DNA of 64,000 nucleotides from Dehalococcoidia bacterium. Lineage in GTDB: Bacteria > Chloroflexota > Dehalococcoidia > Lucifugimonadales > UBA3495. Positions within the stretch are counted from its first letter, which is position 1, and each line of letters opens with the position of its first letter. Made by a program: the position numbers and the translations under genes. Below, in pieces: positions 1 to 64,000 of this stretch. Where the stretch lies: assembly GCA_965262865.1 (NCBI GenBank), contig CBDHFZ010000003.1, positions 214,566-278,565 on the forward strand, given 5' to 3'. Below the pieces are notes generated by a model. That model saw only the letters and a program-made list of their open reading frames with translations, ran no database searches and had not been told where the DNA came from.

Positions 1-1743
1 CATGCTCTCCAGGCCGAGCGCTGCCGACTCTGCTTGGAGCTGCGTTCGCAGGTCTGCCAATTGTTCGTCGGCGTCCTCAACCTGCCGTTGAATCCGCGCC
101 TCTATCTGGGATCCGGAAGACTGGGTCGATGAATGGGTTCTGATGAACAGGAATACGGCGGCCGTGGTCAAGATAGCGCCGATAACGATCAGCCCCAGTG
201 CGCCGACCAACCCGCCGACCGACGCGCCACTCACGCTGAGCAATATGCCAGCGACGATCACTAGGATTCCTGTGATGCCGATCAGAGCAGAAAACGGCGT
301 GACCCAACTGCGTTTCGCGGTGGTCCGCTCGGGTTTCACGTCACCACCGATCTGCGCCCTCAGGTCCTTGCCTCGCACTTCGACGTGGGCCAACTCGCCC
401 AGTGTATTCCTGGACTGGCGTACCTGCCTCCGCCGTGCGAGTATCTCGTTCTCGTCCAGTACCGATGCATGGGAGTCGTCCAAGTCTCCCTGAGCCCGCT
501 CCGCGTCTTGCCTCGCTTCCGTCAAGCCAGTTTCTTCCTGCGTGAGCTTTGTCTGTGAGTTATTGACCGCAACTCTGGCCTGACGCAGACGCTCTCCGTA
601 ACCCGCAACTTCCTCCCTTACCACTACGGACAGGTCGAAGCGGTCCAGGCGGTCCGTATCCCAGTCCGGGCCCAGGTCGGCTAGGGAAGCCTTCAACTGC
701 CCGCGCTTGGTGGATAGTTCCCTCTGTTGCTCCGGGAGATCTTTGACCGACTGATCAAATGCGCTACGGCCTCGTTCCAGATGACGCACTGCATCCGATT
801 GATCGAGAATGGACAGACTGTCGATGGGCAAAACGGCCCTTGCCTCGATAAGTTCCGCTCGTTCCACCGCTTCCTCTCGTTCCCGACGTGAGGTGTCGGC
901 GCGTTCCTCCAGCGCCTCCAGCCGGACGATGCCATTCTCGGGAAACTCCGCAACCACTGGGAGCTCTTTCAATCGCTGTTCAGCATTGATCAGATCGTTC
1001 CAATCATCCCATGCGCGAACCAGGTTCTGACGACCTTCCTGTTCTGCCAGAAGGAGTAGACGACGCTGGCTCAGTGCACTCGACTCTCGCTCGATTTCCG
1101 CCAATCTTTCTGATTGCCTACGGTATTCAGCCGCGTTGCCCGCGATGTCTTGGAGGTCAACATCGACCTCGTCAATTTTGCCGGCGACTTCGTGGATTGC
1201 GTGACTGCTCCCTGTACGCAGAAAAAGCCCCTTCTTCTGGCGCTCCAGCACGTCCAGCGCGCCCGGGAGTTTCTGCGCTCCAATCCCGGCGCTATATATC
1301 TGGAGGTTGACGCTGTTGTCATTCAATAGCCGTTCATCATGTAGTTCATCGACGGTAAATGCGAAAATGTTTTCGAACACACTTCGTGAGTGGTTCCCCA
1401 AGAGGCTGTTCAATTCGGCGACGGGGATTGTCTCGCCTGTGCTCGTGCTCAGCGTGACGGTTCCTGGCCCTCGACCGTGTACTCGTTGGATGGTAACCAA
1501 CTCTCCAGCGTCGGTGAAGACAGTGATCCTTCCTCCCAGCCGGCCACCGGCCAGTGGTGGATAGGGGTTGCCCCTGCTGCGGCCATCCGGAAACCCGAAC
1601 AGCACCCGTCGGACGAACTCAAGCAGCGTGCTCTTGCCCGCCTCGTTCGGACCGTAGAACACAGTGACGGATCGTTCGAAGGGACCAAAGCGACGATCGG
1701 CAAAACTCCCGAAGCCATCGATGTGCAGACTGTGAATCTTCAT
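1..1743 (-). CDS. SbcC/YhaN-like AAA ATPase, N-terminal 581 codons (gene continues beyond the left edge)
   Basis: Not in the ORF track because there is no stop in the window. Hand translation from ATG 1743-1741 gives MKIHSLHIDGFGSFADRRFGPFERSVTVFYGPNEAGKSTLLEFVRRVLFG... (Walker A GPNEAGKST). A long E/R/L/Q-rich coiled-coil-like stretch follows, then two hydrophobic helices (FSALIGITGILVIVAGILLSV and LIVIGAILTTAAVFLFI, nt ~130-330). The frame stays open to nt 1. The start overlaps the stop of the upstream gene (TGATG). Confidence 0.75.
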   Translation of the reverse strand, partial: MKIHSLHIDGFGSFADRRFGPFERSVTVFYGPNEAGKSTLLEFVRRVLFGFPDGRSRGNPYPPLAGGRLGGRITVFTDAGELVTIQRVHGRGPGTVTLSTSTGETIPVAELNSLLGNHSRSVFENIFAFTVDELHDERLLNDNSVNLQIYSAGIGAQKLPGALDVLERQKKGLFLRTGSSHAIHEVAGKIDEVDVDLQDIAGNAAEYRRQSERLAEIERESSALSQRRLLLLAEQEGRQNLVRAWDDWNDLINAEQRLKELPVVAEFPENGIVRLEALEERADTSRREREEAVERAELIEARAVLPIDSLSILDQSDAVRHLERGRSAFDQSVKDLPEQQRELSTKRGQLKASLADLGPDWDTDRLDRFDLSVVVREEVAGYGERLRQARVAVNNSQTKLTQEETGLTEARQDAERAQGDLDDSHASVLDENEILARRRQVRQSRNTLGELAHVEVRGKDLRAQIGGDVKPERTTAKRSWVTPFSALIGITGILVIVAGILLSVSGASVGGLVGALGLIVIGAILTTAAVFLFIRTHSSTQSSGSQIEARIQRQVEDADEQLADLRTQLQAESAALGLESM

Positions 1744-3005
1744 CAGTCGTCGTCCTCCGCAAGCAAATCAATGGCCATGGCCTCCGCTTCGTCAAGCAGA
1801 CCGGCGAACTCCTCGTCGGTTGGTTCGGACACATACCGGCGGAAGCGTCCATGCCGGTAGAGATCTGGCAGCCCTTTCTGCAGCTCGGTCAGAAGCATAG
1901 GAATACCCTTCATCTGGTCCACAGTCCGCAGCACCTCGGCCAGGAAATCTGCACCCTCGCGCCTGACACCGCGATCAAGCGGCGATGCGGTTGCGTCCTC
2001 GATTCGCTCGCACCACGCGAATGGCAGCCGCCTCGCCCATGCATCGTTGATTTCTTCAAGTAGGTGTTTCACTGCATCCGGCTGGCGCAGAAGTCGGTTC
2101 ACCTCCCCCCGACCCGTCAGAGTTATTCGGGATACAACCGATCTGCCCTCGGCGCCATCCAGCACCGTCTGCATCTCGCTATGCAGCTTATCCAGCAGGT
2201 CCTGCTCCGTCTCAAACACGCCGATATCAATACCGGCCCGCTCCCATCGCACGGTGTCCGTGGCGCGAAAATCCAAGCGGACGTTCCCACCGGCGTCAAC
2301 TTCGACAAGGTACGCTCCTCGGGCGCCGGTCTCATTCGGGTGCCGGCCTTGAGAATTGCCCGGATACACCACAGTAGGAGATCGATCATTGAGTATCTGG
2401 CGCGTATGGACATGTCCCAGCGCCCAGTAGTCAATGCCAGATTGGACCAGGTCGTCCAGCGAGCATGGCGCGTATAACGCATGGTCGGGGTTGCCGCCCA
2501 CGTTGGCGTGCAGGAGTCCAATGGAGAAGGCGTGGTCGGCCACCGGGCCAAGACGCAGGGCCAGGTTATCGTAGACGTCACGGGTTGGATAACTGATGCC
2601 GTACACGACGGCCCGGTCGGGTTCGTCAGAGAATACGGGCACAGCCTGAAAGTCTCCGCCGAACCGATAACATCCGGCAGGGTATTCCAGCCGTGCCTCC
2701 CACCCGTCCAGCGGATCGTGATTGCCATGGCATACGAAGGACCGAATGCCCGCGGCCTCCAGCCTGCGCAAGCCTTCAATAAAGGCACGCTGAGCGCGCA
2801 GGCTGCGGTCGGCGCCGTCGTAGATGTCCCCGGCGACGAGCAGGGCATCCACACGTTCGGAGATGCAAAGGTCGATGATGTTGTTATAGGCGTCGAACGT
2901 CGCTGCGTACAGGGACTGCGTCACCGTGTCAGGGGCTACTGCCCTAAGCCCCGAGAAAGGGCTGTCTAGGTGAAGGTCGGCGGCGTGAACGAATCGAAGG
3001 CTCAT
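1743..3005 (-). CDS. sbcD: SbcD/Mre11-family (YhaO-like) metallophosphoesterase nuclease subunit
   Basis: ORF 1743..3053. The likely start is the internal Met at 3005, giving MSLRFVHAADLHLDSPF. Calcineurin-like phosphoesterase motifs DLHLD, AGDIYDG, GNHDP, GLLHANV and GHVH are present. The stop overlaps the start of the downstream ATPase gene. Confidence 0.85.
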   Translation of the reverse strand: MSLRFVHAADLHLDSPFSGLRAVAPDTVTQSLYAATFDAYNNIIDLCISERVDALLVAGDIYDGADRSLRAQRAFIEGLRRLEAAGIRSFVCHGNHDPLDGWEARLEYPAGCYRFGGDFQAVPVFSDEPDRAVVYGISYPTRDVYDNLALRLGPVADHAFSIGLLHANVGGNPDHALYAPCSLDDLVQSGIDYWALGHVHTRQILNDRSPTVVYPGNSQGRHPNETGARGAYLVEVDAGGNVRLDFRATDTVRWERAGIDIGVFETEQDLLDKLHSEMQTVLDGAEGRSVVSRITLTGRGEVNRLLRQPDAVKHLLEEINDAWARRLPFAWCERIEDATASPLDRGVRREGADFLAEVLRTVDQMKGIPMLLTELQKGLPDLYRHGRFRRYVSEPTDEEFAGLLDEAEAMAIDLLAEDDD

Positions 3006-3698
3006 AATCTGCTCAAGTAGGTTCTGTTCGCATGTACATGGTGCCACACCCATCGCCCCTGTTCCTATAGTTCAAAGGCAAATGGAATCACCACATGACC
3101 GAAGCTGCGCATCGTAGCGCAGTCACCGCACGAGTCGTAAGACCAGCGAACGAACCACCACAGTCGACGGAGGATTGAAGCTAGGGCACCTAAACGGGTC
3201 CAAACTTCAGTGTTTGTATCGTATTGATAACGGCTAGGGTTCGCACAATGGTCCCTTATGACGCACATGATCTCCGTGACCGCCCGCCTGGAATTTGAAG
3301 TTATCACCGCCGGAACATACGTCATTGAAGCCGGAACGACCACATCCGGCACTCCCGGCACCTGCACCTTGGTGGTGACCAGCACCAACTAGCGCAGATC
3401 CGCCAAACCCACACCGCGACGGCAGTACCACAACTGCAGCAGGGCATCTGCACCATCAGCGCCCACTGGTTTTCGCTCCACGCGACGTGGACGGCGCCGC
3501 AGTTGATGCACGTGCCGCGGGCGTACGGTACCTCGCCAGGACCTTCCAGATACGCCGGCGCCGCGGTGAACACCTCCTGGATCTATTCACTGGTGAAACT
3601 GTCCTCGACGAGGTGGCCAACCATGCCCACCATCTGCTGCAGGTAATCCACCTGATCAGCCATATGACCTCCCCGGCCTAGGCCGTTTCCACAGCGGG

Positions 3699-4253
3699 CT
3701 ATGGTACTTCCGCCATCGAATACGTGCTGCCCACGATGGGCAGATAGATCCGGAGCGTCACCTGCACGTTGGCGTGGCCCAGCCAGCTGCTCACCACGTT
3801 GAGCGGAACCCGGCCGACCATCAGCCAGTGCCGGGCGGCGCTAAGCCGCAGGCTGTGAGCGCCAGCCAGCCGTTTGCCAGTCCCGGGCGACTCCTCATCG
3901 AGGCCCGCCCACCGGATACCATCGCCGATATGCCGCAGGGCGGTCCGCATGGTGAGCGTCACCACCGGGTCCCTGGGTGAGTGCTTCACCGGCCAATTGG
4001 TGAAGAGCTGCACCATTTCATCATGCAACGGCACCGTGCGCGCCTTCCCCGACTTCGATTCCCTCACCAACAGCGTCGGGGCCTCGGACCGGTAGTCCAA
4101 GTCCCGCCACTCCAATGCCAGGACCTCGGAGATCCGCAGGCCGGTGCGCCACATGATTAGCGCCAGGGCCCGCGCCTGGAGACGGTTGTGGACCGCCAGC
4201 GCACCCAGCAGCCGGCCCACCTGATCAACGGTCCAGTAATGCGGCACGTCCAT
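3699..4253 (-). CDS. Compact tyrosine recombinase (catalytic domain only, 184 aa)
   Basis: Catalytic signature is readable: RTGLRISE (Arg I), SKSGKARTVPL (Lys), HSLRLSAARHW (HxxR), WLGHANVQVTLRIYL (His/Tyr). There is no N-terminal core-binding domain. Confidence 0.8.
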   Translation of the reverse strand: MDVPHYWTVDQVGRLLGALAVHNRLQARALALIMWRTGLRISEVLALEWRDLDYRSEAPTLLVRESKSGKARTVPLHDEMVQLFTNWPVKHSPRDPVVTLTMRTALRHIGDGIRWAGLDEESPGTGKRLAGAHSLRLSAARHWLMVGRVPLNVVSSWLGHANVQVTLRIYLPIVGSTYSMAEVP

Positions 4254-4256
4254 GCT

Positions 4257-4282
4257 GGCAGATTACATTTATAAAGTCTGCC
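4257..4282. repeat. Recombinase-core-site-like imperfect palindrome, copy a (GGCAGATTA-N8-AAGTCTGCC), followed by CCGGCAA
   Basis: Read directly. It lies 4 nt upstream of the recombinase start codon (4253) and is related to copies at 4354 and 5500. Confidence 0.55.
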
Positions 4283-4353
4283 AAAACAACCGGCAACTGT
4301 CATCAGTGAACGACTGCCCGTAAGGTCGATTCATAGGGCCCTCCCCAAAAAGT

Positions 4354-4378
4354 GGCAGAGTTCGGCCCAAACTCTGCC
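4354..4378. repeat. Recombinase-core-site-like palindrome, copy b (GGCAGAGTT-CGGCCCA-AACTCTGCC), followed by ACCGGCAA
   Basis: Perfect 9-bp inverted arms around a 7-bp spacer. The ~40-bp context (CCAAAAAGTGGCAGAG...CCACCGGCAA) is repeated at 5492-5532. Confidence 0.6.
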
Positions 4379-4697
4379 ACCGGCAATCAACACTACGTTG
4401 CCCAAATTCCCGCACCACGCGGCCCAGGACACGTCCTGCAGCTTCAAGCGGAAATTGGCCGCACGCGGTTTCCTGGCAGTAGACTGACGACACCGGCCAC
4501 CAACGACCAACGGGGCGGCCGAGTTTTGTGCCGGGGGCTGCTAGAAATTCGCCACAGTCTCCGGAACCAAGCAACGTACCGGGGCCTCTCAGCAGCCTCT
4601 GTTGCTGTTCACAAAAACGCGGATCCAGTTTTGCAATCTTCTGACCATAGCCTCGCCATAAAGAACACGATACGATCTTGGAGAAAGGAGCAACCTC

Positions 4698-5408
4698 ATG
4701 TCAACTTACGAATGTGAATATGTTTACTGCGCCGACATAGGGTCTATGCAGACCGGTAAGAAAAGAAATGAAAATCATTTTGGTTGGGCCGGAGTATCAA
4801 TCTGTCCGAATGGACAACAATCCCCATGGCGAAAAGGCAAGGATATGCAGGAACTGGTGGACGTTGTCGCCGACCGTTTGAACCAAGGTGCCAAGGTTGC
4901 CTTGGGTTTCGAATGCCCACTATGGGTTCCGGTCCGGGACGACCCCAAGACACTTACCTCGCAGCGGTGTGGTGAAGGAACTCCATCCTGGGCTAGTCGG
5001 ACAGGGGCCACCGTTCTAACCACCGGATTGGCACAGGTCTCATGGATTCTCCAAAAGATTCGCGAGAAACCGGTGAACTCGAGAGCCTTCTTGGACTGGA
5101 ACTCGTACCGGACATCTAAAGACGGACTTTTCATATGGGAAGCATTCGTTTCTGGGAAAGCGAAAGTTTCTGGGAAAGCGAAAGTTTCTGGGAAAGCGAA
5201 AACGGACTCGCACATAGGAGACGCAAAGGTGGCGGTTGCCGCTTTTTTAAAGGCTTTCCCGTCGCTGGAAACTTCGATTCTGGAAACTTCGATTACCGAG
5301 CCTCCAGGATCGAAGACACGTTCCCTGATAGGCGCTGCCCTGCTTTGGGCATCCTGGTCCAAAGACCCTTCTCTTCTGCACCAGCCCTGTACAGTGATAA
5401 AGGCATAA
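4698..5408 (+). CDS. Hypothetical protein with in-frame tandem repeats (VSGKAK x3, LETSI x2)
   Basis: 236-aa ORF with SD-like GAGAAAGGAG 8 nt upstream of the ATG. It is visibly AT-richer than its neighbours. An 18-bp unit GTTTCTGGGAAAGCGAAA occurs x3 (5148-5201) and a 15-bp unit CTGGAAACTTCGATT occurs x2 (5265-5294). No family recognised with confidence. Confidence 0.6.
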   Translation: MSTYECEYVYCADIGSMQTGKKRNENHFGWAGVSICPNGQQSPWRKGKDMQELVDVVADRLNQGAKVALGFECPLWVPVRDDPKTLTSQRCGEGTPSWASRTGATVLTTGLAQVSWILQKIREKPVNSRAFLDWNSYRTSKDGLFIWEAFVSGKAKVSGKAKVSGKAKTDSHIGDAKVAVAAFLKAFPSLETSILETSITEPPGSKTRSLIGAALLWASWSKDPSLLHQPCTVIKA

Positions 5409-5499
5409 GGTCCGACAACCAAAATCACGAATTCGCGGAACAACGATTGACCGTCAGCAATTTCGCTACGAACAGCGACGACGGCCGCAGGCCAAAAAT

Positions 5500-5524
5500 G
5501 GCAGACTTTGGGGCAAACTCTGCC
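5500..5524. repeat. Recombinase-core-site-like palindrome, copy c (GGCAGACTT-TGGGGCA-AACTCTGCC), followed by ACCGGCAA
   Basis: Direct repeat of copy b, on the other side of gene 4698..5408. Confidence 0.6.
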
Positions 5525-5740
5525 ACCGGCAACGCCGCGGCCGCGTCAGAGGCAGAGGCAGACGGCGGCGAAATGTTCCGGCCGCATACCCCGTCCGAAG
5601 CGGTTCTCAGGGCACACCGGACCAGCGACTTTTTACGTTTCCGGAAATATGGAGCTAAACCGCTCCCAGCAATGGGGTCGACTCCGGTAGGGGGCAGAAT
5701 CATACGCTAAGGCCGCCAGTCGGTAAGGCTGCCCCAAGGG

Positions 5741-7342
5741 CTAGCCAACGCCATCGGCGCCCCTCCGCAACACCCTCCCAGGCAGAGCCCCAGTGTGCTC
5801 TGCCTCATCAATGACCACCTCCCCGTTCGCCACCACCGTCGAGATGCCCGTAGCGTACTGGTGGGGGTCGTCGTAGGTGGCTACCTCCGCTACGGTGTCC
5901 GGGTCGAAGACCGTGACGTCGGCCCAGTTACCCTCTTTCAGGGTGCCCCGGTCCACCAATCGCAGGGCCTCTGCTGACCCGCCGGTCATCTTGTGTACAG
6001 CGGTGTGCAGAGGCATCAGGCCCAGGTCGCGGACGTAATGGCCGAGAACCCGGACAAAGGTGCCGTAGAAGCGGGGGTGCGGCTTACCCTGGCCGGTGAT
6101 GCCGTAGGGGGCCAATGAGTTACCGTCGGAGCCCACCAGGACCATGGGCGAGCGCAGGATTTCCTGCACGTCCTCTTCCGCCATCGAGGTAACCACGATG
6201 CGGGTATGCCCCCTGTCGGCCAGGAGGATGTCGCAGGCGGCGTCCAACTGATCGATGCCCCTGGCCTCGGCCACCTGGCCCACCGTCTGGCCAGCCAGCT
6301 CGGGCATCTCGGGGCTGATGGCGATGCGGACGGCGTGCCATGATTCCACTCGCCCGAAATTGTTGAGCCCGTCCTGCAGGATACCACCCCGAATGCGCTC
6401 CCTTGCCTCGCCGTCCCGCAGTCGCCCGAGCATGGGCTCCACTCCTCCCTCCTGCACCCAGACGGGGAGCAGGTTGCGCAAGGGGTTGGTGCCAGCCGTG
6501 TAGGGATATTGATCGCAGAACAGGTCGATGCCCCGTTCCCTCGCATCGCTGATCAGCGACAGCAGCGACGGCACGTCGCCCCAGTTGTCCATGCCCGAGA
6601 GCTTCAGGTGAGCGATCTGCACCCTCACTCCGGCACTTTGGCCGATGCCAATAGCCTCGCGTACTGCGTCGAACACATGGTTGGCCTCGTCGCGGATGTG
6701 CGAGGCATAGGTGGCGCCGTGCTGGCGCAAGACACCTGCCAAGGCCAGCAACTCCTCGGTCTGCGCATAGTTGCCCGGCGCAGTGAACAGCCCGGTGGAC
6801 ATGCCCAAGGCGCCCGCCTCCAGGCCTTCGGCGAGGAGTTGCTGCATGTGTGACAGCTCGCTGGCAGTAGGGTCTCGCGCCTCCAGGCCCATGGTCATTA
6901 GACGCAGGGTCGCGTGACCCACCTGCATCACCGTGTTCACCGAGGTGGAAGGGAAGCCGTCCAGGTACTGGGCAAAGGTGCGCGGCTCGTAGTCCAGCCA
7001 GGGAGCCCCAGCCCTCAGGTATTCCTGAAGGGCCTCGGCCTTGCCGGGCAACACAGGAGCAGTGGAGTAGCCGCAGTTGCCCACCACCTCCGTGGTGACC
7101 CCTTGGCGGACCTTGCTTTCGGCCAGCGGGTTCAGGGGGAGGGTGAAGTCGGAGTGGGTGTGGATGTCGATGAAACCCGGAGCGACGATCTGTCCCGAGG
7201 CGTCTATCACCCGTTGCGCCTCTCGGTCTTCACAGTCTCCCACAGCAGTGATGCGTCCATTTCTGATGGCAACGTCCGCCCGCCGCGCCGGTGTCCCATT
7301 CCCGTCAATCACCTGTCCACCACGGATCAATAGGTCTTCCAT
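5741..7342 (-). CDS. D-aminoacylase / N-acyl-D-amino-acid deacylase family amidohydrolase
   Basis: 533 aa. The N-terminus MEDLLIRGGQVIDGNGTPARRADVAIRNGRITAVGD and GFIDIHTHSDF (HxH metal site) match the amidohydrolase superfamily. Length and the C-terminal beta-sandwich-like tail (VVANGEVVIDEAEHTGALPGRVLRR) are typical of D-aminoacylases. Confidence 0.85.
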   Translation of the reverse strand: MEDLLIRGGQVIDGNGTPARRADVAIRNGRITAVGDCEDREAQRVIDASGQIVAPGFIDIHTHSDFTLPLNPLAESKVRQGVTTEVVGNCGYSTAPVLPGKAEALQEYLRAGAPWLDYEPRTFAQYLDGFPSTSVNTVMQVGHATLRLMTMGLEARDPTASELSHMQQLLAEGLEAGALGMSTGLFTAPGNYAQTEELLALAGVLRQHGATYASHIRDEANHVFDAVREAIGIGQSAGVRVQIAHLKLSGMDNWGDVPSLLSLISDARERGIDLFCDQYPYTAGTNPLRNLLPVWVQEGGVEPMLGRLRDGEARERIRGGILQDGLNNFGRVESWHAVRIAISPEMPELAGQTVGQVAEARGIDQLDAACDILLADRGHTRIVVTSMAEEDVQEILRSPMVLVGSDGNSLAPYGITGQGKPHPRFYGTFVRVLGHYVRDLGLMPLHTAVHKMTGGSAEALRLVDRGTLKEGNWADVTVFDPDTVAEVATYDDPHQYATGISTVVANGEVVIDEAEHTGALPGRVLRRGADGVG

Positions 7343-7723
7343 CCGTTGCTCCTTGATGTCGGGTCCGATGGCCGGCCAGTCTACCGCCAGTTACGAACCG
7401 GCTGATAGCTCCTCGACTAGGCGCCGCTTGCGGCCGGGACCGATTCGGACGTCACACCGTCTGACGGTATGGGGTTAGTTTACGGCAGAACCGCCTCGTC
7501 CTCCACGATCTCAATTCCCGTTGCGCAGTTGCGGATGAGAGACTTCCACACCAAGATGGCGCCTTCCTTCAGGAGTTCCCGGAAGTCGGCCACGTACCCC
7601 TAAGTCTTCCTACTGGTGGGCAGCTCCGCCTGCCGCTGCAGCCGAGCAGCGGGGCAAGGAACAGGAATTGTCGAAGGGACTGTGATGAGAGACGGGTAGA
7701 ATGGAGGGTGGACTCCACGAAGA

Positions 7724-9397
7724 ATGAGGAACCCCCCAGTGGTGCGAACTATCATCCAAGCAACCCCTATCATCCTGATACTCATGGCAACCCTGGCAGC
7801 CTGCTCCGGTCCGGCACCGGACCCGATAGCAACATCGACACCGACAGCAACGGCGACGCCAACGGCCGCACCGACTGCAACGGCGAACCCAACGGCCGCA
7901 CCGACGGAGACGCCAACCATTTCCCCAGTCCCAGAGGAACCAACACCAACCCAAACACCCGAAGGGAGACTCGCTCCCGTTCGGCTTCAGGACTCCGAGT
8001 CCCTACAGTCCGCTCTCTCCAACGCAGAGCTCGCGTGCATCGGTGATGACCCCGAGACCCTGAACCGGTCGCTTACAGGGCAGGGACCCGCATCCCGGGA
8101 AGAGCAGGCCAGGCTCATTGGGTGTCTCAACGACGAGACCCTGGCTCGGCTTTTCCTGGCAGGATTTGTACCCGGGCCAGGGCCGCTCAGCACAGAATCC
8201 TCCGAATGTGTCCGAGCCGCATTCGACGTCATCAACCCCAGGGAGGTGATGACCGCGGGCTTGGAAGGCAACCCCGGAATGGCAATGGCCTCAAGCATGG
8301 TCGCACTTTCGGTGACCATGGCATGTCTCAACGACGAGGAGTGGGATCAGGCCGCTCCGGCAGTGGGAATATCCGAGGAGGAACGGGCAGGAGCCCAGTG
8401 CCTCATGGCCGGGCTCGGAGGACCAAGGCAGATGGCGGAGGCGATGCAAGCTGCCGGGGAGGGAGACTTCACCAAGCTGGCCGAGGCAGGAGCGGTGTGC
8501 GGGCTGGACATGGCACCGGCATCCGGGCAAGCGCCAGTCACACCCCCTCCGACTCCGACAGTGGCATCAACAGCAACGAGCACACCGACTGCGACGCCGA
8601 CTAGAACCCCTCCAACACCGGCCCCGACTACAACGACCACCCTGGTGATCACCGTGGCCGCGGTCCCCGCGGACATCCCTGATTACGACCGGTCCGACTG
8701 GCGGCACTGGACGGACGAGGATGGAGACTGTCAGGACGCGAGGCAGGAAGTTCTGATCGCCGAAAGCCTGGAGTCCGTGACCTACGAAACCGACAGGGAA
8801 TGCAGGGTGGAGACTGGCCAGTGGTGGGCACCGCACCTGGGGCATCACCTGGGCAACCCTTCTCATTTGGACGTCGACCACCACGTGCCGCTCCGGAACG
8901 CCCACGTCTCCGGCGGATGGGCCTGGACACCAGCGGAGAAAGAGGAGTACGCCAACTACCTAGGGGACCCGGCTCACCTGGTGTCGATCAGTTCCCGGCA
9001 CAACCGGAGCAAGGGCGCCCGGGGACCGGAGGAGTGGAGGCCTCCGGACGATGAGCTGTGGTGCCAGTACGCCCATGACTGGGCGGAGATAAAGTCTCTG
9101 TGGGATCTCACCATGATAGAGCCCGAGGCAGAGGCCGTGACGGAGATGCTACACACTTGCCAGAACCCGCCGATGGTGGAAGTGGAGGTCTGGGTAGCCC
9201 TGGAGACGGCGACGGGGGAACAGAAGCCGACGCCGACGAAGGAGCTTCAAAGTTCAGTGTACGGTTCCTGCGAGGAAGCGGAGGCCGCGGGGGAGCAGAG
9301 GCTGCAGGGAAGTCAGGGAGGAGGGCAGGGTTTCCCCAAAGCGATGGTCCCGAGCGCGAGAGACGGAGACGGGGATGGCGTGGTCTGTGAAAAGTAG
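7724..9397 (+). CDS. Secreted lipoprotein with DUF1524/HNH-type nuclease domain and C-terminal Excalibur Ca-binding domain
   Basis: Signal peptide plus lipobox (ILILMATLAAC). Pro/Thr-rich linkers (PTATATPTAAPTATANPTAAPTETPT; PPPTPTVASTATSTPTATPTRTPPTPAPTTTT). Nuclease core DYDRSDWRHW...LDVDHHVPLRNAHVSGGW...HLVSISSRHNRSKG. Tail SARDGDGDGVVCEK matches the Excalibur DxDxDGxxCE motif. Confidence 0.8.
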   Translation: MRNPPVVRTIIQATPIILILMATLAACSGPAPDPIATSTPTATATPTAAPTATANPTAAPTETPTISPVPEEPTPTQTPEGRLAPVRLQDSESLQSALSNAELACIGDDPETLNRSLTGQGPASREEQARLIGCLNDETLARLFLAGFVPGPGPLSTESSECVRAAFDVINPREVMTAGLEGNPGMAMASSMVALSVTMACLNDEEWDQAAPAVGISEEERAGAQCLMAGLGGPRQMAEAMQAAGEGDFTKLAEAGAVCGLDMAPASGQAPVTPPPTPTVASTATSTPTATPTRTPPTPAPTTTTTLVITVAAVPADIPDYDRSDWRHWTDEDGDCQDARQEVLIAESLESVTYETDRECRVETGQWWAPHLGHHLGNPSHLDVDHHVPLRNAHVSGGWAWTPAEKEEYANYLGDPAHLVSISSRHNRSKGARGPEEWRPPDDELWCQYAHDWAEIKSLWDLTMIEPEAEAVTEMLHTCQNPPMVEVEVWVALETATGEQKPTPTKELQSSVYGSCEEAEAAGEQRLQGSQGGGQGFPKAMVPSARDGDGDGVVCEK

Positions 9398-9467
9398 ATT
9401 CTCTCCCTGAGAAGCATGAATTAACAAAGATCTCGAGGATACAATGTTCCTAAGGACTGGGTGAATT

Positions 9468-9824
9468 ATGGAAGTGGCAACAGGCATGGTGGCTATCTTG
9501 TTGATGGGAACAGGAATGATCCTGTGTTTATCACTGACCTTCGCCGTTCTGAGAATAGCCCCGTCCATCAGACGGAACCTGGACAACATGGAAGAAACCA
9601 CACATAACCTTGCTGAGGCAAGCCGTTGTCTGCCCGAGACGGCAGACAACGTGAAAGACATCAGCAAGAACCTACTGGGGGTCACCAGAGACATCAGTAA
9701 CGCCACACCAATCCTGAAGTGGATAGGAATTGCCAACAATGTCGCAGAGGGAGTCTCGGGCCCGGTAGGCGAAAAAGGACGTTCGGTCGCCCAGACAATC
9801 ATGGGCTGGTTCAGGAGGGAATGA
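9468..9824 (+). CDS. Small membrane-anchored protein (DUF948-like)
   Basis: 118 aa with an N-terminal TM helix (MVAILLMGTGMILCLSLTFAVL) followed by a helical region. The stop overlaps the next ATG (ATGA). The family call is tentative. Confidence 0.45.
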   Translation: MEVATGMVAILLMGTGMILCLSLTFAVLRIAPSIRRNLDNMEETTHNLAEASRCLPETADNVKDISKNLLGVTRDISNATPILKWIGIANNVAEGVSGPVGEKGRSVAQTIMGWFRRE

Positions 9825-10057
9825 GAGACAGAGAGGAAACCACCTTGCAACACAGCCAACCCGCCACCATCTCCAACTTCATCTGGAACATCGCCGACAG
9901 CGTACTCCGGGATCTCTTTGTCCGGGGCAAGTACCGCGACGTGATACTTCCCATGACCGTCACCCACCGGCTCGACGCCGTGCTTGAACTCACTAAGCAA
10001 CAGGTCCCAAACGAAAAGAAGTGGCCTCCGAAACAGATGGACACCTGGGCCCTGTAG
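9821..10057 (+). pseudogene. hsdM: Type I R-M methyltransferase HsdM, N-terminal fragment only
   Basis: ISNFIWNIADSVLRDLFVRGKYRDVILPMTVTHRLDAVLE matches the conserved HsdM N-terminal domain. The ORF stops after ~78 aa and no methylase catalytic region follows. Confidence 0.7.
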
Positions 10058-10125
10058 GACCATCAACCGAAACAAAGTGCGACCTCTCCGGGCGCGCCCT
10101 GACGGAGCTCCCACGGTCTTGGCCA

Positions 10126-10303
10126 ACGGGTTCAGCGCCCTCTCTCCCAGGGTAGGGATGGCCCAGGGCCTTAGCACCGCAGGGGCGGAACTGCCGGAGC
10201 TCATGACCTCATGACCTCGGGACGGTGGGACAGCCCCACTACGCCGGCTAAGTATACCGAGGCGCAGACTGCGGGAAGGGAGGCAGTCGCCCCGTACTAC
10301 CGG
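10126..10303 (+). pseudogene. Tyrosine recombinase C-terminal remnant, frameshifted by an 8-bp tandem duplication
   Basis: GFSALSPRVGMAQGLSTAGAELPELMTS / GRWDSPTTPAKYTEAQTAGREAVAPYY resembles the HxxR...GRW...Y tail of integrases, with the His replaced. TCATGACC is duplicated in tandem at 10201-10216; removing one copy restores the frame. Confidence 0.6.
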
Positions 10304-10591
10304 GGGCCTGCGGGAATCCAGGACAACGTAACCTCCCCGGACGAAGACGCTGGGCTACAGTCTGCCGACCACATACATCGAGACCCAGGCCGGGCACACC
10401 TGTTAGCTCATAACCTGACCTGACAAGCATAAGATTTGCAGAGCCGGTTCGCTTCTTCCTATAATCGTACCGGGTCATTGCCAGCCCATGGCGACCATTT
10501 CCTTCACTGGCGGCGTTAGTGCAGGAATAGATGGTTAGCTACGATGGGTCGGCGCTGATGACTCCAAATTCGCAAGGAGGATCGCCACTCC

Positions 10592-11077
10592 ATGACCAGC
10601 AGAAAGGGTAACCAGCCTGCCACCAAGGCGGGCAACGGCGCTGTTCACAAGCAGCCCAATGTCAAGAAACTCCCGTACGCCTCGCGGTACGTGGCAGTTG
10701 ACTCCCACCTCGTCGAACGCAAGAGTTCCTCTGACCTAGTCTCCGCCTTGGCCGGTGAGCGCCCCGCAGGCCGCAAACTCGCCCAAGACATAGCCAATGC
10801 CTGCAACCAGCTCGCTGGCGAGGGCTACGAGGTTTTCTCCATCGTGCCCACCGTGGCTGGCCGAATCGTTGAGGTCTTTATGGACGAGGACGAAGCCGAG
10901 TCGGAGGGCCAGCCGCAGGAGCAACCAAGGGACTCAGCATATGAATTCATCAGACCGGTTCCCATAAATCTGGGGGCGCCCGCTAAGCCCACCGTAACCG
11001 TAGAGGAAGATGAACCCTTGGCGGTCGGGTACAATGTCACCGACGGGATGATTATCACGGCTAAGCTCCGCGAATAG
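10592..11077 (+). CDS. Hypothetical protein
   Basis: 161-aa ORF with a strong SD AAGGAGG (10574-10580) 11 nt upstream of the ATG. Acidic central region. No confident family. Confidence 0.6.
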   Translation: MTSRKGNQPATKAGNGAVHKQPNVKKLPYASRYVAVDSHLVERKSSSDLVSALAGERPAGRKLAQDIANACNQLAGEGYEVFSIVPTVAGRIVEVFMDEDEAESEGQPQEQPRDSAYEFIRPVPINLGAPAKPTVTVEEDEPLAVGYNVTDGMIITAKLRE

Positions 11078-11429
11078 TCCTTTTCGAGAGCTTTGTGCGC
11101 TGGTAATTACCAACCTCAGGCAGTCTAGCGATGTTCAGCCGCCAACGTACTGGCTGCCTGAGAAACGCCAACCGTCAGCGCGCCGACAGCGTCCTCGATG
11201 AACCTGTCCACCACCTACAGGACTCGCCGCCCTGAAACTCGCTTCCGACCATGGGAACTTCCCTATTCTTCCTGAAGCTCAATACAGCCGTATCCAAGGA
11301 TCACCAGCAGGGTCAATGACCAGAAGTCAGCACCCCTCATAATTGCTGACACTTGGCCGTTGATGAGGAGCGGAACGCCCCGATAGACTGGAGGCAGACG
11401 TCACTGAAAATAACCACGCCGGGAGTCGG

Positions 11430-12085
11430 ATGATGGCCCAGCTCCGCGCCAACGGTCCCTACATCTGGGTCACCTGGCTGCCCAAGCTCCTCTCCGGGCT
11501 GAACTCCTGCGAGTGGGCCAGTTGGTTCAAGGCTCAGCATTACAGCGACTCATGGGCCCGTATGCCCTCGGACTTCGACCTGTCCAAGTGGCTCACGGCA
11601 CACACCGCGTTGCTGAACGAATCCAGGGTAACTTGGGAAAGGAATGGCTACTCCGCCCTGACGGAGGGACAGAACCACTTCAACCTCAGGGGGAATTCTG
11701 CGGTACTGGCCGGCAAGCCCGACCTGGTAGCCCGCAAGGGTGATGGGGTCACAATCATCGACGCCAAAACCGGCCGAGCCCAGCCGACGCCCTGCAGGTG
11801 ATGATCTACATGTACGCCCTGCCCAGGGCGCTGGAGCGGTACCGTGGCCTCAGGCTCACCGGTCAGGTGGTTTACTCCGACCACGTGGTCAACATCCCGG
11901 CCGAGGCGGTGGACGAGGCCTTCGTGAGGAACATGGGACAACTGATAACCCGGTTAGCATCAGAGATGCCGGCGAGGCGTGTCCCCAGCCCCGGTGAGTG
12001 CCGGTTCTGCGAGATCACGCCAGCAGACTGCCCTGAGCGAGCAGGGGAAAGTCCTCCGGAAGAAGGCACGACCGACGACTTTTAG
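11430..12085 (+). pseudogene. Cas4/RecB-like PD-(D/E)XK nuclease with C-terminal Cys cluster, split by one frameshift near 11780
   Basis: ORF 11430..11801 ends ...GKPDLVARKGDGVTIIDAKTGRAQP. ORF 11798..12085, read upstream in its own frame, gives ADALQVMIYMYAL... (D...D/ExK...QxxxY layout), then CRFCEITPADC. The two parts are in different frames. This could also be a sequencing error. Confidence 0.7.
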
Positions 12086-12115
12086 AGAACAGCAGGCCAA
12101 GAGGAGTTGATACCA

Positions 12116-12277
12116 ATGGAACCATTGACCCTGACCTTGCACAAATCCAAGGAAACCAGGAACAAGGTGGTGTACGGCACCGGAGACGGCAGCGTCATCC
12201 AGAGCGTCTACATCGACAAGGACGCGCTGGGCGATGTTCCCCCGGCCACCATACAGGTGGTCATATCCGCCCAGTAG
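12116..12277 (+). CDS. Small hypothetical protein (53 aa)
   Basis: Below the ORF-track cutoff. Hand translation gives MEPLTLTLHKSKETRNKVVYGTGDGSVIQSVYIDKDALGDVPPATIQVVISAQ. SD-like GAGGAG lies 9 nt upstream. Confidence 0.4.
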   Translation: MEPLTLTLHKSKETRNKVVYGTGDGSVIQSVYIDKDALGDVPPATIQVVISAQ

Positions 12278-12615
12278 GTTCCCCGCAAGCGCCTGGAAAG
12301 ACCTTAACCTCCGGCCGTCACGCAGGCAGCAACATCAGCGTCTAATGGCCCCAGCAACCGGACATGAGACCCTCAGAAGGCGCCGTCCGCTGTATTTGCG
12401 ACAAAGCTCTCAAGGAGTGGGGCCAGCATTGATCTGCACCCCGCCCAGCGGCATGCATTTCCGTTGCTCCAGAAGATTAAACGCACAAGATGCGATTATC
12501 GTGATCAAAACGACGTGATCTGGGAGCGGCCAGAATGCAATTCCCTTAAACTGTAAGCCGATCAACCGCCGAGTCCCAGGAACGCGACCAGGGCAACCGC
12601 GCCCACGGAACCCAC

Positions 12616-15600
12616 ATGACGCAAAGCCAGAGCCGACAGACCGCCGGGCAATCACTGCCGGACTCGCTGCGCAACTGCCTCTCGCTCGACATCGAGGTAT
12701 CGAGACAAAGCGGGCAGATAGTTGCCGCCGCCGCGTGCAACCCGCAAACCGGCCGGACCTGGCGCGCAAGAGGACCCCTGACCCAGCAGCAACTGCTGGA
12801 GCTCGACCGTATGGCGGCCGAGGCGGACCACCTCGTGGGCCACAACATACTCGCGTTCGACCTCCCGCAACTGAGAGCGCTGCACGCCGGACTGGGGCTG
12901 CTGGACATGCCGGCCCTCGACACCCTGCACCTGAACCCCCTGGCGTTTCCGGCACACCCGTATCACCGGCTTGTGAAGCACTACCGGGACGGGGACCTGA
13001 TCCGCACCACCCACAACGACCCGCTGCTGGACAGCCAGCTGACCCTGCAGGTCCTGGAGGCCCAGCTGACACAGCTGCGGGAGAACACGTCGCCCGAGCT
13101 GCTGTCGGTCTGGCACTGGCTGACCGCCCACGAGTCGGGCCCCGCCTTCGACGCCCTCTTCACCGAGGTGAGACAGCGTCCCCTACCGGCGCCCGAAGAG
13201 GGCAGGGAGGCGCTGTGGCGCTTCCTCGCCGGGAATGCCTGCGACGCCGCGGCCCGCGAGCTGACAGCCACCGCCGAAGAGTCGGCCTGGCCGGCCGCCT
13301 ACGTGACCGCCTGGATGTCCACGGCCGGCACCAACTCGGCCATACCGCCCTGGGTGCTGCAGCATCACCCCGATACCGCCGCCCTGGCGAGAAAGCTCAG
13401 GGAGGAGAGCTGCACCGACCCCGCCTGCACCTGGTGCCCCGAGATGAACGACGTGGTGAAGGAGCTGACCCGGTGGTTCGGCTTCGACTCATACCGGCCC
13501 ACGCCGGCCGACCAGGAGGGACGGTCGCTCCAGGAGAGGATCACCGAGGCGGCCCTGCGGGGCCGGAGCGCCCTCGGGGTGCTGCCCACCGGCACCGGCA
13601 AGTCGCTCTGCTACCAGGTCCCCGCCCTGTCGGCCTACGACAAGACCAGCGCCCTCACGGTGGTGATCTCCCCGCTGGTGGCCCTGATGGCCGACCAGCT
13701 GGCCGGGCTGGAGCGCAACGGCATAACCAGCGCAGTCAGCATCAACAGCCTGCTCTCGATGCCGGAGCGCAGGGACGCCCTCGACCGGATCATGCGCGGA
13801 CAGGCATCGCTGGTGATCATCTCGCCGGAGCAGCTGCGGTCCCCATCGGTAAAGCAGGCCCTGCAGCAGCGGCTCATCGCTCGCTGGGTGTTGGACGAGG
13901 CACACTGCCTCTCCAAGTGGGGACACGACTTCCGCCCCGACTACCGCTACATCGCCCGGTTCATCAGGGAGAACCTGGGAGGCCAGAGGCCGCCGGTGCT
14001 CTGCCTTACCGCCACCGCCAAGCCGGACGTCAAGGACGAGATACAGGAGTACTTCCGCAGCGAGCTGGACATGGATGTGGAGTTGCTGGACGGCGGCGCC
14101 AGCCGCGAGAACCTGGTATTCGACGTGCTGCTCACCAAGCCGCAGCTGAAGATGGCCCAGGTTACGGAACTGCTGGAGCAGCACCTCAGCGGCAACGGCA
14201 GCGCTGCCATAATCTACCGGGCCAGCAGGCGACGGGCCGAGGAGACCGCAGAGCACCTGAACGTGAACGGAGTTGCGGCGGGCCACTTCCACTCGAGGAT
14301 GAGCCCGGAGCGAAAGCTGGATACCCAGCGGCAGTTCCTCGACGGCAGCATCAGGGTGATCTGCGCCACCAACGCTTTCGGCATGGGAATCGACAAGCCC
14401 GACATCCGGCTGGTGATCCACGCCGACATACCGGGCTCGCTGGAGAACTACCTGCAGGAGGCCGGCAGGGCCGGACGGGACGCCGGCAGCGCTCACTGCG
14501 TCCTGCTCTACGACTCCGATGACACCGAGTGGCAGCATGGCCTGCAGGCATCTAACCGACTCAGCAAGCGGGACATCGAGGCCATGCTGAAGGCGCTGAA
14601 GCGCCTGGACGGTCAGAACAACCGCCACGCCCAGGAGGGAGAGCGCAGGCCGGTCATCGCCACCACCGGGGAGATACTGGCCCATGACGAGGACGAGGAG
14701 TTCGAGTCGGAGCTGGAGAACCGGGACACCAAGGGCCGCACCGCCATCGCCTGGCTGGAGGAGGCGACGCTGGTCGCCCGCGGCGACAACCAGGTGACGA
14801 TATTCCCGTCGTCCCTAAAGATCAGGGGCATCAGCGAGGCCCGCGACATAGTGGACCGGGCGTCGCAGAGAGACCGCCGGTACGCGAGCCAGCTGATCCA
14901 GATCGTGCGGAGGGTGATGAACGCCGCCGCCGACACCGGCATCAGCACCGACGAGCTGACCACGGTGACCGGCCTCGAGACCAGCCAGCTCAGGAAGGCG
15001 CTGGACGACTTGGCCAATTTGGGAATACTGGACGACGACAGTCGGCTGACCGCCTACGTGCACGTCGCCACCGGGCGGGGCTCCAGCTCCGCGGACCGCT
15101 ACGAGCGCGCCGCCGCCATGGAGGAGGCGCTGGTCGACCACATGCGCCAACAGGCGCCCGACCAGACGGGCGGAGGCGAGGAACCGCTCTACATCCGCGA
15201 GGTCAACCAGTGGCTCCTGGCCCAGGGACACGACTCGGCCCTGCCGGTCAGGGTGATGCGGCTGCTCAGGTCGCTGGCCCAGACCGGCACCGAGCTCCAA
15301 CCCGGCAACCCCAACCTGAGACTCAGGCTGGTCGCGCAGGAAAGGATGCACGTCACCCTCAACACCACCTGGACGCAGCTCGCCGACAGTGCCGCCCGCA
15401 GAAGAAGGGCCGCCCGGGCGGTACTGCGGACCCTCAGGGACAGCCTGGGAACGGATGCGCGCGGTGCCGACCTGCTGGCCAGCACCACCACCGGAGAGCT
15501 CACCGAAGCACTGAGGCTCGATGGCCAGGTCACCGCGGCGGTGGACGTTAGCAGGCTGCTGCAGCAGGCGCTGCTTTGGCTGCACGACCAGGAGGTCATA

Positions 15601-17784
15601 CGGCTCAACCAGGGCATGACCATCATGCGGCCGGCAATGTCCATTGAGATCAGGGACCGCCGGCGACAGTTCACCAACGCCGACTACGAGCCTCTGGACC
15701 TGCACTACACCGAGCAGACGGTCCAGGTCCACATAATGGCCCAGTACGCCCAGACGGGCCTGGAGTCGGCCGCCGACGCCCTGGCACTGGCACTAGACTA
15801 CTTCACCATGCCGAGGGAGCAGTTCGCCGCCCGCTGGATGGCGGGCCGCAGCCAGGACCTGCGGCGCAGGACTACCCCGGAGTCATATCAGCGCATCGTG
15901 ACGTCACTGAACAACCGCGCCCAGCAGGAGATAGTGACGCAGGACCGCGACGGCCGCAACACCCTACTGCTGGCCGGGCCGGGCTCCGGCAAGACCAGGG
16001 TGCTGGTGCACCGCATCGCCTACCTGGTCAGGGTCAGGCGTGAGAACCCCCGCTCCATACTGGCGCTGGCCTACAACCGCCACGCCGCGGTGCAGATCCG
16101 CCAGAGGCTGCGGGAACTGATCGGCGACGAGAGCAGTGGCGTGGCGGTGCTGACCTGCCACTCGCTGGCCATGCGGCTGGTGGGCCGCACCTTCGAGAGC
16201 AACAAAGCCCGCACCGACAAAGAGGCCAGCGAGATCTTCGACCAGATACTGCAGGAGGCCACCCGGCGGCTGGCCGGCCTGGGCCCCGGTGAGGCAGAGG
16301 AGCGCGACGAGCTCAGGGACCGGCTGCTGGGCGGGTTCCGCTGGGTGCTGGTCGACGAGTACCAGGACATCAAGAGGGCCGAGTACGAGCTGATTTCGGC
16401 CCTCACGGGGCAGGACCGCGGGGAGGAGGACCAGCTCAATATCTTCGCCGTGGGGGACGACGACCAGAACATATACGCATTCAGCGGCTCCTCTACCGAG
16501 TACATACGTCGCTTCCAGGAGGACTACAGGGCCCACGAGTCCTACATGACGGAGAATTACCGCTCCACCCGCAACATCATAGAGGCCGCCAACGCGGTCA
16601 TCGGTAAAGCAGCGGACAGGCTGAAGCGCGAGCACCCCATAACGGTCGACACGGTCCGAACCCTCGAGCGCGCCGGCGGCGCTTGGGAGACGATGGACCC
16701 GATCTCAGGGGGACGGGTACAGATACTGCCGGCCGGCGACGACAGGATAACCCAGGCGGTGGCCGCCGTGGAGGAACTGAGGAGACTGGCGGAGTGCGAC
16801 GCCCAGTGGGACTGGAGCCGGTGCGCCGTCATCGCACGCCAGTGGGACCTGCTGGAGCCGGTCAGGGCAGTCTGCGACAGCCAGGGGATCCGCTCGCAGA
16901 GCGCCCGCGAGGACTTCACCGGCACCTGGCAGCTGAGAGAGACGCAGGACCTCCTCGAGTGGACCACCAGGCAGGAGAGCGGGGTCGACCCCCGCGAGGC
17001 CCTGGACTGGCTGCGCGGCCAGACCCCCAACACCTGGAACACCCTGCTGCAGGAGGCGCTGGAGCAGGCCGCATCGGAGTTGCCCGAGGGCCGGATGCCC
17101 CGGCGGGAGTTCACCGAATGGCTGGCCGAGTGGGCCCGGGACAACCGGCGCCAGCAGCACGGGCTGCTGCTGACCAGCGCGCACCGCGCCAAGGGGCTGG
17201 AGTTCGACCACGTCGTCATACTGGACCACCAGTGGCAACCGTCCGCCCGCAGGGCCGTAGACATGGACGAGCTGAGGCGCCTCTACTACGTCGCCATGAC
17301 CCGGGCGCGGCTGACCCTGACCCTCTGCCGCAGCGGCAACACCAACCCGTTCCTGTCGGCCCTGCAGGGCTGCGAGGCAGTGGTGGAGCGAGAGGCGTCC
17401 AGATGGCGGCCGGAGCCGCCCCCGGAGGCCCGCAGCAGGACCGTCAGGCTGAGCCTGAGCGACATGTTTCTGTCTTACGCCGGACGGAGCTGGGACCGGC
17501 GCACCCACGAGGCGCTGACGGCCCTGCATCCCGGAGACCCGCTCAAGATCAACACCAGGGGCGAGCGTTGGGAGATCATTACGCCCGAAGGCACCCCCGT
17601 CGGCCGCCTCTCCGCAAAGGGGCAAAAGCAGATGCCCACCAACCTGGCCGGTAGCCAGGCGGGCGCCATGGTGCTGGCCATCACCAAGTGGAACAGCGAC
17701 AAGTCAGATCCCGAGTACCGGCGCGGACTCGCAAAGGGGGACTGGGAGGTGGTCATCCCGGAGATCCGCATAACCCCGGCATGA
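12616..17784 (+). CDS. Triple-fusion DEDDh 3'-5' exonuclease / RecQ-family helicase / UvrD-family helicase (1722 aa)
   Basis: Exonuclease motifs: LSLDIEV, GHNILAFDLPQL, HNDPLLDSQ. RecQ motifs: LPTGTGKSLCYQVPA (~aa 324), DEAHCLSKWGHDFRPDY, CLTATA, ATNAFGMGIDKPDIRLVIHADIP, QEAGRAGRDA. UvrD motifs: LLLAGPGSGKTRVLVHRIAYL (~aa 1117), VDEYQDI, FAVGDDDQNIYAFSG, ENYRST, SAHRAKGLEFDHVVIL, LYYVAMTRAR. Confidence 0.9.
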   Translation: MTQSQSRQTAGQSLPDSLRNCLSLDIEVSRQSGQIVAAAACNPQTGRTWRARGPLTQQQLLELDRMAAEADHLVGHNILAFDLPQLRALHAGLGLLDMPALDTLHLNPLAFPAHPYHRLVKHYRDGDLIRTTHNDPLLDSQLTLQVLEAQLTQLRENTSPELLSVWHWLTAHESGPAFDALFTEVRQRPLPAPEEGREALWRFLAGNACDAAARELTATAEESAWPAAYVTAWMSTAGTNSAIPPWVLQHHPDTAALARKLREESCTDPACTWCPEMNDVVKELTRWFGFDSYRPTPADQEGRSLQERITEAALRGRSALGVLPTGTGKSLCYQVPALSAYDKTSALTVVISPLVALMADQLAGLERNGITSAVSINSLLSMPERRDALDRIMRGQASLVIISPEQLRSPSVKQALQQRLIARWVLDEAHCLSKWGHDFRPDYRYIARFIRENLGGQRPPVLCLTATAKPDVKDEIQEYFRSELDMDVELLDGGASRENLVFDVLLTKPQLKMAQVTELLEQHLSGNGSAAIIYRASRRRAEETAEHLNVNGVAAGHFHSRMSPERKLDTQRQFLDGSIRVICATNAFGMGIDKPDIRLVIHADIPGSLENYLQEAGRAGRDAGSAHCVLLYDSDDTEWQHGLQASNRLSKRDIEAMLKALKRLDGQNNRHAQEGERRPVIATTGEILAHDEDEEFESELENRDTKGRTAIAWLEEATLVARGDNQVTIFPSSLKIRGISEARDIVDRASQRDRRYASQLIQIVRRVMNAAADTGISTDELTTVTGLETSQLRKALDDLANLGILDDDSRLTAYVHVATGRGSSSADRYERAAAMEEALVDHMRQQAPDQTGGGEEPLYIREVNQWLLAQGHDSALPVRVMRLLRSLAQTGTELQPGNPNLRLRLVAQERMHVTLNTTWTQLADSAARRRRAARAVLRTLRDSLGTDARGADLLASTTTGELTEALRLDGQVTAAVDVSRLLQQALLWLHDQEVIRLNQGMTIMRPAMSIEIRDRRRQFTNADYEPLDLHYTEQTVQVHIMAQYAQTGLESAADALALALDYFTMPREQFAARWMAGRSQDLRRRTTPESYQRIVTSLNNRAQQEIVTQDRDGRNTLLLAGPGSGKTRVLVHRIAYLVRVRRENPRSILALAYNRHAAVQIRQRLRELIGDESSGVAVLTCHSLAMRLVGRTFESNKARTDKEASEIFDQILQEATRRLAGLGPGEAEERDELRDRLLGGFRWVLVDEYQDIKRAEYELISALTGQDRGEEDQLNIFAVGDDDQNIYAFSGSSTEYIRRFQEDYRAHESYMTENYRSTRNIIEAANAVIGKAADRLKREHPITVDTVRTLERAGGAWETMDPISGGRVQILPAGDDRITQAVAAVEELRRLAECDAQWDWSRCAVIARQWDLLEPVRAVCDSQGIRSQSAREDFTGTWQLRETQDLLEWTTRQESGVDPREALDWLRGQTPNTWNTLLQEALEQAASELPEGRMPRREFTEWLAEWARDNRRQQHGLLLTSAHRAKGLEFDHVVILDHQWQPSARRAVDMDELRRLYYVAMTRARLTLTLCRSGNTNPFLSALQGCEAVVEREASRWRPEPPPEARSRTVRLSLSDMFLSYAGRSWDRRTHEALTALHPGDPLKINTRGERWEIITPEGTPVGRLSAKGQKQMPTNLAGSQAGAMVLAITKWNSDKSDPEYRRGLAKGDWEVVIPEIRITPA

Positions 17785-18276
17785 CTCAGGGCTGCAGGGG
17801 GTATCAGCACTGAAGAGCGCAGACACAGGGACCAGAGAGGCACGGATCTCGGTGCACGGCCGGACCGAGAGGATACCTGTGCATGGCCTCGCCCAAATCG
17901 TTACGCTACGAAAGTGGTTGCCCCAGATGATATGTTAACGAAAATTCGGTCCGCAGCAGCGTGTTGTCCGGCACTCTGCCCAACAAACGATGGAGTCGGA
18001 CGCCGCTAGTGCGGCGGAAGGAGGCACAGCTACAGAGAGGCAGGCTGTCAAAGGTCTCAACACTACAATAAACAACTGGGAGTGGTTGCTTGCATCGGAC
18101 CGTTGGCCGTCCACACGGAGGACGCCATACGGAACCTGATCAGATACTATCGGCAAATTGAGAATGGATACCCACAAATGTTCCGATAGCCATTCCACGA
18201 TAAAATCAGACTATCCTGGTTTACCACCTTGTCCAGGATCGGACGGCGAAGGTAGGACGCCCGACGGCAGTCCTCT

Positions 18277-18534
18277 TTGTCCAAGAGGGAGCTACAAGCT
18301 ATGCAAAAGGCGCTGCACCTTAAAACAACGGTACTGCCAGGGGGAAGGATAGAAATCATTGACCAGGACCTGCTCGAAGGAGAGGCCGTAGATGTCGTCG
18401 TGACACCCTTGGCGGCGACGCCGCGGCGGTCGGCGGTGGACATTCTCGCAGAGGGGCCGGGGCAGAGGCTCTTCAAGACCGCTGCAGATGTGGACTCCTA
18501 CATCCAGGCCGAGCGCGAATCGTGGGAGCGCTGA
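18277..18534 (+). CDS. vapB: VapB-type antitoxin (AbrB/SpoVT-like N-terminus)
   Basis: 85 aa. The stop lies 13 nt inside the following PIN gene. The HLKTTVLPGGRIEIIDQDLLEGEAVDVVV segment is swapped-hairpin-like. Confidence 0.65.
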   Translation: MSKRELQAMQKALHLKTTVLPGGRIEIIDQDLLEGEAVDVVVTPLAATPRRSAVDILAEGPGQRLFKTAADVDSYIQAERESWER

Positions 18535-18959
18535 CGCTGCCTGACAGCGGGCCGATATATCTGGACTCCTGCGGATTCATTTACAGCGTGGAGCGGGTCG
18601 AACCCTACCGCACCCTGCTTGAACCCATGTGGCAACAGGCTGCTGCAGGCCGGTTCGTCATCGTAACCAGTGAGTTGACAGTATTGGAAACGCTGGTCAA
18701 GCCCCTCAGGGAGGGCGATGCGTTCCTCGAAAGACTCTTCAGGGAACTATTTGATGCGGTCGAAGTACGGCTGATTCCGGCCACCCGACCGCTGTGGGAA
18801 GAGGCCGCACGCCTTCGAGCCACGACGAATTTGAGGACGCCGGACGCACTCCACGCGGCTGCGGCGCTCCGGGAAGGGTGTGCGCTGTTCGTCACCAATG
18901 ACACAGCCTTTCGGAGAGTGTCAGGGCTGCCTACAGCAGACTTGAATGAGTCAGTCTAA
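18522..18959 (+). CDS. vapC: PIN-domain ribonuclease (VapC-like)
   Basis: Acidic PIN residues in context: IYLDSCGFIY, TSELTVLE, RTPDALHAAAA, FVTNDTAF. GTG start overlaps the antitoxin gene. Confidence 0.85.
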   Translation: MGALTLPDSGPIYLDSCGFIYSVERVEPYRTLLEPMWQQAAAGRFVIVTSELTVLETLVKPLREGDAFLERLFRELFDAVEVRLIPATRPLWEEAARLRATTNLRTPDALHAAAALREGCALFVTNDTAFRRVSGLPTADLNESV

Positions 18960-18967
18960 CTCTGTCC

Positions 18968-19825
18968 ATGGGAACAGGACCTATGCCGGGCGATAACTTC
19001 AACGAGCACTGCGAGGCTTTACTCGTAAGGTACAACCGCAGGAATACGCAGGCTGTCACGAGGCATCTGGAAAGCTTGTGCAACATCCTGAGGCAGGAGG
19101 GCAACCATGTGCTCCAGACCATGTTCGGCGGTTCCGTCCGCAGGCGCACATACGTCAATGGTCTCAGTGACGTGGATGTCCTGCTGGTAGTGAACCAATC
19201 CTCACTTCTGAACCAACCCCCGGCAAGGGTAGTAGAGTACGTGCGGGAGACCATCCAAGGTCATCTGCCTCTGAATCCCGTGAGAGCGGGCAACCTGGCG
19301 GTAACCGTCAACTATGGCGATGGAATGGAAATCCAGATACTGCCCGCCATACGGACCAACACCGGAGGCGTCCGGATTGCTGAACCAGGGAGCACCAGAT
19401 GGAGCAACGTGGTGCAACCCGAAAACTTTGCCAGAGAACTCGCGGAGGTCAACCAGGCGAAGAATGGCAGAGTAGTACCAGTAATCAAGCTCGCCAAGGC
19501 CATGGCGGACTGCTTGATTACCCGCCAGGGTTGGAAAATCCGCGGCTATCATATGGAGTCTCTGGCGATCGACGCATTCAGGAACTATCAAGGTCCCCAG
19601 GACCCGAAGTCCATGCTCGTTCACTTGCTCACCAACTCGATGACAGCGGTGATGAGACCAATAACAAACTCTACAGGACAGTCCAGGTACGTTGACGAGT
19701 ATCTGGGTGCGGCAGACTCCCGGGCGCGGAGACGGGCATCAAACCACTTTGGGCGAATGAGACGCAGGATCAGCTCCTGCAGGACCAGGGCTCAATTCAA
19801 CAACCTGTTCTGTGAAGGGAACTGA
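18968..19825 (+). CDS. SMODS/CD-NTase-like pol-beta-fold nucleotidyltransferase
   Basis: FGGSVRRRTYVNGLSDVDVLLVV matches the G[GS]-x9-13-[DE]x[DE] NTase signature. A third acidic position is plausible in GDGMEIQILPA. The helical C-terminal half (VPVIKLAKAMADCL...GYHMESLAIDAF) follows the CD-NTase layout. It starts 8 nt after the PIN stop. Confidence 0.65.
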   Translation: MGTGPMPGDNFNEHCEALLVRYNRRNTQAVTRHLESLCNILRQEGNHVLQTMFGGSVRRRTYVNGLSDVDVLLVVNQSSLLNQPPARVVEYVRETIQGHLPLNPVRAGNLAVTVNYGDGMEIQILPAIRTNTGGVRIAEPGSTRWSNVVQPENFARELAEVNQAKNGRVVPVIKLAKAMADCLITRQGWKIRGYHMESLAIDAFRNYQGPQDPKSMLVHLLTNSMTAVMRPITNSTGQSRYVDEYLGAADSRARRRASNHFGRMRRRISSCRTRAQFNNLFCEGN

Positions 19826-19840
19826 GTTAGGCGATCACTG

Positions 19841-20683
19841 ATGGACGGCAAATTCATTATGATATCCGGCAGCGCAGGCCTTTCGTGTCCTGCGGACAAG
19901 TTGCTCGTGGCTTCCCAGTTCGTCCAGAGCTTCGCCAGAGAGGTGTTGAGACAGGGAGGAGGCCTGGTAGTTCTTGCAGGGGACGAGGAGTCCACCAAGG
20001 ACGAAAACGGTGTGCCCCATGTTTTCGACTGGCTGGTCCTGCGCGAGGTCGAGAACTACGCAGGAACCACTACCGAAGACCCCCGCCCATACGCCAGAAT
20101 CATCATGTCCGACGAAGCGCAGCATTCCAAGATAGATCCCGCGAATCTGCGCCTCCTGATGAATCTGGAGCAGAGAAACGTCGTCGAACTTTGTCCCATA
20201 CGCCGAGAGGTGTTCACCGGCGGCGAGTATAGAAAGGCGATGATTGAACGGGCCGACGCCATGATCGCCATCGGCGGAGGCAAGGGAACCTATTCTGCTG
20301 GAACAGATATGATTGCTCAAGGAAAACCCGTGTTACCACTCGACCTGCAGCTTGGCTCCATTGTCCAGGATGGCGACGGAGCCGTTACTCTGCACAGGGA
20401 GATGGTGTCGACCCTCGGCCGTTTCTTCCCGAACACGTACGTGGACTCGAGAAACAGACTTAGCCTGCTCTCCTTGGACAGAGGAATCAACGACGCAGAA
20501 ACCGTGGCGCGAGTGTCAGTCGAGATGCTCTCCAAGGAACTCAACGCCCTTGCGCCGTCAGATCAGCCAATCAAAGTCACGCGGCGTTTGGCAGCCGTGT
20601 GGCAGACCACAAAGGCCCTTCCCGTTATCGCATCTGCGATCAGAATTTTAGAATGGGCAAAGGCTCTACTCTCTTTCACCTAA
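19841..20683 (+). CDS. SLOG/LOG-like Rossmann nucleotide-binding protein with hydrophobic C-terminal helix
   Basis: FIMISGSAG..., GLVVLAGDE, and ADAMIAIGGGKGTYSAGTDMIAQGKPVLPL (LOG/DprA-type GGxGT loop). The C-terminus is LAAVWQTTKALPVIASAIRILEWAKALLSFT. It starts 15 nt after the NTase stop. Confidence 0.55.
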   Translation: MDGKFIMISGSAGLSCPADKLLVASQFVQSFAREVLRQGGGLVVLAGDEESTKDENGVPHVFDWLVLREVENYAGTTTEDPRPYARIIMSDEAQHSKIDPANLRLLMNLEQRNVVELCPIRREVFTGGEYRKAMIERADAMIAIGGGKGTYSAGTDMIAQGKPVLPLDLQLGSIVQDGDGAVTLHREMVSTLGRFFPNTYVDSRNRLSLLSLDRGINDAETVARVSVEMLSKELNALAPSDQPIKVTRRLAAVWQTTKALPVIASAIRILEWAKALLSFT

Positions 20684-20686
20684 ATC

Positions 20687-20917
20687 TGTAAGCGGCGGAG
20701 TTAAAGTGGGCCGCGTGGGCGTAGAATTGCTGAGTATCGGCGAACAAATACTGTACCGCCCGCCATCATTCATCCCGCCATCATTCATAGGGTTGTAGCC
20801 GACCCATGGATGGCGCGACGGATGTACAAGGTGCACGTATATTTGCGGGTTCGCTGGGCGGTGATGGTGGATGTGATGATCATGCGGGAAGCAGCCCGGG
20901 TGTTCGGTCTGCACCGG
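20687..20917 (+). mobile_element. IS21-family left end plus 5' istA remnant (degenerate second copy)
   Basis: TGTAAGCGGCGGAGTTAAAGTGGGCCGCGTGGGCG... aligns by eye with the reverse complement of 40586-40350 (TGTAAACGGCGGAGATAAAGTGGGCCGCGTGGGCG...). It encodes MYKVHVYLRVRWAVMVDVMIMREAARVFGLHR, compared with IstA MYSVDVYLRVRRAVMVDGMSMRETARPFGLHR. It contains a local duplication, CCCGCCATCATTCAT x2. Confidence 0.8.
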
Positions 20918-21216
20918 GCGGGAGTGGAGTTCCGGTCCCTGGCGGAAGACTTCGACACGGCCACACCCACCGGCAAGCTCCAGCTCTCGATGGTGCTCAC
21001 CTTCAGCGAGTGGTGGCGGAACTCGATCAGGGAGCGCTCGGTCGCGGGCCAGGCGAAGGCTGCGGACCGAGGGGCTTTCCCCCGGCCGACGGCCCAGCCT
21101 GACTGACCAGCAACGGGAGTACATCCGGGAGGAGCGATCGAATGGAGTGAGCCAGCGGGAATTGGCCAAGCGCCTGGAGGTCAGCCGCTGGACCATCCAA
21201 CAGGTGAACGGGTAAG
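20918..21216 (+). pseudogene. Serine recombinase (resolvase/invertase) C-terminal remnant, frameshifted
   Basis: DTATPTGKLQLSMVLTFSEWWRNSIRERSVAGQAKAADRG, then in another frame LTDQQREYIREERSNGVSQRELAKRLEVSRWTIQQVNG (HTH). It has no N-terminal catalytic Ser region and is joined directly to the IS21 remnant. Confidence 0.75.
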
Positions 21217-21439
21217 GGTGCATTGAAAATTGCAGCCTCGGTACGGAACATGGCAGATTGCCAGGCAGACCCAATCACGCTTCCACGACCCTGCCGGATA
21301 CGGCCCCAGAATTATCGCGACCCCAATCCGTTCAAGTGCTTCCCGCGATTTTGAACAGAGTCGACTCTTGCACAAACTTGATGGGCGGCCCCGTCGACGA
21401 AGTGTCCCAAAACGCCCGGCTGATGGGCAGGGGGATCGG

Positions 21440-21748
21440 ATGCCAATACGCAAAGAGATGCTAAAGCGATACCCGAAGGACTGGGCGGTGCGCTCGAGGT
21501 TCGTGCGGTTCTACAGGGCCAGGAACCGTTGCGAGTGGTGCGGGGTCCACAATTACAGCCTCCGCGAGGACACCGGGGCGGTCGTGGTTCCGACCGCCGC
21601 CCACGTGTACGACAAGCGGCCGGAGGCTTGCGCGTTGCTCAACCTAGCGGCACTCTGCCAGCGGTGTCACCTCCGCCACGACGCCAAGGACCGCGCCCAA
21701 GGCAGGCGGGAAAGGGCCCGCGGTCCTCAGTTGGCGCTGGCGATCTGA
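21440..21748 (+). CDS. Small HNH-like endonuclease
   Basis: The likely true start is MPIRKEMLKRYPKDW within ORF 21230..21748. Motifs: CEWCG...AAHVYDKRP...LNLAALCQRCHLRHD (CxxC...H...N...CxxCH). Confidence 0.55.
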   Translation: MPIRKEMLKRYPKDWAVRSRFVRFYRARNRCEWCGVHNYSLREDTGAVVVPTAAHVYDKRPEACALLNLAALCQRCHLRHDAKDRAQGRRERARGPQLALAI

Positions 21749-22012
21749 AACGCCCCCTTGGTGAGCAGCCTGCTGGCCTTGACACCGAGTACGAAGCAGA
21801 GGTCCGATCCAAGAGTTCAAGCGGGGAGAGTGCCCCGGTGCTGGTCAAAGTTCGTACGACCCCCGAGAGCGGCTTGGCCGTAGAACAGACCGCGAGAAAT
21901 TCACTGAATCTACTGCATGAGATATTCTAGCTTCGTTAGATCTCCAATTCCCTGGCCCTCGTGTCTTGATCAGGCGATACGGAGACGTTATCGGGCCCGT
22001 TAAGGTTGACGC

Positions 22013-22780
22013 ATGCCTTCCTCAATTGAATGGACCGACGAGAGCTGGAACCCAGTCACTGGCTGTACTCGCGTGTCGCCGGGCTGCGATCACTGCTATA
22101 TGTTCGCTCTCTACCCACGGCTGCGGGGGATGGGCGTCCCAGGGTACGAGACCAGCCCGGATAATGTTCGTCTGCTCCCCGAACGGCTCCAGACTCCGCT
22201 GTCATGGAGGAAGCCTCGTTTCGTATTCGTGAACAGCATGTCCGACGTGTTCCATCCCGAGGTACCCTTCGACTACATTCTTCAAATGTTCTCAGTAATG
22301 GCAGAGGCCTCAGCACAGCGTGGTCATGTGTTTCAGGTTCTGACCAAGCGGCCCGGAAGAGCGGTCGCATGGTGGGAGCAGAACCAACAACGCTTTCCAG
22401 AGGGATGGCCTCCGATGGTATGGATTGGCACATCGGTGGAGAGCCAAAAATACGCTCCGCGTCTCACGGTGCTGGAGCGCCTTCCAGCGTCTGTCCGTTT
22501 CGTATCTGCCGAGCCGCTACTCGAACGCATTGATCTCCGGCCGTGGCTTGAAAGGGGTGCACTGAACTGGGTCATCGCCGGTGGCGAGAGCGGGCCGGGC
22601 GCCCGGCCAATGGACCCCGACTGGGTGCGGGACCTGCGCGACCAATCCGTCGACTCCGGTGTTGCTTTCTTCCTGAAGCAGCTCGGAGGCGTCCGGAACA
22701 AGCGCGGAGGTGCAGACGCACTCATGGGCGACGGCGAGGAGAGCCGGCTTTGGCGAGAAATGCCCATCCCGGGTCGATGA
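22013..22780 (+). CDS. DUF5131 (phage Gp37/Gp68 family) three-Cys-motif protein
   Basis: N-terminus SSIEWTDESWNPVTGCTRVSPGCDHCY is the hallmark of this family. The family-typical stretches VNSMSDVFH and WVIAGGESGPGARPMDPDWVRDLRDQ are also present. Confidence 0.85.
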   Translation: MPSSIEWTDESWNPVTGCTRVSPGCDHCYMFALYPRLRGMGVPGYETSPDNVRLLPERLQTPLSWRKPRFVFVNSMSDVFHPEVPFDYILQMFSVMAEASAQRGHVFQVLTKRPGRAVAWWEQNQQRFPEGWPPMVWIGTSVESQKYAPRLTVLERLPASVRFVSAEPLLERIDLRPWLERGALNWVIAGGESGPGARPMDPDWVRDLRDQSVDSGVAFFLKQLGGVRNKRGGADALMGDGEESRLWREMPIPGR

Positions 22781-22815
22781 CCTGAACCCAGGTGACGGAA
22801 GGAGCGTAATTCCCA

Positions 22816-23649
22816 GTGACTGCCAGGAACCGGGGACAGGAACTGAAGAAAGCCTCAGACGGGCTGCTCGCTTTGAGTGTTGCCGGGCACGCCAAAGAAA
22901 AGGAATTCGCCCTCAAGAACATAACAGGCATCTTTACTCATGCGATGAAGAACAAGTGGCCTGGAAGGCTCTACTACGTGGACTTGTTCTGTGGGCCCGG
23001 CAGGTGCGTCATCAGACACTCGGATGCCGAAACAGAAGGGTCTCCGCTGATCGCCGTGGAAGCACCTTTCAACCACTATTACTTCGCGGACGCAGATAAG
23101 CCATCCATCGATGTCTTGAGAGAGCGAGTAGCCGGAATCAATGGTTCGGGAAAACGGCTTCATTTCTATGCTGGCAGAGCAGAAGAAACCGTAGATGAGG
23201 TCTTGCGGGATCTCCCACACCCAAACCGGTCGCTTGGGCTCGCTTTCCTTGACCCCTGGGCCTGGGACTTCTCGTTTGAGGACCTCAAGAGACTGACCAG
23301 GGGCCGCCGGCTGGACATACTGATAAATTTCAATATCGGGTACATGAAGAGAAATTGGCGGTATGAGTCTCCGGAACTGGACTCGTTTCTGAACCTGCCT
23401 GTGGATCACCGGGAGTTCTTCAAAACGAAAGCGCAGGGAATTCCGGATACCCGCACCCTGCTGGACCACTATGAGGACGAATTGCGAAAGATCGGCTACG
23501 AGCACACCGCCGATGACAGACCCGAGACGAACTCAAACAACACGCCACTCTACCACCTTGTTTTTGGCAGCAAGAACAAGCTAGGGAAAACGCTAAGAGA
23601 TGCCGTATCCCAGAAGACTCTGAGCGGGCAGTTCACGATGTTCGGATAA
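22816..23649 (+). CDS. tcmP: TcmP (three-Cys-motif partner protein) family
   Basis: 277 aa immediately downstream of DUF5131, the pairing that defines the family. LYYVDLFCGPGRC, EGSPLIA, YYFADAD and LAFLDPWAW resemble the methyltransferase-like TcmP core, from memory of the family description. Confidence 0.7.
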   Translation: MTARNRGQELKKASDGLLALSVAGHAKEKEFALKNITGIFTHAMKNKWPGRLYYVDLFCGPGRCVIRHSDAETEGSPLIAVEAPFNHYYFADADKPSIDVLRERVAGINGSGKRLHFYAGRAEETVDEVLRDLPHPNRSLGLAFLDPWAWDFSFEDLKRLTRGRRLDILINFNIGYMKRNWRYESPELDSFLNLPVDHREFFKTKAQGIPDTRTLLDHYEDELRKIGYEHTADDRPETNSNNTPLYHLVFGSKNKLGKTLRDAVSQKTLSGQFTMFG

Positions 23650-23776
23650 CAATTTTGGTGAGGCAATGCGCCGGCAAGAATAACCTGCGTAACCCGGCAG
23701 ATGTAATTGTCGTTGATCACCAGACTCAGAAACTGATCTTCACGGGACTCCGGAAGGATACTCCAACCCCGGCGGA

Positions 23777-24673
23777 ATGCACCAAGCGGACGGGACGAAG
23801 AAGCAAATGCCCAAAGTGAACCTCCGTCACATCCAGCTCACCCCGGCCGACGCCGGAGAGGCCCTGGACACCATTGCCCGGCTGGAGGGACAGGACAGGG
23901 GCGTGATTGCCGCACGCCTTATGGAGAACGACCCCCACGAGCCGCCGCGATGGTGGCACTTCAGAGACCTCCTCAACCTCACCCTCCTGGCCAGGGCCGC
24001 CGCGGCCCAGGAAGGGACCGCACCGCGCCCGGGAAACCCGCCGCCGCTGACCGCGACCGACGACCCCATTGCCACGGCCGCAGCACTGCTCAGGCTGAAA
24101 GCCAAACTCAAGGAGTGGAGGGACGAGACCGAACCGGTGCCGCCGGCGTTGCTGCCCACCTACGAGGGCCAGACCTGGATCGACATCGGGTTGCTGGACT
24201 ACGACCCGCACAAGCCATCCCCGCACCCCGACACCTGTGTGGACGAAGAAGCGCTAACCCACATGTGCATCAGCCTGATAAAGCTGCTCGAGGAAATACA
24301 TCCGACCGAAGAGACCGTCCACGGCGCCCGCCGCTATATCTGCTACGACGAGTCTGACCCGAACACCCGGGTCAGTCCTGACTACTACTTCGCCAAGGGC
24401 GTGCCGGGCCCTGGGATAAAGGCCACCGGACCCTACCTGGTCTGGGCGATTGGGAAGCCCCCCGACTTCGCCCTGGAACTGGCGTCCCCGCGGAAGGCTC
24501 GGGAGGACCTGACCACGCTTGCCGCAGACAGGCTCCGGAACGGCGCATACGAACCGATACCGCTCCACAGGCCCAAAGAAGACCTGATATGGGGTCACAG
24601 CGAAGCCGCTGGAATAGACATCTTTTGGATCGACGGCATGTTCATCTACCTGGACGCAATTCCGAAGGGATAG
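23777..24673 (+). CDS. Divergent Uma2 (DUF820)-like protein with long N-terminal extension; possibly decayed
   Basis: The C-terminal part SPDYYFAKGVP...YLVWAIGKPPDFALELASPRKAREDL matches the Uma2 PD-(D/E)XK core (PDxxV...PPDxxxE.xS), but the region after it diverges from the two paralogs downstream. Confidence 0.5.
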   Translation: MHQADGTKKQMPKVNLRHIQLTPADAGEALDTIARLEGQDRGVIAARLMENDPHEPPRWWHFRDLLNLTLLARAAAAQEGTAPRPGNPPPLTATDDPIATAAALLRLKAKLKEWRDETEPVPPALLPTYEGQTWIDIGLLDYDPHKPSPHPDTCVDEEALTHMCISLIKLLEEIHPTEETVHGARRYICYDESDPNTRVSPDYYFAKGVPGPGIKATGPYLVWAIGKPPDFALELASPRKAREDLTTLAADRLRNGAYEPIPLHRPKEDLIWGHSEAAGIDIFWIDGMFIYLDAIPKG

Positions 24674-24780
24674 CCCTACACCGCCGGAAGCTGGAGAATG
24701 GAGAGTGTCGAAGGGGAATATTCCCTCCATCAAGGAGCTGCAGCCCCTTCCTCATCACGCACCACGGAGGAGCAAGAATC

Positions 24781-24960
24781 ATGTCACTCACCAGAACGCT
24801 GATCAAACCGTTGCTGAACGCCCAGCACCAGAAGGGCCGGGAGGAGGCCGAGGCCGAGAAGGACGCCCAGTTCGAGGAATGGAAAAGACGTCAGGAAGCC
24901 GCGGGAGTGAGATTCGTCGAAGAAAACGGCCCTGACCAGGACCCTGTCGCAAAGGACTGA
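24781..24960 (+). CDS. Small hypothetical protein (59 aa)
   Basis: Strong SD GGAGGAG ~10 nt upstream of ATG 24781 (MSLTRTLIKPLLNAQHQKGREEAEAEKDAQFEEWKRRQEAAGVRFVEENGPDQDPVAKD). A GC hairpin follows. Confidence 0.4.
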   Translation: MSLTRTLIKPLLNAQHQKGREEAEAEKDAQFEEWKRRQEAAGVRFVEENGPDQDPVAKD

Positions 24961-24999
24961 ATCAGCCGCCGTCAACCGGACGAACACAACATGCAACGA

Positions 25000-25028
25000 G
25001 CGGCCCGGCCCAACAACGGCCGGGCCGC
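25000..25028. terminator. GC-rich hairpin between convergent genes (GCGGCCCGGCC-CAACAAC-GGCCGGGCCGC)
   Basis: Perfect 11-bp stem read directly. There is no clear T-run, so it is bidirectional or of uncertain function. Confidence 0.45.
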
Positions 25029-25080
25029 TTCGCGTCATCAGCAGGTCTCAAACAGGGACGGCAATGCACCTCTTGCTGGT

Positions 25081-25812
25081 TCAAGTGTTTTGTTGACCGA
25101 GGCGTTCTTCCAATTCGCGGACACGGGCCTCGGCAGCCAGGCGGCGGGCGCGCTCGCGGTACAGGTCTGCGAGTTCCGCGGTCATTGTCGAGAGACGCCG
25201 GTCCAGCCGGGCGTCGTAGAAGTCCAGCCTTCCTTTCAGGTATGGGTGCGAATTAACCTTGTGCCATTGTAAATGCACGTCCAGGACATGGCTGTAGCCC
25301 TGCCGGAGTTCCGCTCCCAGCTGCTCGACGGCAATGGGCTGATAGCAGCCATCCACCAGCCGGTCTCCGGCCAGATACTCTCCGTTGTATTCTCCGGTGG
25401 GATCGAATCGCCAATATTCGGGTATGCCCAGGGCGGCGTAGGCAGCGCGCTTCACCGTGGCGTCCAGGTTCCCACTGGCGTAGGAAGCGATTTCCAGCAC
25501 GAAGTCCGGCGGCTTGCCCTGTTCGGAGATGACGTAGCCGTTGCGTTTATTGTTACTCTCCCGACTGGCGTTGAAGGACACGAACAGGTCGGGAGCAAAC
25601 AGTCCGGTGGCGTCGTCGGTAACGACTGGACTGACGTAGCACCAGCCGGACATGACCATGGTATCCAGACGGCCCAAGTAGAGATTCAGGAAATAAGCGT
25701 TACCGTTTACCCACAGGTGGTCGGCGGCCACGCCGTCCCGGATCTCATCAGGAGGATCAGGAAGGAAGAGCTCCGGTTGGAGATCCAGATCTGTGGCGCA
25801 GGGAACGCTCAT
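25081..25812 (-). CDS. Uma2-family (DUF820) endonuclease
   Basis: PDLFVSFN...GKPPDFVLEIASYASGNLDATVKRAAYAALGIPEYWRFDP is the canonical Uma2 core. The C-terminal tail is coiled-coil. Confidence 0.85.
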   Translation of the reverse strand: MSVPCATDLDLQPELFLPDPPDEIRDGVAADHLWVNGNAYFLNLYLGRLDTMVMSGWCYVSPVVTDDATGLFAPDLFVSFNASRESNNKRNGYVISEQGKPPDFVLEIASYASGNLDATVKRAAYAALGIPEYWRFDPTGEYNGEYLAGDRLVDGCYQPIAVEQLGAELRQGYSHVLDVHLQWHKVNSHPYLKGRLDFYDARLDRRLSTMTAELADLYRERARRLAAEARVRELEERLGQQNT

Positions 25813-26597
25813 GATCCGGACCCCCCATGTGGCAACAGCGCCTCCAGTTCTCGTATACGGGCCTCGGCGGTCTCGCGGGCGGCCCGCTCGGCGGCGGCGG
25901 TGCGTTGGCGCTCTTGCTCGCGCAGTTGCCCTTCGGTGTCGGCGCGTTGGCGCTCCGTCTCCTGACTGGGAATGTAATCCTCTGAGTTGGGGTCGTACCA
26001 GTCCAGCCGGCCTTCCCGCCAGCAGAAGTACAGCCCCAGTGCCTCGCTGTATCCCCGCAACTCCCCGTTTGGCAGTTCGTCCACCATGATGGGCTGGTAC
26101 TGACTGTCCACCAGCCAGTCGCCAGCCAGCCGCGTCCGGTGAAACTGACCGGTCTCGTCAAAGCGCCAGTATTCCCGCACGCCCAGGCCGGCGTAGAAGT
26201 CCACCTTCACCCCGGTGTCAACGTGCCCGGTGCGGCGGGACGCAATTTCCAGTACCAGGTCCGGCGGCTTGCTCTGCAGCGACACCACGTAGCCGTTGTT
26301 GGTCTCGTATAAATCAGGGTCGGCGTTGAAAGCGACCATCAGGTCCGGGTAGCGTCTGGGACCTCCTGGCACGACACAGATGTAGCGCTCGCCGGATACG
26401 ATGGTGGTTTCGGGATCACCGAGGTATAACTCCAGGCGGCCTTGATTGCCACCCTTGGCCATTGCTTGGAACTGGTCGTGTCGTCGGGATGCCTCTCCGG
26501 GATGTCGGGCAGGCGGTAGGCCTGGGGATTTTGCAGAGCCGGTTGAGCGGCGCGGAGGTTGGTCATGGGATTTCTCCATGGGACTGGCTTGGGCCAT
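25809..26597 (-). CDS. Uma2-family (DUF820) endonuclease, tandem paralog
   Basis: PDLMVAFN...SKPPDLVLEIASRRTGHVDTGVKVDFYAGLGVREYWRFDE. The stop overlaps the start of the downstream paralog (4-nt overlap). Confidence 0.85.
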   Translation of the reverse strand: MAQASPMEKSHDQPPRRSTGSAKSPGLPPARHPGEASRRHDQFQAMAKGGNQGRLELYLGDPETTIVSGERYICVVPGGPRRYPDLMVAFNADPDLYETNNGYVVSLQSKPPDLVLEIASRRTGHVDTGVKVDFYAGLGVREYWRFDETGQFHRTRLAGDWLVDSQYQPIMVDELPNGELRGYSEALGLYFCWREGRLDWYDPNSEDYIPSQETERQRADTEGQLREQERQRTAAAERAARETAEARIRELEALLPHGGSGS

Positions 26598-26685
26598 TGT
26601 GGACAGTCGGGCGGGCCGGCGTCAACGAAAGCAGGGTTCGCAACTGAAAGAAATAATCGCACCTAATCGGTAGTAACATGGACCA

Positions 26686-27342
26686 ATGACAGAAGCGCGG
26701 TTGGTGACAATCGGCTAGGCGGCCAGGATTCTTGGCTCCACGCCGGCACAGTTGCGGCAATGGGAGGCCTCCGGCGAGTTGCTGCCGGCGCGAAAGACGC
26801 GCGGCGGTACCAGGTACTACGCCACGTCGGACCTGCTTGACCACCAGGTCTCCGTCGCCGGTCCGCTGACCGTCTGTTACGCCAGAGTGTCCAGCCAAGA
26901 CCAGAAGGCCGACCTAGACCGCCAGCACGCCGCTCTCGAGGCCTACTGCGCCGCGCAAGGATGGCGCACCCAGGTTATCCGCGACCCCGGCAGCGGAATG
27001 AACTATCGCAACAAAGGCCTCCAGGAGTTGCTCGAGCTCATCCTGCACCGGCGGACGGCTCGTCGGGTGGTTACGCACAAGGACCGCCTCCTGCGGTTCG
27101 GCGCTGAGCTGGTATTCTCACTCTGCGAACTGCAAGGAATCGAGATCGTGATCATCCACCAAGGAGAACAACCGAGCTTCGAGGAAGAGTTGGCCCAGGA
27201 CGTGTTGGAGATCATCACGGTCTTTTCCGCCAGGCTCTACGGAGCCAGGAGTCACAAGAGCAAGCGTCTCCTGGACGCACTGGCTGGCGAAAGTGAGGAG
27301 AACGTCGTTGAGACCGCCCGGCAACTGTCGCTGCTTGGATAG
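26686..27342 (+). pseudogene. tnpA: IS607-family serine-recombinase transposase TnpA with in-frame TAG at 26716-26718
   Basis: MTEARLVTIG*AARILGSTPAQLRQWEASGELLPARKTRGGTRYY (MerR-type HTH), then CYARVSSQDQKADLDRQ (catalytic Ser region). The TAG sits where homologs have Glu (GEAA). The ORF track only lists the part from 26752. Confidence 0.8.
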
Positions 27343-27345
27343 CCT

Positions 27346-28034
27346 GTGAAACGAGCACACCGCATAGCATTGAGGCCGACACCGGAGCAGGAGGCCACCT
27401 TCGGCCAGCACGCCGGTTACGCGAGGTTCGCCTTCAATTGGGCGGTCAGCGAGTTCAAGGCCGGACTCGAGGTAGGCGAGTGGCTGAGGGAAAAGACGTT
27501 GCGCCCGCGTTGGAATAAGGTCAAGCACCTCATCGCGCCGTGGGCCCGGCCGCTGTCGCAGAATCCGGCCAAGTACGCCATCATCGACTTCGGCCAAGCT
27601 GCCGATGCCTGGGGAGCCTGGCGCAAGGCGGCCAAGGCTGGCAAGCGGCAAGGCCGTCGAGTCGGCTTTCCGAGGTTCAAGCGCCGGAAGCACGAGCAAG
27701 GCTTCCGCGCTGACAACGGACCGGACACCGTTCGCGTGGACGGCAAGACGGTGCTGTTGCCTAAAGCATTGGGCCGTGTGGCCATGGTGGAGGAGCTGCG
27801 CTGGACCGGCTCGATTCGCGAGGTCACCATCAACCGGACTGCCGGCGTGTGGTTTGCCAGCTTCTGCATCGAGGATGGCCAGCCGGTCCCGCCGGTGAAA
27901 GACGGCCCCACAATCGGCGTTGACGTTGGAGTTGGCACGCTGGCGGTTTGCTCCAACGGCCTGCAGGTGGAGAATCCGAAGGTGCTGAGCGCCGCGGTCC
28001 GGCGGTTGCACCGCCACCCGGGCGCGGCGATGCC
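27346..28034 (+). pseudogene. tnpB: TnpB (OrfB, RuvC-like RNA-guided nuclease family), N-terminal ~230 aa, truncated by an IS630-family insertion
   Basis: MKRAHRIALRPTPEQEATFGQHAGYARFAFNWAV...GPTIGVDVGVGTLA (first RuvC Asp). The frame then runs into the terminal repeat of the inserted element at 28035. No TnpB C-terminal half is found after 29303. Confidence 0.8.
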
Positions 28035-29303
<1,269 letters not shown>

Positions 29304-29601
29304 GGCCGCCAATGAGTCCAGAAGCCGCTCGACCTGTTGGGAGTTCCAGTAGTGGGAATCGTCATATGGGAACTATTACGCCAAAAGTTCCCATTCGGGC
29401 AAGCTGAGCCCACCACTCTAGCCTCGGCGCGAACCTGCGGCCAAGGGGCCTGAGCCGGCCTGCGGGCCGGAAATGGGAACTTTCAAACTCAAAGTTCCCT
29501 CGAGCCATCCTCCCGCGCCCTGCGCGAGATTCAGCCGGACGGGGCCGAACACCCTCTCTCCGAGGTGTATGGGCTTCAACCTGCCAAGGAGCGGCGCACG
29601 G

Positions 29602-30009
29602 CTATGCGCTTTCGAAGGGGTTCTGCAACTCGACACCAAGTTGGCTGAAGTCTCGCACGTTCCTGGTGACCACCGTGAGTCTGTGAACGATGGCCGTCGC
29701 GGCGATCATGGCGTCCTCGGTGATAGTGTCTGACCTCCGGTGCATGAGCCGCGCCCATTGCCTGAAGGTGGGCGCATCCATGGGCAGTACACCATAGGAA
29801 GCCAAGACCCTGTCCAACCAGACCTCCAGTTCCTCCGCCTTGGCCGTGTCCTGCTCGCGAGTGATCTCGATCCCCGCCTGTATCTCTCCAACTGTAACGG
29901 CAGACACGAAGAGCTGCTCCCCCGGCACGTCCGCGATCCAAGCAAGGACAGCACCATGGGGACGGGGGCGACGCAGTTCCGAAACCACGTTGGTATCGAG
30001 GAGGAACAA
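29602..30009 (-). CDS. vapC: PIN-domain toxin VapC
   Basis: FLLDTNVVSE, SAVTVGEIQAG, DAMIAATA, VVTRNVRDF. The likely TTG start at 30009 is 4 nt after the antitoxin stop; the ORF-track start at 30066 would overlap the antitoxin. Confidence 0.85.
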   Translation of the reverse strand: MFLLDTNVVSELRRPRPHGAVLAWIADVPGEQLFVSAVTVGEIQAGIEITREQDTAKAEELEVWLDRVLASYGVLPMDAPTFRQWARLMHRRSDTITEDAMIAATAIVHRLTVVTRNVRDFSQLGVELQNPFESA

Positions 30010-30013
30010 TTGC

Positions 30014-30274
30014 CTACTCCACGACCACGGGCGACCGGCGGCGATGCTGCCCGCGTGGCGGCACAAGGTCCTCGGTCCGCGCCTCCGATGTCAGGAGCAA
30101 CTCCTTGATGTCCGGCCTGGTCATTCGTTCCAGGTTCCGCCACTGCTCGATCGGAATGAGCACGGCGGTTTCCACTCCGCGCTTGGTGACGATCTGCGGC
30201 CCCTCGGCGAGAGTGGTATCGAGCAACTCGCTGAACCTTGACTTGGCGTCCTGAACCGGCCATTTCCTGCTCAT
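30014..30274 (-). CDS. Phd/YefM-family antitoxin
   Basis: MSRKWPVQDAKSRFSELLDTTLAEGPQIVTKRGVETAVLIPIEQW is a typical Phd/YefM N-terminal domain. It lies directly upstream of the PIN gene. Confidence 0.8.
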   Translation of the reverse strand: MSRKWPVQDAKSRFSELLDTTLAEGPQIVTKRGVETAVLIPIEQWRNLERMTRPDIKELLLTSEARTEDLVPPRGQHRRRSPVVVE

Positions 30275-30499
30275 TTTGCACCCTGACAAATTGTCTACTG
30301 ACTAGACCGCAGACTAGGATACATGGACATCAGTGTCAAGACTGAGGTCCATAGTTTCTGCACTTGGGCCCCAGTAGGCTAATCCGTTCCCCTGAGCCCC
30401 AATCCACCGATGCGATCCGACCTTGGCGTTGGTCAAGGGGTGCAGGGGGGAGGGAGTCCGACGATCCCGTTTTCGCCGTCCACCTAATCCCAGCCGTTC

Positions 30500-30906
30500 T
30501 TGAAGGCATTCGCCGACAAGCCCCTCCACATCCTCAACTTTCAAGACCAGTCGCACCGGCGATTCCGACATTCCCTGACCCTGGCTGATCTGGGCCAGGG
30601 TCGGCCCAGGTTTTTCCGCATTCAGTGTATGGTGTGCGTCAGCGCCCCGGTGATGCTCCAGCGCCGCCCGGCCAGCCTGCCCTCCTCCCGGGCCCACTCC
30701 AGCCCCTGCTTTGTCCGCCGGCTGATGTTGGTCCGCTCGATGGCCGCCACTCCAGCGGTAACCAGAGCTGCCGGCTGACCGCCGCCGGCCACATCCTGGG
30801 CGTCCACCGGCATATCCAGCACCTTGAGATCCACCTCCATGGCGTCCAGCCCGTTGATCAGCTTTAAAAGAGACAGCGTGTCTCGTCCCAGCCGGTCCGG
30901 CATCCA
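30500..30906 (-). pseudogene. Serine recombinase remnant (no catalytic N-terminus, frameshifted)
   Basis: PDRLGRDTLSLLKLINGLDAMEVDLKVLDMPVD...ERTNISRRTKQGLEWAREEGRLAGR in ORF 30622..30972, then an HTH-like EKPGPTLAQISQGQGMSESPVRLVLKV in another frame. Confidence 0.65.
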
Positions 30907-31152
30907 AAACCCGCAGGATCGTGGAGTGATTGGCCGGGCAGGCGGCAATTCGCACTGCCAAGCGATTTCCACTGGAGAAGGGCGGGATGCACGATGGAGT
31001 CTGCCACTGCCGCGCCCGCGGTGAACTCGAAACCAGTAATACCGGTAGACTCCGTTCTTGTGCCTATGCAGCAGAGCGCCGTCCAGCCTATATTAAGCCC
31101 GATAAGTTTTCGTTATGCACTCATACAGCCCCAAAGACAAGAGAACCATCAG

Positions 31153-32226
31153 ATGCTGAGAGCCGATTACAGCGAATCCATTTCCCAGGCGGTGTCCGGG
31201 ATAAGAGACACGCCATCACTGGAGGGGCGGAGCAAGGCGGCCATCGCGCAGGCCGTTGTGCTCAGGCTGCTGGCCGCCGCCGGATGGGACGTCTTCGACC
31301 TCTCGCAGGTGATGCCGGGATACATCACCGGTAACAGAAGCATCGACTTCGCCCTGATGTCGCCAGGCCAGCCCAGGGGAGCGGCCTCGCCCAGGGTGTT
31401 CATTGACGTGAGGCCGCCGGCCGAAAACATCGAGAGTCCCCGGATGGAGCGACAACTGCTGGCCCTCTGCGCCCGGGAGGAGGTACCCCTGGCGGCGCTG
31501 ACCAACGGATTGCGCTGGCTGCTCTTCCTGTGGTCGCCCGAGGGTGGCCGGATTGAAAGGCGCTTCTGTGAAATTGACCTCAGGGGGGACCCGGAGGCCG
31601 CGGCGGCGAACATCAACCGGTACCTGCCCAGGGATAGGGTGTCCAACGGGCAGGCCGCCAGGTCAGCGGAAAGGGCGCTCCGGGACAGTAACCGGGAAGT
31701 GGTGGACAGGCGGGCCGTGATCCAAGGCTGGCGCCAGGTGGTCGTCGGTTTCGACGAGGGTCTGATGGAGCTGGTCGCCATCGCTGCAGAGCAGAGGACC
31801 GGCCACCGTCCCGGCAACCGGCTGGTCCGCCGGGTGCTGGCGGAGAACCGCGCCGCGCTGCTGGCAGCGGGGACCGAGGACGCCACAGGGTCCGGCCCCG
31901 GCAGAGGCCTCCGCTCAACACCGGTGTCCTTCACTCTAGATTCTGAAACAAGGGATGTCACGTCCTGGTCCGGCCTGCTGGTGGGGGTGTGCCTGATGAT
32001 GCGCGACAGCCACCCCGGGGACTTCGAGAGAATTCTGGAAATACGAGGCAGGAAGCTGCCCTACTTCTCCAGGGCGGCCGGGGAACTGAATCTGCCCCGG
32101 CCCATCGGGGACACGGGCATTTTCGCCTCCTGCCATGGGACAGGGGCCCTGATCTCCGGGCGCGCCCGCCGGGTGGTGGAACACTTCGGACACCCCGCCG
32201 GGTCCTTGGTCATCCATTTGAGGTGA
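31153..32226 (+). CDS. Hypothetical protein with N-terminal HSDR_N-like PD-(D/E)XK nuclease domain
   Basis: The likely start is MLRADYSES (31153). AIAQAVVLRLLAAAGWDVFDLSQVMPGYITGNRSIDFALM...RVFIDVRPP...PLAALTNGLRWLLF follows the type I restriction R-subunit N-terminal domain pattern (D...D/E-x-K/R...TNG). The C-terminal ~200 aa are unassigned. Confidence 0.5.
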   Translation: MLRADYSESISQAVSGIRDTPSLEGRSKAAIAQAVVLRLLAAAGWDVFDLSQVMPGYITGNRSIDFALMSPGQPRGAASPRVFIDVRPPAENIESPRMERQLLALCAREEVPLAALTNGLRWLLFLWSPEGGRIERRFCEIDLRGDPEAAAANINRYLPRDRVSNGQAARSAERALRDSNREVVDRRAVIQGWRQVVVGFDEGLMELVAIAAEQRTGHRPGNRLVRRVLAENRAALLAAGTEDATGSGPGRGLRSTPVSFTLDSETRDVTSWSGLLVGVCLMMRDSHPGDFERILEIRGRKLPYFSRAAGELNLPRPIGDTGIFASCHGTGALISGRARRVVEHFGHPAGSLVIHLR

Positions 32227-32357
32227 CCTCTGAATTCAGCTGTCAACTGATCATGCGGCGATGAACCGGCGTCACAGGCACAGCGAGGCATCGGATTACC
32301 GAACGCCTCGCACATGCTGGCCCGGGGCTGACCGCAACCCTCAACTAGGACGGCTCG

Positions 32358-32595
32358 ATTACCCTCACTTGGTCCGCTCCCGATGACGGCTCAGTCACCG
32401 GCTACCATGACCTGTTGCACAGGCCCAAGGAGGGGGAGGAAACTTTCATCGTTTACGTCTCCCACCATGGGCAACACCGCGGCCACCGACACGGACACCG
32501 GGACCGACCTGGATATCGGGCACGGGTACCACGTCAAGGCCAAGAACGCTCACGCCCTGAGTGATGTGTCCAACTTCGCCAGGATCGACACTTGA
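32358..32595 (+). pseudogene. Fibronectin type III domain fragment, frameshifted
   Basis: ITLTWSAPDDGSVTGYHDLLHRPKEGEETFIVYV, then in another frame GNTAATDTDTGTDLDIGHGYHVKAKNAHALSDVSNFARID. It is an isolated piece with no signal peptide or gene context. Confidence 0.45.
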
Positions 32596-32714
32596 CTCAT
32601 CACCGGGAACACCGCAAGCGCCACCATGTACCACGTCACGGTTCACGCCGGTCGACACAACAGCACTCTGAAAAACGCTGCTCATCACCATGGCGGGTGC
32701 ACGATGCGCTGGCG

Positions 32715-32966
32715 CTACTCACGCTTTACGGCGCGCCTGACTGTCGCAGGCGATACGCCGAAGGACCTGGCTACGCGCCGCTGGCTTACCCCGGTGGCCA
32801 CCATCTGGATGGCCGCAGCCTCCTGCTCCTCGGGCAACCGGCGAGGAGCGCCCAGTTTCCTGCCGTCTGCCCCCGTCTTCTCCAAACCCGCCTTGGTACG
32901 GCGGCGGATGGACACCAGTTCCTGGTCGGACACCCAGGCGGCGAAGCCTGCCTGGGTGTAGCCCAA
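32715..32966 (-). pseudogene. Serine recombinase C-terminal (HTH) fragment
   Basis: ELVSIRRRTKAGLEKTGADGRKLGAPRRLPEEQEAAAIQMVATGVSQRRVARSFGVSPATVRRAVKRE. There is no catalytic domain upstream. Confidence 0.55.
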
Positions 32967-33116
32967 GAACGACTCCGGCGAATCGGGGTCGGCATCCAGG
33001 TCCCTGGGCCCAGGACTGTTCGTTATCGGCGAGGCTGCTGTCGATTTGTTGTTGTCCAGCGATTACGTCCCCTCAATTGAAAGGCGAAAATGTCACCCGA
33101 GCTTAGTCGGCGGCCA

Positions 33117-33749
33117 TTAGCGATGCGGCCAGAGCCTCGGCCTTGGCTCGCTCCTTGGTGCTGAGTTTTTGGTGGGCGGAGTGTTTGCCTCGGCGTACTT
33201 CTTCGCGGTGTTCTTGGCCATGCCCAGGTTCCTGGCAATGGCCCGCAGGGAGAGTCCCTGCTCTCTGGCCAGCTGTACCGCCTCCCAACGGGCCTCCTGA
33301 GTGGGCGTGGGCGTCCGATGCAACTGATGGCGAACTGGCTTAGTCTTACCTGCACGGCCTTTGGCCGCCTCCTTAGCAGCCGATTCCAGGGTGGAGAGGC
33401 GTTCACGTTGAGCCATGTCCAGGTGGCTGTTGACCACACCATCGGTGGCGTCCTGAAGCTCAGGACCGGGAGAGCAGCCGGTGTCTGCACCCCAGAGCGC
33501 CGAGGAGGGCGGCAGTCCCTCCTGGAAATCCACAGCCTTTCCCTGGTACCGGAGCAGCAGCTCCCCGTCGGCCCGTTCCAAGACTTCCACCCTGAGACCG
33601 GCGTAGCTGGGCCTCTCTGCCTCGGGCAACAGCTGCAGGATCAGCCACTGGTACTTCACGGTGTTGTCCCGCGCCACCTTGTATGTTGCGTTTACCCCGC
33701 GAATAGGCCAATTTGCGGGGTGGGTGAGAAGGGCGCGTCGCCGAGCCAC
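33117..33749 (-). pseudogene. Transposase C-terminal fragment (ISNCY/ISBst12-like tail) fused to an HTH segment
   Basis: KVARDNTVKYQWLILQLLPEAERPSYAGLRVEVLERADGELLLRYQGKAVDF resembles the beta-barrel tail of rve-type transposases, followed by REQGLSLRAIARNLGMAKNTAKKY (HTH). There is no DDE core. The family call is weak. Confidence 0.4.
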
Positions 33750-33902
33750 CGGGTGAGCCAGCCATCAAGGCTGTGCTGCACCGACCGCAAGTTCGACACC
33801 CTTCCCACCGCACTTGGTCGGTCCGAACGGATACAAGGGCGTCAGGGCCCGCATGTACAAGTGTGGAGGACAGCAGGCATCATCACATCCAGAGGTGAGA
33901 AC

Positions 33903-34025
33903 ATGGCAACGGTAGCCGGCGTCGACGTAAGCAAAGCCAACCTGGACGTCTCGGTTTCAGAAGGCCCGGTAGTCCGTTTCGACAACACAACGAAGGGCAT
34001 TACCAAGCTATGGTGGTGCATGTAA
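33903..34025 (+). pseudogene. IS110-family transposase N-terminal fragment (40 aa)
   Basis: MATVAGVDVSKANLDVSVSEGPVVRFDNTTKGITKL is the characteristic IS110 DEDD N-terminus. It stops where base composition changes. Confidence 0.6.
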
Positions 34026-34109
34026 TACGTTGCAACACCTACTATGCCATCGATAATCGACGTTAAGAAAACGCTGGCCTCGGGGGAATCGAGGTTTTCG
34101 GCCAGACTT

Positions 34110-34261
34110 CTAGTATTACAACGACGCATTGTCAGATGAGATAATCCTTGAGGCGGTTTTGAACACCAAAATGAATTCCGCCAAAGCTGAAACGAGCAGT
34201 TATTTGACCCTTGAGGAGATGGTAATCCGCACTTCTCCTCATACCGTCGTTGTAATACTAG
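34110..34261. repeat. 152-bp MITE-like element, copy A (17-bp TIRs CTAGTATTACAACGACG / CGTCGTTGTAATACTAG)
   Basis: TIRs read directly. A same-length element with near-identical TIRs lies at 40939-41091. Confidence 0.6.
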
Positions 34262-34586
34262 GGATTAGGTTAGAGATGCGCCATCGTGCTTGGCAATAGG
34301 GCAATGTCACCGGGCTGTCCAAATGCGATAGCCCTGAGGCCCCACCCCGACGTGCTTGACCGCCTCACAACTCCCAGCTAGTCTGGAGTTGTGAGGGCGG
34401 GCTTTCTAGCGCGACTTCGGGGCTTGAACGCGAGAGCAGTTGTTCATCAAAGCCCGGCTGGGCGAGGTGATGCGGCGCCAGGACCCCGCTTTGCGGAGCG
34501 AGCTCCTGTGGTAGGCCGCACTCCGGAGTATTAGTAACGTACGCGAGACTGGAGGGGCGGCAAGTCCTTTTCCGCATTGCTGACTT

Positions 34587-35612
34587 ATGAACAGTGATAG
34601 AGAATTAACGTTCAAAGAGTTGACGTGGGCAGAGAAGCAGTTCGTAGTCACAACTTTTGCAGAAGCCGTGGATGCCCATGCGTGCCTGAAAGCCATGCGG
34701 GATTCCAAGAAATGGGTGGAGTATTCAACAGTTCTGAAGGCACTGAACATACACGACTGGCCGAATTCGAAATCTAACCCGGTAGAACTCGCTTGGTGTT
34801 CTGCCTCGCTACACCACTCTGGATACACGAGGTTAGGAACATATTCGGTGTTCTGGACCCAATCGCTTGACAACACATCGAACAGGATCGAATTGTGGAT
34901 TGGCAGGACGCCCCACAGACCCGTGGAAGAGTCAGGTCTCTTGGGTGACGTCGACTTGGTTTCGGCAGTTATCCAGACCTACGGCATAAGGGTATTAGAA
35001 GTCCGAAAATACTACTCAATACCAAACAAGGTCTGGCGGTACAGGTGGTTTTTGCTATTCCGGGTTGTAGTACCTGTTGTAGTAGCAGGCGCGATGTTAA
35101 CAGTTGGATTCTTACAGTTGGGATTCACTATTCTAGCGTTCAGTGCGGGCATAACTTTTCTGTCTACGAATGTCTACGGTAGCATACTAACTCGCCGTTG
35201 GGGTCCATCCGGAATCCTATTTGGATACTTTGTGCCTTTGTTCTTCGTCAGTCCTTATGTCACTGGATTATTGAATGACGACTCTTTAACGCCAGCAACA
35301 GCAGACCCTGTAAATACGGTTGGTCTATTTCTGGCGCTTATGCTGGGCGTGATACTCGCTCTTGTTAGAGCGATACACGAAGATGAAACTTGGGACGACC
35401 TAAAGAGAACCCGTTTTAGAAGTTCAATTCGACTGTTCGTATTTATATGCGTAGCAACCACAACTGGATTCGGTATCCACGTGGGACATACCTTTGCGCT
35501 TCGTCAAGTAGTGGTAGAGGGAAATGAGCTTTTCGTTCTTCTAATCGGTTGTGGGGTGGTTACTTACTACGCTTTCTTGGTTAGTCTACTTAGACAAAAT
35601 GATGACCAGTAG
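34587..35612 (+). CDS. Hypothetical multi-pass membrane protein (soluble N-terminal ~170 aa plus 5-6 TM helices)
   Basis: 341-aa AT-rich ORF. Hydrophobic helices include WFLLFRVVVPVVVAGAMLTVGFL, FTILAFSAGITFLSTNVYG, ILFGYFVPLFFVSPYV, VGLFLALMLGVILALV, LFVFICVATTTGFGI and LFVLLIGCGVVTYYAFLVSLL. No family recognised. Confidence 0.65.
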   Translation: MNSDRELTFKELTWAEKQFVVTTFAEAVDAHACLKAMRDSKKWVEYSTVLKALNIHDWPNSKSNPVELAWCSASLHHSGYTRLGTYSVFWTQSLDNTSNRIELWIGRTPHRPVEESGLLGDVDLVSAVIQTYGIRVLEVRKYYSIPNKVWRYRWFLLFRVVVPVVVAGAMLTVGFLQLGFTILAFSAGITFLSTNVYGSILTRRWGPSGILFGYFVPLFFVSPYVTGLLNDDSLTPATADPVNTVGLFLALMLGVILALVRAIHEDETWDDLKRTRFRSSIRLFVFICVATTTGFGIHVGHTFALRQVVVEGNELFVLLIGCGVVTYYAFLVSLLRQNDDQ

Positions 35613-35868
35613 AAGCAAACAGCACGACCTAGTGGAGTCTCTTTAGGTATCGATTAAGAGAAGCGCAAAACACGCACGGTCCCGGCTGCGCCATTCTGTG
35701 CTGTTCCTGCGCTTGCTCTTGGTCCAGCTGGCCTTCATGCCGTGCTTTGGAGTAAGAGGCGGGTTTTAGGGCAGGGAAGGTTTTGGCCCAAAGCCTCGTC
35801 CCGGTACTGCGTGAGCTGGCCCACGAGCTTTGGCAGTATCGCAGCCGCCACTGGCAACGTGCTATCCC

Positions 35869-36422
35869 GGGTCGATTCTGGTAGGGGCAGGATCGTACGC
35901 TAAGGGGAAAGGCGCCGGTTGAGTGTGCGATAGACGGTTGGTCTTGAGGCGGAGAAGAGCTCGGCGAGGTCGCTGATGGAATACTCGCCCGTGGCATGCA
36001 TGCGGCAGAGTTCCCGCTGCTGTCTGTCGGACTGTTTGGGCTGCTTGCCGCGCAATTTCCCCCTTGGCGCGGGCGATGGCCATGCCCTCGCGGGTACGCA
36101 TGCGGATGAGATAGGCTTCGGGCTCGGCGAAGGTGGCGAGGATATTGAAGAACATCTTTCCCATCTGATCGCCCGGGTCGTAGAGCGCCCGGCCGAGGGC
36201 CAGTTTTACGTCTCGTTCCCCAAGCCGATCGGCGCTGGAATACCGCCCATCTCGGCGAAGCGGTCAGACAGCGGAAACACGCCGGCCTGACGGTCGAGCC
36301 CGAGCTCCTGGCACACATCTCACCCCTTGGGTGGGCCCACATCCTGCTCACCTACGAATACTGGTGGCCAAAGCGCCGATAGCAGCCTTAGCGTACGATT
36401 CTGCCCCTACCGGAGTCTACCC
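35869..36422. mobile_element. tnpR: Tn3-family miniature element (36-bp IRs) carrying only a decayed resolvase gene
   Basis: IR-L GGGTCGATTCTGGTAGGGGCAGGATCGTACGCTAAG (35869-35904). IR-R reverse complement GGGTAGACTCCGGTAGGGGCAGAATCGTACGCTAAG (36387-36422). Inner ends ...TCGTACGCTAAG match Tn21/Tn501-type IRs, from memory. Inside, on the minus strand, is MGKMFFNILATFAEPEAYLIRMRTREGMAIARAKG..., a frameshifted resolvase remnant. Confidence 0.7.
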
Positions 36423-36752
36423 GCCGGTGCGTAACACATCGGCGTCGTCAATGCAGTGCCGCCCGCCAGCGCAGACGGAACCAGGGTCGTCATCTCATCG
36501 CCGGTGTTGGCCCGCCCCGACGCGCTGCCGAGATCAAGGTGATGGTCTACGAGTTCCCCCAAGCCCAGGTGTTGGGCGAGGGTGGCAGGTAGGAATAGGC
36601 CGGCATTGGCCACCAGGCGGTGGTCGTCAAAGACGATGCAAATACGGTCGGGGGGTTGCGCGGTAGCATCAATTGGGTGCTCCTTTTCTGGGGTCGGTTT
36701 TTTATTGCAAAATCATTATCCCAGATTCAGAAGAGCACCTTCTTGCAGATTC
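36423..36752 (-). pseudogene. IS1380-family left end plus transposase N-terminal fragment, cut by the Tn3-type element
   Basis: Minus strand reads ...ICIVFDDHRLVANAGLFLPATLAQHLGLGELVDHHLDLG (the NAGLFL motif of the IS1380/ISEcp1-type N-terminus). The upstream ~90 bp aligns by eye with 51925-51994 plus 53902-53960. Confidence 0.6.
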
Positions 36753-37196
36753 AGGACGCCAACCTGACGCCCTCTATCGATGGATTCGGGATAAGGAGAA
36801 ACCAGATCACCACAGTCCTGGTAGTTGTTCTAGGTGTGGCATCTGCATTCTTGTCGTTGCCCAAAGAAGCCGAAGGTGGGGCCTTGAACCTTCAGCTATG
36901 GAAAGTAGTGGGGGTACTGATTGGAGTTTCCGCTCTTTCTGTCTTTTTCTTTGTGCTTCACGTCCAGTTAAGCTGAAGATCGGAGAAAAGAAAAGGACGG
37001 AGGAGATCCATGTAGTTCCTAAACTTACCTTGAAGCTGATGGCGTGATAGCGGAGAATCAAAGACGGCCAATTTGGGGCTGGCCGTCTTTGCTCCTATGG
37101 GAAGCAAGTCAAACTGCCGGAAAGGAGATTATGGAATGTGCGGCGATAGGGGTGTCCTCTCGGGTTTCAGTGATGACCAATGTGCGCTAGTGGCTA

Positions 37197-38350
37197 CTAA
37201 ACTAAAGCCAAGGTGAAATGCGCATTCGCCTGAGGCGGGGAATTGTGCTGGGAATTCGGCAGCAGTGCTTCGGCCCGTGACTGCAGTACCGTCCGGCAGC
37301 GGCGCCTCACCTCGTCTCTCCGGCTGACCAGCCCGGCCAGGAAGTTGCCGACCCTCTGCTGCACCAAGGCCTTGGTCCCCAGACACAGATTTCCAGTGGC
37401 CTCCTCTCTCGCCCAACCCCAGATGGCCTCATCGGCATTGAAGTCCGGGCTGTAGCCCGGCAGGTTCATTAACCTCAGCTCCAGCTCAGGCGTCCTGAGA
37501 TATTCCCGCACCGCCTCGCCACGATGGGCCGGCGCGTTGTCCCAGATGACCCGCATCGGCTCTGGATGTTTTTCCCTCAGTTGCTTCAGGAAGGCAACCG
37601 AGGTCCCGCTGTTGCTGTTGCCCTCCAGTTCCATCCATTCCACCTCACCCGTCTCCAGGCACACCGCCGAATAGTAGTTGGCCTTCTCCCCATACCGCGG
37701 GCTGGTCGAGTCCACCAAAGCAGGCTGGCCCTTCAGCACCCACTTGCCCCGCAGTTCCGCGTCCGCCCGGAAGTGGGCCTCGTCGGCAAAGAATATCCTG
37801 GCTTCAGTCCGTTGGGCCTCCTCCCTCAGGACGGCGTACTCCGCCACGAAAGCCTCCCGCTTGGCCTCATCAGCCTTGAGCAACCGCTTCTTGGGCCGCT
37901 TGAAGGCAAATCCCAAGCGGTGCATCCAGTTCAGGCAACTGCTGCGGCTCAACTCAATGCCGAGGCGCTCCGAGGCAAACCGCCGCACCACCTTCCAATA
38001 CCAGTTGGCCATACCGATGCCCGACGAAGCGGGAGGCTGTTGCACCGCCTCTTTCAATTCCTCCTGCTGCGCTTGGTCAAGGGCGGGGGGGAACCACCGG
38101 TCTGCTCGAATATCAGGGCTGCAGGCCCTCCCTCGCCGAAGGCCGACGCCCATCGGCCAATAGTGTGTGGGTCCCTTTCCAGAGTCTCCGCCGTGGCCGC
38201 TGCCGTCCAGCCCTGGGCCAGCAGCAGCACGGCGTACCACCTCTCCCGCTCCCTGGGCGTCGGCGCCAGGATCATCCGCTGTCGCAAGTCCTTGACTTCC
38301 ATCCGCCACTGTTCCAGACACCGGTCTATCTCCCTCACGCCCATCACCAA
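37197..38350 (-). CDS. IS630-family DDE transposase in two frames joined at a C7 run (38085-38091)
   Basis: ORF 38054..38350 gives the HTH part (...ILAPTPRERERWYAVLLLAQGWTAAATAETL...FEQTGGSPPP). ORF 37197..38321 gives ...PPALDQAQQEELKEAV...IFFADEAHF...VIWDNAPAHRG...LPGYSPDFNADEAIW (DDE). This is either programmed frameshifting or a frameshift mutation. Confidence 0.75.
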
Positions 38351-38437
38351 CCCCTCGTAACTCCCGAGACCAGCTAACCCAGTTCCTTCACAAATTTACC
38401 CTGTGCAACTGCGTATTTCACCTTGGCTTTAGTTTAG
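37197..38437 (-). mobile_element. IS630-family element (type 1), 1241 bp with 28-bp TIRs
   Basis: TIRs CTAAACTAAAGCCAAGGTGAAATGCGCA (37197-) and TGCGTATTTCACCTTGGCTTTAGTTTAG (-38437). The flanks are compatible with TA target duplication. It contains a two-frame transposase. Confidence 0.85.
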
Positions 38438-38969
38438 ACAGTGGGACGAAGCCCAACTCGTCGATGATCAGCAGGTTGAGCCGCGACAGTTGCCGCTGCA
38501 GCTTCAGCAGCCGTCTCTCGTCCCGAGCTTCCATCATCTCGTGCACCAGAACTGCGGCGATGGTGAAACCCACGGACATCCCGCGTTGGCAGGCGGCCAA
38601 ACCCAGTCCCAGGGCCACGTGGACCTTGCCGGTGCCGCTGTTGCCGACGGCGATGACGTTCTCACGGCGCTGGATGTATTCGCAGCGGGCCAGTTCCAGC
38701 ACCAGTGCCTTGTTCAGCGACGGGATGGCCGGGAAGTCGAAGGTGTCCAGGCTTTTTACGGCGGGGAAGCGGGCGGCGCGGATCCGCCGCTCCACCATGC
38801 GCTGGTGCCGGTCTATGAGCTCCAGCTCGGCCAGCCTGAGCAGGTACTGGGGATGATCCACACCCTCGGCGGCGCACTGGGCCGCCATCTTCCCGTATTC
38901 CCGGAGAAAGCTGGGCAGCTTCAGTTCCTTCAGATGATGCTCCAATAGCAGCGTCGACCGGTGGTTCAT
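38438..38969 (-). pseudogene. istB: IstB helper ATPase, C-terminally truncated
   Basis: MNHRSTLLLEHHLKELKLPSFLREY...VGNSGTGKVHVALGLG (Walker A)...LLIIDELGFVPLS (Walker B), then the IS630 TIR. A matching istB 3' end occurs separately at 55964-56135. Confidence 0.85.
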
Positions 38970-40477
38970 GCCGCTCTCCCCGACAGCAAGGTCATGTAGT
39001 CCCCGGCGGACGTGGCGCTCACCCGGACTCGTGGCAGGTAGGGATACAGCTCCAGGTCCAGCCGGGGCGGCCGCCCCTCCAGCCGGCACAGCACCAGGTG
39101 TTTCACGGCGTCGAAGCTGAGGGCCCCCAGCCGGAGGGCGTCCTTTGCCGCTACAGCCACCTCCTGCTGGGAGAAGGTCTCCAGCAGACGGAGCACCTGC
39201 ACGTATTCCCGCTTACCCCGCCGTCCCATGCGGGACTCCAGAAGCCGGCGCAGCGCGCCGAACTCCTCGGGTAGAGCCCAGCCCTGTAGCGGAGCGGCCT
39301 GATCCAAGGCTCCCGACTTACGCTCCAAGAGCGGCAGGTAGTGGATCGGGTCGTAGACAAAATCGTCCCGCTCATAGGAACGGATGTGTCTGGCGATGAC
39401 CTCGGACCCGCAGCCGATGACCACCTCATCAACGTAGCCCCGAACCAGCACGTCCCGGTATCCGTAGGCCACCGGCACCGAGTAGTCGTTGGTCCTGTAC
39501 CGGACCAAGGACAGCGAACTCACCCGGCCCGCCTGCTTCTCGCAGGCGTCGTAGGCTGCTGGCGGCAGGGGCAGCAGGGCGTCCAGGTCCCGCTCCATCC
39601 GTTGACCGATGGTCTCCATATGTCCCCTGAGCTTGCGGTCCGTTCGTTCCAGGCAACGCCGCTCCAGGTAGGCATTGAGCGCATCGAAGCTCTCGAAGGA
39701 CGGCACCGGAACCAGGAAGTTGCGGCGCACGTACCCCACCAGGCCCTCCACTTTGCCTTTGTCGTTGCCCTTGCCGGGACGCCCGAACCGGTCCTCGAAC
39801 AGGTAGTGGGACTGCAGCTCGGTGAAGGCGCGGGTGCGCTGGCGACGGCCGTCCCCCAGTATCTTCGCTACGGCCAGCCTGGTATTGTCGTAGAGGATGC
39901 TCTGGGGCACTCCGCCCAGGTAGGCGAAGGCGGAAACGTGCCCGTCCAGGAAGGCCTCGGTGGTCTCCGCCGGGTAGGCCTTCACGAAGCAGCCGTCGCT
40001 GTGGGGCAGGTCGATGACGAAGCAGTGGGCCTTGCGCTCCACGCCGCCGATGACCACCAGGGCCTCGCCGAAGTCGCACTGGGCGTGGCCCGGCGCATGG
40101 GACAGAGGGACGAACATCTCCTTGGTCTGACGGCGATTCTCTCTTACATAGTCCTTGACTGTGGTGTATCCACCGTCGAACCCGTACTCGTCCCTGAGCC
40201 GCTCGAAGATGCGCTTGGCCGTGTGGCGCTGCTTCCTGGGACGCCTGAGATCGTCCTCCAGGATCCGGTCGATGACGCCGGTGAAGGACTCCAACTTGGG
40301 CTTTCTAGGCGGAGACTGCCGACGATAACCCGGCGGGACCGAATAGGCCAGCATTTTGTGCACGGTGTCCCGGTGCAAGCCAAACGGCCGCGCCGTCTCC
40401 CGCATGCTCATCCCATCCACCATCACCGCCCTTCGGACCCGTAGATATACGTCCACGCTGTACATCCGTCGCACCAT
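38966..40477 (-). CDS. istA: IS21-family transposase IstA
   Basis: 503 aa with an N-terminal HTH (YLRVRRAVMVDGMSMRETARPFGLHRDTVHKML) and an rve/DDE core (CDFGEALVVIGGVERKAHCFVIDLPHSDGCFVKAYP...LYDNTRLAV). Confidence 0.9.
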   Translation of the reverse strand: MVRRMYSVDVYLRVRRAVMVDGMSMRETARPFGLHRDTVHKMLAYSVPPGYRRQSPPRKPKLESFTGVIDRILEDDLRRPRKQRHTAKRIFERLRDEYGFDGGYTTVKDYVRENRRQTKEMFVPLSHAPGHAQCDFGEALVVIGGVERKAHCFVIDLPHSDGCFVKAYPAETTEAFLDGHVSAFAYLGGVPQSILYDNTRLAVAKILGDGRRQRTRAFTELQSHYLFEDRFGRPGKGNDKGKVEGLVGYVRRNFLVPVPSFESFDALNAYLERRCLERTDRKLRGHMETIGQRMERDLDALLPLPPAAYDACEKQAGRVSSLSLVRYRTNDYSVPVAYGYRDVLVRGYVDEVVIGCGSEVIARHIRSYERDDFVYDPIHYLPLLERKSGALDQAAPLQGWALPEEFGALRRLLESRMGRRGKREYVQVLRLLETFSQQEVAVAAKDALRLGALSFDAVKHLVLCRLEGRPPRLDLELYPYLPRVRVSATSAGDYMTLLSGRAA

Positions 40478-40938
40478 CCATGGGGTCGGCTACAACCCTA
40501 TGAATGATGGCAGGCGGTACAGTATTTAGTCGCCGATACTCAGCAATCCTCCGCCCACGCGGCCCACTTTATCTCCGCCGTTTACACTCACGACCCTGGC
40601 CACTGCTTGGTTACGCACAGGTTGTCCCAACCAAGGTCAGTGTCCCGCATCGGCCGGCTTCACATCTTGTTCCAAGTCTCGGCCGAATGCCTGTCCCAAT
40701 AGAAACCAAGTGGTGGGCTTACGACTGTCACCCTTCCGCTGAATCATTCCTTGGGGCCAGGAACTTACCCAAGGGAACTGTGGAGACGAGGACGTGAAGT
40801 TATGAATTAAGTCTGCTTAGGTCGAAAACAGTCGGCCTACACGTACTGAATTGCGAACTTTCGGTGGGAGGTCCCGATATGAGGAGTCTGGCTTGGTGCG
40901 ACTACGCCAGCTACGACGGTTACTGAAAAGCACGCTCC

Positions 40939-41091
40939 CTAGAATTACAACGACGGATTGTTCGGCAAGGAGATTTTTGTAGTGAAATTCAACTTAGCGA
41001 CAAGCTGCCGAAAGCTTCCCACGGTAGGTGGCTTCGAATCAGGCAAGAAGCTTCAGCCGCATTCTTCTTCAAACTGTCGTTGTAATACTAA
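40939..41091. repeat. 153-bp MITE-like element, copy B (TIRs CTAGAATTACAACGACG / CTGTCGTTGTAATACTA)
   Basis: Same TIR family and length as 34110-34261, with a divergent interior. Its right arm supplies the last ~13 codons and the stop of gene 41053..42165. Confidence 0.6.
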
Positions 41092-42165
41092 CTGGCTGCA
41101 GCGGCTGCAGACTTTTCTTATCAGTTCATCTAAAACTCCATGGAGACGGAAATCCACCTCAATACTGACCACTGGCCCTTTGACCAATTCTTGAACTAGA
41201 GCGTCGAGTTGCGATAGCGCATTAGAATACATGGCACCCCGCGCACTAGTGAACTGACAGGATACCGCAGCCAGTGCCTGCCCAAGTTGAAGTGCCCTTT
41301 CTAGGCCAGCCTCCCGTGTGCCCCAGAACGATCTAGCTCCATACCTGCCTAGCGAGTGGATTATCCCAGACGTGCACCAATCGCCAGCGCCAGCTTCGTC
41401 GGCAATGTTATTTACTTTGAAGGCGGACATATATTTCCATGGTCCGATGCCTTTGTCACTCTGACGACGACGGTATCTAAGACCAGCTCGACCAATTGTC
41501 TGTACCTCAAGAGGAACCACAATATCCTTGAGTAACTCTGATGTATCTGAGAATCTTTCATGTGAATACTTCAAGACATGGCTAAGTTTCGTGGCCTCAA
41601 TGAACAGCTTTATCTCTCCGACTCCAGAAGGCTCGAAAACTATTAGTGCACCTTGCTTTCGATACGTTCTAGCAAGCTGCAGGGTACCTCGGGACGTGCG
41701 ATCGAAGTAAAAGACTTCAGGGCGACTAAGCTCTGCCAGTACCTGTTTAGTCATTTCTCCAGAAATGGCTCTATACCTAAGCAGATAATTCCCACAATGT
41801 GGGCAATGAAGTCTATACGAGTGTCTGCGGTGTCCATTCTTGGAAATTCTGATTCCTTCGATTATTGAGGGAGTGCTCCCTAATGATTCCTGCCTGACAA
41901 ACCTAGTGTCGACTCCATACCCAGCTAAATCCGATAGTACGATTCCCGCTGCGCTGTCTTGTCCTAGTCTGGCAACCGGATAAGAATTCCAACCGAGGTA
42001 TGCAAGTATGGCCATGACGTTGCCGCAAGACCCGCCAGCTCTGACAATGTATTGGTCTGGAACATCTGCTTCGACAACGATATCCAAGGTCACCAAGCCA
42101 GAGCCAATGCACGCCGCCTGCCGCTGCAGGGGAGTTATGAACTTACTACCGGACATATGGCTCAC
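41053..42165 (-). CDS. PfkB/ribokinase-family kinase with an inserted CxxC/His-rich segment
   Basis: AGGSCGNVMAILAYLG (PfkB motif 1-like GG...N...LG) and NIADEAGAGDWCTSGIIH (DxxGAGD motif 2). Insert is HRRHSYRLHCPHCGNYL. The start overlaps the upstream gene. Confidence 0.75.
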   Translation of the reverse strand: MSHMSGSKFITPLQRQAACIGSGLVTLDIVVEADVPDQYIVRAGGSCGNVMAILAYLGWNSYPVARLGQDSAAGIVLSDLAGYGVDTRFVRQESLGSTPSIIEGIRISKNGHRRHSYRLHCPHCGNYLLRYRAISGEMTKQVLAELSRPEVFYFDRTSRGTLQLARTYRKQGALIVFEPSGVGEIKLFIEATKLSHVLKYSHERFSDTSELLKDIVVPLEVQTIGRAGLRYRRRQSDKGIGPWKYMSAFKVNNIADEAGAGDWCTSGIIHSLGRYGARSFWGTREAGLERALQLGQALAAVSCQFTSARGAMYSNALSQLDALVQELVKGPVVSIEVDFRLHGVLDELIRKVCSRCSQLVLQRQFEEECG

Positions 42166-43282
42166 CAGCTACCCAGACTTCAAATAGGTCGTCAGAAACT
42201 GTCTCGGGGGTGTTAGCGGCGATCTCATATCCTTCTGACTCTACATGAGCTATACCTACGCTATACCCTATTCGCTTTAATTCGTAAGCAGCCAACAGTC
42301 CACCAAGAGACAGGAGTTTGCTAGACAGCGTCGATATCACCACTTTGCATCCACCCAGCGGCGCAAGCGCATCGGCATAATGCCTGACCGCGGAGACAAT
42401 CTCTCGATAGACGCCGAAGGGGTTCTGTTCAGGGACATACATGAAATTGGCCGGCTCTACGCGAAGTCGGTCAAACAGGTATGATCTATACTCAAGAAGC
42501 AAGTCATCTGTCCGTCTTGGATTTGCGCAAGGGAACGGGAACACAGGTACAATTTCATCCGGCGTAACAAGGTCGTATATACGCTCGAAGTGGGGGGTCT
42601 TACCTTCTCCTAATATTGGCATCCACACCTTAGGAACGTCTGCGGTGGATTCTTGCTCAATACCACTCTCGAACCCATGCAAGTATGTAGCATCATCACT
42701 AAGGCCTTTATCTGTGATTGCTCGGTCAAGTAGAGGGTCATTGCTTGTCAATACGTGCAGGTTTACGTTACTAGTTTCGGCCATCATATCAATCAAATAA
42801 AGTAGCTTCGCAAGCATAGGCATGTATATGGATCGAGGTAAAGCGTTGATGTCCAATAGAATGTCTGTGAATTCTGCAATGTCGTTGATAGATTCAAAGA
42901 CCTCTGCAGCACGGCGGGACCCAACACGTCGTCTACCGTCGGCGGACAACATATCTATCCGTCGTTTCACAATCTGACCGGGTCTATTAAAGAGAGCACC
43001 TAAAGTATCCGCATTGGAAGCGGCCAGATCATCATGCACTCTAGAAGGCGACGTGGATCCCTCGTCGTACTCTACTACCAGGCAGCGTCTGATTCCTTCC
43101 CCTTCAAGACCCATGATGGCCTTTGCAGCTGCGAACATGCGGGGATCAAACCCTGAACCGACTACGAACAACAGGTCTCGCTTTCGTGAGTGTATGAGAG
43201 AATTCCAGAATGGGACAAACTCGGAGCTCCCCCTGAGTGTGTATCCTAGCCAGCGGTCTGGTCTACCCAATTCCGCATTCAA
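42146..43282 (-). CDS. Hypothetical protein, no family recognised (378 aa)
   Basis: Open frame with TTG start overlapping the upstream stop (TTGA). It has Rossmann-like beginnings (RDLLFVVGSGFDPRMFAAAKAI) and GCKVVISTLSSKLLSLGGLLAAYEL near the C-terminus. I cannot assign it. Confidence 0.6.
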   Translation of the reverse strand: MNAELGRPDRWLGYTLRGSSEFVPFWNSLIHSRKRDLLFVVGSGFDPRMFAAAKAIMGLEGEGIRRCLVVEYDEGSTSPSRVHDDLAASNADTLGALFNRPGQIVKRRIDMLSADGRRRVGSRRAAEVFESINDIAEFTDILLDINALPRSIYMPMLAKLLYLIDMMAETSNVNLHVLTSNDPLLDRAITDKGLSDDATYLHGFESGIEQESTADVPKVWMPILGEGKTPHFERIYDLVTPDEIVPVFPFPCANPRRTDDLLLEYRSYLFDRLRVEPANFMYVPEQNPFGVYREIVSAVRHYADALAPLGGCKVVISTLSSKLLSLGGLLAAYELKRIGYSVGIAHVESEGYEIAANTPETVSDDLFEVWVAGEPYVR

Positions 43283-45207
43283 AGCAGTCGTTCTCCGTCA
43301 CTCGCATATTCGCTGCCCGTCTCCAGTGCCCAAAGCGCCAATTCATTAGGCCTTCTTGCGCGCCATCCACCGTACTGCAAAGGAAGATCAAAGTAACAGC
43401 AAAGAAACCGATTCAGATAGAGAACCATGCGTCTGTTATATCCCTGGGAATGGTCCAATACCGCCTCCAACAGATTCTGAGCAAGGCAAATTCCAATGAC
43501 TCTCGAAAGTGTTCTGAGATCAGGTCGGTTGGCAAGATACTTGTCGTCTCGCAGTTGGTTTCTTTCTGCCATAGTAATCGAAACGCCAGTTACTCCTGGT
43601 GCATACGGCGCGTTAGGTTGATAAGTTTCTCGTTTCGCAAACCGGCCGACCGCTTCTACGAACCGACGCACTTCAGTTTGCAACGGTACGCCTCTTAACA
43701 CATCCTCGCCCCACCACTGTCTAGCTGCTCTCTTTAAAATCGCGTGTTGCCTTTCGACCGTCAAAGAGGACGGCTTTCCTAATAAGGATGCTGAGCTGGC
43801 TTCTTCAAAAAGTTCTCCGGCGATGGCGAGAAACAATTCTATGTTCCAAGATGCTAACGATGCCAACTTCCCAACTCCAAAATAGTAAGGAATTTGGAAG
43901 CGACTCGCCAGGAAGAGTTCAGCAGCAGCCTTTACGGCTGAGTTATCCTTTTTCCTCAGGTCGTCACGTGACAAAGGGAGATCGAATGAAAGTTGACGAT
44001 TTCGATTTTCCCTAGCAATAAGAATGTCTAGGGCCTGCCAGGCGACCCCGCGCTCATAAGTCGTACCTTCTCTAGATTCCGCTTCAGCAAGCCAATATTG
44101 GAATCTATCTTTCTCACTCCAGCTGGCTTTCACTTCTTCTCTGGTCTTGGCACTTGCCTCCTCCAACGTGGCCGTCATTTCTGGAGTCTCAAGAGTGTTC
44201 GGCACACAACTTCCGAATGAGTCAATTCCATCCTGTTGGGCTTCACGTACTCTCTTGTCGGCGATGGCCAAAACAGTCCGCTGAAAGCGCATTGGATGGT
44301 CGCGCCAATATTTTTCTAACGTGACTGCGTTTTCACTGTAGTCCCTGTCGCGCCTTGCGCCGATATCCAGCAACTCATCGGATCGCAGAGCCTCGAGCCG
44401 TTCAGCAAGCCATACGGCTGGTCCATCCCTGATTTCATTCAAGGCCTTCCCAAGGCTTAAGCGCTGTGAGGGTGCAAGTTTGTGTACGTCGTCCAACATT
44501 ACCAATAGCCTCGAGGCGACTGGGACATCGTCCACCAACACATGCGCAGGCTTTAGCAGTCTGAGACTTGACAAATCGGAGTGCCCGACTGAATCGAGGG
44601 GCTGAGGATCAAGGCTATCCAGGGTTCTCGAAATCGCGGTCTCTATGCCACTTGCCCATTCAAACAGCCCACGTCCATCGCTACGATGCGGTACACCCAA
44701 TCCACGACATACGTCCACGTCCCCTCTTATTGTGAGCCTGTGAAGGTTGGCTGGGTATTCAAGACTCCGGAGTTGCAGAGCAGCCCGCATGGTGGACAAC
44801 ACAATTCGACAATTCAGAAATGCAAAAAAGAGCCGCTCTCTGTAGCGGTCATCCCAAGGCAAGTCATCCAGAGTGGCGTAGTTCTTCCCGCATGAAAGCA
44901 TGATCCCGAGCAATTGTGGACCGTTTTCATCTACGGCGCCGATATCTTTCATCTGTGCATATAATTCTCTATACTCCTCCTGTCTTGCATTTGCGTAAAG
45001 ATTAATCATGCTGGCCGGCGTAAAAGCCCGCATGATGGAGGTCTTGCCGCCTCCCGGGGCACTTCGTATTATAAACAGCCGCGAAAATGGCTCTTTCTCG
45101 GGTATCAATTCAAGCACACCTGGACCAAACAAACGCAGGAACGTTGTGTCCGACGCTATATGCTCAGACGCCCGCATGCGAAAGGGGTTGCGCGGATCAC
45201 GCATCAT
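43279..45207 (-). CDS. STAND/AAA-like P-loop NTPase with large helical C-terminal region (642 aa)
   Basis: Walker A FIIRSAPGGGKTSIMRAF and Walker B RLLVMLDDVHKL. An N-terminal NPF...F segment precedes the P-loop. SD GGGAGG lies just upstream. ATGATG overlaps the upstream stop. Confidence 0.75.
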   Translation of the reverse strand: MMRDPRNPFRMRASEHIASDTTFLRLFGPGVLELIPEKEPFSRLFIIRSAPGGGKTSIMRAFTPASMINLYANARQEEYRELYAQMKDIGAVDENGPQLLGIMLSCGKNYATLDDLPWDDRYRERLFFAFLNCRIVLSTMRAALQLRSLEYPANLHRLTIRGDVDVCRGLGVPHRSDGRGLFEWASGIETAISRTLDSLDPQPLDSVGHSDLSSLRLLKPAHVLVDDVPVASRLLVMLDDVHKLAPSQRLSLGKALNEIRDGPAVWLAERLEALRSDELLDIGARRDRDYSENAVTLEKYWRDHPMRFQRTVLAIADKRVREAQQDGIDSFGSCVPNTLETPEMTATLEEASAKTREEVKASWSEKDRFQYWLAEAESREGTTYERGVAWQALDILIARENRNRQLSFDLPLSRDDLRKKDNSAVKAAAELFLASRFQIPYYFGVGKLASLASWNIELFLAIAGELFEEASSASLLGKPSSLTVERQHAILKRAARQWWGEDVLRGVPLQTEVRRFVEAVGRFAKRETYQPNAPYAPGVTGVSITMAERNQLRDDKYLANRPDLRTLSRVIGICLAQNLLEAVLDHSQGYNRRMVLYLNRFLCCYFDLPLQYGGWRARRPNELALWALETGSEYASDGERLL

Positions 45208-46283
45208 TCCTCCCTATGGCGACTCACTCTTGGGAATAAGGCTTTGGTTTTGAGCCCGGTCTTATCCGCCCACAGCAGATAGACGGAATTGTTGGGTGTG
45301 TTGTGCGTTAGAACGAGAGGAAGCGAACCCGCCCCATATCCGTGGATGACGTCGGGCCCACCTTTCAACAGGTGCCTGTCCATGATGGAATTGTCATAGT
45401 ATTTGTAGAGAAGCGCATCAAACTCGGGTGCGTTTTCCGCCGTAACCAAGGTGTCACCGCCCAAGACATGAACAGGCAACAGTGAACATTTGGGCCAGTC
45501 ACCTCGCCAACGGTTCGCAAGTCGCTGATTCAATGCTTCCATCGCCCTAGATGTGCACATGTAAAGCACGACGTAAACTGAAAGGGAACCCACATCCAGT
45601 AATTCTGTACGCTCGTTCCTTTCCAACAACGTCGACAGGCACCGTACCGTCTTACCCTTTAATTCGCCGTCCTCCTCTCGCAGTAAAGAATCACCACTCC
45701 CTGAAAAGTCGTCTATCAGGAATAGATTCTCGAACCTTGCCTTTGGCGAACCCAGCTCATCTCTCAACTCTTTCACCATGTCCAATGCCTTCTCATCAGA
45801 CAGCTGGTAAGTTGCATGCACCTGCTCGTTGCTCAATTCGGCCTTTCGCCGTAGTACATCCACTCTTGCTCCATCGCTCAAGCCCAAGAACAGCGACTTC
45901 CGCTCCAGTTTCTTGAATTGATCGGACCCAAGTAGCTTGGCGACCGCATATTCGGGCACATCGGTATCTGCTGCCGCCTTCTGGAGCAAGATATGACGAA
46001 TGTAGTCAGGATACGTAAGTCCCACCAGATGTCGCATCTCCGCTTCAGAGACAAACAGTATTTTATTGGTTACAAAGTCGTAAGCTATTGGCCGCTCCGC
46101 CTCGTCAAAATTACTTAGCCAGATGGCCAGGCTCTCGATAAAGTGCATTCCAGGAGAAAACTGTTCATATTCGTCATACTTGTAGCTTGCGAGGGCTTGT
46201 AGTATGGGCCTCTCTCTGGCCACATCGGCAGGAGACCAATGCATAACTTCGGCGAGGAGCCGTTCCGCGAGGCCCTCCCTCAC
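45204..46283 (-). CDS. Phosphoribosyltransferase (PRTase)-like protein
   Basis: ENLFLIDDFSGSGDSL resembles the PRPP-binding loop (hydrophobic strand-DD-xxx-SG-x-S/T). The N-terminal ~170 aa are unassigned. GTG start overlaps the upstream stop (GTGA). Confidence 0.6.
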   Translation of the reverse strand: MREGLAERLLAEVMHWSPADVARERPILQALASYKYDEYEQFSPGMHFIESLAIWLSNFDEAERPIAYDFVTNKILFVSEAEMRHLVGLTYPDYIRHILLQKAAADTDVPEYAVAKLLGSDQFKKLERKSLFLGLSDGARVDVLRRKAELSNEQVHATYQLSDEKALDMVKELRDELGSPKARFENLFLIDDFSGSGDSLLREEDGELKGKTVRCLSTLLERNERTELLDVGSLSVYVVLYMCTSRAMEALNQRLANRWRGDWPKCSLLPVHVLGGDTLVTAENAPEFDALLYKYYDNSIMDRHLLKGGPDVIHGYGAGSLPLVLTHNTPNNSVYLLWADKTGLKTKALFPRVSRHREE

Positions 46284-48235
46284 AGAATTTCTCCAACTAG
46301 GGAACTCGTGTCGATGCGGAATTCTCCACCCTCGAAGCGCATTGCCTGAATGTAGTCAAGGGTTGCGCTGGGACCGCGGTGCCCAGATGATGCGAGATTC
46401 CAAGCCCATAGGGTGTTCTTTGGGCAATCAGCAACACTCAGGCTGTAGGGGTTGGAGAGTAGCGCGAAATCATTCCCTGTGCGATCGCCTTTGTCACCAA
46501 TCCGAAGGACCTGACCATCTAACCGGTCACGTCGAACCACTTCAAGACATGCCTCAACCACAGAATGTTTAGAGACATCAGCTCTCAAGATATCAATCGC
46601 ATGCGATGAGCGCATCACTGAGACGTCAGGGATGTCGGCGTCCGTCACGATTTCGGAAACGAGCTCTTGAACCAATTCGAGTGGCACGTGAGCCTCTGGC
46701 ATCAACGTAAGTTGCTCCACCCTCACCTCGAAGCTGGCAAGAGACGGAAGCAGCGGATGATTTTGAATCAAGGCAACAAGATCTTCTAGTTGTCGGGAAG
46801 TATCTCCTGCTTGTGCAGGTGGTCCTGCATCGAGCCGACGAACTTGAGCTCCGTTGTAGTATCCGACAATAATCTTGTGATGCAGGGCGACGTCCAGGCT
46901 TTCCCGAAGAGCCACTCCAACAGAGCGACCTCGGCCACTCGCAATGCCAAGTGCTATCCCACGGCTCACTATGTCAGAAAGTGCGTTGGCAATAGACTGA
47001 GGTAGTGGGCCAAACCGATCCTCAATGGGACAAAGGGTTTCGTCGTAGTCAAAGACTATTCCCTGGTATTTGGTAGCACCTAGAGTTTCCAAATAGCTAT
47101 GGAGGTTCAACTTTACGGCAGCAATAGCAGGGGGTGAGAAGGATCTGGGATCACTCCCTAGCTTGCGGCTCAACAAAGTGTCCGCATCAGGCTTGCGACT
47201 TGGTCCTTCAGGGGCCTTCACACGCATGTGATAAAGTTTCCGGCCGTACGCAGGCACCATTGGACGCCCGGGATCTACATCCTCAAGTGAAGCTATCTGC
47301 CCAATCAGAGTCATGCCGTTTGTCACAAGCTCTATCGCGGCTAGCGGTCCTTCATGTTCAGCTTCGACGCGAATGACCTCCACCTCAGGTGGAAGGAGTC
47401 TTAGGGTATCGTCAAAAAGCTTGGCCCAACGAGGCGTAACGAGGGCAACTATTGTGGTGGACGGACCACGCCTGGACAGCCAGTGGTGTCTTCCATGGGC
47501 AAAGTTCCTTAAGTCAGAATGATGCACATCGGCTAGACCCGATTCGACGAGCTTTGATTCTATGTCATTGGCCGCGACCTTACCCCAACCGGCATAGAGG
47601 ATTGAATATGTTGTCCGGTGCGAAGTGACCTGCAACGTTGAAGGCATAGATAAAGCCGGCAACAAGCTGGGCAATTCAGGAGCATTACCTGAATAGGCAC
47701 GGTAAAGAAGAACCATGGAAGCCAAGAGAGAATTGGTGGCCAAGAAGCCGTCCTTAGCGACCGGCGGAGCGAAGTTAACGATTTCGCTCATTCCGTAATT
47801 TCCCGGTCGCCTGATAAGGCTGGACTCTTTGGCAAAGGTTAGGACAACTACTCTCTTTGGCTCGCCGCGGGTTGCCCAATCAAATGCCTGGGCAATGTCC
47901 GGGTTGGCACCTCGTGCGGTAACAAGGCCTAGAGCGTAAGGTCTGACGGTGGAGCCAGCTAGCAACTCAAGTGGAGTTCCGTACTTTGAAGGGCTCCCCG
48001 TCGAAAATTCATGGAGCATCGCCCAGTAGGACGCAGCAGTTAATGAGCCACCCGATCCAATGGAGAATAAGGGGTATTGCCTTATTGCCTCAATCGCATT
48101 CGCAAACTCATCAATAGGGCAATTAGTTGCCCAATCATATGTCAGGGCCAGTTCTTCTAACTCTTTGGCGTATCGCCTGCCCACTATCCTTGCCCTCCAT
48201 TCACGGGGGTTCCCAAGCTGAATTGTGCCCGTCAC
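46280..48235 (-). CDS. SIS (sugar-phosphate isomerase/binding) domain(s) fused to a HAD-superfamily phosphatase domain (651 aa)
   Basis: N-terminal half is FSIGSGGSLTAASYWAMLHE (SIS GxGxS loop), with a second SIS-like repeat (ILYAGWGKVAANDIESKL). C-terminal half is GIVFDYDETLC (DxDxT), GIASGRGRS and RIGDKGDRTGNDFALL (GDxxxxND), the HAD motifs I-IV. Confidence 0.75.
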   Translation of the reverse strand: MTGTIQLGNPREWRARIVGRRYAKELEELALTYDWATNCPIDEFANAIEAIRQYPLFSIGSGGSLTAASYWAMLHEFSTGSPSKYGTPLELLAGSTVRPYALGLVTARGANPDIAQAFDWATRGEPKRVVVLTFAKESSLIRRPGNYGMSEIVNFAPPVAKDGFLATNSLLASMVLLYRAYSGNAPELPSLLPALSMPSTLQVTSHRTTYSILYAGWGKVAANDIESKLVESGLADVHHSDLRNFAHGRHHWLSRRGPSTTIVALVTPRWAKLFDDTLRLLPPEVEVIRVEAEHEGPLAAIELVTNGMTLIGQIASLEDVDPGRPMVPAYGRKLYHMRVKAPEGPSRKPDADTLLSRKLGSDPRSFSPPAIAAVKLNLHSYLETLGATKYQGIVFDYDETLCPIEDRFGPLPQSIANALSDIVSRGIALGIASGRGRSVGVALRESLDVALHHKIIVGYYNGAQVRRLDAGPPAQAGDTSRQLEDLVALIQNHPLLPSLASFEVRVEQLTLMPEAHVPLELVQELVSEIVTDADIPDVSVMRSSHAIDILRADVSKHSVVEACLEVVRRDRLDGQVLRIGDKGDRTGNDFALLSNPYSLSVADCPKNTLWAWNLASSGHRGPSATLDYIQAMRFEGGEFRIDTSSLVGEIL

Positions 48236-48277
48236 GCACCCGTGAATCGCACGACTTCCATAGAGGTGAAATATATT

Positions 48278-48499
48278 TCAACGAAGAAGCTTTTCCCTTA
48301 TCTCGACTATCGCAAGACGCTCTACAACTTGTAAACGTCTTATCTCATCCAGCCGTTCTAGTGCCCCTTTCTCTTCGAATAGGTGATACCCCCCTGCTGT
48401 GTAATCGGTGGGCGACAAAAGACCCTCCTTGACATAGAATCTCACCTTTGAAGGTAGTATGTCGGCCAACTTCGCGAGTTGCCCTGTTTTGATCAACAT
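48278..48499 (-). CDS. MerR-family transcriptional regulator (short, 73 aa)
   Basis: MLIKTGQLAKLADILPSKVRFYVKEGLLSPTDYTAGGYHLFEE is a MerR-type HTH plus wing. It is the first gene of the minus-strand cluster. Confidence 0.75.
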   Translation of the reverse strand: MLIKTGQLAKLADILPSKVRFYVKEGLLSPTDYTAGGYHLFEEKGALERLDEIRRLQVVERLAIVEIREKLLR

Positions 48500-48536
48500 C
48501 TATTCGCCCTGAATTGAGGAACAGGAAGTTCAACCG

Positions 48537-48551
48537 TAAAGTGGCACTTTA
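48537..48551. promoter_or_regulatory. Perfect 15-bp palindrome TAAAGTG-G-CACTTTA upstream of the MerR gene (candidate operator)
   Basis: Read directly, 38-52 nt upstream of start codon 48499. A second palindrome, TGAAATATATTTCA (48267-48280), overlaps the merR stop before the next gene. Confidence 0.4.
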
Positions 48552-48794
48552 TGCTTTCCGCTCAAAGAGTGTCAAGGCTGTCAGCGACGTTAGGAAACTC
48601 CATAGGTAGATACGGACCACCCGCGGGCTGCGTGAGTTGCCCTGCCGCTAACCTAAACGGTGCAGTTTCTTGTAGCGTAGCGCTCGCACCACGGGCACAG
48701 AATTCTCCGTCAACACGTCTTGCCTGAATGACCTGACCCCCGAAAGCCGATCCAGGATCAATGTTAGGATTCCGGACAAAACGGGGGTTGAGAC

Positions 48795-49073
48795 ATGGCC
48801 AGAAGGAAGCACACAGCCGAGGGAATCATCAACAAGCTTAGAGAGGTGGAGGTGGTCATCGCCGCGGGAAGTACTGTTGTAGAGGCCGCCCGGCGCCTCG
48901 GTGTCTCGAAGCAGACCTTCTACCGCAGGAGGGCCGAGTACGGTGGTCTCCGGGTCGATCAGGCTCGGCGCCTGAAGCAACTGGAAATCGAGAACAGCCG
49001 GCTGAAGCGGGCAGTGGCCGAACTGGCCCTGGACAACCAGGTACTCAAAGAGGCAGATGAGGGGAACTTCTGA
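48795..49073 (+). CDS. IS3-family transposase OrfA (HTH/leucine zipper)
   Basis: MARRKHTAEGIINKLREVEVVIAAGSTVVEAARRLGVSKQTFYRRRAEYGGLRVDQARRLKQLEIENSRLKRAVAEL. Confidence 0.85.
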   Translation: MARRKHTAEGIINKLREVEVVIAAGSTVVEAARRLGVSKQTFYRRRAEYGGLRVDQARRLKQLEIENSRLKRAVAELALDNQVLKEADEGNF

Positions 49074-50123
49074 GCCCCGCCCGCCGGCGCCGCTGCATCC
49101 AGCATGTGACGGAGACCTTCGGAGTCTCAGACCAGAGGGCATGCAGGGTGCTGGGTCAGTCCCGCTCGACCCATCGCCATGAGCCGCTGGTCCGGGATGA
49201 CGAGCAGGCACTCACCAACGACATCGTTGGGCTGTCCACCCGGTTCGGCCGGTACGGTTACCGGCGGATCACGGCGATGCTCCGGCGTAGCGGTTGGGTG
49301 GTAAACCACAAACGGGTGGCCGGATATGGCGGCGGGAGGAGATCAAGGTACCGGCCAGGCAGCCCAGGAGAGGCCGGCTGTGGCTGAACGACGGGTCGTG
49401 CGTCAGGCTGAGGCCCGAGAGGAAAAACCATGTGTGGGCCTATGACTTCGTCCACATCAGGACTTGGGACGGCCGGGCGGTACGACTTGCTGACTGTCAT
49501 AGACGAGTACACCAGGGAGTGCCTGGCTATTCGGGCAGGGCGCAGCATCCGGTCCCCGGATGTAATTGAGACCCTCGCAGAGCTGATGACAGCCAGGGGG
49601 AGTGCCAGAGCACATCCGCTCGGACAACGGGCCGGAACTCACTGCCAAGGCTGTCCGTGAGTGGCTCGGGAAGGTGGGAGCAAAGACTCTGTACATCGAG
49701 CCTGGGTCGCCGTGGGAGAACGGATACGTGGAGAGCTTCAACGGTAAGCTTAGCTGGACTTTACGCATTTTAAGCGGCATAAGCGAGGGAATCTGCAATA
49801 CGATGGTACAGAGTGGCGGGGAGTTTCTGTACATCGGAGTTGGCGGTCGATAGTGAAAAACCCTCCGACACCAACCACCAGTGGCTACGCACTAAGGTGA
49901 TGTCATCCATTACTTTTCCTGGATTTTGCGTAAAGTCGAGCTTAGGGACGAGTTGCTGGACCGGGAAGCCTTCTATACGCTGCTGCAGGTGCGGGTGCTG
50001 ACCGAGCAGTACCGGCAGACTTACAACCGGATCAGGCCCCATAGCCCCCTGGGCTACAGGCCACCGGCACCGGAAACATTCCTGCCCGAGAACCTTGTCC
50101 CAGTGCTGGTCGGACTAACATAG
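49070..50123 (+). pseudogene. IS3-family transposase OrfB (rve DDE), multiple frameshifts plus MITE insertion
   Basis: The pieces are YGYRRITAMLRRSGWVVNHKRV / WAYDFVHIRTWDGRAVRL / LTVIDEYTRECLAI / PEHIRSDNGPELTAKAV...YIEPGSPWENGYVESFNGKL // RDELLDREAFYTLLQVRVLTEQYRQTYNRIRPHSPLGYRPPAPE. Confidence 0.8.
49752..49945. repeat. ~190-bp MITE, copy 1 (TIR AGCTGGACTTTACGCA / TGCGTAAAGTCGAGCT), inserted in IS3 orfB at a TA
   Basis: It separates codons ...FNGKL and RDELL of orfB. The inverted copy at 54740-54928 is near-identical by eye. Confidence 0.7.
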
Positions 50124-50222
50124 CAAGTGGTACAACCACTGGGGGCAGGTCAGCCGTGGCGACGGAGGGTTTGGCGTAAGCGAACTCTACCGGGTGGGAA
50201 GCTGCAAGGCGGCTCCCGCCGA

Positions 50223-50312
50223 GGCCGGCGCCGGAGACCTTCCTGCCTGCCGATCCTGTTTCGGTGCTCGTCGGTGTAACATTGCAGGTGGTAAAACGTC
50301 GGGGACAGATCA
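50223..50312 (+). mobile_element. Right-end remnant of a related IS3-family element
   Basis: GGCCGGCGCCGGAGACCTTCCTGCC...GGGGACAGATCA parallels the last ~95 bp of the intact element (PPAPETFLP...GGGGGCAGGTCA). Confidence 0.6.
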
Positions 50313-50437
50313 GCGAGACCAATTCTCTATTCGATTACTCGCAATGAATTGCCGGAGACTAAGCCAAGATGGGAAATGGCATCCTCGAACCTCTCCTAGA
50401 ACTCGGGTTGATCTATGACGATGAGGATTAATGAGTT

Positions 50438-51754
50438 ATGGCTTGCTCTCACTCGAGCCGACCACCTGCCGCATCTCGATGGGTGGCCCACAAGCGGTGG
50501 TCCGATAATTGGGTAAGTATTCAAGAGTATTCGGGAGGTGGACAGGGCGAAGTCAAGCTGGTCCATCGAAAGCGCGACGGCCAGGAGGGGTTCCTAAAGG
50601 CTATCAGGCAGAAGAACGATCCGGAACGGCGGGGACGCTTCTTCAGAGAGGCCAGCGCGTACGACACGCTGAAGTCATCGGGCATTCCGCGCTTAGTCGA
50701 AAGTAATGCACATTTGCATGACGACAGTGAAGCCTTCCCATACATCGTGACCGAGTTTATCGAAGGACCGACCTTGCACCAGTGGCGCCAGGCACAATCG
50801 CTTGTCGAACTTGGCATTGCAATCAGGACGACACGAGAACTGCTCGTAATCCTAACTATGTGCCACGCCTCGGGTTTCGTGCATCGGGATGTTAAGCCAG
50901 ACAACGTCGTTCTTGCTGACGGCGACCCTGGTCGACCAGTCCTGCTCGACTTCGGTCTCAACTTCCACAAGGCCGCGAAAAACGACCTCGAAACCGAGCA
51001 GGGACAGGAGATCGGCAACCGTTTCCTGCGTCTACCGGAACTCTCGGCGGGCAGTTCCCTCAAACAAGATCCAAGGTCAGACATCTCGTTTGCTGCCGGT
51101 ATTCTCTATTTTCTGCTGACCAGCCAACATCCGAACGTCCTACAAGATGCCGAGGGTCGCCTACCCCACCAACGTATTGAAGTGCTTGCAATGCTGGAAT
51201 GTGTCGCTGGCTCCAGTCTTCACCGACTATTGGCATTGTTCGATAGAGCGTTCGCTCCGCAAATTGCAGATCGGTTCTTGAATGCTAATGCAATGCTGGC
51301 AGAACTCGAGAGGGTGATGGAACCGCCTACAGGAGCCCATTCGGAGGCCGTTTTGCAGGACATCATCGAGGCGCTGGGAACGGAATCGGCGCGTCGACAG
51401 GCGGCGACAGCAGCGCGTCTAAGTGAGGGTCTTAAACAAATCCAACGCGTGCACCGTGAAGTACTTTCGAATCTTGAGGCGAGTGGAGTTCCCCTGGGTT
51501 GGTCGCAGTCCAGTTGGAGCGTCGTCGAAGGGTCGGGACGCAACACGCTTGGTTTTGTAAGGCCGGGGTCTGCTGATAGGATTCTGTCGGTGGTTTGCGA
51601 GGCACGAGAGGCTGGCGACGAGATCGTGATCCACCTGTCCGGAGAGCCAGTGTATCGAACATTGGTCGCTTCTCCGAACTATAGCGATCAGTTTGACGCT
51701 ACGATTCGGAGCTGGCTACTCGGTCGGCTTCACGAGGCAATCACGATAACCTAA
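50438..51754 (+). CDS. Hanks-type Ser/Thr protein kinase with uncharacterised C-terminal domain
   Basis: GGGQGEVKLV (Gly loop), GFLKAI (VAIK-like Lys), HRDVKPDNVVL (catalytic loop) and LLDFGLN (DFG). About 170 aa of unassigned helical C-terminus. AT-richer than the backbone. Confidence 0.8.
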   Translation: MACSHSSRPPAASRWVAHKRWSDNWVSIQEYSGGGQGEVKLVHRKRDGQEGFLKAIRQKNDPERRGRFFREASAYDTLKSSGIPRLVESNAHLHDDSEAFPYIVTEFIEGPTLHQWRQAQSLVELGIAIRTTRELLVILTMCHASGFVHRDVKPDNVVLADGDPGRPVLLDFGLNFHKAAKNDLETEQGQEIGNRFLRLPELSAGSSLKQDPRSDISFAAGILYFLLTSQHPNVLQDAEGRLPHQRIEVLAMLECVAGSSLHRLLALFDRAFAPQIADRFLNANAMLAELERVMEPPTGAHSEAVLQDIIEALGTESARRQAATAARLSEGLKQIQRVHREVLSNLEASGVPLGWSQSSWSVVEGSGRNTLGFVRPGSADRILSVVCEAREAGDEIVIHLSGEPVYRTLVASPNYSDQFDATIRSWLLGRLHEAITIT

Positions 51755-51924
51755 GCTCGAAAGGCAAGGCGTGATCGGGTTGGGAGATCTTGGGCCGGGT
51801 CCCGAGTCGGCATTGAGCTGAAATAGCACTACCTCGTGCTTTGTCACATTTGACCAGGAATTCGAGCATGGGCAAGGACTGGTCTATTGGGCTAAACCCG
51901 CATCCACCGAACCCGTGGGTGTAA

Positions 51925-51994
51925 GAAGCCTCCTGAATGGACGAAAAGATGTTCTCTGAATCTGGGATAATGGTTTTTAAACACCAACCCCACC
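51925..51994 (+). mobile_element. IS1380-family left-end remnant (part 1), split by the IS1182-like insertion
   Basis: CCTGAATGGACGAAAAGATGTTCTCTGAATCTGGGATAATGGTTTTTAAACACCAACCCCACC aligns with the reverse complement of 36690-36752. Confidence 0.55.
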
Positions 51995-53901
51995 CTAGAA
52001 ATCTGGCCGGAAAGTGGTTTGAGTCGCCGAGCATTTATAATTGGGGTCAACAAGCGTAGCGAGGGTTGAGAATGCTGGGAGAGCGTTCGGACCAGAGGGG
52101 TCTTTGGGAAGCGGACCGGTTGTACCTGGACCATGTGGGGAAGGACACCTTCTACGGTCTGCTGGCTTCCCTGCGGGGCCGGCTGTTCCAGGACTCCGAT
52201 TTCGCGGTGTTCTACTGCGCTGACAACGGCCGGGACAGCGTGCCGCCCAGCCTGCTGGCCACGGCGCTGCTGTTGCAGACCCACGACAAGGTCAGCGACG
52301 CCGAGGCCAAGGCCCGGGCCGACTTCGACATCCGCTGGAAGGTGGCTCTGGGGATTGAGGTGGAGGACAGGCCCTTCGCCAAGAGCACGCTCCAGGTGTT
52401 CCGGGCCCAGCTGATCCTGCACGACAGGGTGCGGGAGGTATTCGAGTCCAGCCTGCGCCTCGCCCGGGAGTCGGGCTACCTGAAGAGGCGCAGCATGAAG
52501 GTGGCTCTGGACACGACCAACATCCTGGGCCGGGGCGCGGTGAGGGACACCTACAATCTGCTGGCCGACGGGATCGTCAAGCTGATGCGGGCGCTGGCGC
52601 AGGTTGAGGGAATCAGCGTCGGGAAATGGGCCAAGGCCCGGGGATACGGGCGGTACCTCGCCTCCAGCATCAAGGGAGAGGCGACCATCGACTGGTCGGA
52701 CAAGCGGGCGCGGACGGCACTGCTGGCGGGGATTGTGGGAGACGCGGACCGGCTCTTGGAATTATCGCGGCTGGCCCAGGGGGAGTTGCCCGAGGACGGT
52801 GCTGAGCGTCAGCAGATAGTGGCGGCGGCGGAACTGCTGGGGCAGTTGCTGCTCCAGGACATTGAGCGCAAGGGTGGCGACGGCGACGGCGATGACGGCG
52901 TGAGCCTCAAGGACGGGGTGAGCAAGGACCGGATGATGTCGGTGCACGACCCTGAGATGCGCCACGGGCACAAGAGCAGCAGGAGACGCTTCGACGGACA
53001 CAAGGCGGCGATTGTGGTTGACACCGACACCCAGCTGATCACCGCCGTGGAGGTACTGCCGGGCAACGCTCCGGACAACCTGGGGGCGCTGGAACTGGTA
53101 GAACAGAGCGAGGCCAACACCGGTGTGCCGGTGCAGGAGGCCATGGGCGACGCCGCCTATGGAGACGGAGCTACCAGGCAGACCTTCGCCGACGCGGGCC
53201 GCACCCTGATTGCCCGGGTGCCGGGACGGCCCGACCGGCAGCGCTTTCCCAAGAATGACTTTGTCATCGACCTGGTGGCGGGCAGTTGCACCTGTCCGGC
53301 AGGGCAGGTCACCCACACCATAGTGCCAGCGGGACGGCGTACGGATGCCGCGGGTCGGATACACCACTTGCAGGCCTTCCAGTTCGACGGGTCCGAATGT
53401 ATGACATGTCCCCTGCGGTCTCAGTGCATCTCGGCCAAGGGCAGGAAGGGACGGCGGGTGCTGATCCATCCCCAGGAGGCTCTCCTGCAACAGGCCCGTG
53501 CGTTGCAACAGAGCGCCGGGTATGACGAATATCGAGCGCGACGCGTGGTGGTCGAGCACAGATTGGCCCGACTGGTCCAGTTGGGCATTCGCCAGTCCCG
53601 CTACTTCGGACGCGCCAAGACGCGATTCCAGCTGTACCTGGCGGCTACAGTGGCCAACCTGACCCTGGTGGCGGGCAAAATCGAGCTGTCGGACAGTGTC
53701 GGCGGTGGGCTTCCGCGCCACCACGCCGTCCTCAGTGCCGTCCCCAGTGATGTCCAGGCTGTTTCCCACGGTGTGGTCGCCCATGCTACGGCCATTTTCG
53801 GCGCTGTCCGGCTCGGACTGCTGTGGTCCCAGATTCTGTTCGCCTCGGCTTTACTGCCGAAATCTCTCTCCCCATCCAGGGCTTTTCGGCCCGGCTTCTA
53901 G
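51995..53901 (+). mobile_element. IS1182-like (IS5-superfamily) element, apparently intact
   Basis: TIRs CTAGAAATCTGGCCGGAAAG (51995-) and CTTTTCGGCCCGGCTTCTAG (-53901). A single 611-aa transposase ORF has its stop inside the right TIR. Confidence 0.8.
52066..53901 (+). CDS. IS1182-like DDE transposase
   Basis: N-terminal DUF772-like region (DSVPPSLLATALLLQTHDKVSDAEAKARADFDIRWKVALGI...FAKSTLQVFR), a DDE region (DTTNILG...AYGDG...VEHRLARL) and a Cys cluster CTCPAGQ...CMTCPLRSQC. Confidence 0.85.
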   Translation: MRMLGERSDQRGLWEADRLYLDHVGKDTFYGLLASLRGRLFQDSDFAVFYCADNGRDSVPPSLLATALLLQTHDKVSDAEAKARADFDIRWKVALGIEVEDRPFAKSTLQVFRAQLILHDRVREVFESSLRLARESGYLKRRSMKVALDTTNILGRGAVRDTYNLLADGIVKLMRALAQVEGISVGKWAKARGYGRYLASSIKGEATIDWSDKRARTALLAGIVGDADRLLELSRLAQGELPEDGAERQQIVAAAELLGQLLLQDIERKGGDGDGDDGVSLKDGVSKDRMMSVHDPEMRHGHKSSRRRFDGHKAAIVVDTDTQLITAVEVLPGNAPDNLGALELVEQSEANTGVPVQEAMGDAAYGDGATRQTFADAGRTLIARVPGRPDRQRFPKNDFVIDLVAGSCTCPAGQVTHTIVPAGRRTDAAGRIHHLQAFQFDGSECMTCPLRSQCISAKGRKGRRVLIHPQEALLQQARALQQSAGYDEYRARRVVVEHRLARLVQLGIRQSRYFGRAKTRFQLYLAATVANLTLVAGKIELSDSVGGGLPRHHAVLSAVPSDVQAVSHGVVAHATAIFGAVRLGLLWSQILFASALLPKSLSPSRAFRPGF

Positions 53902-54028
53902 ACAATGAGCACCTAATAGATGCCACCACGCAACCACCCCGACAGCATCCGTGTCTCCTTCGCCGAACACCACTTGGTGAAAAATGCGGGACTGATCTTT
54001 CCGGCTGCGTGCTCAAGGCGCCATCCAC
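53902..54028 (+). pseudogene. IS1380-family remnant (part 2): transposase N-terminal codons, cut again by a MITE
   Basis: MPPRNHPDSIRVSFAEHHLVKNAGLIFPAA parallels ICIVFDDHRLVANAGLFLPAT of the 36.4-kb fragment. Confidence 0.55.
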
Positions 54029-54181
54029 CTAAACTAAAGCCAAGGTGGGATGTACATTTAAGCGGCGATGATGATCAGCTGGGTTGCGCGGGCGAATCCC
54101 TCTCATTCGTACTTGGAGAACAACCCGGCTCCATCATTTGCCCCCCCACCATCTACGCATTTCACCTTGGCTTTAGTTTAG
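54029..54181. repeat. 153-bp MITE derived from the type-1 IS630 element
   Basis: Ends CTAAACTAAAGCCAAGGTGGGATG... and ...CGCATTTCACCTTGGCTTTAGTTTAG are the TIRs of the element at 37197-38437, with no transposase between them. Confidence 0.8.
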
Positions 54182-54310
54182 GGGACCATCCTGCCCAGAT
54201 TCCGGCAGACCGGTCCCCTTTCGCACGGTCGGCCTCTGCTGATGGCCGGCCGGGGAGTTGCGGTAAGCGTCGGCAATATCGCGGCCGGAGACGCGGAAAC
54301 ACCCGATGCT

Positions 54311-54679
54311 TCAGGCGGCCTCCTTATCAGCGTCAGGCGTTGTGTCCCACCCGGCGGCGCGGCGGGCGTGCTCCCGGTCCAAGGCCGAGCGGCTGGAGTA
54401 GGCCAGTCCGTCCTTGCCCCATCCAACAGTGGCGTTGAAGGCCATCGAGCCGTCCGGGTACTCGATGATGTCGGCGGTGGGCGCTCCGCCGGTCAGGAAC
54501 TCAACTCCACCCACTCTGACGCGGTAGCGGACCGCGCGGTTGTACAGCGCCTCCAGGACCGGCGCGGTGTGGCCGCCGGGATCGCAGCGGGCCTGACCGC
54601 CGTAGCCGTCGCACCGGCGGGCAGCGTCATAGCCGCGTCGGACTGCGGCGGTCAGGCTGGCCGCCATGGACTTTGCCAT
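54311..54679 (-). CDS. Hypothetical protein (122 aa)
   Basis: The likely start is MAKSMAASLTAAVRRGYDAARRCDGYGGQ..., with GAGG ~8 nt upstream. The longer ORF-track version runs into the MITE at 54740. No family recognised. Confidence 0.4.
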   Translation of the reverse strand: MAKSMAASLTAAVRRGYDAARRCDGYGGQARCDPGGHTAPVLEALYNRAVRYRVRVGGVEFLTGGAPTADIIEYPDGSMAFNATVGWGKDGLAYSSRSALDREHARRAAGWDTTPDADKEAA

Positions 54680-54739
54680 TTCAGAACCTCGCCCAGAGGA
54701 CATGAAGAGATGTCCGCCGGTATGCTCTTCACATCCTAT

Positions 54740-54928
54740 GCTCGACTTTACGCAAAATCCAGGAAAAGTAATGGATGACATCACCTTTGTGCGTAGCCAC
54801 TGGTGGTTGGTGTCGGAGGGTTTTTCACTATCGACCGCCAACTCCGATGTACAGGAACTCCCCGCCACTCTGTACCATCGTATTGCAGATTCCCTCGCTT
54901 ATGCCGCTTAAAATGCGTAAAGTCCAGC
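54740..54928. repeat. ~190-bp MITE, copy 2 (inverted relative to 49752-49945)
   Basis: GCTCGACTTTACGCAAAATCCAGGAAAAGTAATGGATGACATCACC...TGCGTAAAGTCCAGC. The ORF track shows the shared pseudo-peptide CTSELAVDSEKPSDTNHQWLRTKVMSSITFPGFCVKSS in both copies. Confidence 0.7.
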
Positions 54929-55023
54929 TTGTAACCCTTAAACCGTAACCGATGCCCATTATTGCCCAGGCAGCGCGTCGCCGGCCAGATCCGGCCATGC
55001 CCCAGTGGGCCGGTTATCCTTCC

Positions 55024-55616
55024 CCGAAGGCCGTTGGCGCTATCTCTTCGAGATAGCAGCCGCAGATCCGGCGGACGCTGCTGGAGGGCAACCCGGTTAT
55101 CGTGGCGATGCCGCCCCAAGAGAGGCCGTCGCGCCGGCGCATGTTCTGGATCTCTTCGGCCCGCTTCCGGCTGACTCCCTTGCGCCGCCCGAGGTGCTAT
55201 GCCGGTGGCCCTTACCCGCTCCAGCCCCGCCAGTGTTCTCTCCCTGGCCAGGTCGCGCTCCATCTCCGCGAAGACGATGGCGAGGTGCAGCGTCCCCCGC
55301 CCCATGGCACTGTCCTGGTCGATGGACTCCCGTAGGCTGATAACCTCGACCTGGTTCTCCCTCAGTCAGCCCAGCAGGTCCAACACCTCAGTCAGCGACT
55401 GGCCCAAGCGGTCCAACGCCGCCGCCTTTACACAGTCGCCCGGCTGGAGGGGGGCCTTCAGGCGTTTAGCCCCGGCCGATTCCAAGAGGCCCCACTCCCC
55501 ACGTCCTCGAAGACCTGCTCGCAGTCGGCCAACACCCGGCGCTGGTTCTCTAAGTTGTTGGCGTCGGCGTCGCTGGATACCGACACGCGGGCGTATCCCA
55601 ACAGTTTTCCGCTCAT
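55024..55616 (-). pseudogene. Serine recombinase (resolvase/invertase) with an internal stop and frameshifts
   Basis: MSGKLLGYARVSVSSDADANNLENQRRVL... / ...DRLGQSLTEVLDLLG*LRENQVEVISLRESIDQDSAMGRGTLHLAIVFAEMERDLARERTLAGLERVRATG / (another frame) RKGVSRKRAEEIQNMRRRDGLSWGGIATITGLPSSSVRRI. Confidence 0.75.
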
Positions 55617-55844
55617 ACTTCGCTGGCCCCCGGTTGTGGCATGGCGGCGCGATCCTACGGCGGACGGAGTTCTGGCTATGCTCACATTCGTCCCCTTATG
55701 ACAGAGTTGGCCGGGCGGAAGGCCCGGAGTTGAGGGCGATGTAGACCACAGTGCGTAGTCAGTCTACGATTCCGTCCGTACCTTGTTTTTCAATGGCGCT
55801 AAGATATTGGGCTACTGGGGCGGCGATCGTGTACCACTGATCAT

Positions 55845-56135
55845 GATGACTGACGGCAGTAAAATGGTCGGAGTGGGGACGTTAAAGGAGCAGGTAGAGA
55901 CAGCGTTGACGGTGCGCCCTATTCTTCCTCGCGATCGTCTGGAGCTTGCGAGGCGGCGTTCTCCTAGCTGCGCTTGAGCCTGTAGCTTTCGCCGTTCATC
56001 TCCAGGATGTGGACGTGGTGAGGAAGACGGTCCAACAGCGCGCCGGTGAGGCGCTCCGAACCGAAGACCTCGGTCCAATCGTCGAAAGGCAGGTTGGTGG
56101 TTACCAGAATGGAGCCCACCTCGTATACACTCTGG
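55845..56135 (-). mobile_element. istB: IS21-family right-end remnant with istB 3' fragment
   Basis: Minus strand 56135-55964 reads ...VYEVGSILVTTNLPFDDWTEVFGSERLTGALLDRLPHHVHILEMNGESYRLKRS*. The sequence near 55850-55880 (TGACGGCAGTAAAATGGTCGGAGTGGGGACG) resembles the IS21 terminal repeat. The left boundary is uncertain. Confidence 0.65.
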
Positions 56136-56621
56136 CTTCTTCAAGGACTGTCCCCTAGGCCGTCCTTCGGTGGATTCGAGCTTGGGGAGAATCGGGGTTC
56201 CCGGCCATATTTCTAGGCCCTAGCCAACACCCTGGGCTGGTTCAAGCCCGGAGAACAGTCCAACAAAATTAACGCAGATCCTCGGTTGCTGCACCTGACG
56301 GAGCTAAATGGGCGCATCGCCATCGCCGACTCCAGCAACAGTTTCCCACGACCTGTTTAAGCAATAGATCAGGCGGGAAGTGCGTGTACAGGAGCAATGT
56401 CTCAAGCGGGCCGGAGGGAAGGGGATATGCTGGGGTTACTCTGCAGTAAATATGCGTTGCCGGACTTTCCGGCGAAATGGCTAAAATCGGCTGAGGGGCG
56501 CCTTCGCATAAATTATCGCCACTGTGCTAACTTGATTGTACGTTAATACGTAAATACGGATGTTCACCAGGACGGGGCGTCACGTAGACGTGTAGTCGTG
56601 GTGCCGGATAATGGAGGCGCA

Positions 56622-57311
56622 ATGAAATCCATCTGTCTCGTATCCTGGAAAGGCGGGACCGGCAAAACTACGCTGGCCTGCAACCTGGCCGAAAGAGCAG
56701 GAGCCGCTGGCCTGAACACGACCTTATGCGACTTTGACCCCCAGTTCATCGCCCTCAGGCATTGTCAACTAAGGGCCACCACCAACCCGGACGCGCCCCC
56801 AATAAAGGGAGTCCGCGGTTCTCTCTCCATAGACGGGATAGCCGCGCTTCACGCTGCCATTAACGCGGAGGGATGCGACCTGCTGGTCTGCGATCTGCCC
56901 GGAGCGGACTCCTTCACCTTGGACCACGCTCTGTCCAACATAGACCTGCTGCTTCTTCCGGTGACCACAGCGCCCTACGACATCCTGGTTACCGCCAACC
57001 TAGTACGACATGGCATCGATAAGGGCTGGAATATGGCGCTGCTGCCCAACAATCTGTCTTCGTCCAAAACGCGGACACTGCAGAAGCTGGAAGTACTTCA
57101 TCAAATGGGTGTGGAAGTAGCACCGGTGGGACTCATACGACGGGTGTCATACTGGGACGCCTCCGAGGTTGGCCTAGGAGTATGCGAATACGCGCCCCGA
57201 AGTCCCGCTGCCGCTGAGATGCAACAACTTTGGGATTGGATTGCAAAGAGGTTGGAACTGCCTAGAGACGATCGCCACGAGTCAAAAGTCAAGGAGGCCT
57301 CATTTGCCTGA
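56622..57311 (+). CDS. parA: ParA/Soj-family partition ATPase
   Basis: MKSICLVSWKGGTGKTTLACNLA (deviant Walker A), DFDPQ, LLVCDLPG. SD GGAGG lies 4 nt upstream of ATG 56622. Confidence 0.85.
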   Translation: MKSICLVSWKGGTGKTTLACNLAERAGAAGLNTTLCDFDPQFIALRHCQLRATTNPDAPPIKGVRGSLSIDGIAALHAAINAEGCDLLVCDLPGADSFTLDHALSNIDLLLLPVTTAPYDILVTANLVRHGIDKGWNMALLPNNLSSSKTRTLQKLEVLHQMGVEVAPVGLIRRVSYWDASEVGLGVCEYAPRSPAAAEMQQLWDWIAKRLELPRDDRHESKVKEASFA

Positions 57312-57663
57312 GAAGAAACCCAGGCTCAACATTACGGAACTGCCTGAACTCGACACGCCGGAGTTGGGCCAAATTCCACAGCAAGCTATCCCGTCGGAAC
57401 TTGAAGCTATTGACCTGGAAACCCTCAATGCCATCGCCGCCAGAAACGGAGCGGAAGTACACAAGAAGCGGGCGGCCTATGGAGTAGTGTCGGCAACCGC
57501 AGATGTAAAGGGGAAGACTCGACTCACCGCCCATATACCGGATGACCTGCGTAGAGATGTGCAGATGGCTACCACGCTCACCAACAAACGCCTTTCTCAG
57601 ATCGTTGAGGAAGCGCTTCGGCTCTGGATGAACGCCCAGGGGCTGAGGGGGCAAGGCGGTTAA
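57304..57663 (+). CDS. Ribbon-helix-helix (ParG/CopG-like) partition or regulatory protein
   Basis: TTG at 57304 is preceded by AAGGAGG (57291-57297) and overlaps the parA stop. C-terminal KTRLTAHIPDDLRRDVQMATTLTNKRLSQIVEEALRLWMNAQGL is RHH-like. The ORF-track start (57241) is probably too far upstream. Confidence 0.65.
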   Translation: MPEKKPRLNITELPELDTPELGQIPQQAIPSELEAIDLETLNAIAARNGAEVHKKRAAYGVVSATADVKGKTRLTAHIPDDLRRDVQMATTLTNKRLSQIVEEALRLWMNAQGLRGQGG

Positions 57664-57745
57664 TTTCCACACAGCGACACGGCGACGGCGTGAATTAGGC
57701 AGGTCGGTTTTCGACGACACCGACCCGCTGACAGGGAGGCTTGGC

Positions 57746-59513
57746 CTAGAAATCTGACCGGAAAGTGGGGTCGCCGGCCACTGGCTACACGTGAGGTCAA
57801 CAAGAGCAGCGAGGACTGGGCATGCTGGGAGAGCGATCGGACCATAGGGGCCTCTGGGGAGCGGACAGGTGTATATGGACCACGTCTGCAAGGACACCTT
57901 TTACGGCCTGCTGGCATCACTGCGGGACCGGCTGTTCCGGGACGCCGAGTTCTACTGCTTAGACAACCGCAGGGACAGCGTGCCGCCCAGCCTGCTGTCC
58001 ACTGCCCTGCTGCTCCAGTCCCACGACAAGGTCAGCGACGCCGAGGCCAAGGTACGGGCCGACTTCGACATACGGTGGAAAAGCCCGACCACGACTGGGC
58101 GGTGGCCCTGGGAATTGAGGCGGAGGACAGGCCCTTCGCCAAGAGCACGCTGCAGGTGTTCCGCGCCCAGTGATCCTGCACGACAAGGTGCTGAAGGTAT
58201 TCGAGTCCAGCCTGCGCCTTGCCAGGGAGTCGGGCTACCTGAAAAGGCTCGGCATGAGGGTAGCGCTGGACACGACCAACATCCTGGGCCGTGGCGCGGT
58301 CAAAGATACCTACAACCTGTTGGCAGACGGGATGGTCAAGCTGTTGCGGGCACTGGCAGCCGTGGCGAGGACCACCGATAGAAAATAGGCCAAGGTCCGG
58401 AGATACGAGCGGTACCTTGCCTCCAGCATCAACGGAGAAGAAAGCGTCCATCGACTGGTCGGACAAGCGGGCGCGGCAGGCCCTGCTGGCCGGGATTGTG
58501 GCCGACGCGGACCGGCTGCTGGAGTTGTCGCGGCGGGCGCAGGGGGAATTGGGGGAGGACAGCGCTGAACGTCAGCAGATAGTGGCGGCGGAACTGCTGG
58601 GCCGGTTGCTGCTCCAGGACTCGGAGCCGACGGATGACGCGGTGAGCCGGGACCGGACGATGTCCCTGCATGACACTAAGCACACTAAGCTTCGCCACGG
58701 CCGCAAGAGCAACAGTAGACGCTTCGACGGTCACAAGGCGGCGGTTGTGGTGGACACTGACTCTCAGCTGATCACCACAGTGGACGTACTGCCCGGCAAC
58801 CCTGCGGACAACCTGGGGCGCTGGAACTGGTGGCGCAGATGCTGAGCCTGCCGAAGTACCACACCGGTGTGCCGGTGGAGGAGACCATGGGCGCTGCCGC
58901 CTACGGCGACGGCGGTACCAGGTAGGCCTTGGCCGACGCGGGACGCATCCTGATTGCCCGTGTGCCGGAGCGTCCCAACCGGACCCACTTTCTCAAGGAG
59001 GACTTCCGGATTGACCTGGAGGCCGGCTCCTGCACCTGTCCGGTGGGGAATGTTACCCGAACCATTCTGCCTACAGGCAGAGGGACCGATTCAGCAGGCC
59101 GCATTTACCAACGGGTAGCATTCCGCTTCGACGCGGCAGTTTGCGGGGTGTGCCCGCTGCGGTCCCAGTGCGTGGCAGGGTCATCAGGATTGGGACGGAC
59201 GGTGCAGTTGCACCCACAGGAAGCGCTGTTGCAGCAGGCCAGGGTCCTGCAGCAGAGTGAAGCCTTTAGCGAGTACCGGCAGCGGCGGATAGTGGTGGAG
59301 CACCGGCTGGCGCGACTGTTCCAACTGGTAATCCGTCAGGCTCGCTACTGCGAGCGAGCCTGGACGAAATTCCAGCTGTATCTGGCGGCCACGGTGGCCA
59401 ACCTGACCTTGGTGGCCGCCAAGGCCGGTCTGCCAGACGACACCGGCGGCGGTTCCAGCGTCGGCAGATCCCTCCGTACCGAGACTATCTCCGTTCCGCC
59501 TTCGTCAGAATAG
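57746..59513 (+). pseudogene. Second, degenerate IS1182-like copy (transposase in at least 3 frames with internal stops)
   Basis: The left TIR CTAGAAATCTGACCGGAAAG is at 57746. ORF pieces 57869..58381, 58291..58845 and 58929..59513 are collinear with the 52066..53901 protein. The right end is degenerate. Confidence 0.8.
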
Positions 59514-59692
59514 ATCGCCATCTTGTAGGCGAGTCCTCTTCCGCCTGATAGCAACGGGCCTGGCACTCTACTTTGTATCGTTACTGCGTGTCCTTGCGAA
59601 GTCAAATCCCCGTGGGCTCTCATATTGACGTTCCGGCAAGTTTGCTCAGCGATCCTACTTAACGGGGCGGCGTCTCGGACCCACCCTCAATG

Positions 59693-59972
59693 CACCCTTT
59701 TCGGTATCATAACTACATGTCTACGTGAAGTCATGTCCTCGTGGATATATGAAGTTACGGGCCTACGTACCGGTAATTAACCCAACGAGAATCCTTTATG
59801 AGAGGCCACCTCAGCGCCTCCGTTCACACCCCTTTTCCGGTGTCGTGACTACATATCTACGTAAAGTCGTGTCCTCATGGATACATGGAGTTACGGGCCT
59901 ACGTACCGGTAATTAACCCAACGAGAATCCTTTATGGGAGGCCGCCTCAGCGCCTCCGTTCACACCCTTTGG
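59693..59972. repeat. Tandem repeat, ~2.1 copies of a 132-136-bp unit (candidate centromere or iteron region)
   Basis: Units are 59693-59824 and 59825-59960, plus 12 bp of a third. TTACGGGCCTACGTACCGGTAATTAACCCAACGAGAATCCTTTATG recurs with a 136-bp period (59755 and 59891). Each unit has two CTACGT boxes. Confidence 0.8.
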
Positions 59973-60271
59973 AAGCCTGGCTCGCTCTCCTACAGGTTCC
60001 GCAACAGCTCCCCGGTGGCCGGGTCATACAGCCGCACTCCAGCCCAGGCTCCACAGGGATGTCCAGCCCGAGCACCCCACTGCGGCCCCGCATCTCGCCG
60101 AAAGAGGACTTGGCCATGGACATCGACCGGGTGCTGCCCCATCCCCCAGCCACTCGCCCCCGACCCGGCGTGAAGCACAGGCCTGCTGGATCGAACCGCC
60201 AGCATTCGGACACCCCGGCACCGCCGTGACCGAGAATTCACCTCGCCCTGAGCTTGGGTCAAAGCTTAGAA

Positions 60272-60301
60272 AAGACAAAACATAATGATTGTGGTATAAA
60301 T
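60272..60301 (+). promoter_or_regulatory. Sigma70-like promoter candidate (AAGACA-N17-TATAAAT with upstream TG)
   Basis: Read directly in an AT-rich patch. It has an extended -10-like TGGTATAAAT. It is a prediction only. Confidence 0.35.
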
Positions 60302-60302
60302 A

Positions 60303-60330
60303 AAGCCGGACAGTTTGAGCTGTCCGGCTT
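60303..60330 (-). terminator. Perfect 11-bp hairpin AAGCCGGACAG-TTTGAG-CTGTCCGGCTT
   Basis: On the minus strand it is followed by TATTTATA. On the plus strand it would be the 5' stem of the candidate sRNA. Confidence 0.4.
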
Positions 60331-60457
60331 AACAAGGGCCGACGGTGCGCAGACGAACACCGAACAGCCAGCCAGTGAGCGTTAATCAGAGCTCATACTG
60401 GACTCGTTCAGTATATCAAGTCAGACACCTCGGCGCAAAGGCGAGGTGTCTTTTTTG
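60308..60457 (+). ncRNA. Candidate ~150-nt structured small RNA upstream of the rep-like gene
   Basis: It is bounded by the promoter-like element and a strong intrinsic terminator. No ORF of at least 60 aa on the plus strand lies wholly inside it, and no SD-led short frame was noticed. This is inference only. Confidence 0.3.
60423..60457 (+). terminator. Rho-independent terminator AGACACCTCG-GCGCAAAGG-CGAGGTGTCT followed by TTTTTTG
   Basis: 10-bp perfect stem and a T6 run, read directly. Confidence 0.75.
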
Positions 60458-60675
60458 TTGCCTGAAACACCAGGTTAACCCCCGCCCGTAGAACCAGTGC
60501 GGGACCGGAGCAACCACCTGGGCCTCGACAACCCAGGGCGAAGCCCCGATCCGGCACAACACCGGTCTAGACACCGGCGAACATAGCTGAGTGACGCAAA
60601 AACGCCGCCTGACAGTCTCACAATCAGCGGCGTTATGCGAACCAGATAACCTTTCATAGGAGTTCGACTTCTCCC

Positions 60676-62163
60676 ATGACTATTGGAGTTTACCCCAAGT
60701 CCAACGGCGGCGCAACAATATCAGGGGCAGGATCAGGGGCAGGATCGCCGATTCCCGCGGGGCCTGACCACGTGGTCCGGTACGCCCTGAACAGCGGTCC
60801 CGGCCTGAACATCCCGGCCTGGGCCGTCTACATCGCCCTGGCCCACTTCAGCGATGACCACGGGCTGTCCGAACGCACCCACCGGGAGATCGCCGACGCC
60901 ATCGACGCCGGCAGCGTCTCCACGGTCAAGGTGGCCATTCAGCATCTCGAGTACTTCGGCAAGGTGGAGGTCACCCGGCGCCCCGGATCCACCGGGGGCA
61001 GGAACCTCCCCAACGTGTACCGGATAACCGGCGAGGAATTCGACTGGGAGCCGACCCCCAAGGAACCCCGGGAGCCGGGCCAGATCTTCGCAGCCTACCG
61101 CCGCCGCCACGCGCAGATAGAGGCCGAGCATCGCCGGAGCTACGAGGCACTCGAGCAGAGCCACCGGCAGCGGGAGCAGGACCTGCTCCGGCGCATCGGC
61201 GAACTCGAGGCCGCCGCAAACGGTCATGCTCCCCGCCAAGGGGAGGACGCTGCCCTCTCCATGGGCGAACCCCCCGGCAGCCGGGAGGCGGCCATCCTGC
61301 CCGAAGCAGCACCTCAGCCATCCCCGGCCTCCCCCGGCTCCCCCGAGTCCCTCGGGAACGAACCGCCCTATCCCAGAGAAGACAATCCCCCCGGCGGGAC
61401 TGCCGAACTGCCGGAAGCGCATGCCCAGGAGCTGGACAGCCGGGAAACGGCTATCGCTCCGGACCCGGATCTTCAACAGGACCCTCCAGAGGAAGAACAG
61501 GAAGCAGAGGACGAGGTCGACCTGCTGACGCGGGAGTTCTGGCCTTGGATCAGGGGCAAATGGGATGACATCAACAACGCCATCCACTGGTACAAGCGGA
61601 ACCGCGGCGAATGGACACGGCAGCTGAAGAACGCCAGGGCGGCCAGGGAGGCCGAGGAACGCAGGCAGGCCAAGCCGGGGGACCGGGCGGACAGGCATCG
61701 CCCTGGATACGAACCGGGATACGAACCTGGAGGGGATGAAACAGAGAGAGTCCCGCTCTGGGACAGCAGCATACAGGCCGACCCCGACGCCAGGTCGCTG
61801 TGGGCCGCGGTGCTGGCAGACCTGCAGGTGAAGCTGCCCCGCCCGACCTTCGAAACATGGCTGAAACCAACGGCGGGCGTGGCATTCAAAGGAGACCGGT
61901 TCATAGTGGTCGCCCCGACTCCCTTCGCCGCGGAGTGGCTGGAAAAAAGAATGTTCCACGCATTGCAGAGCGCCCTGGAAAGGGCGGCAGGCCGCGGCCT
62001 GCAACTGCAGCTGCAGGCCTTGGAGGCCCATAGCGGCGATGACCCCCCGGTGGTGGATTATGATCAGGGGAACCCCTCGGGCACGGATCACGAACCACCG
62101 GATCACGAACCACCGGATCACGAACCACCGGATCACGAAACAGGAGATGAAACCGGTGAGTGA
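60676..62163 (+). CDS. Replication-initiator-like protein: winged-helix N-terminal domain, acidic/Pro-rich linker, DnaA-N-like domain, DHEPP repeats
   Basis: wHTH-like AWAVYIALAHFSDDHGLSERTHREIADAIDAGSVSTVKVAIQHLEYFGKVEV. DnaA N-terminal-like LWAAVLADLQVKLPRPTFETWLKPTAGVAFKGDRFIVVAPTPFAAEWLEKRMFHALQSAL. 15-bp GATCACGAACCACCG occurs x3 plus a partial copy (62086-62140). Confidence 0.65.
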   Translation: MTIGVYPKSNGGATISGAGSGAGSPIPAGPDHVVRYALNSGPGLNIPAWAVYIALAHFSDDHGLSERTHREIADAIDAGSVSTVKVAIQHLEYFGKVEVTRRPGSTGGRNLPNVYRITGEEFDWEPTPKEPREPGQIFAAYRRRHAQIEAEHRRSYEALEQSHRQREQDLLRRIGELEAAANGHAPRQGEDAALSMGEPPGSREAAILPEAAPQPSPASPGSPESLGNEPPYPREDNPPGGTAELPEAHAQELDSRETAIAPDPDLQQDPPEEEQEAEDEVDLLTREFWPWIRGKWDDINNAIHWYKRNRGEWTRQLKNARAAREAEERRQAKPGDRADRHRPGYEPGYEPGGDETERVPLWDSSIQADPDARSLWAAVLADLQVKLPRPTFETWLKPTAGVAFKGDRFIVVAPTPFAAEWLEKRMFHALQSALERAAGRGLQLQLQALEAHSGDDPPVVDYDQGNPSGTDHEPPDHEPPDHEPPDHETGDETGE

Positions 62164-62599
62164 AGGCAAAGACGCCAGGGTGGCGGGCGACGCGGTCAGG
62201 TTCGCAGCGATCCGCTACCGGAACGCGGCCAAGGCGGCCCGGAAGCGCGGCGAGAGTCCGCTCAGGGACGAGGTGGCCCGGGTCAGGGCCGGAATCCTGC
62301 TCAAGGCGGCCGCCGCCTGGCATCCTCTCTGGCTGAAATGGCGGGCCTCCCTGGGGGAGACGCACCCGCCGGATGCACCGATCCCGCCCGCGCAGACCCG
62401 CTTGGGGGAGGTGTTCCAGGCCTCCAAGCGCTTCGGCTTCGCCGTGAGCCAGGGAAACCAGTCCCACACCCTGGCCGGCGAGATCCTGAGGGCGGCGGAG
62501 CGGCTCCGGAGGAAGGACTACACGTCCATTCCATGGCGGAAGACCCCGGCGACTGATACGGCCGATATGGCCGATACGGCCGCCGCCCCGGCGGAGTGA
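62147..62599 (+). CDS. Hypothetical protein, start overlapping the rep-like gene
   Basis: MKPVSEGKDARVAGDAVRFAAIRYRNAAKAARKRGESPLRDEV... An in-frame GTG at 62156 has AGGAG 9 nt upstream. No family recognised. Confidence 0.45.
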   Translation: MKPVSEGKDARVAGDAVRFAAIRYRNAAKAARKRGESPLRDEVARVRAGILLKAAAAWHPLWLKWRASLGETHPPDAPIPPAQTRLGEVFQASKRFGFAVSQGNQSHTLAGEILRAAERLRRKDYTSIPWRKTPATDTADMADTAAAPAE

Positions 62600-62873
62600 C
62601 TCGCGTGCCACCCACGCCTGCAATTCCCGGCCCGCGGTCAAGCCCCTGACCTACAGGGAGGGGCTGACGCCCGGATCGTCCACCAGCGACCGCGGCCGAC
62701 GTACAGGCCGAAATTGAAACGCCACCGCCGAACGCATCCGGCGGCCACCGCACCGCGTTCACCCGATTTCCACGCAGCGTTGCCGGAGGACCAGCTGCGT
62801 GGGCCGCAGCAGCACCAGACAGGGCTTGTCCTGCGACCACGCTGAACCCCAACTTCACTGCGGATTCACTGCC

Positions 62874-62962
62874 GTGGCTCCCACAGGCAGGAAGGTTTGA
62901 CTCAGCTGCGCAGTTGTTACCCACGGCATATCAGGTGGCTCCCACAGGCAGGAAGGTTTGAC
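62874..62962. repeat. Two identical 28-bp direct repeats GTGGCTCCCACAGGCAGGAAGGTTTGAC separated by 33 bp
   Basis: Copies are at 62874-62901 and 62935-62962. No third convincing copy lies 61 bp either side. This could be iterons or a minimal CRISPR-like unit. Confidence 0.7.
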
Positions 62963-63548
62963 CCCCATCCGCCTCGCCGACAGACCGCCATCGCAGACGT
63001 GCGCCACGTCCGAAATGGAACCGGCCCGTATTGCACGCTCCGGAGTTTCGGGCAGGGGCAGGCTCATCTGCCAGCGGCCTCAGGGAACCGCGATAGGAAA
63101 CCGGGACGATGGGATTCACCTCGGCCGCACCGGCTGCATCACCCAGCCCTGCGACCCTGCGATATTCCGCGGCGCCTGCAGAAGGTCCATGTCACGCACA
63201 CCGGGGAATCAGACGCCGGCAGACCCGGTCAGCTCTGACTCCTGGGCGAAGCCACTACCGAACCGCCCAGACCCGAGGGTCCACGGCCATTTCACAGAGC
63301 GGGCGCGGTCGGAACACCTAGATCGACAGCATCGCCGTTGACCGCACGACCGGTTCACAGATGCCGGTTCAGTACGGTGGTGCCCAGCCAACACCCCTCC
63401 GGCAAAGTCGAGTCGGCACATGACGTTGCCGCCGTTGCCGGTTTTTCGGCAGGGGTGCCCCCGGAGGCTGGTTGCCCAGCAATACGACAACGCCTCCAAG
63501 CTCGACCATTCCCGTTGGACCGGAGTAATCCCAAGCCGTTTGCAAGCT

Positions 63549-63610
63549 ACGTAGTAGTAGTAATTTAATATCAATTTTTTGAAATGATTAAATATTACTA
63601 TTATTACCAC
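63549..63610. other. ~60-bp strongly AT-rich imperfect palindrome (candidate DNA-unwinding element or promoter)
   Basis: ACGTAGTAGTAGTAATTTAATATCAATTTTTTGAAATGATTAAATATTACTATTATTACCAC sits in an otherwise GC-rich context. The arms are GTAGTAGTAATTTAATATCA and TGATTAAATATTACTATTATTAC. Confidence 0.5.
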
Positions 63611-63697
63611 GACAGTAAGCAGCCCGAAAACGGCTGTTCAGAATGGCAGGGCCACCATCTCCATCCTGCGCGGAACCGTGATTGATATGAATTGCCC

Positions 63698-64000
63698 TCA
63701 CGCTGCGCCGCCCGGGGTGGGATGGGTGTTCGCCGCTCTGTCCCGTGCCGGGATGAAATCTCCACCCCAGTGACCGTGGCCGTTCCCCTGATTGTTCATG
63801 CTGCTGCGGGCCGGGCTCTGCGTCTCCCGGCGAGTCCCTGAGTCTGCAATCGTGCTGATCCAGGGTGGCGGGCCATAGACGTCACCGGTTGGCGCACCTG
63901 GTGCAGAGAACGCCGTCCCCGGCCGGGTGTCCGCACCTTCGTCAGACGCGGCTGTAGACCGTGGAACTGCAGGGTTCCATTCCTCCGTCGCCGTTGGAGC
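63698..64000 (-). CDS. Possible 3' end of a gene entering from the right edge (low-complexity Pro/Gly-rich tail)
   Basis: Hand translation of the minus strand from nt 64000 is open for 100 codons (APTATEEWNPAVPRSTAASDEGADTRPGTAFSAPGAPTGDVYGPPPWIST...) and ends at TGA 63700-63698. It is not in the ORF track. Coding status is uncertain. Confidence 0.3.
   Translation of the reverse strand, partial: APTATEEWNPAVPRSTAASDEGADTRPGTAFSAPGAPTGDVYGPPPWISTIADSGTRRETQSPARSSMNNQGNGHGHWGGDFIPARDRAANTHPTPGGAA

Follow-up and report, generated by a model that had tools for sequence, protein, structure and literature searches.

A VapB-PIN pair directly upstream of a predicted two-gene CBASS of Type IV descent in a Dehalococcoidia bacterium

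Genes and flanking features of the locus

The locus is made up of four genes on the forward strand, located within a defence island. It was analysed in a 64-kb stretch of Dehalococcoidia DNA, referred to here as the window. The four open reading frames run from 18277 to 18534, 18522 to 18959, 18968 to 19825, and 19841 to 20683. The antitoxin and PIN frames overlap by 13 nt, the PIN and cyclase frames are 8 nt apart, and the cyclase and SLOG frames are 15 nt apart. These coordinates and spacings agree with a first-pass annotation made from the sequence alone. The motifs listed there are found as well. Gene 3 has FGGS...SDVDV, gene 4 has GGGKGT (residues 145-150), and the PIN protein has the acidic residues D15, E56, D108, and D127. 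The features are as follows.

17785-18300, + strand: leader upstream of the antitoxin gene
18147-18159 and 18177-18189, + strand: conserved inverted repeat CTATCGGCAAATT / AATGTTCCGATAG in the leader, candidate operator/promoter region
18301-18534, + strand: VapB-like antitoxin, 77 aa, conserved beside PIN; frame open from TTG 18277
18522-18959, + strand: PIN-domain (VapC-type) toxin, 145 aa, GTG start; Pfam PIN PF01850 (1.9e-17)
18983-19825, + strand: CD-NTase of the CdnD/Type IV lineage, ~280 aa; frame open from ATG 18968
19841-20683, + strand: CBASS effector candidate, 280 aa, with a TPALS/Cap17-like SLOG domain (residues 2-236), a short linker, and a C-terminal helix
20573-20677, + strand: C-terminal amphipathic helix of gene 4, ~35 residues (245-279), core [KR]-phi-phi-E-[WF]-phi-[KR]-G-L
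20687-20714, + strand: copy of an IS21-family terminal inverted repeat, 28 nt, beginning 4 nt past the gene 4 stop

ATG 18301 is the most likely start of the antitoxin and would give 77 aa, as in relatives. This codon is preceded by a conserved GAGGGAG Shine-Dalgarno sequence, and the in-frame TTG is missing from two related loci, L006 and L007. The GTG start of the PIN gene is supported by its conserved N-terminus, MG[APS]L.LP. Because relatives begin M[PS]xDNFN, the cyclase most likely starts at its second ATG (18983). The PIN-cyclase gap would therefore be 23 nt, within the 11-23 nt of relatives; a gap of this size is too small for a separate promoter.

A terminator scan found no terminator-like site between the four genes, in line with the first-pass annotation. 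The sole + strand match is weak and lies inside gene 4. Given the tight spacing, the four genes are probably co-transcribed from a promoter upstream of the antitoxin gene. The leader is shared over its whole length with L006 and L007, and from ~18053 with L005. It is a candidate operator or promoter region. A sigma-70 consensus scan of the region found no promoter, using a consensus that may not apply to Chloroflexota, and an Rfam search gave no match to the leader.

The IS21 end that had been placed 4 nt past the last stop is confirmed as a terminal repeat with an inverted partner. The partner lies at 40559-40586 (2 mismatches, 0 expected by chance) and adjoins IstB and IstA-like genes. The homology of L007 to the window stops exactly at 20684. 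At the sequence level, the repeat copy marks the right-hand boundary of the conserved unit.

The cyclase and SLOG pair

Gene 3 is a CD-NTase. It matches the NCBIfam model NF041117 (CBASS_cyclase_b) with 228 bits against a curated cut-off of 200, the PADLOC model Cyclase PDLC00790 (3.9e-97), and Pfam SMODS (1.9e-9). The closest solved structure is the CdnD of Type IV CBASS (PDB 9ntn/9nto, 7e-59), where the alignment opens at CdnD residue 42. The pol-beta active site is intact, with GGS and SDVDV aligned to the LSDVDC of CdnD at its D94/D96 site. The SMODS/CD-NTase assignment first made from motifs is upheld by these profile and structure matches. An MNT/KNT-type nucleotidyltransferase, named at that stage as the finding that would count against it, is ruled out by the CBASS cyclase profile and the CdnD matches.

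Gene 4 belongs to the TPALS/Cap17-N family by both profile and fold, which substantiates the SLOG domain originally read from its glycine loop. Pfam PF18178 (TPALS) matches residues 2-230 (2.6e-36; profile positions 2-232 of 232). The PADLOC models PDLC00759 (PNP type) and PDLC00733 (TIR type) match through their N-terminal ~240 positions only. The AF2 model of the protein has a pLDDT of 82, falling to 43-54 in the C-terminal helix. Its fold matches the SLOG domain of ThsA (6lhx, 7uxs, and 8btp best), TRPM2, and LOG. From a reading of its motif, LOG-like hydrolase activity is unlikely, as GGGKGTYSAG does not have the Glu of the LOG motif PGGxGTxxE.

In 49 of 55 Dehalococcoidia/Chloroflexota loci, the SLOG gene comes immediately after the cyclase gene. 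The pair is the conserved core of the locus, a predicted CBASS module. The proposal of a CBASS-like signalling pair is therefore sustained by the joint conservation of the cyclase and its TPALS partner.

Type IV CBASS is composed of CdnD, a QueC-like Cap9, and a TGT-like Cap10, with or without Cap11 (Wassarman et al., bioRxiv 10.1101/2025.04.06.647259). In these systems, the Gly-rich N-terminal tail of CdnD is deazaguanylated at Gly2 (bioRxiv 10.1101/2025.04.06.647259). Basal relatives of the window locus carry QueC/Cap9 (PADLOC, 9e-65) and TGT/Cap10 (4e-90) upstream, together with Gly-rich cyclase N-termini. Both Cap9 and Cap10 are found in 12 of them. The window cyclase is of the CdnD lineage and shares its PADLOC cyclase model with true Type IV loci. 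It is missing the Gly-rich tail: its clade begins M[PS]xDNFN, whereas the Type IV clade begins MGGSGGRF... A tblastn search with Chloroflexota Cap9 and Cap10 found nothing across the 64-kb window (best E=0.34), and Cap11 is absent from both the operon and the window. By sequence comparison, the window CBASS is a descendant of Type IV that has lost Cap9 (QueC), Cap10 (TGT), and the cyclase N-terminal tail. All three are missing from the derived clade to which the window locus belongs. The gene content of the window CBASS, cyclase and effector only, is that of a Type I system.

Residues 240-280 of gene 4 fall outside every Pfam and PADLOC match, and a recognisable killing domain, TIR included, is absent from the protein. 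Gene 4 as a Cap17 or TIR-SLOG effector cut short by the IS21 end was considered and rejected. More than 100 full-length homologues of ~280 aa with the conserved tail exist, in loci without the IS, so the gene is not truncated. A tblastn search of the 64-kb window for a remnant of an effector domain found none.

The remaining element of the protein is the C-terminal helix. A266, I267, and E271 are invariant among homologues, and the helix is alike in Type IV, PIN-linked, and PIN-free clades. Its KD19 maximum is 1.41 (1.01-1.61 in the family), under the usual threshold for a transmembrane segment, and its amphipathicity is moderate. Hydropathy gives no support for a clear transmembrane helix. 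Charged positions are kept inside the stretch (K/R268, E271, and K/R274). Amphipathic basic helices are typical of membrane-targeting sequences, e.g., those of MinD and FtsA.

In the mechanism proposed for the pair, infection would lead the CdnD-lineage CD-NTase to produce a cyclic oligonucleotide. The TPALS SLOG domain of the gene 4 protein would bind this product. Binding may then cause the SLOG protein to oligomerise, if ThsA-SLOG and other sensor-effector fusions are taken as the model. The putative output element is the conserved C-terminal amphipathic helix, which most likely would engage and disrupt the membrane. The strong conservation of the helix is compatible with the earlier idea that it could be the effector.

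Alternatively, the SLOG protein may be only a sensor or adaptor, with a C-terminal motif that, instead of acting on the membrane, recruits or activates a host protein encoded elsewhere or a downstream DprA/PsyrA-like protein. The low pLDDT of the helix, its hydropathy below the transmembrane threshold, and its three conserved charges would fit such a role. The extreme C-terminal motif is also kept even where the remaining tail diverges, as a short docking motif would be, and a DprA/PsyrA-like gene follows the SLOG gene by 8-30 nt in 18 loci. Against this, the DprA-like gene is missing from about half of the loci, and tblastn found none in the 64-kb window. The two-gene core is the sole universally conserved unit, and CBASS logic predicts an effector within it. 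More distant short TPALS proteins likewise end in an amphipathic basic helix. Recruitment by the helix is accordingly thought improbable, with a modest chance of being correct.

The VapB-PIN pair and its relation to the core

Genes 1 and 2 are predicted to form an autonomous VapBC-type type II toxin-antitoxin (TA) pair, spanning 18301-18959. In VapBC systems, a PIN RNase is kept inactive by a small, labile antitoxin, and loss of the antitoxin frees the toxin. The antitoxin has a beta-rich N-terminal part and a conserved tail, RSAxDIL..GPGQRLFKTAxEVDxY..EERxSW[DE]R. It has no match in Pfam, NCBIfam, or PADLOC and no recognisable DNA-binding domain. An antitoxin of 77 aa with a 13-nt overlap onto the PIN start is kept in 16 loci. 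In a PDB search, the PIN toxin weakly matches VapC 7by2. Of 13 homologues, all keep D15, E56, and D127, and 12 keep D108.

This four-gene layout is shared by 16 species-level reference genomes and 4 metagenome contigs, a co-occurrence check that the first-pass annotation had called for. It had described the layout as one it did not recognise and suggested that a nucleotide signal might be coupled to the PIN RNase. Spelled out, the SLOG protein would sense the cyclase product, the PIN RNase would then be released or activated, and PIN would be the true effector of a four-component CBASS. The recurrent layout, the conserved PIN catalytic residues, and a SLOG protein without a recognisable killing domain are all in its favor. 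The distribution of the genes points the other way. VapB-PIN is upstream of the cyclase and SLOG genes in only 16 of the 55 loci, and its occurrence is scattered over the core tree. Of the 49 cyclase-SLOG loci, 33 have no PIN, among them all Type IV loci, and their SLOG-helix protein and its tail are no different. In relatives without VapBC, homology to the window begins exactly at the cyclase start.

PIN alleles are also exchanged independently of the core. Co-divergence of PIN and core is absent, as their identities are uncorrelated (r=-0.02). L005 and the window share 90% identity in the core and 61% in PIN, and the sister loci L015 and L016 have different PIN alleles. In L017, an 886-nt insertion separates PIN from the cyclase. 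The PIN frame is split or shortened in L006, L020, L033, and L035, where the cyclase and SLOG genes are intact; L006, in which PIN is apparently disrupted, is the closest syntenic relative of the window. Some split frames are possibly long-read assembly errors, and the SLOG gene itself is split in L031 and L046.

The VapB-PIN pair is overwhelmingly found without CBASS. Among metagenomic PIN relatives (43-76% identity), a VapB homologue is beside PIN in 74 of 80 loci of varied context. Enough downstream sequence was available at 64 of these loci, and in 60 of them VapB is present and the cyclase absent. The genes that follow are unrelated to one another (ThrRS, beta-lactamase, kinases, DUF1501). 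The view that VapB-PIN leads defence genes in general was rejected, since elsewhere the pair precedes housekeeping or miscellaneous genes.

As VapBC is found independently of the cyclase and SLOG genes, which the first-pass annotation had named as an outcome that would refute its proposal, PIN as an effector for the CBASS is unsupported. With PIN alleles swapped, cores free of PIN, and PIN free of cyclase, coupling of the signal to PIN is considered very improbable. A literature search of incomplete coverage, in which an earlier mention may have been missed, found neither a VapBC-CBASS operon nor a standalone TPALS effector. The earlier remark that the layout is unfamiliar is fair in that light. 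Its recurrence is explained by descent plus module exchange, as read from these comparisons, rather than by demonstrated functional coupling. The favored explanation, held as probable, is that the VapB-PIN TA pair and a minimal two-gene CBASS (18983-20683) are two separable modules arranged head to tail, with PIN neither the effector nor needed.

Some observations weigh against separable modules. The PIN-cyclase gap is too short to hold a promoter of its own. Order, strand, and the 11-23 nt PIN-cyclase gap are kept across cores down to ~62% identity, so the association is either old or repeatedly restored. In other loci, different TA-type families, likewise co-directional, fill this upstream slot: a second kind of PIN, DUF6932 paired with an HTH protein, DUF5615, and DUF4258 with DUF2283. 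HicA is upstream of VapB-PIN in two loci. No TA-type cassette is found among 82 ORFs in the 1.3 kb searched downstream. This one-sided placement hints at selection for TA cassettes upstream and makes a regulatory or stabilising role possible.

Such a role is the basis of another explanation for the clade without Cap9/Cap10, in which VapB-PIN, or another TA cassette in sister loci, gives an autoregulated promoter to the CBASS genes and stabilises the cassette by post-segregational killing. If the antitoxin were lost during infection, the RNase would be released and repression of the cyclase and effector lifted at the same time. Consistent with this are genes that overlap or lie only 11-23 nt apart, the lack of a predicted terminator, and the conserved inverted repeat of the leader. 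There is also a precedent in the two-gene regulator cassette CapK/CapS, found upstream of CBASS; VapC occurs there only in a separate VapKSC TA system (PMC13373217).

Several points do not agree with this role. No TA cassette is recognisable in half of the derived clade, and at some of these loci the upstream genes are divergent, so expression of the CBASS pair by itself is feasible. The antitoxin has no recognisable DNA-binding domain. Loci with VapB alleles only 49% identical still share the leader, which is hard to square with an allele-specific operator. The bias towards upstream cassettes amounts to ~5 independent events, and the upstream side, also the site of Cap9/Cap10 loss, may merely be recombination-prone. 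Regulation or stabilisation by the TA cassette is therefore regarded as unlikely. A broader form is equally doubtful: TA cassettes would have taken over the upstream control position in Chloroflexota Type IV-derived CBASS that dropped Cap9/Cap10, their autoregulated promoter would drive the cyclase and the TPALS-helix effector, and antitoxin decay on infection would set the RNase free and also license CBASS expression.

Significance and comparison with known systems

If the separable-module explanation is correct, the window encodes a natural Type IV-lineage CdnD cyclase that acts without Cap9/Cap10 or their modified N-terminal tail. This would bear on the purpose of deazaguanylation, which the Type IV study left open. 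A TPALS sensor with one amphipathic helix would be a compact, conserved class of CBASS effector with more than 100 sequences, tractable for work on how a protein that is little more than a sensor can kill or arrest the cell. Tight packing in defence islands would be poor proof of coupling, as a promiscuous VapBC rides ahead of CBASS here. The upstream-only bias of TA cassettes would yield a testable idea, that TA modules serve as expression or stability leaders of immune operons.

The VapB-PIN pair resembles VapBC type II TA systems in that a small antitoxin gene overlaps a PIN toxin gene, the acidic active site is kept, and the two genes stand as a cassette of their own in many unrelated settings. 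It differs in its antitoxin, which falls in no curated antitoxin family and is without a recognisable DNA-binding domain, and in directly preceding a CBASS pair in a subset of Dehalococcoidia. CapW, CapH/CapP, and CapK/CapS also lie directly upstream of CBASS, with a two-gene cassette as the likeness. The analogy is positional only, as these proteins are unrelated to VapB-PIN and VapB has no predicted repressor function.

The core resembles Type IV CBASS. The nearest solved sequence relative of the cyclase is a Type IV CdnD, and the window effector is orthologous to the effector of Chloroflexota Type IV operons. In contrast to Type IV, the window is without Cap9, Cap10, Cap11, and the Gly-rich cyclase tail.

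Cap17 is a CBASS effector composed of a TPALS domain, which binds the signal, and a PNP domain with ATP nucleosidase activity (Rousset et al., bioRxiv 10.1101/2023.01.24.525353). The N-terminal PF18178/TPALS domain is present in gene 4 too (PDLC00759 positions 5-240 of 506). In gene 4, a linker and helix of ~45 residues in all take the place of the entire PNP killing domain (Cap17 residues 239-505). Comparison with Cap14/Cap15-like transmembrane CBASS effectors is by hydropathy only, with a KD19 of 1.41 in gene 4 and K/R, E, and K/R within the stretch. ThsA, the SIR2-SLOG protein of type I Thoeris, gives the best structural matches and is the model for ligand-induced SLOG oligomerisation. The output of ThsA is a SIR2 NADase, whereas gene 4 has the helix only. 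The ThsA ligand is gcADPR, whereas that of gene 4 is predicted to be the CD-NTase product.

Layout and identity of the four genes

The unit is made up of four open reading frames.

Open reading frames of the four-gene unit (window coordinates)
18277-18534, plus strand, 85 aa: gene 1, VapB-like antitoxin
18522-18959, plus strand, 145 aa: gene 2, PIN toxin
18968-19825, plus strand, 285 aa: gene 3, CD-NTase cyclase
19841-20683, plus strand, 280 aa: gene 4, SLOG protein and effector candidate

Genes 1 and 2 overlap by 13 nt, an 8-nt gap separates genes 2 and 3, and a 15-nt gap separates genes 3 and 4, reproducing the positions and spacings of the first-pass annotation. The absence of a terminator described there also holds, as a scan of the region found no terminator-like site between the four genes. 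The genes are probably co-transcribed. ATG 18301 is the most likely start of the antitoxin (77 aa), because the Shine-Dalgarno sequence is conserved and the upstream in-frame TTG is missing in two relatives' loci, L006 and L007. For the cyclase, the most likely start is ATG 18983, as the N-terminus of its relatives reads M[PS]xDNFN. The PIN-cyclase gap is therefore 23 nt, close to the 11-23 nt observed in other loci.

A scan of species-representative genomes identified 55 related loci, each in a MAG of Dehalococcoidia or Chloroflexota, and their context was derived from clustering of neighbourhood ORFs, profile searches, and a core tree. The cyclase and SLOG genes form a conserved two-gene core, with a cyclase directly 5' of the SLOG gene in 49/55 loci. 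A VapB-PIN pair of the same family is found immediately 5' of the cyclase, in like order and spacing, in 16/55 loci, which makes this a genuine, recurring layout.

Gene 3 encodes a true CBASS cyclase, judged by its matches. It scores 228 bits against NCBIfam CBASS_cyclase_b (cut-off 200) and matches the PADLOC cyclase model PDLC00790 (3.9e-97), and the one relative with a solved structure is the Type IV CBASS protein CdnD (9ntn/9nto, 7e-59). These results bear out the earlier call of a SMODS-like nucleotidyltransferase and rule out an MNT/KNT-type identity. The basal clades of the core tree are canonical Type IV CBASS, with the order Cap9 (QueC), Cap10 (TGT), cyclase, SLOG-helix (PADLOC QueC 9e-65, TGT 4e-90). 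Their cyclases open with a Gly-rich tail (MGGSGGRF...), which in Type IV systems is deazaguanylated at Gly2 (10.1101/2025.04.06.647259). From sequence comparison, loss of Cap9, Cap10, and the Gly-rich tail marks the derived clade, to which the window belongs; neither Cap9 nor Cap10 was found within the window. Two relatives, L014 (6981-9528) and L022 (7510-10170), carry another complete Type IV front end, made up of QueC, TGT, and a further cyclase, immediately 3' of the derived-type cyclase-SLOG pair, giving two related CBASS in tandem.

Gene 4 matches PF18178 (TPALS, 'Cap17-like_N'; 2.6e-36) over residues 2-230, and the structures matched by its AlphaFold2 model (pLDDT 82) are those of the ThsA SLOG domain, TRPM2, and LOG. 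The last 35 residues are a conserved helix, with A266, I267, and E271 invariant and W272, L276, and F279 nearly invariant, in line with the earlier call of a SLOG protein with a C-terminal helix. Against the PADLOC effector models, the match covers no more than the first ~240 positions, both for the PNP type (506 positions) and for the TIR type (388 positions), and profile searches found no killing domain in the product. An effector cut off by the adjacent insertion sequence was rejected, as the best 120 of 450 protein matches (66-100% identity, 97-100% query coverage) are all 274-294 aa. The TPALS family is small, with 257 representatives in an exhaustive representative search, and has three length classes of ~280 aa, ~385 aa (TIR type), and ~510 aa (PNP type). 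More distant short members likewise end in an amphipathic, basic helix, and the core motif [KR]-phi-phi-E-[WF]-phi-[KR]-G-L is also kept in the Type IV clade. The gene 4 helix is only moderately hydrophobic (KD19 maximum 1.41; family range 1.01-1.61), holds conserved K/R268, E271, and K/R274, and is modelled at low confidence. A clear TM segment is therefore not supported by hydropathy, and in our judgement the features are more those of a helix for membrane targeting or oligomerisation.

Gene 2 contains a PIN domain (Pfam PF01850, 1.9e-17) with acidic residues D15, E56, D108, and D127 conserved in 13 homologues. Gene 1 has no match among the curated families of Pfam, NCBIfam, and PADLOC and is the conserved 77-aa companion of this PIN family. 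One relative, L001, has a mosaic module in reversed order at 4404-5136, where the gene for a different PIN protein (165 aa) comes first and that for an 80-aa protein second. This second protein has just its C-terminal ~35 residues (RSAVDILAEAPGQLLFKTAKEVDDYIKEERSSWDR) in common with the window antitoxin, which suggests domain shuffling among antitoxins.

VapB-PIN is separable from the cyclase-SLOG core

The first-pass annotation proposed a CBASS that uses the PIN RNase. This headline idea is not supported by the loci compared, because VapBC occurs independently of the cyclase and SLOG genes in relatives, an outcome named beforehand as refuting. Seven lines of evidence underlie this finding and count against functional dependence of the core on VapB-PIN.

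No Type IV relative has VapB-PIN, and about half of the derived clade lacks it too, in a scattered pattern over the core tree. Its identity does not track that of the core (PIN r=-0.02, VapB r=-0.14): between L005 and the window the core is 90% identical and PIN only 61%, and the sister loci L015 and L016 have different PIN alleles. Hence the cassette is swapped independently of the core. Nucleotide homology of the window with L010 and L024, which lack VapBC, starts exactly at the cyclase start, and with L009, L011, and L015 at the antitoxin start; by these boundaries, VapB-PIN is a discrete block. Searching metagenomes with the PIN profile gave 80 loci (43-76% identity), nearly all with VapB beside PIN. 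Downstream sequence reaches 300 nt or more in 64 of these, and only 4 of the 64 have a cyclase; the unrelated genes found downstream encode ThrRS, a beta-lactamase-family protein, a protein kinase, DUF1501, and adenylate-cyclase/AAA proteins. In L006, which by synteny is the relative closest to the window, and in L020, L033, and L035, cyclase and SLOG are intact while PIN has a split or shortened ORF, where split ORFs may be assembly errors. In L017, an 886-nt insertion separates PIN from the cyclase. The SLOG C-terminal helix, the sole candidate interface, shows no difference between loci with and without a linked PIN. Co-transcription is the only coupling between the TA pair and the CBASS pair that is thought likely.

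The upstream slot and the defence island

The seventh line of evidence is that other TA-type modules occupy the slot upstream of the cyclase in several relatives.

Contents of the slot upstream of the cyclase
L001: different PIN and mosaic VapB-like gene
L014: DUF6932, HTH protein, and 109-aa ORF
L027: DUF5615/PIN_10
L040: DUF4258 and DUF2283
L004: weak MqsA-like match

HicA is found further 5' of VapB-PIN in L011 and L015. Besides VapB-PIN, several unrelated TA families lie within 1.3 kb upstream, every one on the same strand, and the 82 ORFs within 1.3 kb downstream include none. This positional bias is compatible with TA cassettes acting as promoter, regulator, or stabiliser leaders of the CBASS pair, by positional analogy with the CapK/CapS cassette that sits upstream of CBASS (PMC13373217). 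However, the bias reflects only ~5 independent events, at the same site where Cap9/Cap10 were lost. Four loci share a conserved leader 5' of the antitoxin gene, with an inverted repeat (CTATCGGCAAATT-N17-AATGTTCCGATAG, 18147-18189) ~110 nt upstream of the antitoxin start. The repeat is kept in L005, L006, and L007, though the L005 VapB allele is divergent, a poor fit to an allele-specific operator.

The only recurrent family within 1.3 kb downstream is a DprA/PsyrA-like gene (10 ORFs by Pfam, 18 loci by clustering), absent from the window lineage. It encodes ~200 aa, begins 8-30 nt past the stop of SLOG in the 18 loci, and is often followed by Avs2 (PADLOC PsyrA 1.2e-13; Pfam DNA_processg_A below cut-off). 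It lies at about 6850-7460 in L001, L009, L011, L015-L017, L022, L025, L030, L040, and others.

The locus is a defence island, and neighbour genes in relatives encode Avs2, a SIR2-type system, and a Type IIG R-M system.

Surrounding features (window coordinates)
12616-17784, plus strand: 1722-aa RecQ/DEAD-type helicase fused to a UvrD/GajB-like helicase
20687-20714: solo IS21-family terminal repeat, beginning 4 nt after the SLOG stop
38418-39089: IstB gene of an intact IS21 element
38966-40477: IstA-like gene of the same element
40559-40586: inverted partner of the IS21 repeat, at the end of the intact element (2 mismatches, none expected by chance)

The helicase, directly upstream of the four-gene unit, is probably a separate defence gene (PADLOC DpdF 2.8e-111, PsyrT 1.3e-88). 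The partner repeat beside IstA-like/IstB agrees with the IS21 end reported after the last stop. The two repeats are inverted and 19.9 kb apart, and the segment between them could have been mobilised as a composite unit. The SLOG/IS21 junction is common to the window and L006, not L007. In L005, an insertion of ~1.9 kb (4120-6001) between cyclase and SLOG gene shows that mobile DNA is still disrupting these loci. Next to the IS end, a serine recombinase fragment (20810-21106, plus strand; Pfam Resolvase positions 86-144 only) is apparently a pseudogene remnant. A DUF5131 (phage Gp37/Gp68-type) gene (22013-22780, plus strand) is followed 35 nt on by a 277-aa gene (22816-23649, plus strand) with no Pfam match, and the two may be a conserved pair. 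Tandem, overlapping Uma2-family (putative restriction endonuclease) paralogues (25081-25812 and 25809-26597, minus strand) form DNA direct repeats, 71-77% identical and spaced 734-755 nt.

Proposed mechanism and comparison with known systems

From family knowledge, infection would lead the cyclase to make a cyclic oligonucleotide, which the TPALS domain would bind, and VapB would keep PIN neutralised until VapB is lost. If ThsA-SLOG filaments and sensor-helix effectors are a guide, ligand binding would drive oligomerisation and so gather the C-terminal amphipathic helices, which would act on the membrane. This membrane step is offered tentatively; alternatively, the effector may recruit a partner.

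NCBIfam and PADLOC already recognise the system as CBASS, and the VapBC is ordinary. What sets it apart, at the level of sequence, is a recurrent yet dispensable TA cassette in the upstream slot, a sensor-plus-helix effector class, and a cyclase of unusual context. In Cap17, TPALS is predicted to bind the signal and a separate PNP domain does the killing (10.1101/2023.01.24.525353), whereas gene 4 has the TPALS domain without PNP; no characterised TPALS effector of the sensor-plus-helix class was found in the literature searched. Compared with Type IV CBASS, the window cyclase belongs to the same lineage but occurs without Cap9/Cap10 and without the modified tail.

What the first reader, a model, noticed from the sequence alone, without database searches (positions are those of the whole stretch)
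41053..48551. AT-rich six-gene operon: MerR, SIS-HAD fusion, PRTase-like, STAND-like NTPase, unknown protein and PfkB kinase; a candidate undescribed nucleotide or sugar-phosphate-based system
Seen directly: six co-directional minus-strand genes. The last five are chained by overlapping stops and starts (GTGA at 46280-83, ATGATG at 45202-07, TTGA at 43279-82, and an 11-20-nt overlap at 42146-65), which argues for one translationally coupled unit. The block is visibly AT-richer than the backbone. It is bounded by a MITE-like element (40939-41091, which replaces the last ~13 codons of the kinase) and by an IS3 element (48729-). Palindromes sit before the MerR gene (48537-51) and before the next gene (48267-80). 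From motifs: SIS + HAD (DxDxT, GDxxxxND), a PRPP-loop-like LFLIDDFSGSGDS, a PfkB kinase (GG...N...LG, DEAGAGD), a P-loop NTPase with a large helical tail, and a 378-aa protein I cannot place. Inference: the isomerase, kinase and phosphatase trio formally parallels ADP-heptose-type sugar-nucleotide pathways. PRTase + HAD + kinase sets are known from predicted nucleoside-like-metabolite modules. Combining these with a STAND-like NTPase and a MerR switch on a mobile island looks more like a conflict or defence system that makes or senses a ribose-phosphate-derived small molecule. I know of no named system with this gene set.
Basis: partly seen in the sequence, partly recalled or inferred. Interest (0 to 1): 0.9.

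Follow-up and report, generated by a model that had tools for sequence, protein, structure and literature searches.

The report
Conserved PRTase–ATPase–CARF defence-like gene cassette
The six-gene block is real: five of its genes form a strictly conserved, horizontally mobile cassette found in many bacterial and archaeal phyla, often beside known anti-phage genes, and it probably blocks phage by disturbing nucleotide-precursor metabolism, but nobody has tested it.

Summary
All six minus-strand genes, their start/stop overlaps, the low G+C, the MITE, the IS3 and both palindromes are confirmed. The 378-aa "unknown" protein is a tandem-Rossmann protein that PADLOC labels CARF6. The "STAND-like" NTPase matches Pfam ORC-CDC6-like, and the PRTase matches Pfam PRTase-CE.

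Five genes recur together in 68 of 80 loci fetched from one-genome-per-species contigs. These are a double-SIS+HAD fusion, the PRTase, the ATPase, CARF6 and a PfkB kinase. The loci span more than 12 phyla, including archaea. The same genes also occur on about 20 plasmids and 5 IMG/VR contigs. The invariant core is PRTase>ATPase>CARF6. A NADAR N-glycosidase accompanies the cassette in five loci and takes the place of PfkB in three of them. MerR is a lineage-specific add-on.

Neighbouring genes vary but are rich in BREX, DISARM, restriction-modification, Septu, Shedu and transposase genes. In this window a PD-T4-6 defence kinase lies 1.9 kb away.

The PRTase carries the Gx14PNN signature of retron type III-A effector PRTases. 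Relatives of those enzymes (Retron-Eco11, ShosT) lower PRPP or disturb purine pools.

Best reading: an uncharacterised defence cassette with a PRTase effector under ATPase/CARF6 control, with sugar-phosphate enzymes that drive the reaction or clear its product. I found no experimental description.

The parts
48537..48575 (-). Promoter-like site (TTGACA, 18-nt spacer, TAAAGT) with a perfect 15-nt palindrome TAAAGTGCCACTTTA (48551-48537) over the -10. Candidate operator for the MerR-like protein.
   Evidence: Sequence read; consensus scan. The number of promoter-like sites in the region does not exceed the shuffles, so this is positional plausibility only.
48278..48499 (-). 73-aa MerR-type HTH protein with no effector-binding domain. 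A lineage-specific regulator, not part of the conserved core.
   Evidence: Pfam MerR_1 3.7e-9. PADLOC mad1 4.5e-5. Found only in Dehalococcoidia loci L002, L003 and L006; L081 has an unscanned 85-aa ORF at the same position. Other lineages carry HTH_11/DeoR-like, XRE or excisionase-like HTH genes upstream instead.
48267..48280 (.). Perfect 14-nt palindrome TGAAATATATTTCA between the MerR stop codon and the SIS-HAD start codon.
   Evidence: Function not tested.
46280..48235 (-). 651-aa fusion. Residues ~20-345 are a double-SIS phosphosugar isomerase/deaminase/deglycase-like module; residues ~390-615 are a HAD-IIB (Cof-type) sugar-phosphate phosphatase.
   Evidence: A PDB profile search matches NagB-II/GlmS-isomerase-like 8eol, 3hba and 2aml at 1.5e-5, and Cof-type HAD phosphatases 2pq0 and 1ymq. 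Conserved motifs: GSGGS60-64; ESKLVE231...D241xRNFAH247GRH250 aligned to the E...HGP catalytic motif; HAD D396xD398xT400, S438, K556 and GD581...GND589. Pfam Hydrolase_3 1.5e-5.
45204..46283 (-). 359-aa PRTase-CE: a helical N-domain (1-128) plus a type I PRTase core. Proposed effector.
   Evidence: Pfam PF24390 3e-17. PADLOC retron PRTase_III-A models down to 4.7e-14 over residues 50-352. Invariant PRPP loop LhhDD191-192FSGSG and G315-x14-P330N331N332, matching the retron-specific Gx14PNNxP motif described in PMC12746101, though the final proline is Val334 here and was not checked across orthologues. AF2 model pLDDT 88. Weak Foldseek matches to UPRTases and to a phage PRTase-CE protein at 7e-5.
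43279..45207 (-). 642-aa P-loop ATPase (Pfam ORC-CDC6-like) with a long helical C-terminal region. Proposed sensor or switch.
   Evidence: Pfam PF24389 1e-16 over residues 52-611. Invariant Walker A G52xG54K55, Walker B D239D240 and N-terminal RNPF6-9. No solved relative by sequence. All 120 listed homologues are unnamed or 'hypothetical protein'.
42146..43282 (-). 378-aa stand-alone protein of two tandem Rossmann-like halves, labelled CARF6. Proposed small-molecule-binding regulator.
   Evidence: PADLOC CARF6--CARF_CARF_CARF 1.2e-108, full length. AF2 pLDDT 86.5, pTM 0.88. Foldseek: KCC/NKCC C-terminal tandem domains at 2e-7 over the whole length with low TM, then CARF domains of Csm6 8jbb, Crn1 7ygh and Csx1-Crn2 8y75 at prob 1.0, ~170 columns, E~1e-3. 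The two halves share no detectable sequence similarity. 840 clusters at 50% identity exist, nearly all stand-alone.
41053..42165 (-). 370-aa PfkB-family kinase (fructokinase/ketohexokinase-like) with a probable four-Cys zinc site. The last 12 residues are supplied by the MITE.
   Evidence: Pfam PfkB 1.2e-12. PDB profile best hit fructokinase 5ey7 at 1e-12. Conserved GG44-45xxGN49, D256xxGAGD262W, and C121, C124, C353, C356.
40939..41091 (.). MITE-like element at the 3' boundary. It overlaps the last 39 nt of the kinase ORF (12 codons plus the stop).
   Evidence: 13-nt terminal inverted repeats, a strong hairpin, a second copy at 34110-34261, and presence in L006.
48729..50123 (+). Degraded IS3-family element at the 5' boundary. 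Context only, not part of the cassette.
   Evidence: HTH_Tnp_1, HTH_21 and rve/rve_3 fragments. Homology with the near-identical cassette in L006 ends at 48357, inside the MerR gene.

Best explanation
This is a self-contained, horizontally mobile conflict (most likely anti-phage) cassette.

Shown:
- Five genes are inherited as one translationally coupled unit across bacteria and archaea.
- The invariant core is PRTase-CE > ORC/Cdc6-like ATPase > tandem-Rossmann CARF6 protein.
- A sugar-phosphate set accompanies the core: a double-SIS + HAD-IIB fusion plus a PfkB kinase. A NADAR N-glycosidase joins the cassette in five loci and stands in for PfkB in three of them.
- All catalytic motifs are conserved.
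- The PRTase carries the signature of retron type III-A effector PRTases.
- Neighbours are frequently defence and mobile-element genes.

Inferred mechanism:
- The ATPase, with its long helical tail, acts as the infection sensor or switch.
- The CARF6 protein binds a nucleotide- or ribosyl-phosphate-type small molecule and gates the complex.
- The PRTase is the effector. It consumes PRPP, or transfers phosphoribose to an unusual acceptor, and so starves phage replication of nucleotides, as reported for Retron-Eco11 and ShosT.
- The HAD phosphatase, SIS isomerase/deglycase and PfkB kinase (or NADAR) pull the reaction forward, or process or remove the phosphoribosyl product. This parallels the HAD-like pyrophosphatase domain fused to the ShosT PRTase.
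- In this Dehalococcoidia lineage a minimal MerR-type HTH protein controls transcription.
For: Conservation:
- 68 of 80 genome loci hit all five proteins, 67 of them in the same order. The others are cut by contig ends or carry NADAR instead of PfkB.
- 4-nt overlaps are conserved at three junctions, and pairwise-identity matrices correlate at r = 0.84-0.92.
- Order variants keep PRT>ORC>CARF intact.
- No further conserved neighbour exists.

Context:
- Nearest-neighbour ORFs include ResIII x6, BrxL x3, BrxHI/II x3, DrmD x3, type I MTase, HsdR_N, Mrr, PglZ, PtuA, AbiEi, type IIG RM, PD-T4-6, CHAT, integrases and transposases.
- Shedu and Tn7-like genes lie next to the cassette on an Agrobacterium plasmid.
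- About 20 plasmids carry it, 9 of them conjugative, as do 5 IMG/VR contigs.
- In the window itself, PD-T4-6 (1.4e-156) lies 1.9 kb away, amid IS21, IS3 and IS630-like elements.
- G+C is 10 points below the rest of the window.

Effector:
- PADLOC PRTase_III-A hits.
- Invariant DD PRPP loop and Gx14PNN.
- Literature: retron PRTase motif and PRPP depletion (PMC12746101); ShosT HAD-like PPase + PRTase with DD-dependent toxicity (PMC11961720); defence PRTases form one clade (bioRxiv 2025.09.30.679545).

Sensor-like parts:
- CARF-like fold.
- Intact Walker A and B motifs.

Ribosyl-N chemistry:
- A highly conserved NADAR (65-81% identity; Pfam 2.6e-26) is present in five loci and replaces PfkB in three of them.
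Against: - No experiment exists, and defence is inferred from context only.
- The flank survey used crude longest-ORF calls and had no statistical control.
- Some loci sit between housekeeping genes.
- No phage genome in INPHARED carries the PRTase, which is neutral.
- The CARF label rests on a PADLOC model probably built from this same family, plus Foldseek matches of only E~1e-3 and TM 0.25-0.46. The top structural hits are cotransporter C-terminal domains.
- PRTase structural matches are weak (E >= 0.018 against PDB).
- The roles assigned to SIS-HAD, PfkB, CARF6 and the ATPase are guesses.
- No nuclease, pore or other classical effector is present.
- I could not model the ATPase structure or any complex.
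Confidence: 0.45

Rival explanations
1. Second-messenger pathway. The PRTase and the sugar-phosphate enzymes synthesise and recycle a new ribosyl- or ketosamine-phosphate signal after the ATPase senses infection. The CARF6 protein is its dedicated receptor. The ATPase, or a host factor, is the effector. NADAR, or PfkB with SIS, acts as the off-switch, as ring nucleases do for cyclic oligoadenylates.
For: A CARF-like stand-alone protein sits next to enzymes that make or break N-ribosyl bonds, with no cyclase anywhere in 80 loci. NADAR can substitute for PfkB, as expected of alternative signal-clearing enzymes. The PfkB + double-SIS pair resembles the FrlD/FrlB kinase-deglycase pair, from my knowledge plus a weak 3eua match at 0.0076. 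All enzymes are catalytically intact.
Against: The PRTase belongs by motif to an effector clade, not to known signal synthases. No recognisable downstream effector domain is present. CARF6 has no fused output domain. No ligand has been identified.
Confidence: 0.2
2. Chemical defence. The cassette makes an antiviral or antimetabolite nucleoside or nucleotide analogue. The logic would resemble angustmycin/psicofuranine synthesis (sugar-phosphate isomerisation, PRTase-type base coupling, HAD dephosphorylation) or viperin products. The ATPase and CARF6 would gate production.
For: The enzyme set (ketohexokinase-like PfkB, phosphosugar isomerase, PRTase, HAD phosphatase) formally matches such routes, from my knowledge of the angustmycin pathway. 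Ophion pairs a PRTase with a viperin-like rSAM enzyme.
Against: No pyrophosphokinase is present to make an activated sugar donor. No export or self-resistance gene is conserved. NADAR in place of PfkB is hard to fit into a linear biosynthesis.
Confidence: 0.12
3. Not defence. The cassette is an accessory metabolic or salvage operon, for example catabolism or damage control of Amadori or ribosylamine compounds or an unusual nucleoside. CARF6 and the ATPase would be regulators or chaperones, and the cassette spreads on plasmids because it is useful.
For: Sugar kinase, deglycase-like SIS and phosphatase genes are typical catabolic genes. Many carriers are rhizobial plasmids. Some chromosomal copies lie among housekeeping genes.
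Against: No transporter or catabolic regulator is conserved. The cassette is present in Nitrosopumilus, Methanoregula and Dehalococcoidia. The PRTase carries the defence-clade motif. Defence and mobile-element neighbours are frequent. Decayed copies occur (L005, L015, L040, L079, and deletion fusions P0408 and P0421).
Confidence: 0.1

Closest known systems
Retron type III-A effector PRTases (e.g. Retron-Eco11)
   Same: Homologous PRTase. PADLOC PRTase_III-A models hit down to 4.7e-14 over residues 50-352. Both share the PRPP loop with a DD pair and the clade-specific Gx14PNN motif. Eco11 activation lowers PRPP, which is the mechanism I propose here.
   Different: No reverse transcriptase or ncRNA is conserved in any of 80 loci. 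The PRTase lacks the C-terminal winged-helix domain and has its own helical N-domain. Its partners are an AAA+ ATPase, a CARF-like protein and sugar-phosphate enzymes.
ShosTA toxin-antitoxin defence (ShosT = HAD-like pyrophosphatase + PRTase)
   Same: A PRTase is coupled to a HAD-superfamily phosphohydrolase that drives the reaction. Toxicity depends on the DD motif, and purine metabolism is disturbed (PMC11961720).
   Different: Here the HAD domain is a Cof-type IIB domain fused to a double-SIS module in a separate, translationally coupled gene. No DprA-like antitoxin is present. PADLOC ShosT and PsyrT models do not hit the PRTase.
CARF-domain sensors of type III CRISPR-Cas signalling (Csm6, Csx1, Crn1, Can1)
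   Same: Rossmann-like CARF fold by Foldseek (prob 1.0 to 8jbb, 7ygh, 8y75). PADLOC files the family as CARF6. Can1 also has two CARF domains in one chain (table in PMC9704534).
   Different: No Cas10, CRISPR array or CD-NTase is conserved nearby. No fused effector domain is present. The two halves are unrelated in sequence. The ligand is unknown and need not be a cyclic oligoadenylate.
ORC/Cdc6-like ATPases of BREX and BREX-related systems (BrxC, BrxD, DUF499)
   Same: Labelled in the same broad AAA+ clade by Pfam. A defence-associated large ATPase with a helical C-terminal region (bioRxiv 2025.10.09.681413).
   Different: PADLOC BrxC, BrxD and other models do not hit. No PglZ or PglX partners belong to the cassette. 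Domain content beyond the P-loop could not be resolved here.
Fructosamine (frl) kinase/deglycase pair and GlmS/NagB-II isomerases
   Same: A PfkB kinase is paired with a double-SIS enzyme whose catalytic E...HG motif region aligns.
   Different: Similarity is remote (E~1e-5). The SIS module is fused to a HAD phosphatase. The catalytic acid at the GlmS E488-equivalent position is Asp241. The context is not catabolic.

Membership tests
Type III CRISPR-Cas / CBASS cyclic-oligonucleotide signalling | A nucleotide cyclase (Cas10 Palm/GGDD or CD-NTase) encoded with the sensor | tested here: not met
   No gene beyond the five is conserved in the flanks of the surveyed loci (those of the 80 that hold the whole cassette). 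The top 25 families of the Pfam and PADLOC flank surveys list no Cas10 or CD-NTase. No CRISPR-like repeat family turned up in the window.
CARF superfamily | Rossmann-like CARF fold with a ligand pocket formed by two CARF units | tested here: inconclusive
   PADLOC CARF6 model 1.2e-108 (it is probably built from this family). Foldseek gives prob 1.0 but E~1e-3 and TMt 0.2-0.46 to Csm6, Crn1 and Csx1 CARF domains, while better E-values go to KCC/NKCC C-terminal domains. Two Rossmann-like halves lie in one chain. The pocket and ligand were not examined.
CARF effectors | Output domain fused to CARF (HEPN, nuclease, TM, HTH and others) | tested here: not met
   378 aa are fully used by the two Rossmann-like halves. 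Of the 150 best of 840 family clusters, nearly all are 360-390 aa. The two longer ones I read are deletion fusions with neighbouring genes.
Retron type III-A | Reverse transcriptase and msr/msd ncRNA next to the PRTase | tested here: not met
   No conserved extra gene. No Rfam hit in the window at gathering threshold. The group II intron hits in L014 are unrelated to the cassette.
Retron type III-A | PRTase with PRPP loop and the retron-specific Gx14PNNxP motif | tested here: met
   DD191-192 with S196 G197 S199; G315-x14-P330 N331 N332 invariant or nearly so in 25-60 orthologues. The final proline of the published motif is not present in the window protein (Val334) and was not checked in orthologues. 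Motif definition from PMC12746101. PADLOC PRTase_III-A 4.7e-14.
Type I PRTase fold | Five-stranded core with a PRPP-binding loop hhhhDDhxxSGxS | tested here: met
   Pfam PRTase-CE 3e-17. LFLIDDFSGSGDS is conserved. The AF2 model matches UPRTases at prob 0.8-0.97 but E >= 0.018, and a phage PRTase-CE protein at 7e-5.
ShosTA | PPase-PRTase fusion toxin plus DprA-like antitoxin | tested here: not met
   The PRTase N-domain is all-helical, not Rossmann. No DprA-like gene is conserved. No PADLOC ShosT or ShosA hit.
HAD superfamily, subfamily IIB | Motifs I (DxDxT), II (S/T), III (K) and IV (GDxxxD/ND) with a IIB cap | tested here: met
   D396, D398, T400, S438, K556, G580-D581 and G587-N588-D589 are invariant. 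NCBIfam HAD-SF-IIB 8.9e-6, below its cutoff. PDB Cof-type phosphatases match.
SIS phosphosugar isomerase (double-SIS GlmS/NagB-II/FrlB type) | Two SIS subdomains, a phosphate-binding Ser/Thr loop, and a catalytic acid plus His in the E...HG motif | tested here: inconclusive
   The profile matches 8eol, 3hba and 2aml at only 1.5e-5 over residues 25-245. GSGGS and H247-G248 are conserved, but the GlmS E488-equivalent position is Asp241. Pfam SIS did not hit.
ADP-heptose pathway (GmhA, HldE/HldA, GmhB, HldC) | Single-SIS GmhA, a heptose kinase, GmhB phosphatase and a nucleotidyltransferase, in an envelope-biosynthesis context | tested here: not met
   The SIS part is double-SIS and deaminase/deglycase-like. 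The HAD part is IIB, not GmhB-type. No nucleotidyltransferase is present. Flanks are not envelope genes.
PfkB carbohydrate/nucleoside kinases | N-terminal GG dipeptide and C-terminal DxxGAGD catalytic motif | tested here: met
   G44, G45, D256, G259, G261 and D262 are invariant. Pfam PfkB 1.2e-12. Fructokinase 5ey7 at 1e-12. The substrate is unknown.
ORC/Cdc6: AAA+ core with a lid and winged helix. | tested here: inconclusive
   Pfam ORC-CDC6-like 1e-16 is the only hit. Walker A and Walker B (DD) are conserved, about 180 residues apart. No PDB sequence relative was found.
MerR-family metal/drug sensors | N-terminal HTH, a long dimerisation helix and a C-terminal effector-binding region | tested here: not met
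   Only 73 aa, so HTH plus a short helix. NCBIfam ZntR, CadR and CueR models match residues 3-70 only and fall far below their cutoffs.
PADLOC-listed defence systems as a whole | All genes of the cassette recognised as one catalogued system | tested here: not met
   The ATPase, SIS-HAD and PfkB proteins hit no PADLOC v2.0.0 model. Only the CARF6 and PRTase_III-A models hit, and weakly mad1.

The most novel reading that the evidence does not exclude
The cassette is a complete, cyclase-independent small-molecule immune pathway. A PRTase would write a phosphoribosyl- or ketosamine-type second messenger. A tandem CARF-like protein would read it. Dedicated kinase, phosphatase, isomerase or NADAR enzymes would erase it. 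An ORC/Cdc6-like ATPase would couple this to infection sensing or execution. That would be the first CARF-family receptor working on a non-oligonucleotide signal, and the first signalling role for a PRTase.
Probability: 0.2. Interest if true: 0.9.

Novelty: new variant of a known kind. Interest (0 to 1): 0.78.

Why it matters
If it is a defence system, it adds a widespread multi-gene module that no current catalogue recognises as a unit. I counted about 840 CARF6 clusters at 50% identity. The cassette occurs in many bacterial phyla and in Nitrosopumilus and methanogen archaea, and on conjugative plasmids of Agrobacterium, Rhizobium, Sinorhizobium and Burkholderia.

It links three themes that have so far been studied apart: PRTase effectors that starve phage of nucleotide precursors, CARF-type ligand sensors, and ORC/Cdc6-like defence ATPases. 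It would also show how sugar-phosphate enzymes are recruited to immunity.

The alternative use of NADAR or PfkB points to an N-ribosyl compound that can be looked for directly. Cultured, plasmid-borne copies make the question testable now.

Tried and rejected
Literature. None found a description of this gene set. The 2020 CARF/SAVED census and the 2015 nucleotide-centric-systems paper could not be opened. I therefore cannot say whether the neighbourhood was noted there. The 2014 CARF/WYL paper does not mention these partners.

Sequence searches of solved structures found nothing for CARF6, the ATPase or the PRTase. A single-sequence search of the SIS half failed; only the profile worked.

- ADP-heptose analogy: rejected because of the double-SIS type and the absence of a nucleotidyltransferase.
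- Riboswitch control: no Rfam family in the window or in seven diverse loci.
- Internal duplication of CARF6: hhalign found no similarity between the halves.
- Informative domain fusions: the two long family members are deletion fusions with neighbouring genes.
- A conserved extra gene such as a regulator, transporter, cyclase or nuclease: none found.
- tRNA-linked integration: seen in only a few loci.
- Phage genomes: no hit in INPHARED.
- Family-size comparison from the word-indexed search (313, 570 and 3081 hits): uninterpretable because of candidate pre-selection, so not used.

Full report
**1. Observation.**
The junction sequences are as described:
- GTGA at 46283-46280.
- ATGATG at 45207-45202, with the upstream TGA stop inside it.
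- TTGA at 43282-43279.
- An 11- or 20-nt overlap at 42146-42165.

The block has 50.9% G+C against 61.2% for the rest of the window.

The 3' boundary element at 40939-41091 has 13-nt terminal inverted repeats and folds into a long hairpin. A second element with the same termini lies at 34110-34261, so calling it a MITE is justified. It supplies a 12-residue tail after the kinase's conserved C353xxC356, where the closest orthologues end after two or three residues. The enzyme core is intact.

The 5' boundary is a degraded IS3 element, with OrfA HTH_Tnp_1 and broken rve pieces. On the other side lies an IS21 (IstB; Mu-transposase C-domain IstA).

Both palindromes exist. The upstream one overlaps the -10 of a TTGACA-18-TAAAGT site.

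**2. What the proteins are.**

| Gene (window) | Size | Assignment | Key evidence |
|---|---|---|---|
| 48278-48499 | 73 aa | MerR-type HTH only | |
| 46280-48235 | 651 aa | double-SIS + HAD-IIB fusion | |
| 45204-46283 | 359 aa | PRTase-CE | |
| 43279-45207 | 642 aa | ORC-CDC6-like ATPase | |
| 42146-43282 | 378 aa | tandem-Rossmann CARF6 | |
| 41053-42165 | 370 aa | PfkB kinase | |

- **SIS-HAD fusion.** The double-SIS module's profile matches GlcN6P deaminase/GlmS-isomerase-type structures (8eol, 3hba, 2aml; 1.5e-5). Its conserved ESKLVE...D241xRNFAH247G aligns to their catalytic E...HG motif. The HAD-IIB phosphatase has all four motifs invariant.
- **PRTase.** Pfam PRTase-CE scores 3e-17, and PADLOC retron PRTase_III-A models reach 4.7e-14 over residues 50-352. 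The PRPP loop LFLIDDFSGSGDS and G315-x14-PNN are invariant. The AF2 model (pLDDT 88) shows a helical N-domain plus a PRTase core. It matches PDB UPRTases only weakly (E >= 0.018) and a phage "PRTase-CE domain-containing protein" better (7e-5).
- **ATPase.** It matches Pfam ORC-CDC6-like over nearly its full length (1e-16). Walker A (G52, G54, K55), Walker B (D239, D240) and an N-terminal RNPF motif are invariant. No solved relative exists by sequence, and no source gives any homologue a name other than "hypothetical protein".
It matches the PADLOC model "CARF6--CARF_CARF_CARF" over its full length (1.2e-108). The AF2 model (pLDDT 86.5, pTM 0.88) shows two tandem Rossmann-like halves. Foldseek's best E-values are to the two-lobed C-terminal domains of KCC/NKCC cotransporters (2e-7, low TM). 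Single-lobe matches to bona fide CARF domains follow (Csm6 8jbb, Crn1 7ygh, Csx1-Crn2 8y75; prob 1.0, E~1e-3). The halves share no detectable sequence similarity.
- **PfkB kinase.** It is fructokinase/ketohexokinase-like, with GG and GAGD motifs conserved and four mostly conserved cysteines.

**3. Conservation.**
A scan of one genome per species with a CARF6 alignment returned 80 loci. They come from Dehalococcoidia, Armatimonadota, Acidobacteriota, Myxococcota, Planctomycetota, Verrucomicrobiota, Cyanobacteria, Bacteroidota, Nitrospirota, Bacillota, Chlorobiales, and the archaea Nitrosopumilus, Methanoregula and Methanosarcina.
- 68 loci hit all five proteins: SIS-HAD, PRTase, ATPase, CARF6 and PfkB. 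67 keep the same order and strand. All but one of the other 12 are cut by contig ends; L080 lacks PfkB and carries NADAR.
- MerR is found only in three Dehalococcoidia loci.
- 4-nt start/stop overlaps are kept in 36/54, 44/59 and 45/61 loci at the first three junctions. The CARF6>PfkB overlap has a median of 11 nt.
- The five pairwise-identity matrices correlate at r = 0.84-0.92, so the genes travel together.
- No sixth gene is conserved in the flanks.
- Variants keep PRTase>ATPase>CARF6 intact and move SIS-HAD and PfkB behind it. This is seen in Desulfitobacterium L021, Paenarthrobacter pTC2, and one of two tandem copies on S. meliloti pRRI128_5.
- A NADAR N-glycosidase (Pfam 2.6e-26; 65-81% identical among hosts) occurs in five loci. 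It precedes SIS-HAD and replaces PfkB in B. gladioli bgla_2p, a Chlorobiales MAG and one viral contig. It accompanies PfkB in two others.
- The CARF6 family has 840 clusters at 50% identity among 1.84 billion representatives, nearly all stand-alone.
- Decayed copies and in-frame deletion fusions exist.

**4. Context.**
A near-identical cassette in another Dehalococcoidia MAG (L006, 96% identity) shares only window 40939-48357 with this window. The 7.4-kb block therefore sits in different surroundings in close relatives.

About 20 plasmids of cultured bacteria carry the cassette, nine of them conjugative. On one Agrobacterium plasmid it lies beside Tn7-like genes and Shedu. On a Sulfitobacter plasmid it lies between relaxase/T4CP and virB genes. 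Five IMG/VR contigs carry it. No INPHARED phage does.

I surveyed 150 nearest-neighbour ORFs from about 40 loci. Pfam and PADLOC found ResIII x6, BrxL x3, BrxHI/II x3, DrmD x3, type I MTase, HsdR_N, Mrr, PglZ, PtuA, AbiEi, type IIG RM, PD-T4-6, CHAT, integrases and transposases. This survey was crude and had no control. Other copies lie among housekeeping genes.

In this window the next intact gene beyond the IS3 is a full-length PD-T4-6 homologue (1.4e-156). A 1722-aa DpdF/PsyrT-like + GajB-like helicase lies upstream. The cassette is therefore in a defence- and IS-rich island.

**5. Mechanism.**
Shown: a co-inherited, translationally coupled set of catalytically intact enzymes around a PRTase that carries the retron-effector signature.

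From the literature:
- Retron-Eco11's PRTase needs its catalytic site for defence, and its activation halves PRPP (PMC12746101).
- ShosT fuses a HAD-like pyrophosphatase to a PRTase, binds PRPP, and is toxic through its DD motif (PMC11961720).
- Defence PRTases form one clade.

Inference: the PRTase is the effector. The ATPase is the sensor or switch. CARF6 is a small-molecule-binding regulator. SIS-HAD with PfkB, or NADAR, drives the reaction or clears its N-phosphoribosyl product. I give this 0.45.

Rivals:
- A true second-messenger pathway read by CARF6 (0.20).
- Synthesis of an antiviral nucleoside analogue (0.12).
- A non-defence metabolic operon (0.10).

The NADAR/PfkB alternation is the strongest clue that an N-ribosyl compound is central. 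It does not decide between these models.

**6. Comparison and novelty.**
The cassette fails the defining tests for several known systems:
- Type III CRISPR and CBASS signalling: no cyclase.
- Retrons: no RT or ncRNA.
- ShosTA: no fusion and no DprA-like partner.
- The ADP-heptose pathway.

PADLOC v2 does not recognise it as a system. Three components already have Pfam or PADLOC models. PF24389 and PF24390 are consecutive accessions, which suggests they were defined together, possibly from this operon; I could not verify that. Ten literature searches found no description or experiment.

I rate it a new variant of a known kind: a nucleotide-metabolism-based defence with a PRTase effector and a CARF-type sensor. 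There is a 0.2 chance that it is a categorically new signalling pathway.

Noticed in passing
window 50438-51754 (+): Full-length homologue of the single-gene defence kinase PD-T4-6 (PADLOC 1.4e-156; Pfam Pkinase 1.9e-18). Only the degraded IS3 separates it from the cassette.
   Followed up: partly
window 12616-17784 (+): 1722-aa fusion of a DpdF/PsyrT-like DEAD helicase (2.8e-111) with a GajB-like UvrD helicase. It may be another defence gene of unusual architecture.
   Followed up: partly
window 34110-34261: Second copy of the MITE family that abuts the kinase gene. It has the same 15-23-nt termini and an element length of about 150 bp.
   Followed up: partly
window 49752-49946 and 54735-54929: 195-nt inverted repeats, 98% complementary, bracket a 4.8-kb segment that contains the PD-T4-6 gene and a DDE transposase gene. 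One arm lies inside the broken IS3 OrfB. This may be a composite mobile unit.
   Followed up: no
window 52042-53708 and 57792-59452: Two diverged copies (71-88% identity) of an IS with a DDE_Tnp_1_6/DUF772 transposase, 5.75 kb apart in direct orientation.
   Followed up: no
window 20687-20918 and 40369-40586: Inverted repeats of 87-116 nt (83-92% complementary) lie 19.5 kb apart. One arm is at the end of the IS21 next to the cassette, which suggests a second IS21-like end near 20.7 kb.
   Followed up: no
L094 (S. meliloti RRI128 plasmid pRRI128_5), 1-10039: Two related cassettes in tandem. One is [PRT?]-ATPase-CARF6-SISHAD-PfkB. A divergently oriented NADAR gene and an XRE regulator follow. 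Then comes a second PRTase-ATPase-CARF6 trio with no sugar enzymes of its own.
   Followed up: partly
L006 10001-11136; P0408; P0421: The near-identical MAG copy has a disrupted CARF6 ORF. This may be a long-read indel error. Two database proteins are in-frame deletion fusions, CARF6-PfkB and ATPase-CARF6, which shows that cassettes decay.
   Followed up: partly
L074 18317-18713; L016 12482-12558; L063 4234-4310; L069 12795-12868: A tmRNA or tRNA gene lies within 0.3-6 kb of the cassette in a few genomes. This is consistent with island integration sites, but it is not general.
   Followed up: partly
window 60676-62163 (+): A 495-aa ORF whose C-terminal part matches the DnaA N-terminal domain (4.7e-11). 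A ParA-like gene lies nearby at 56598-57311. Their meaning is unclear.
   Followed up: no
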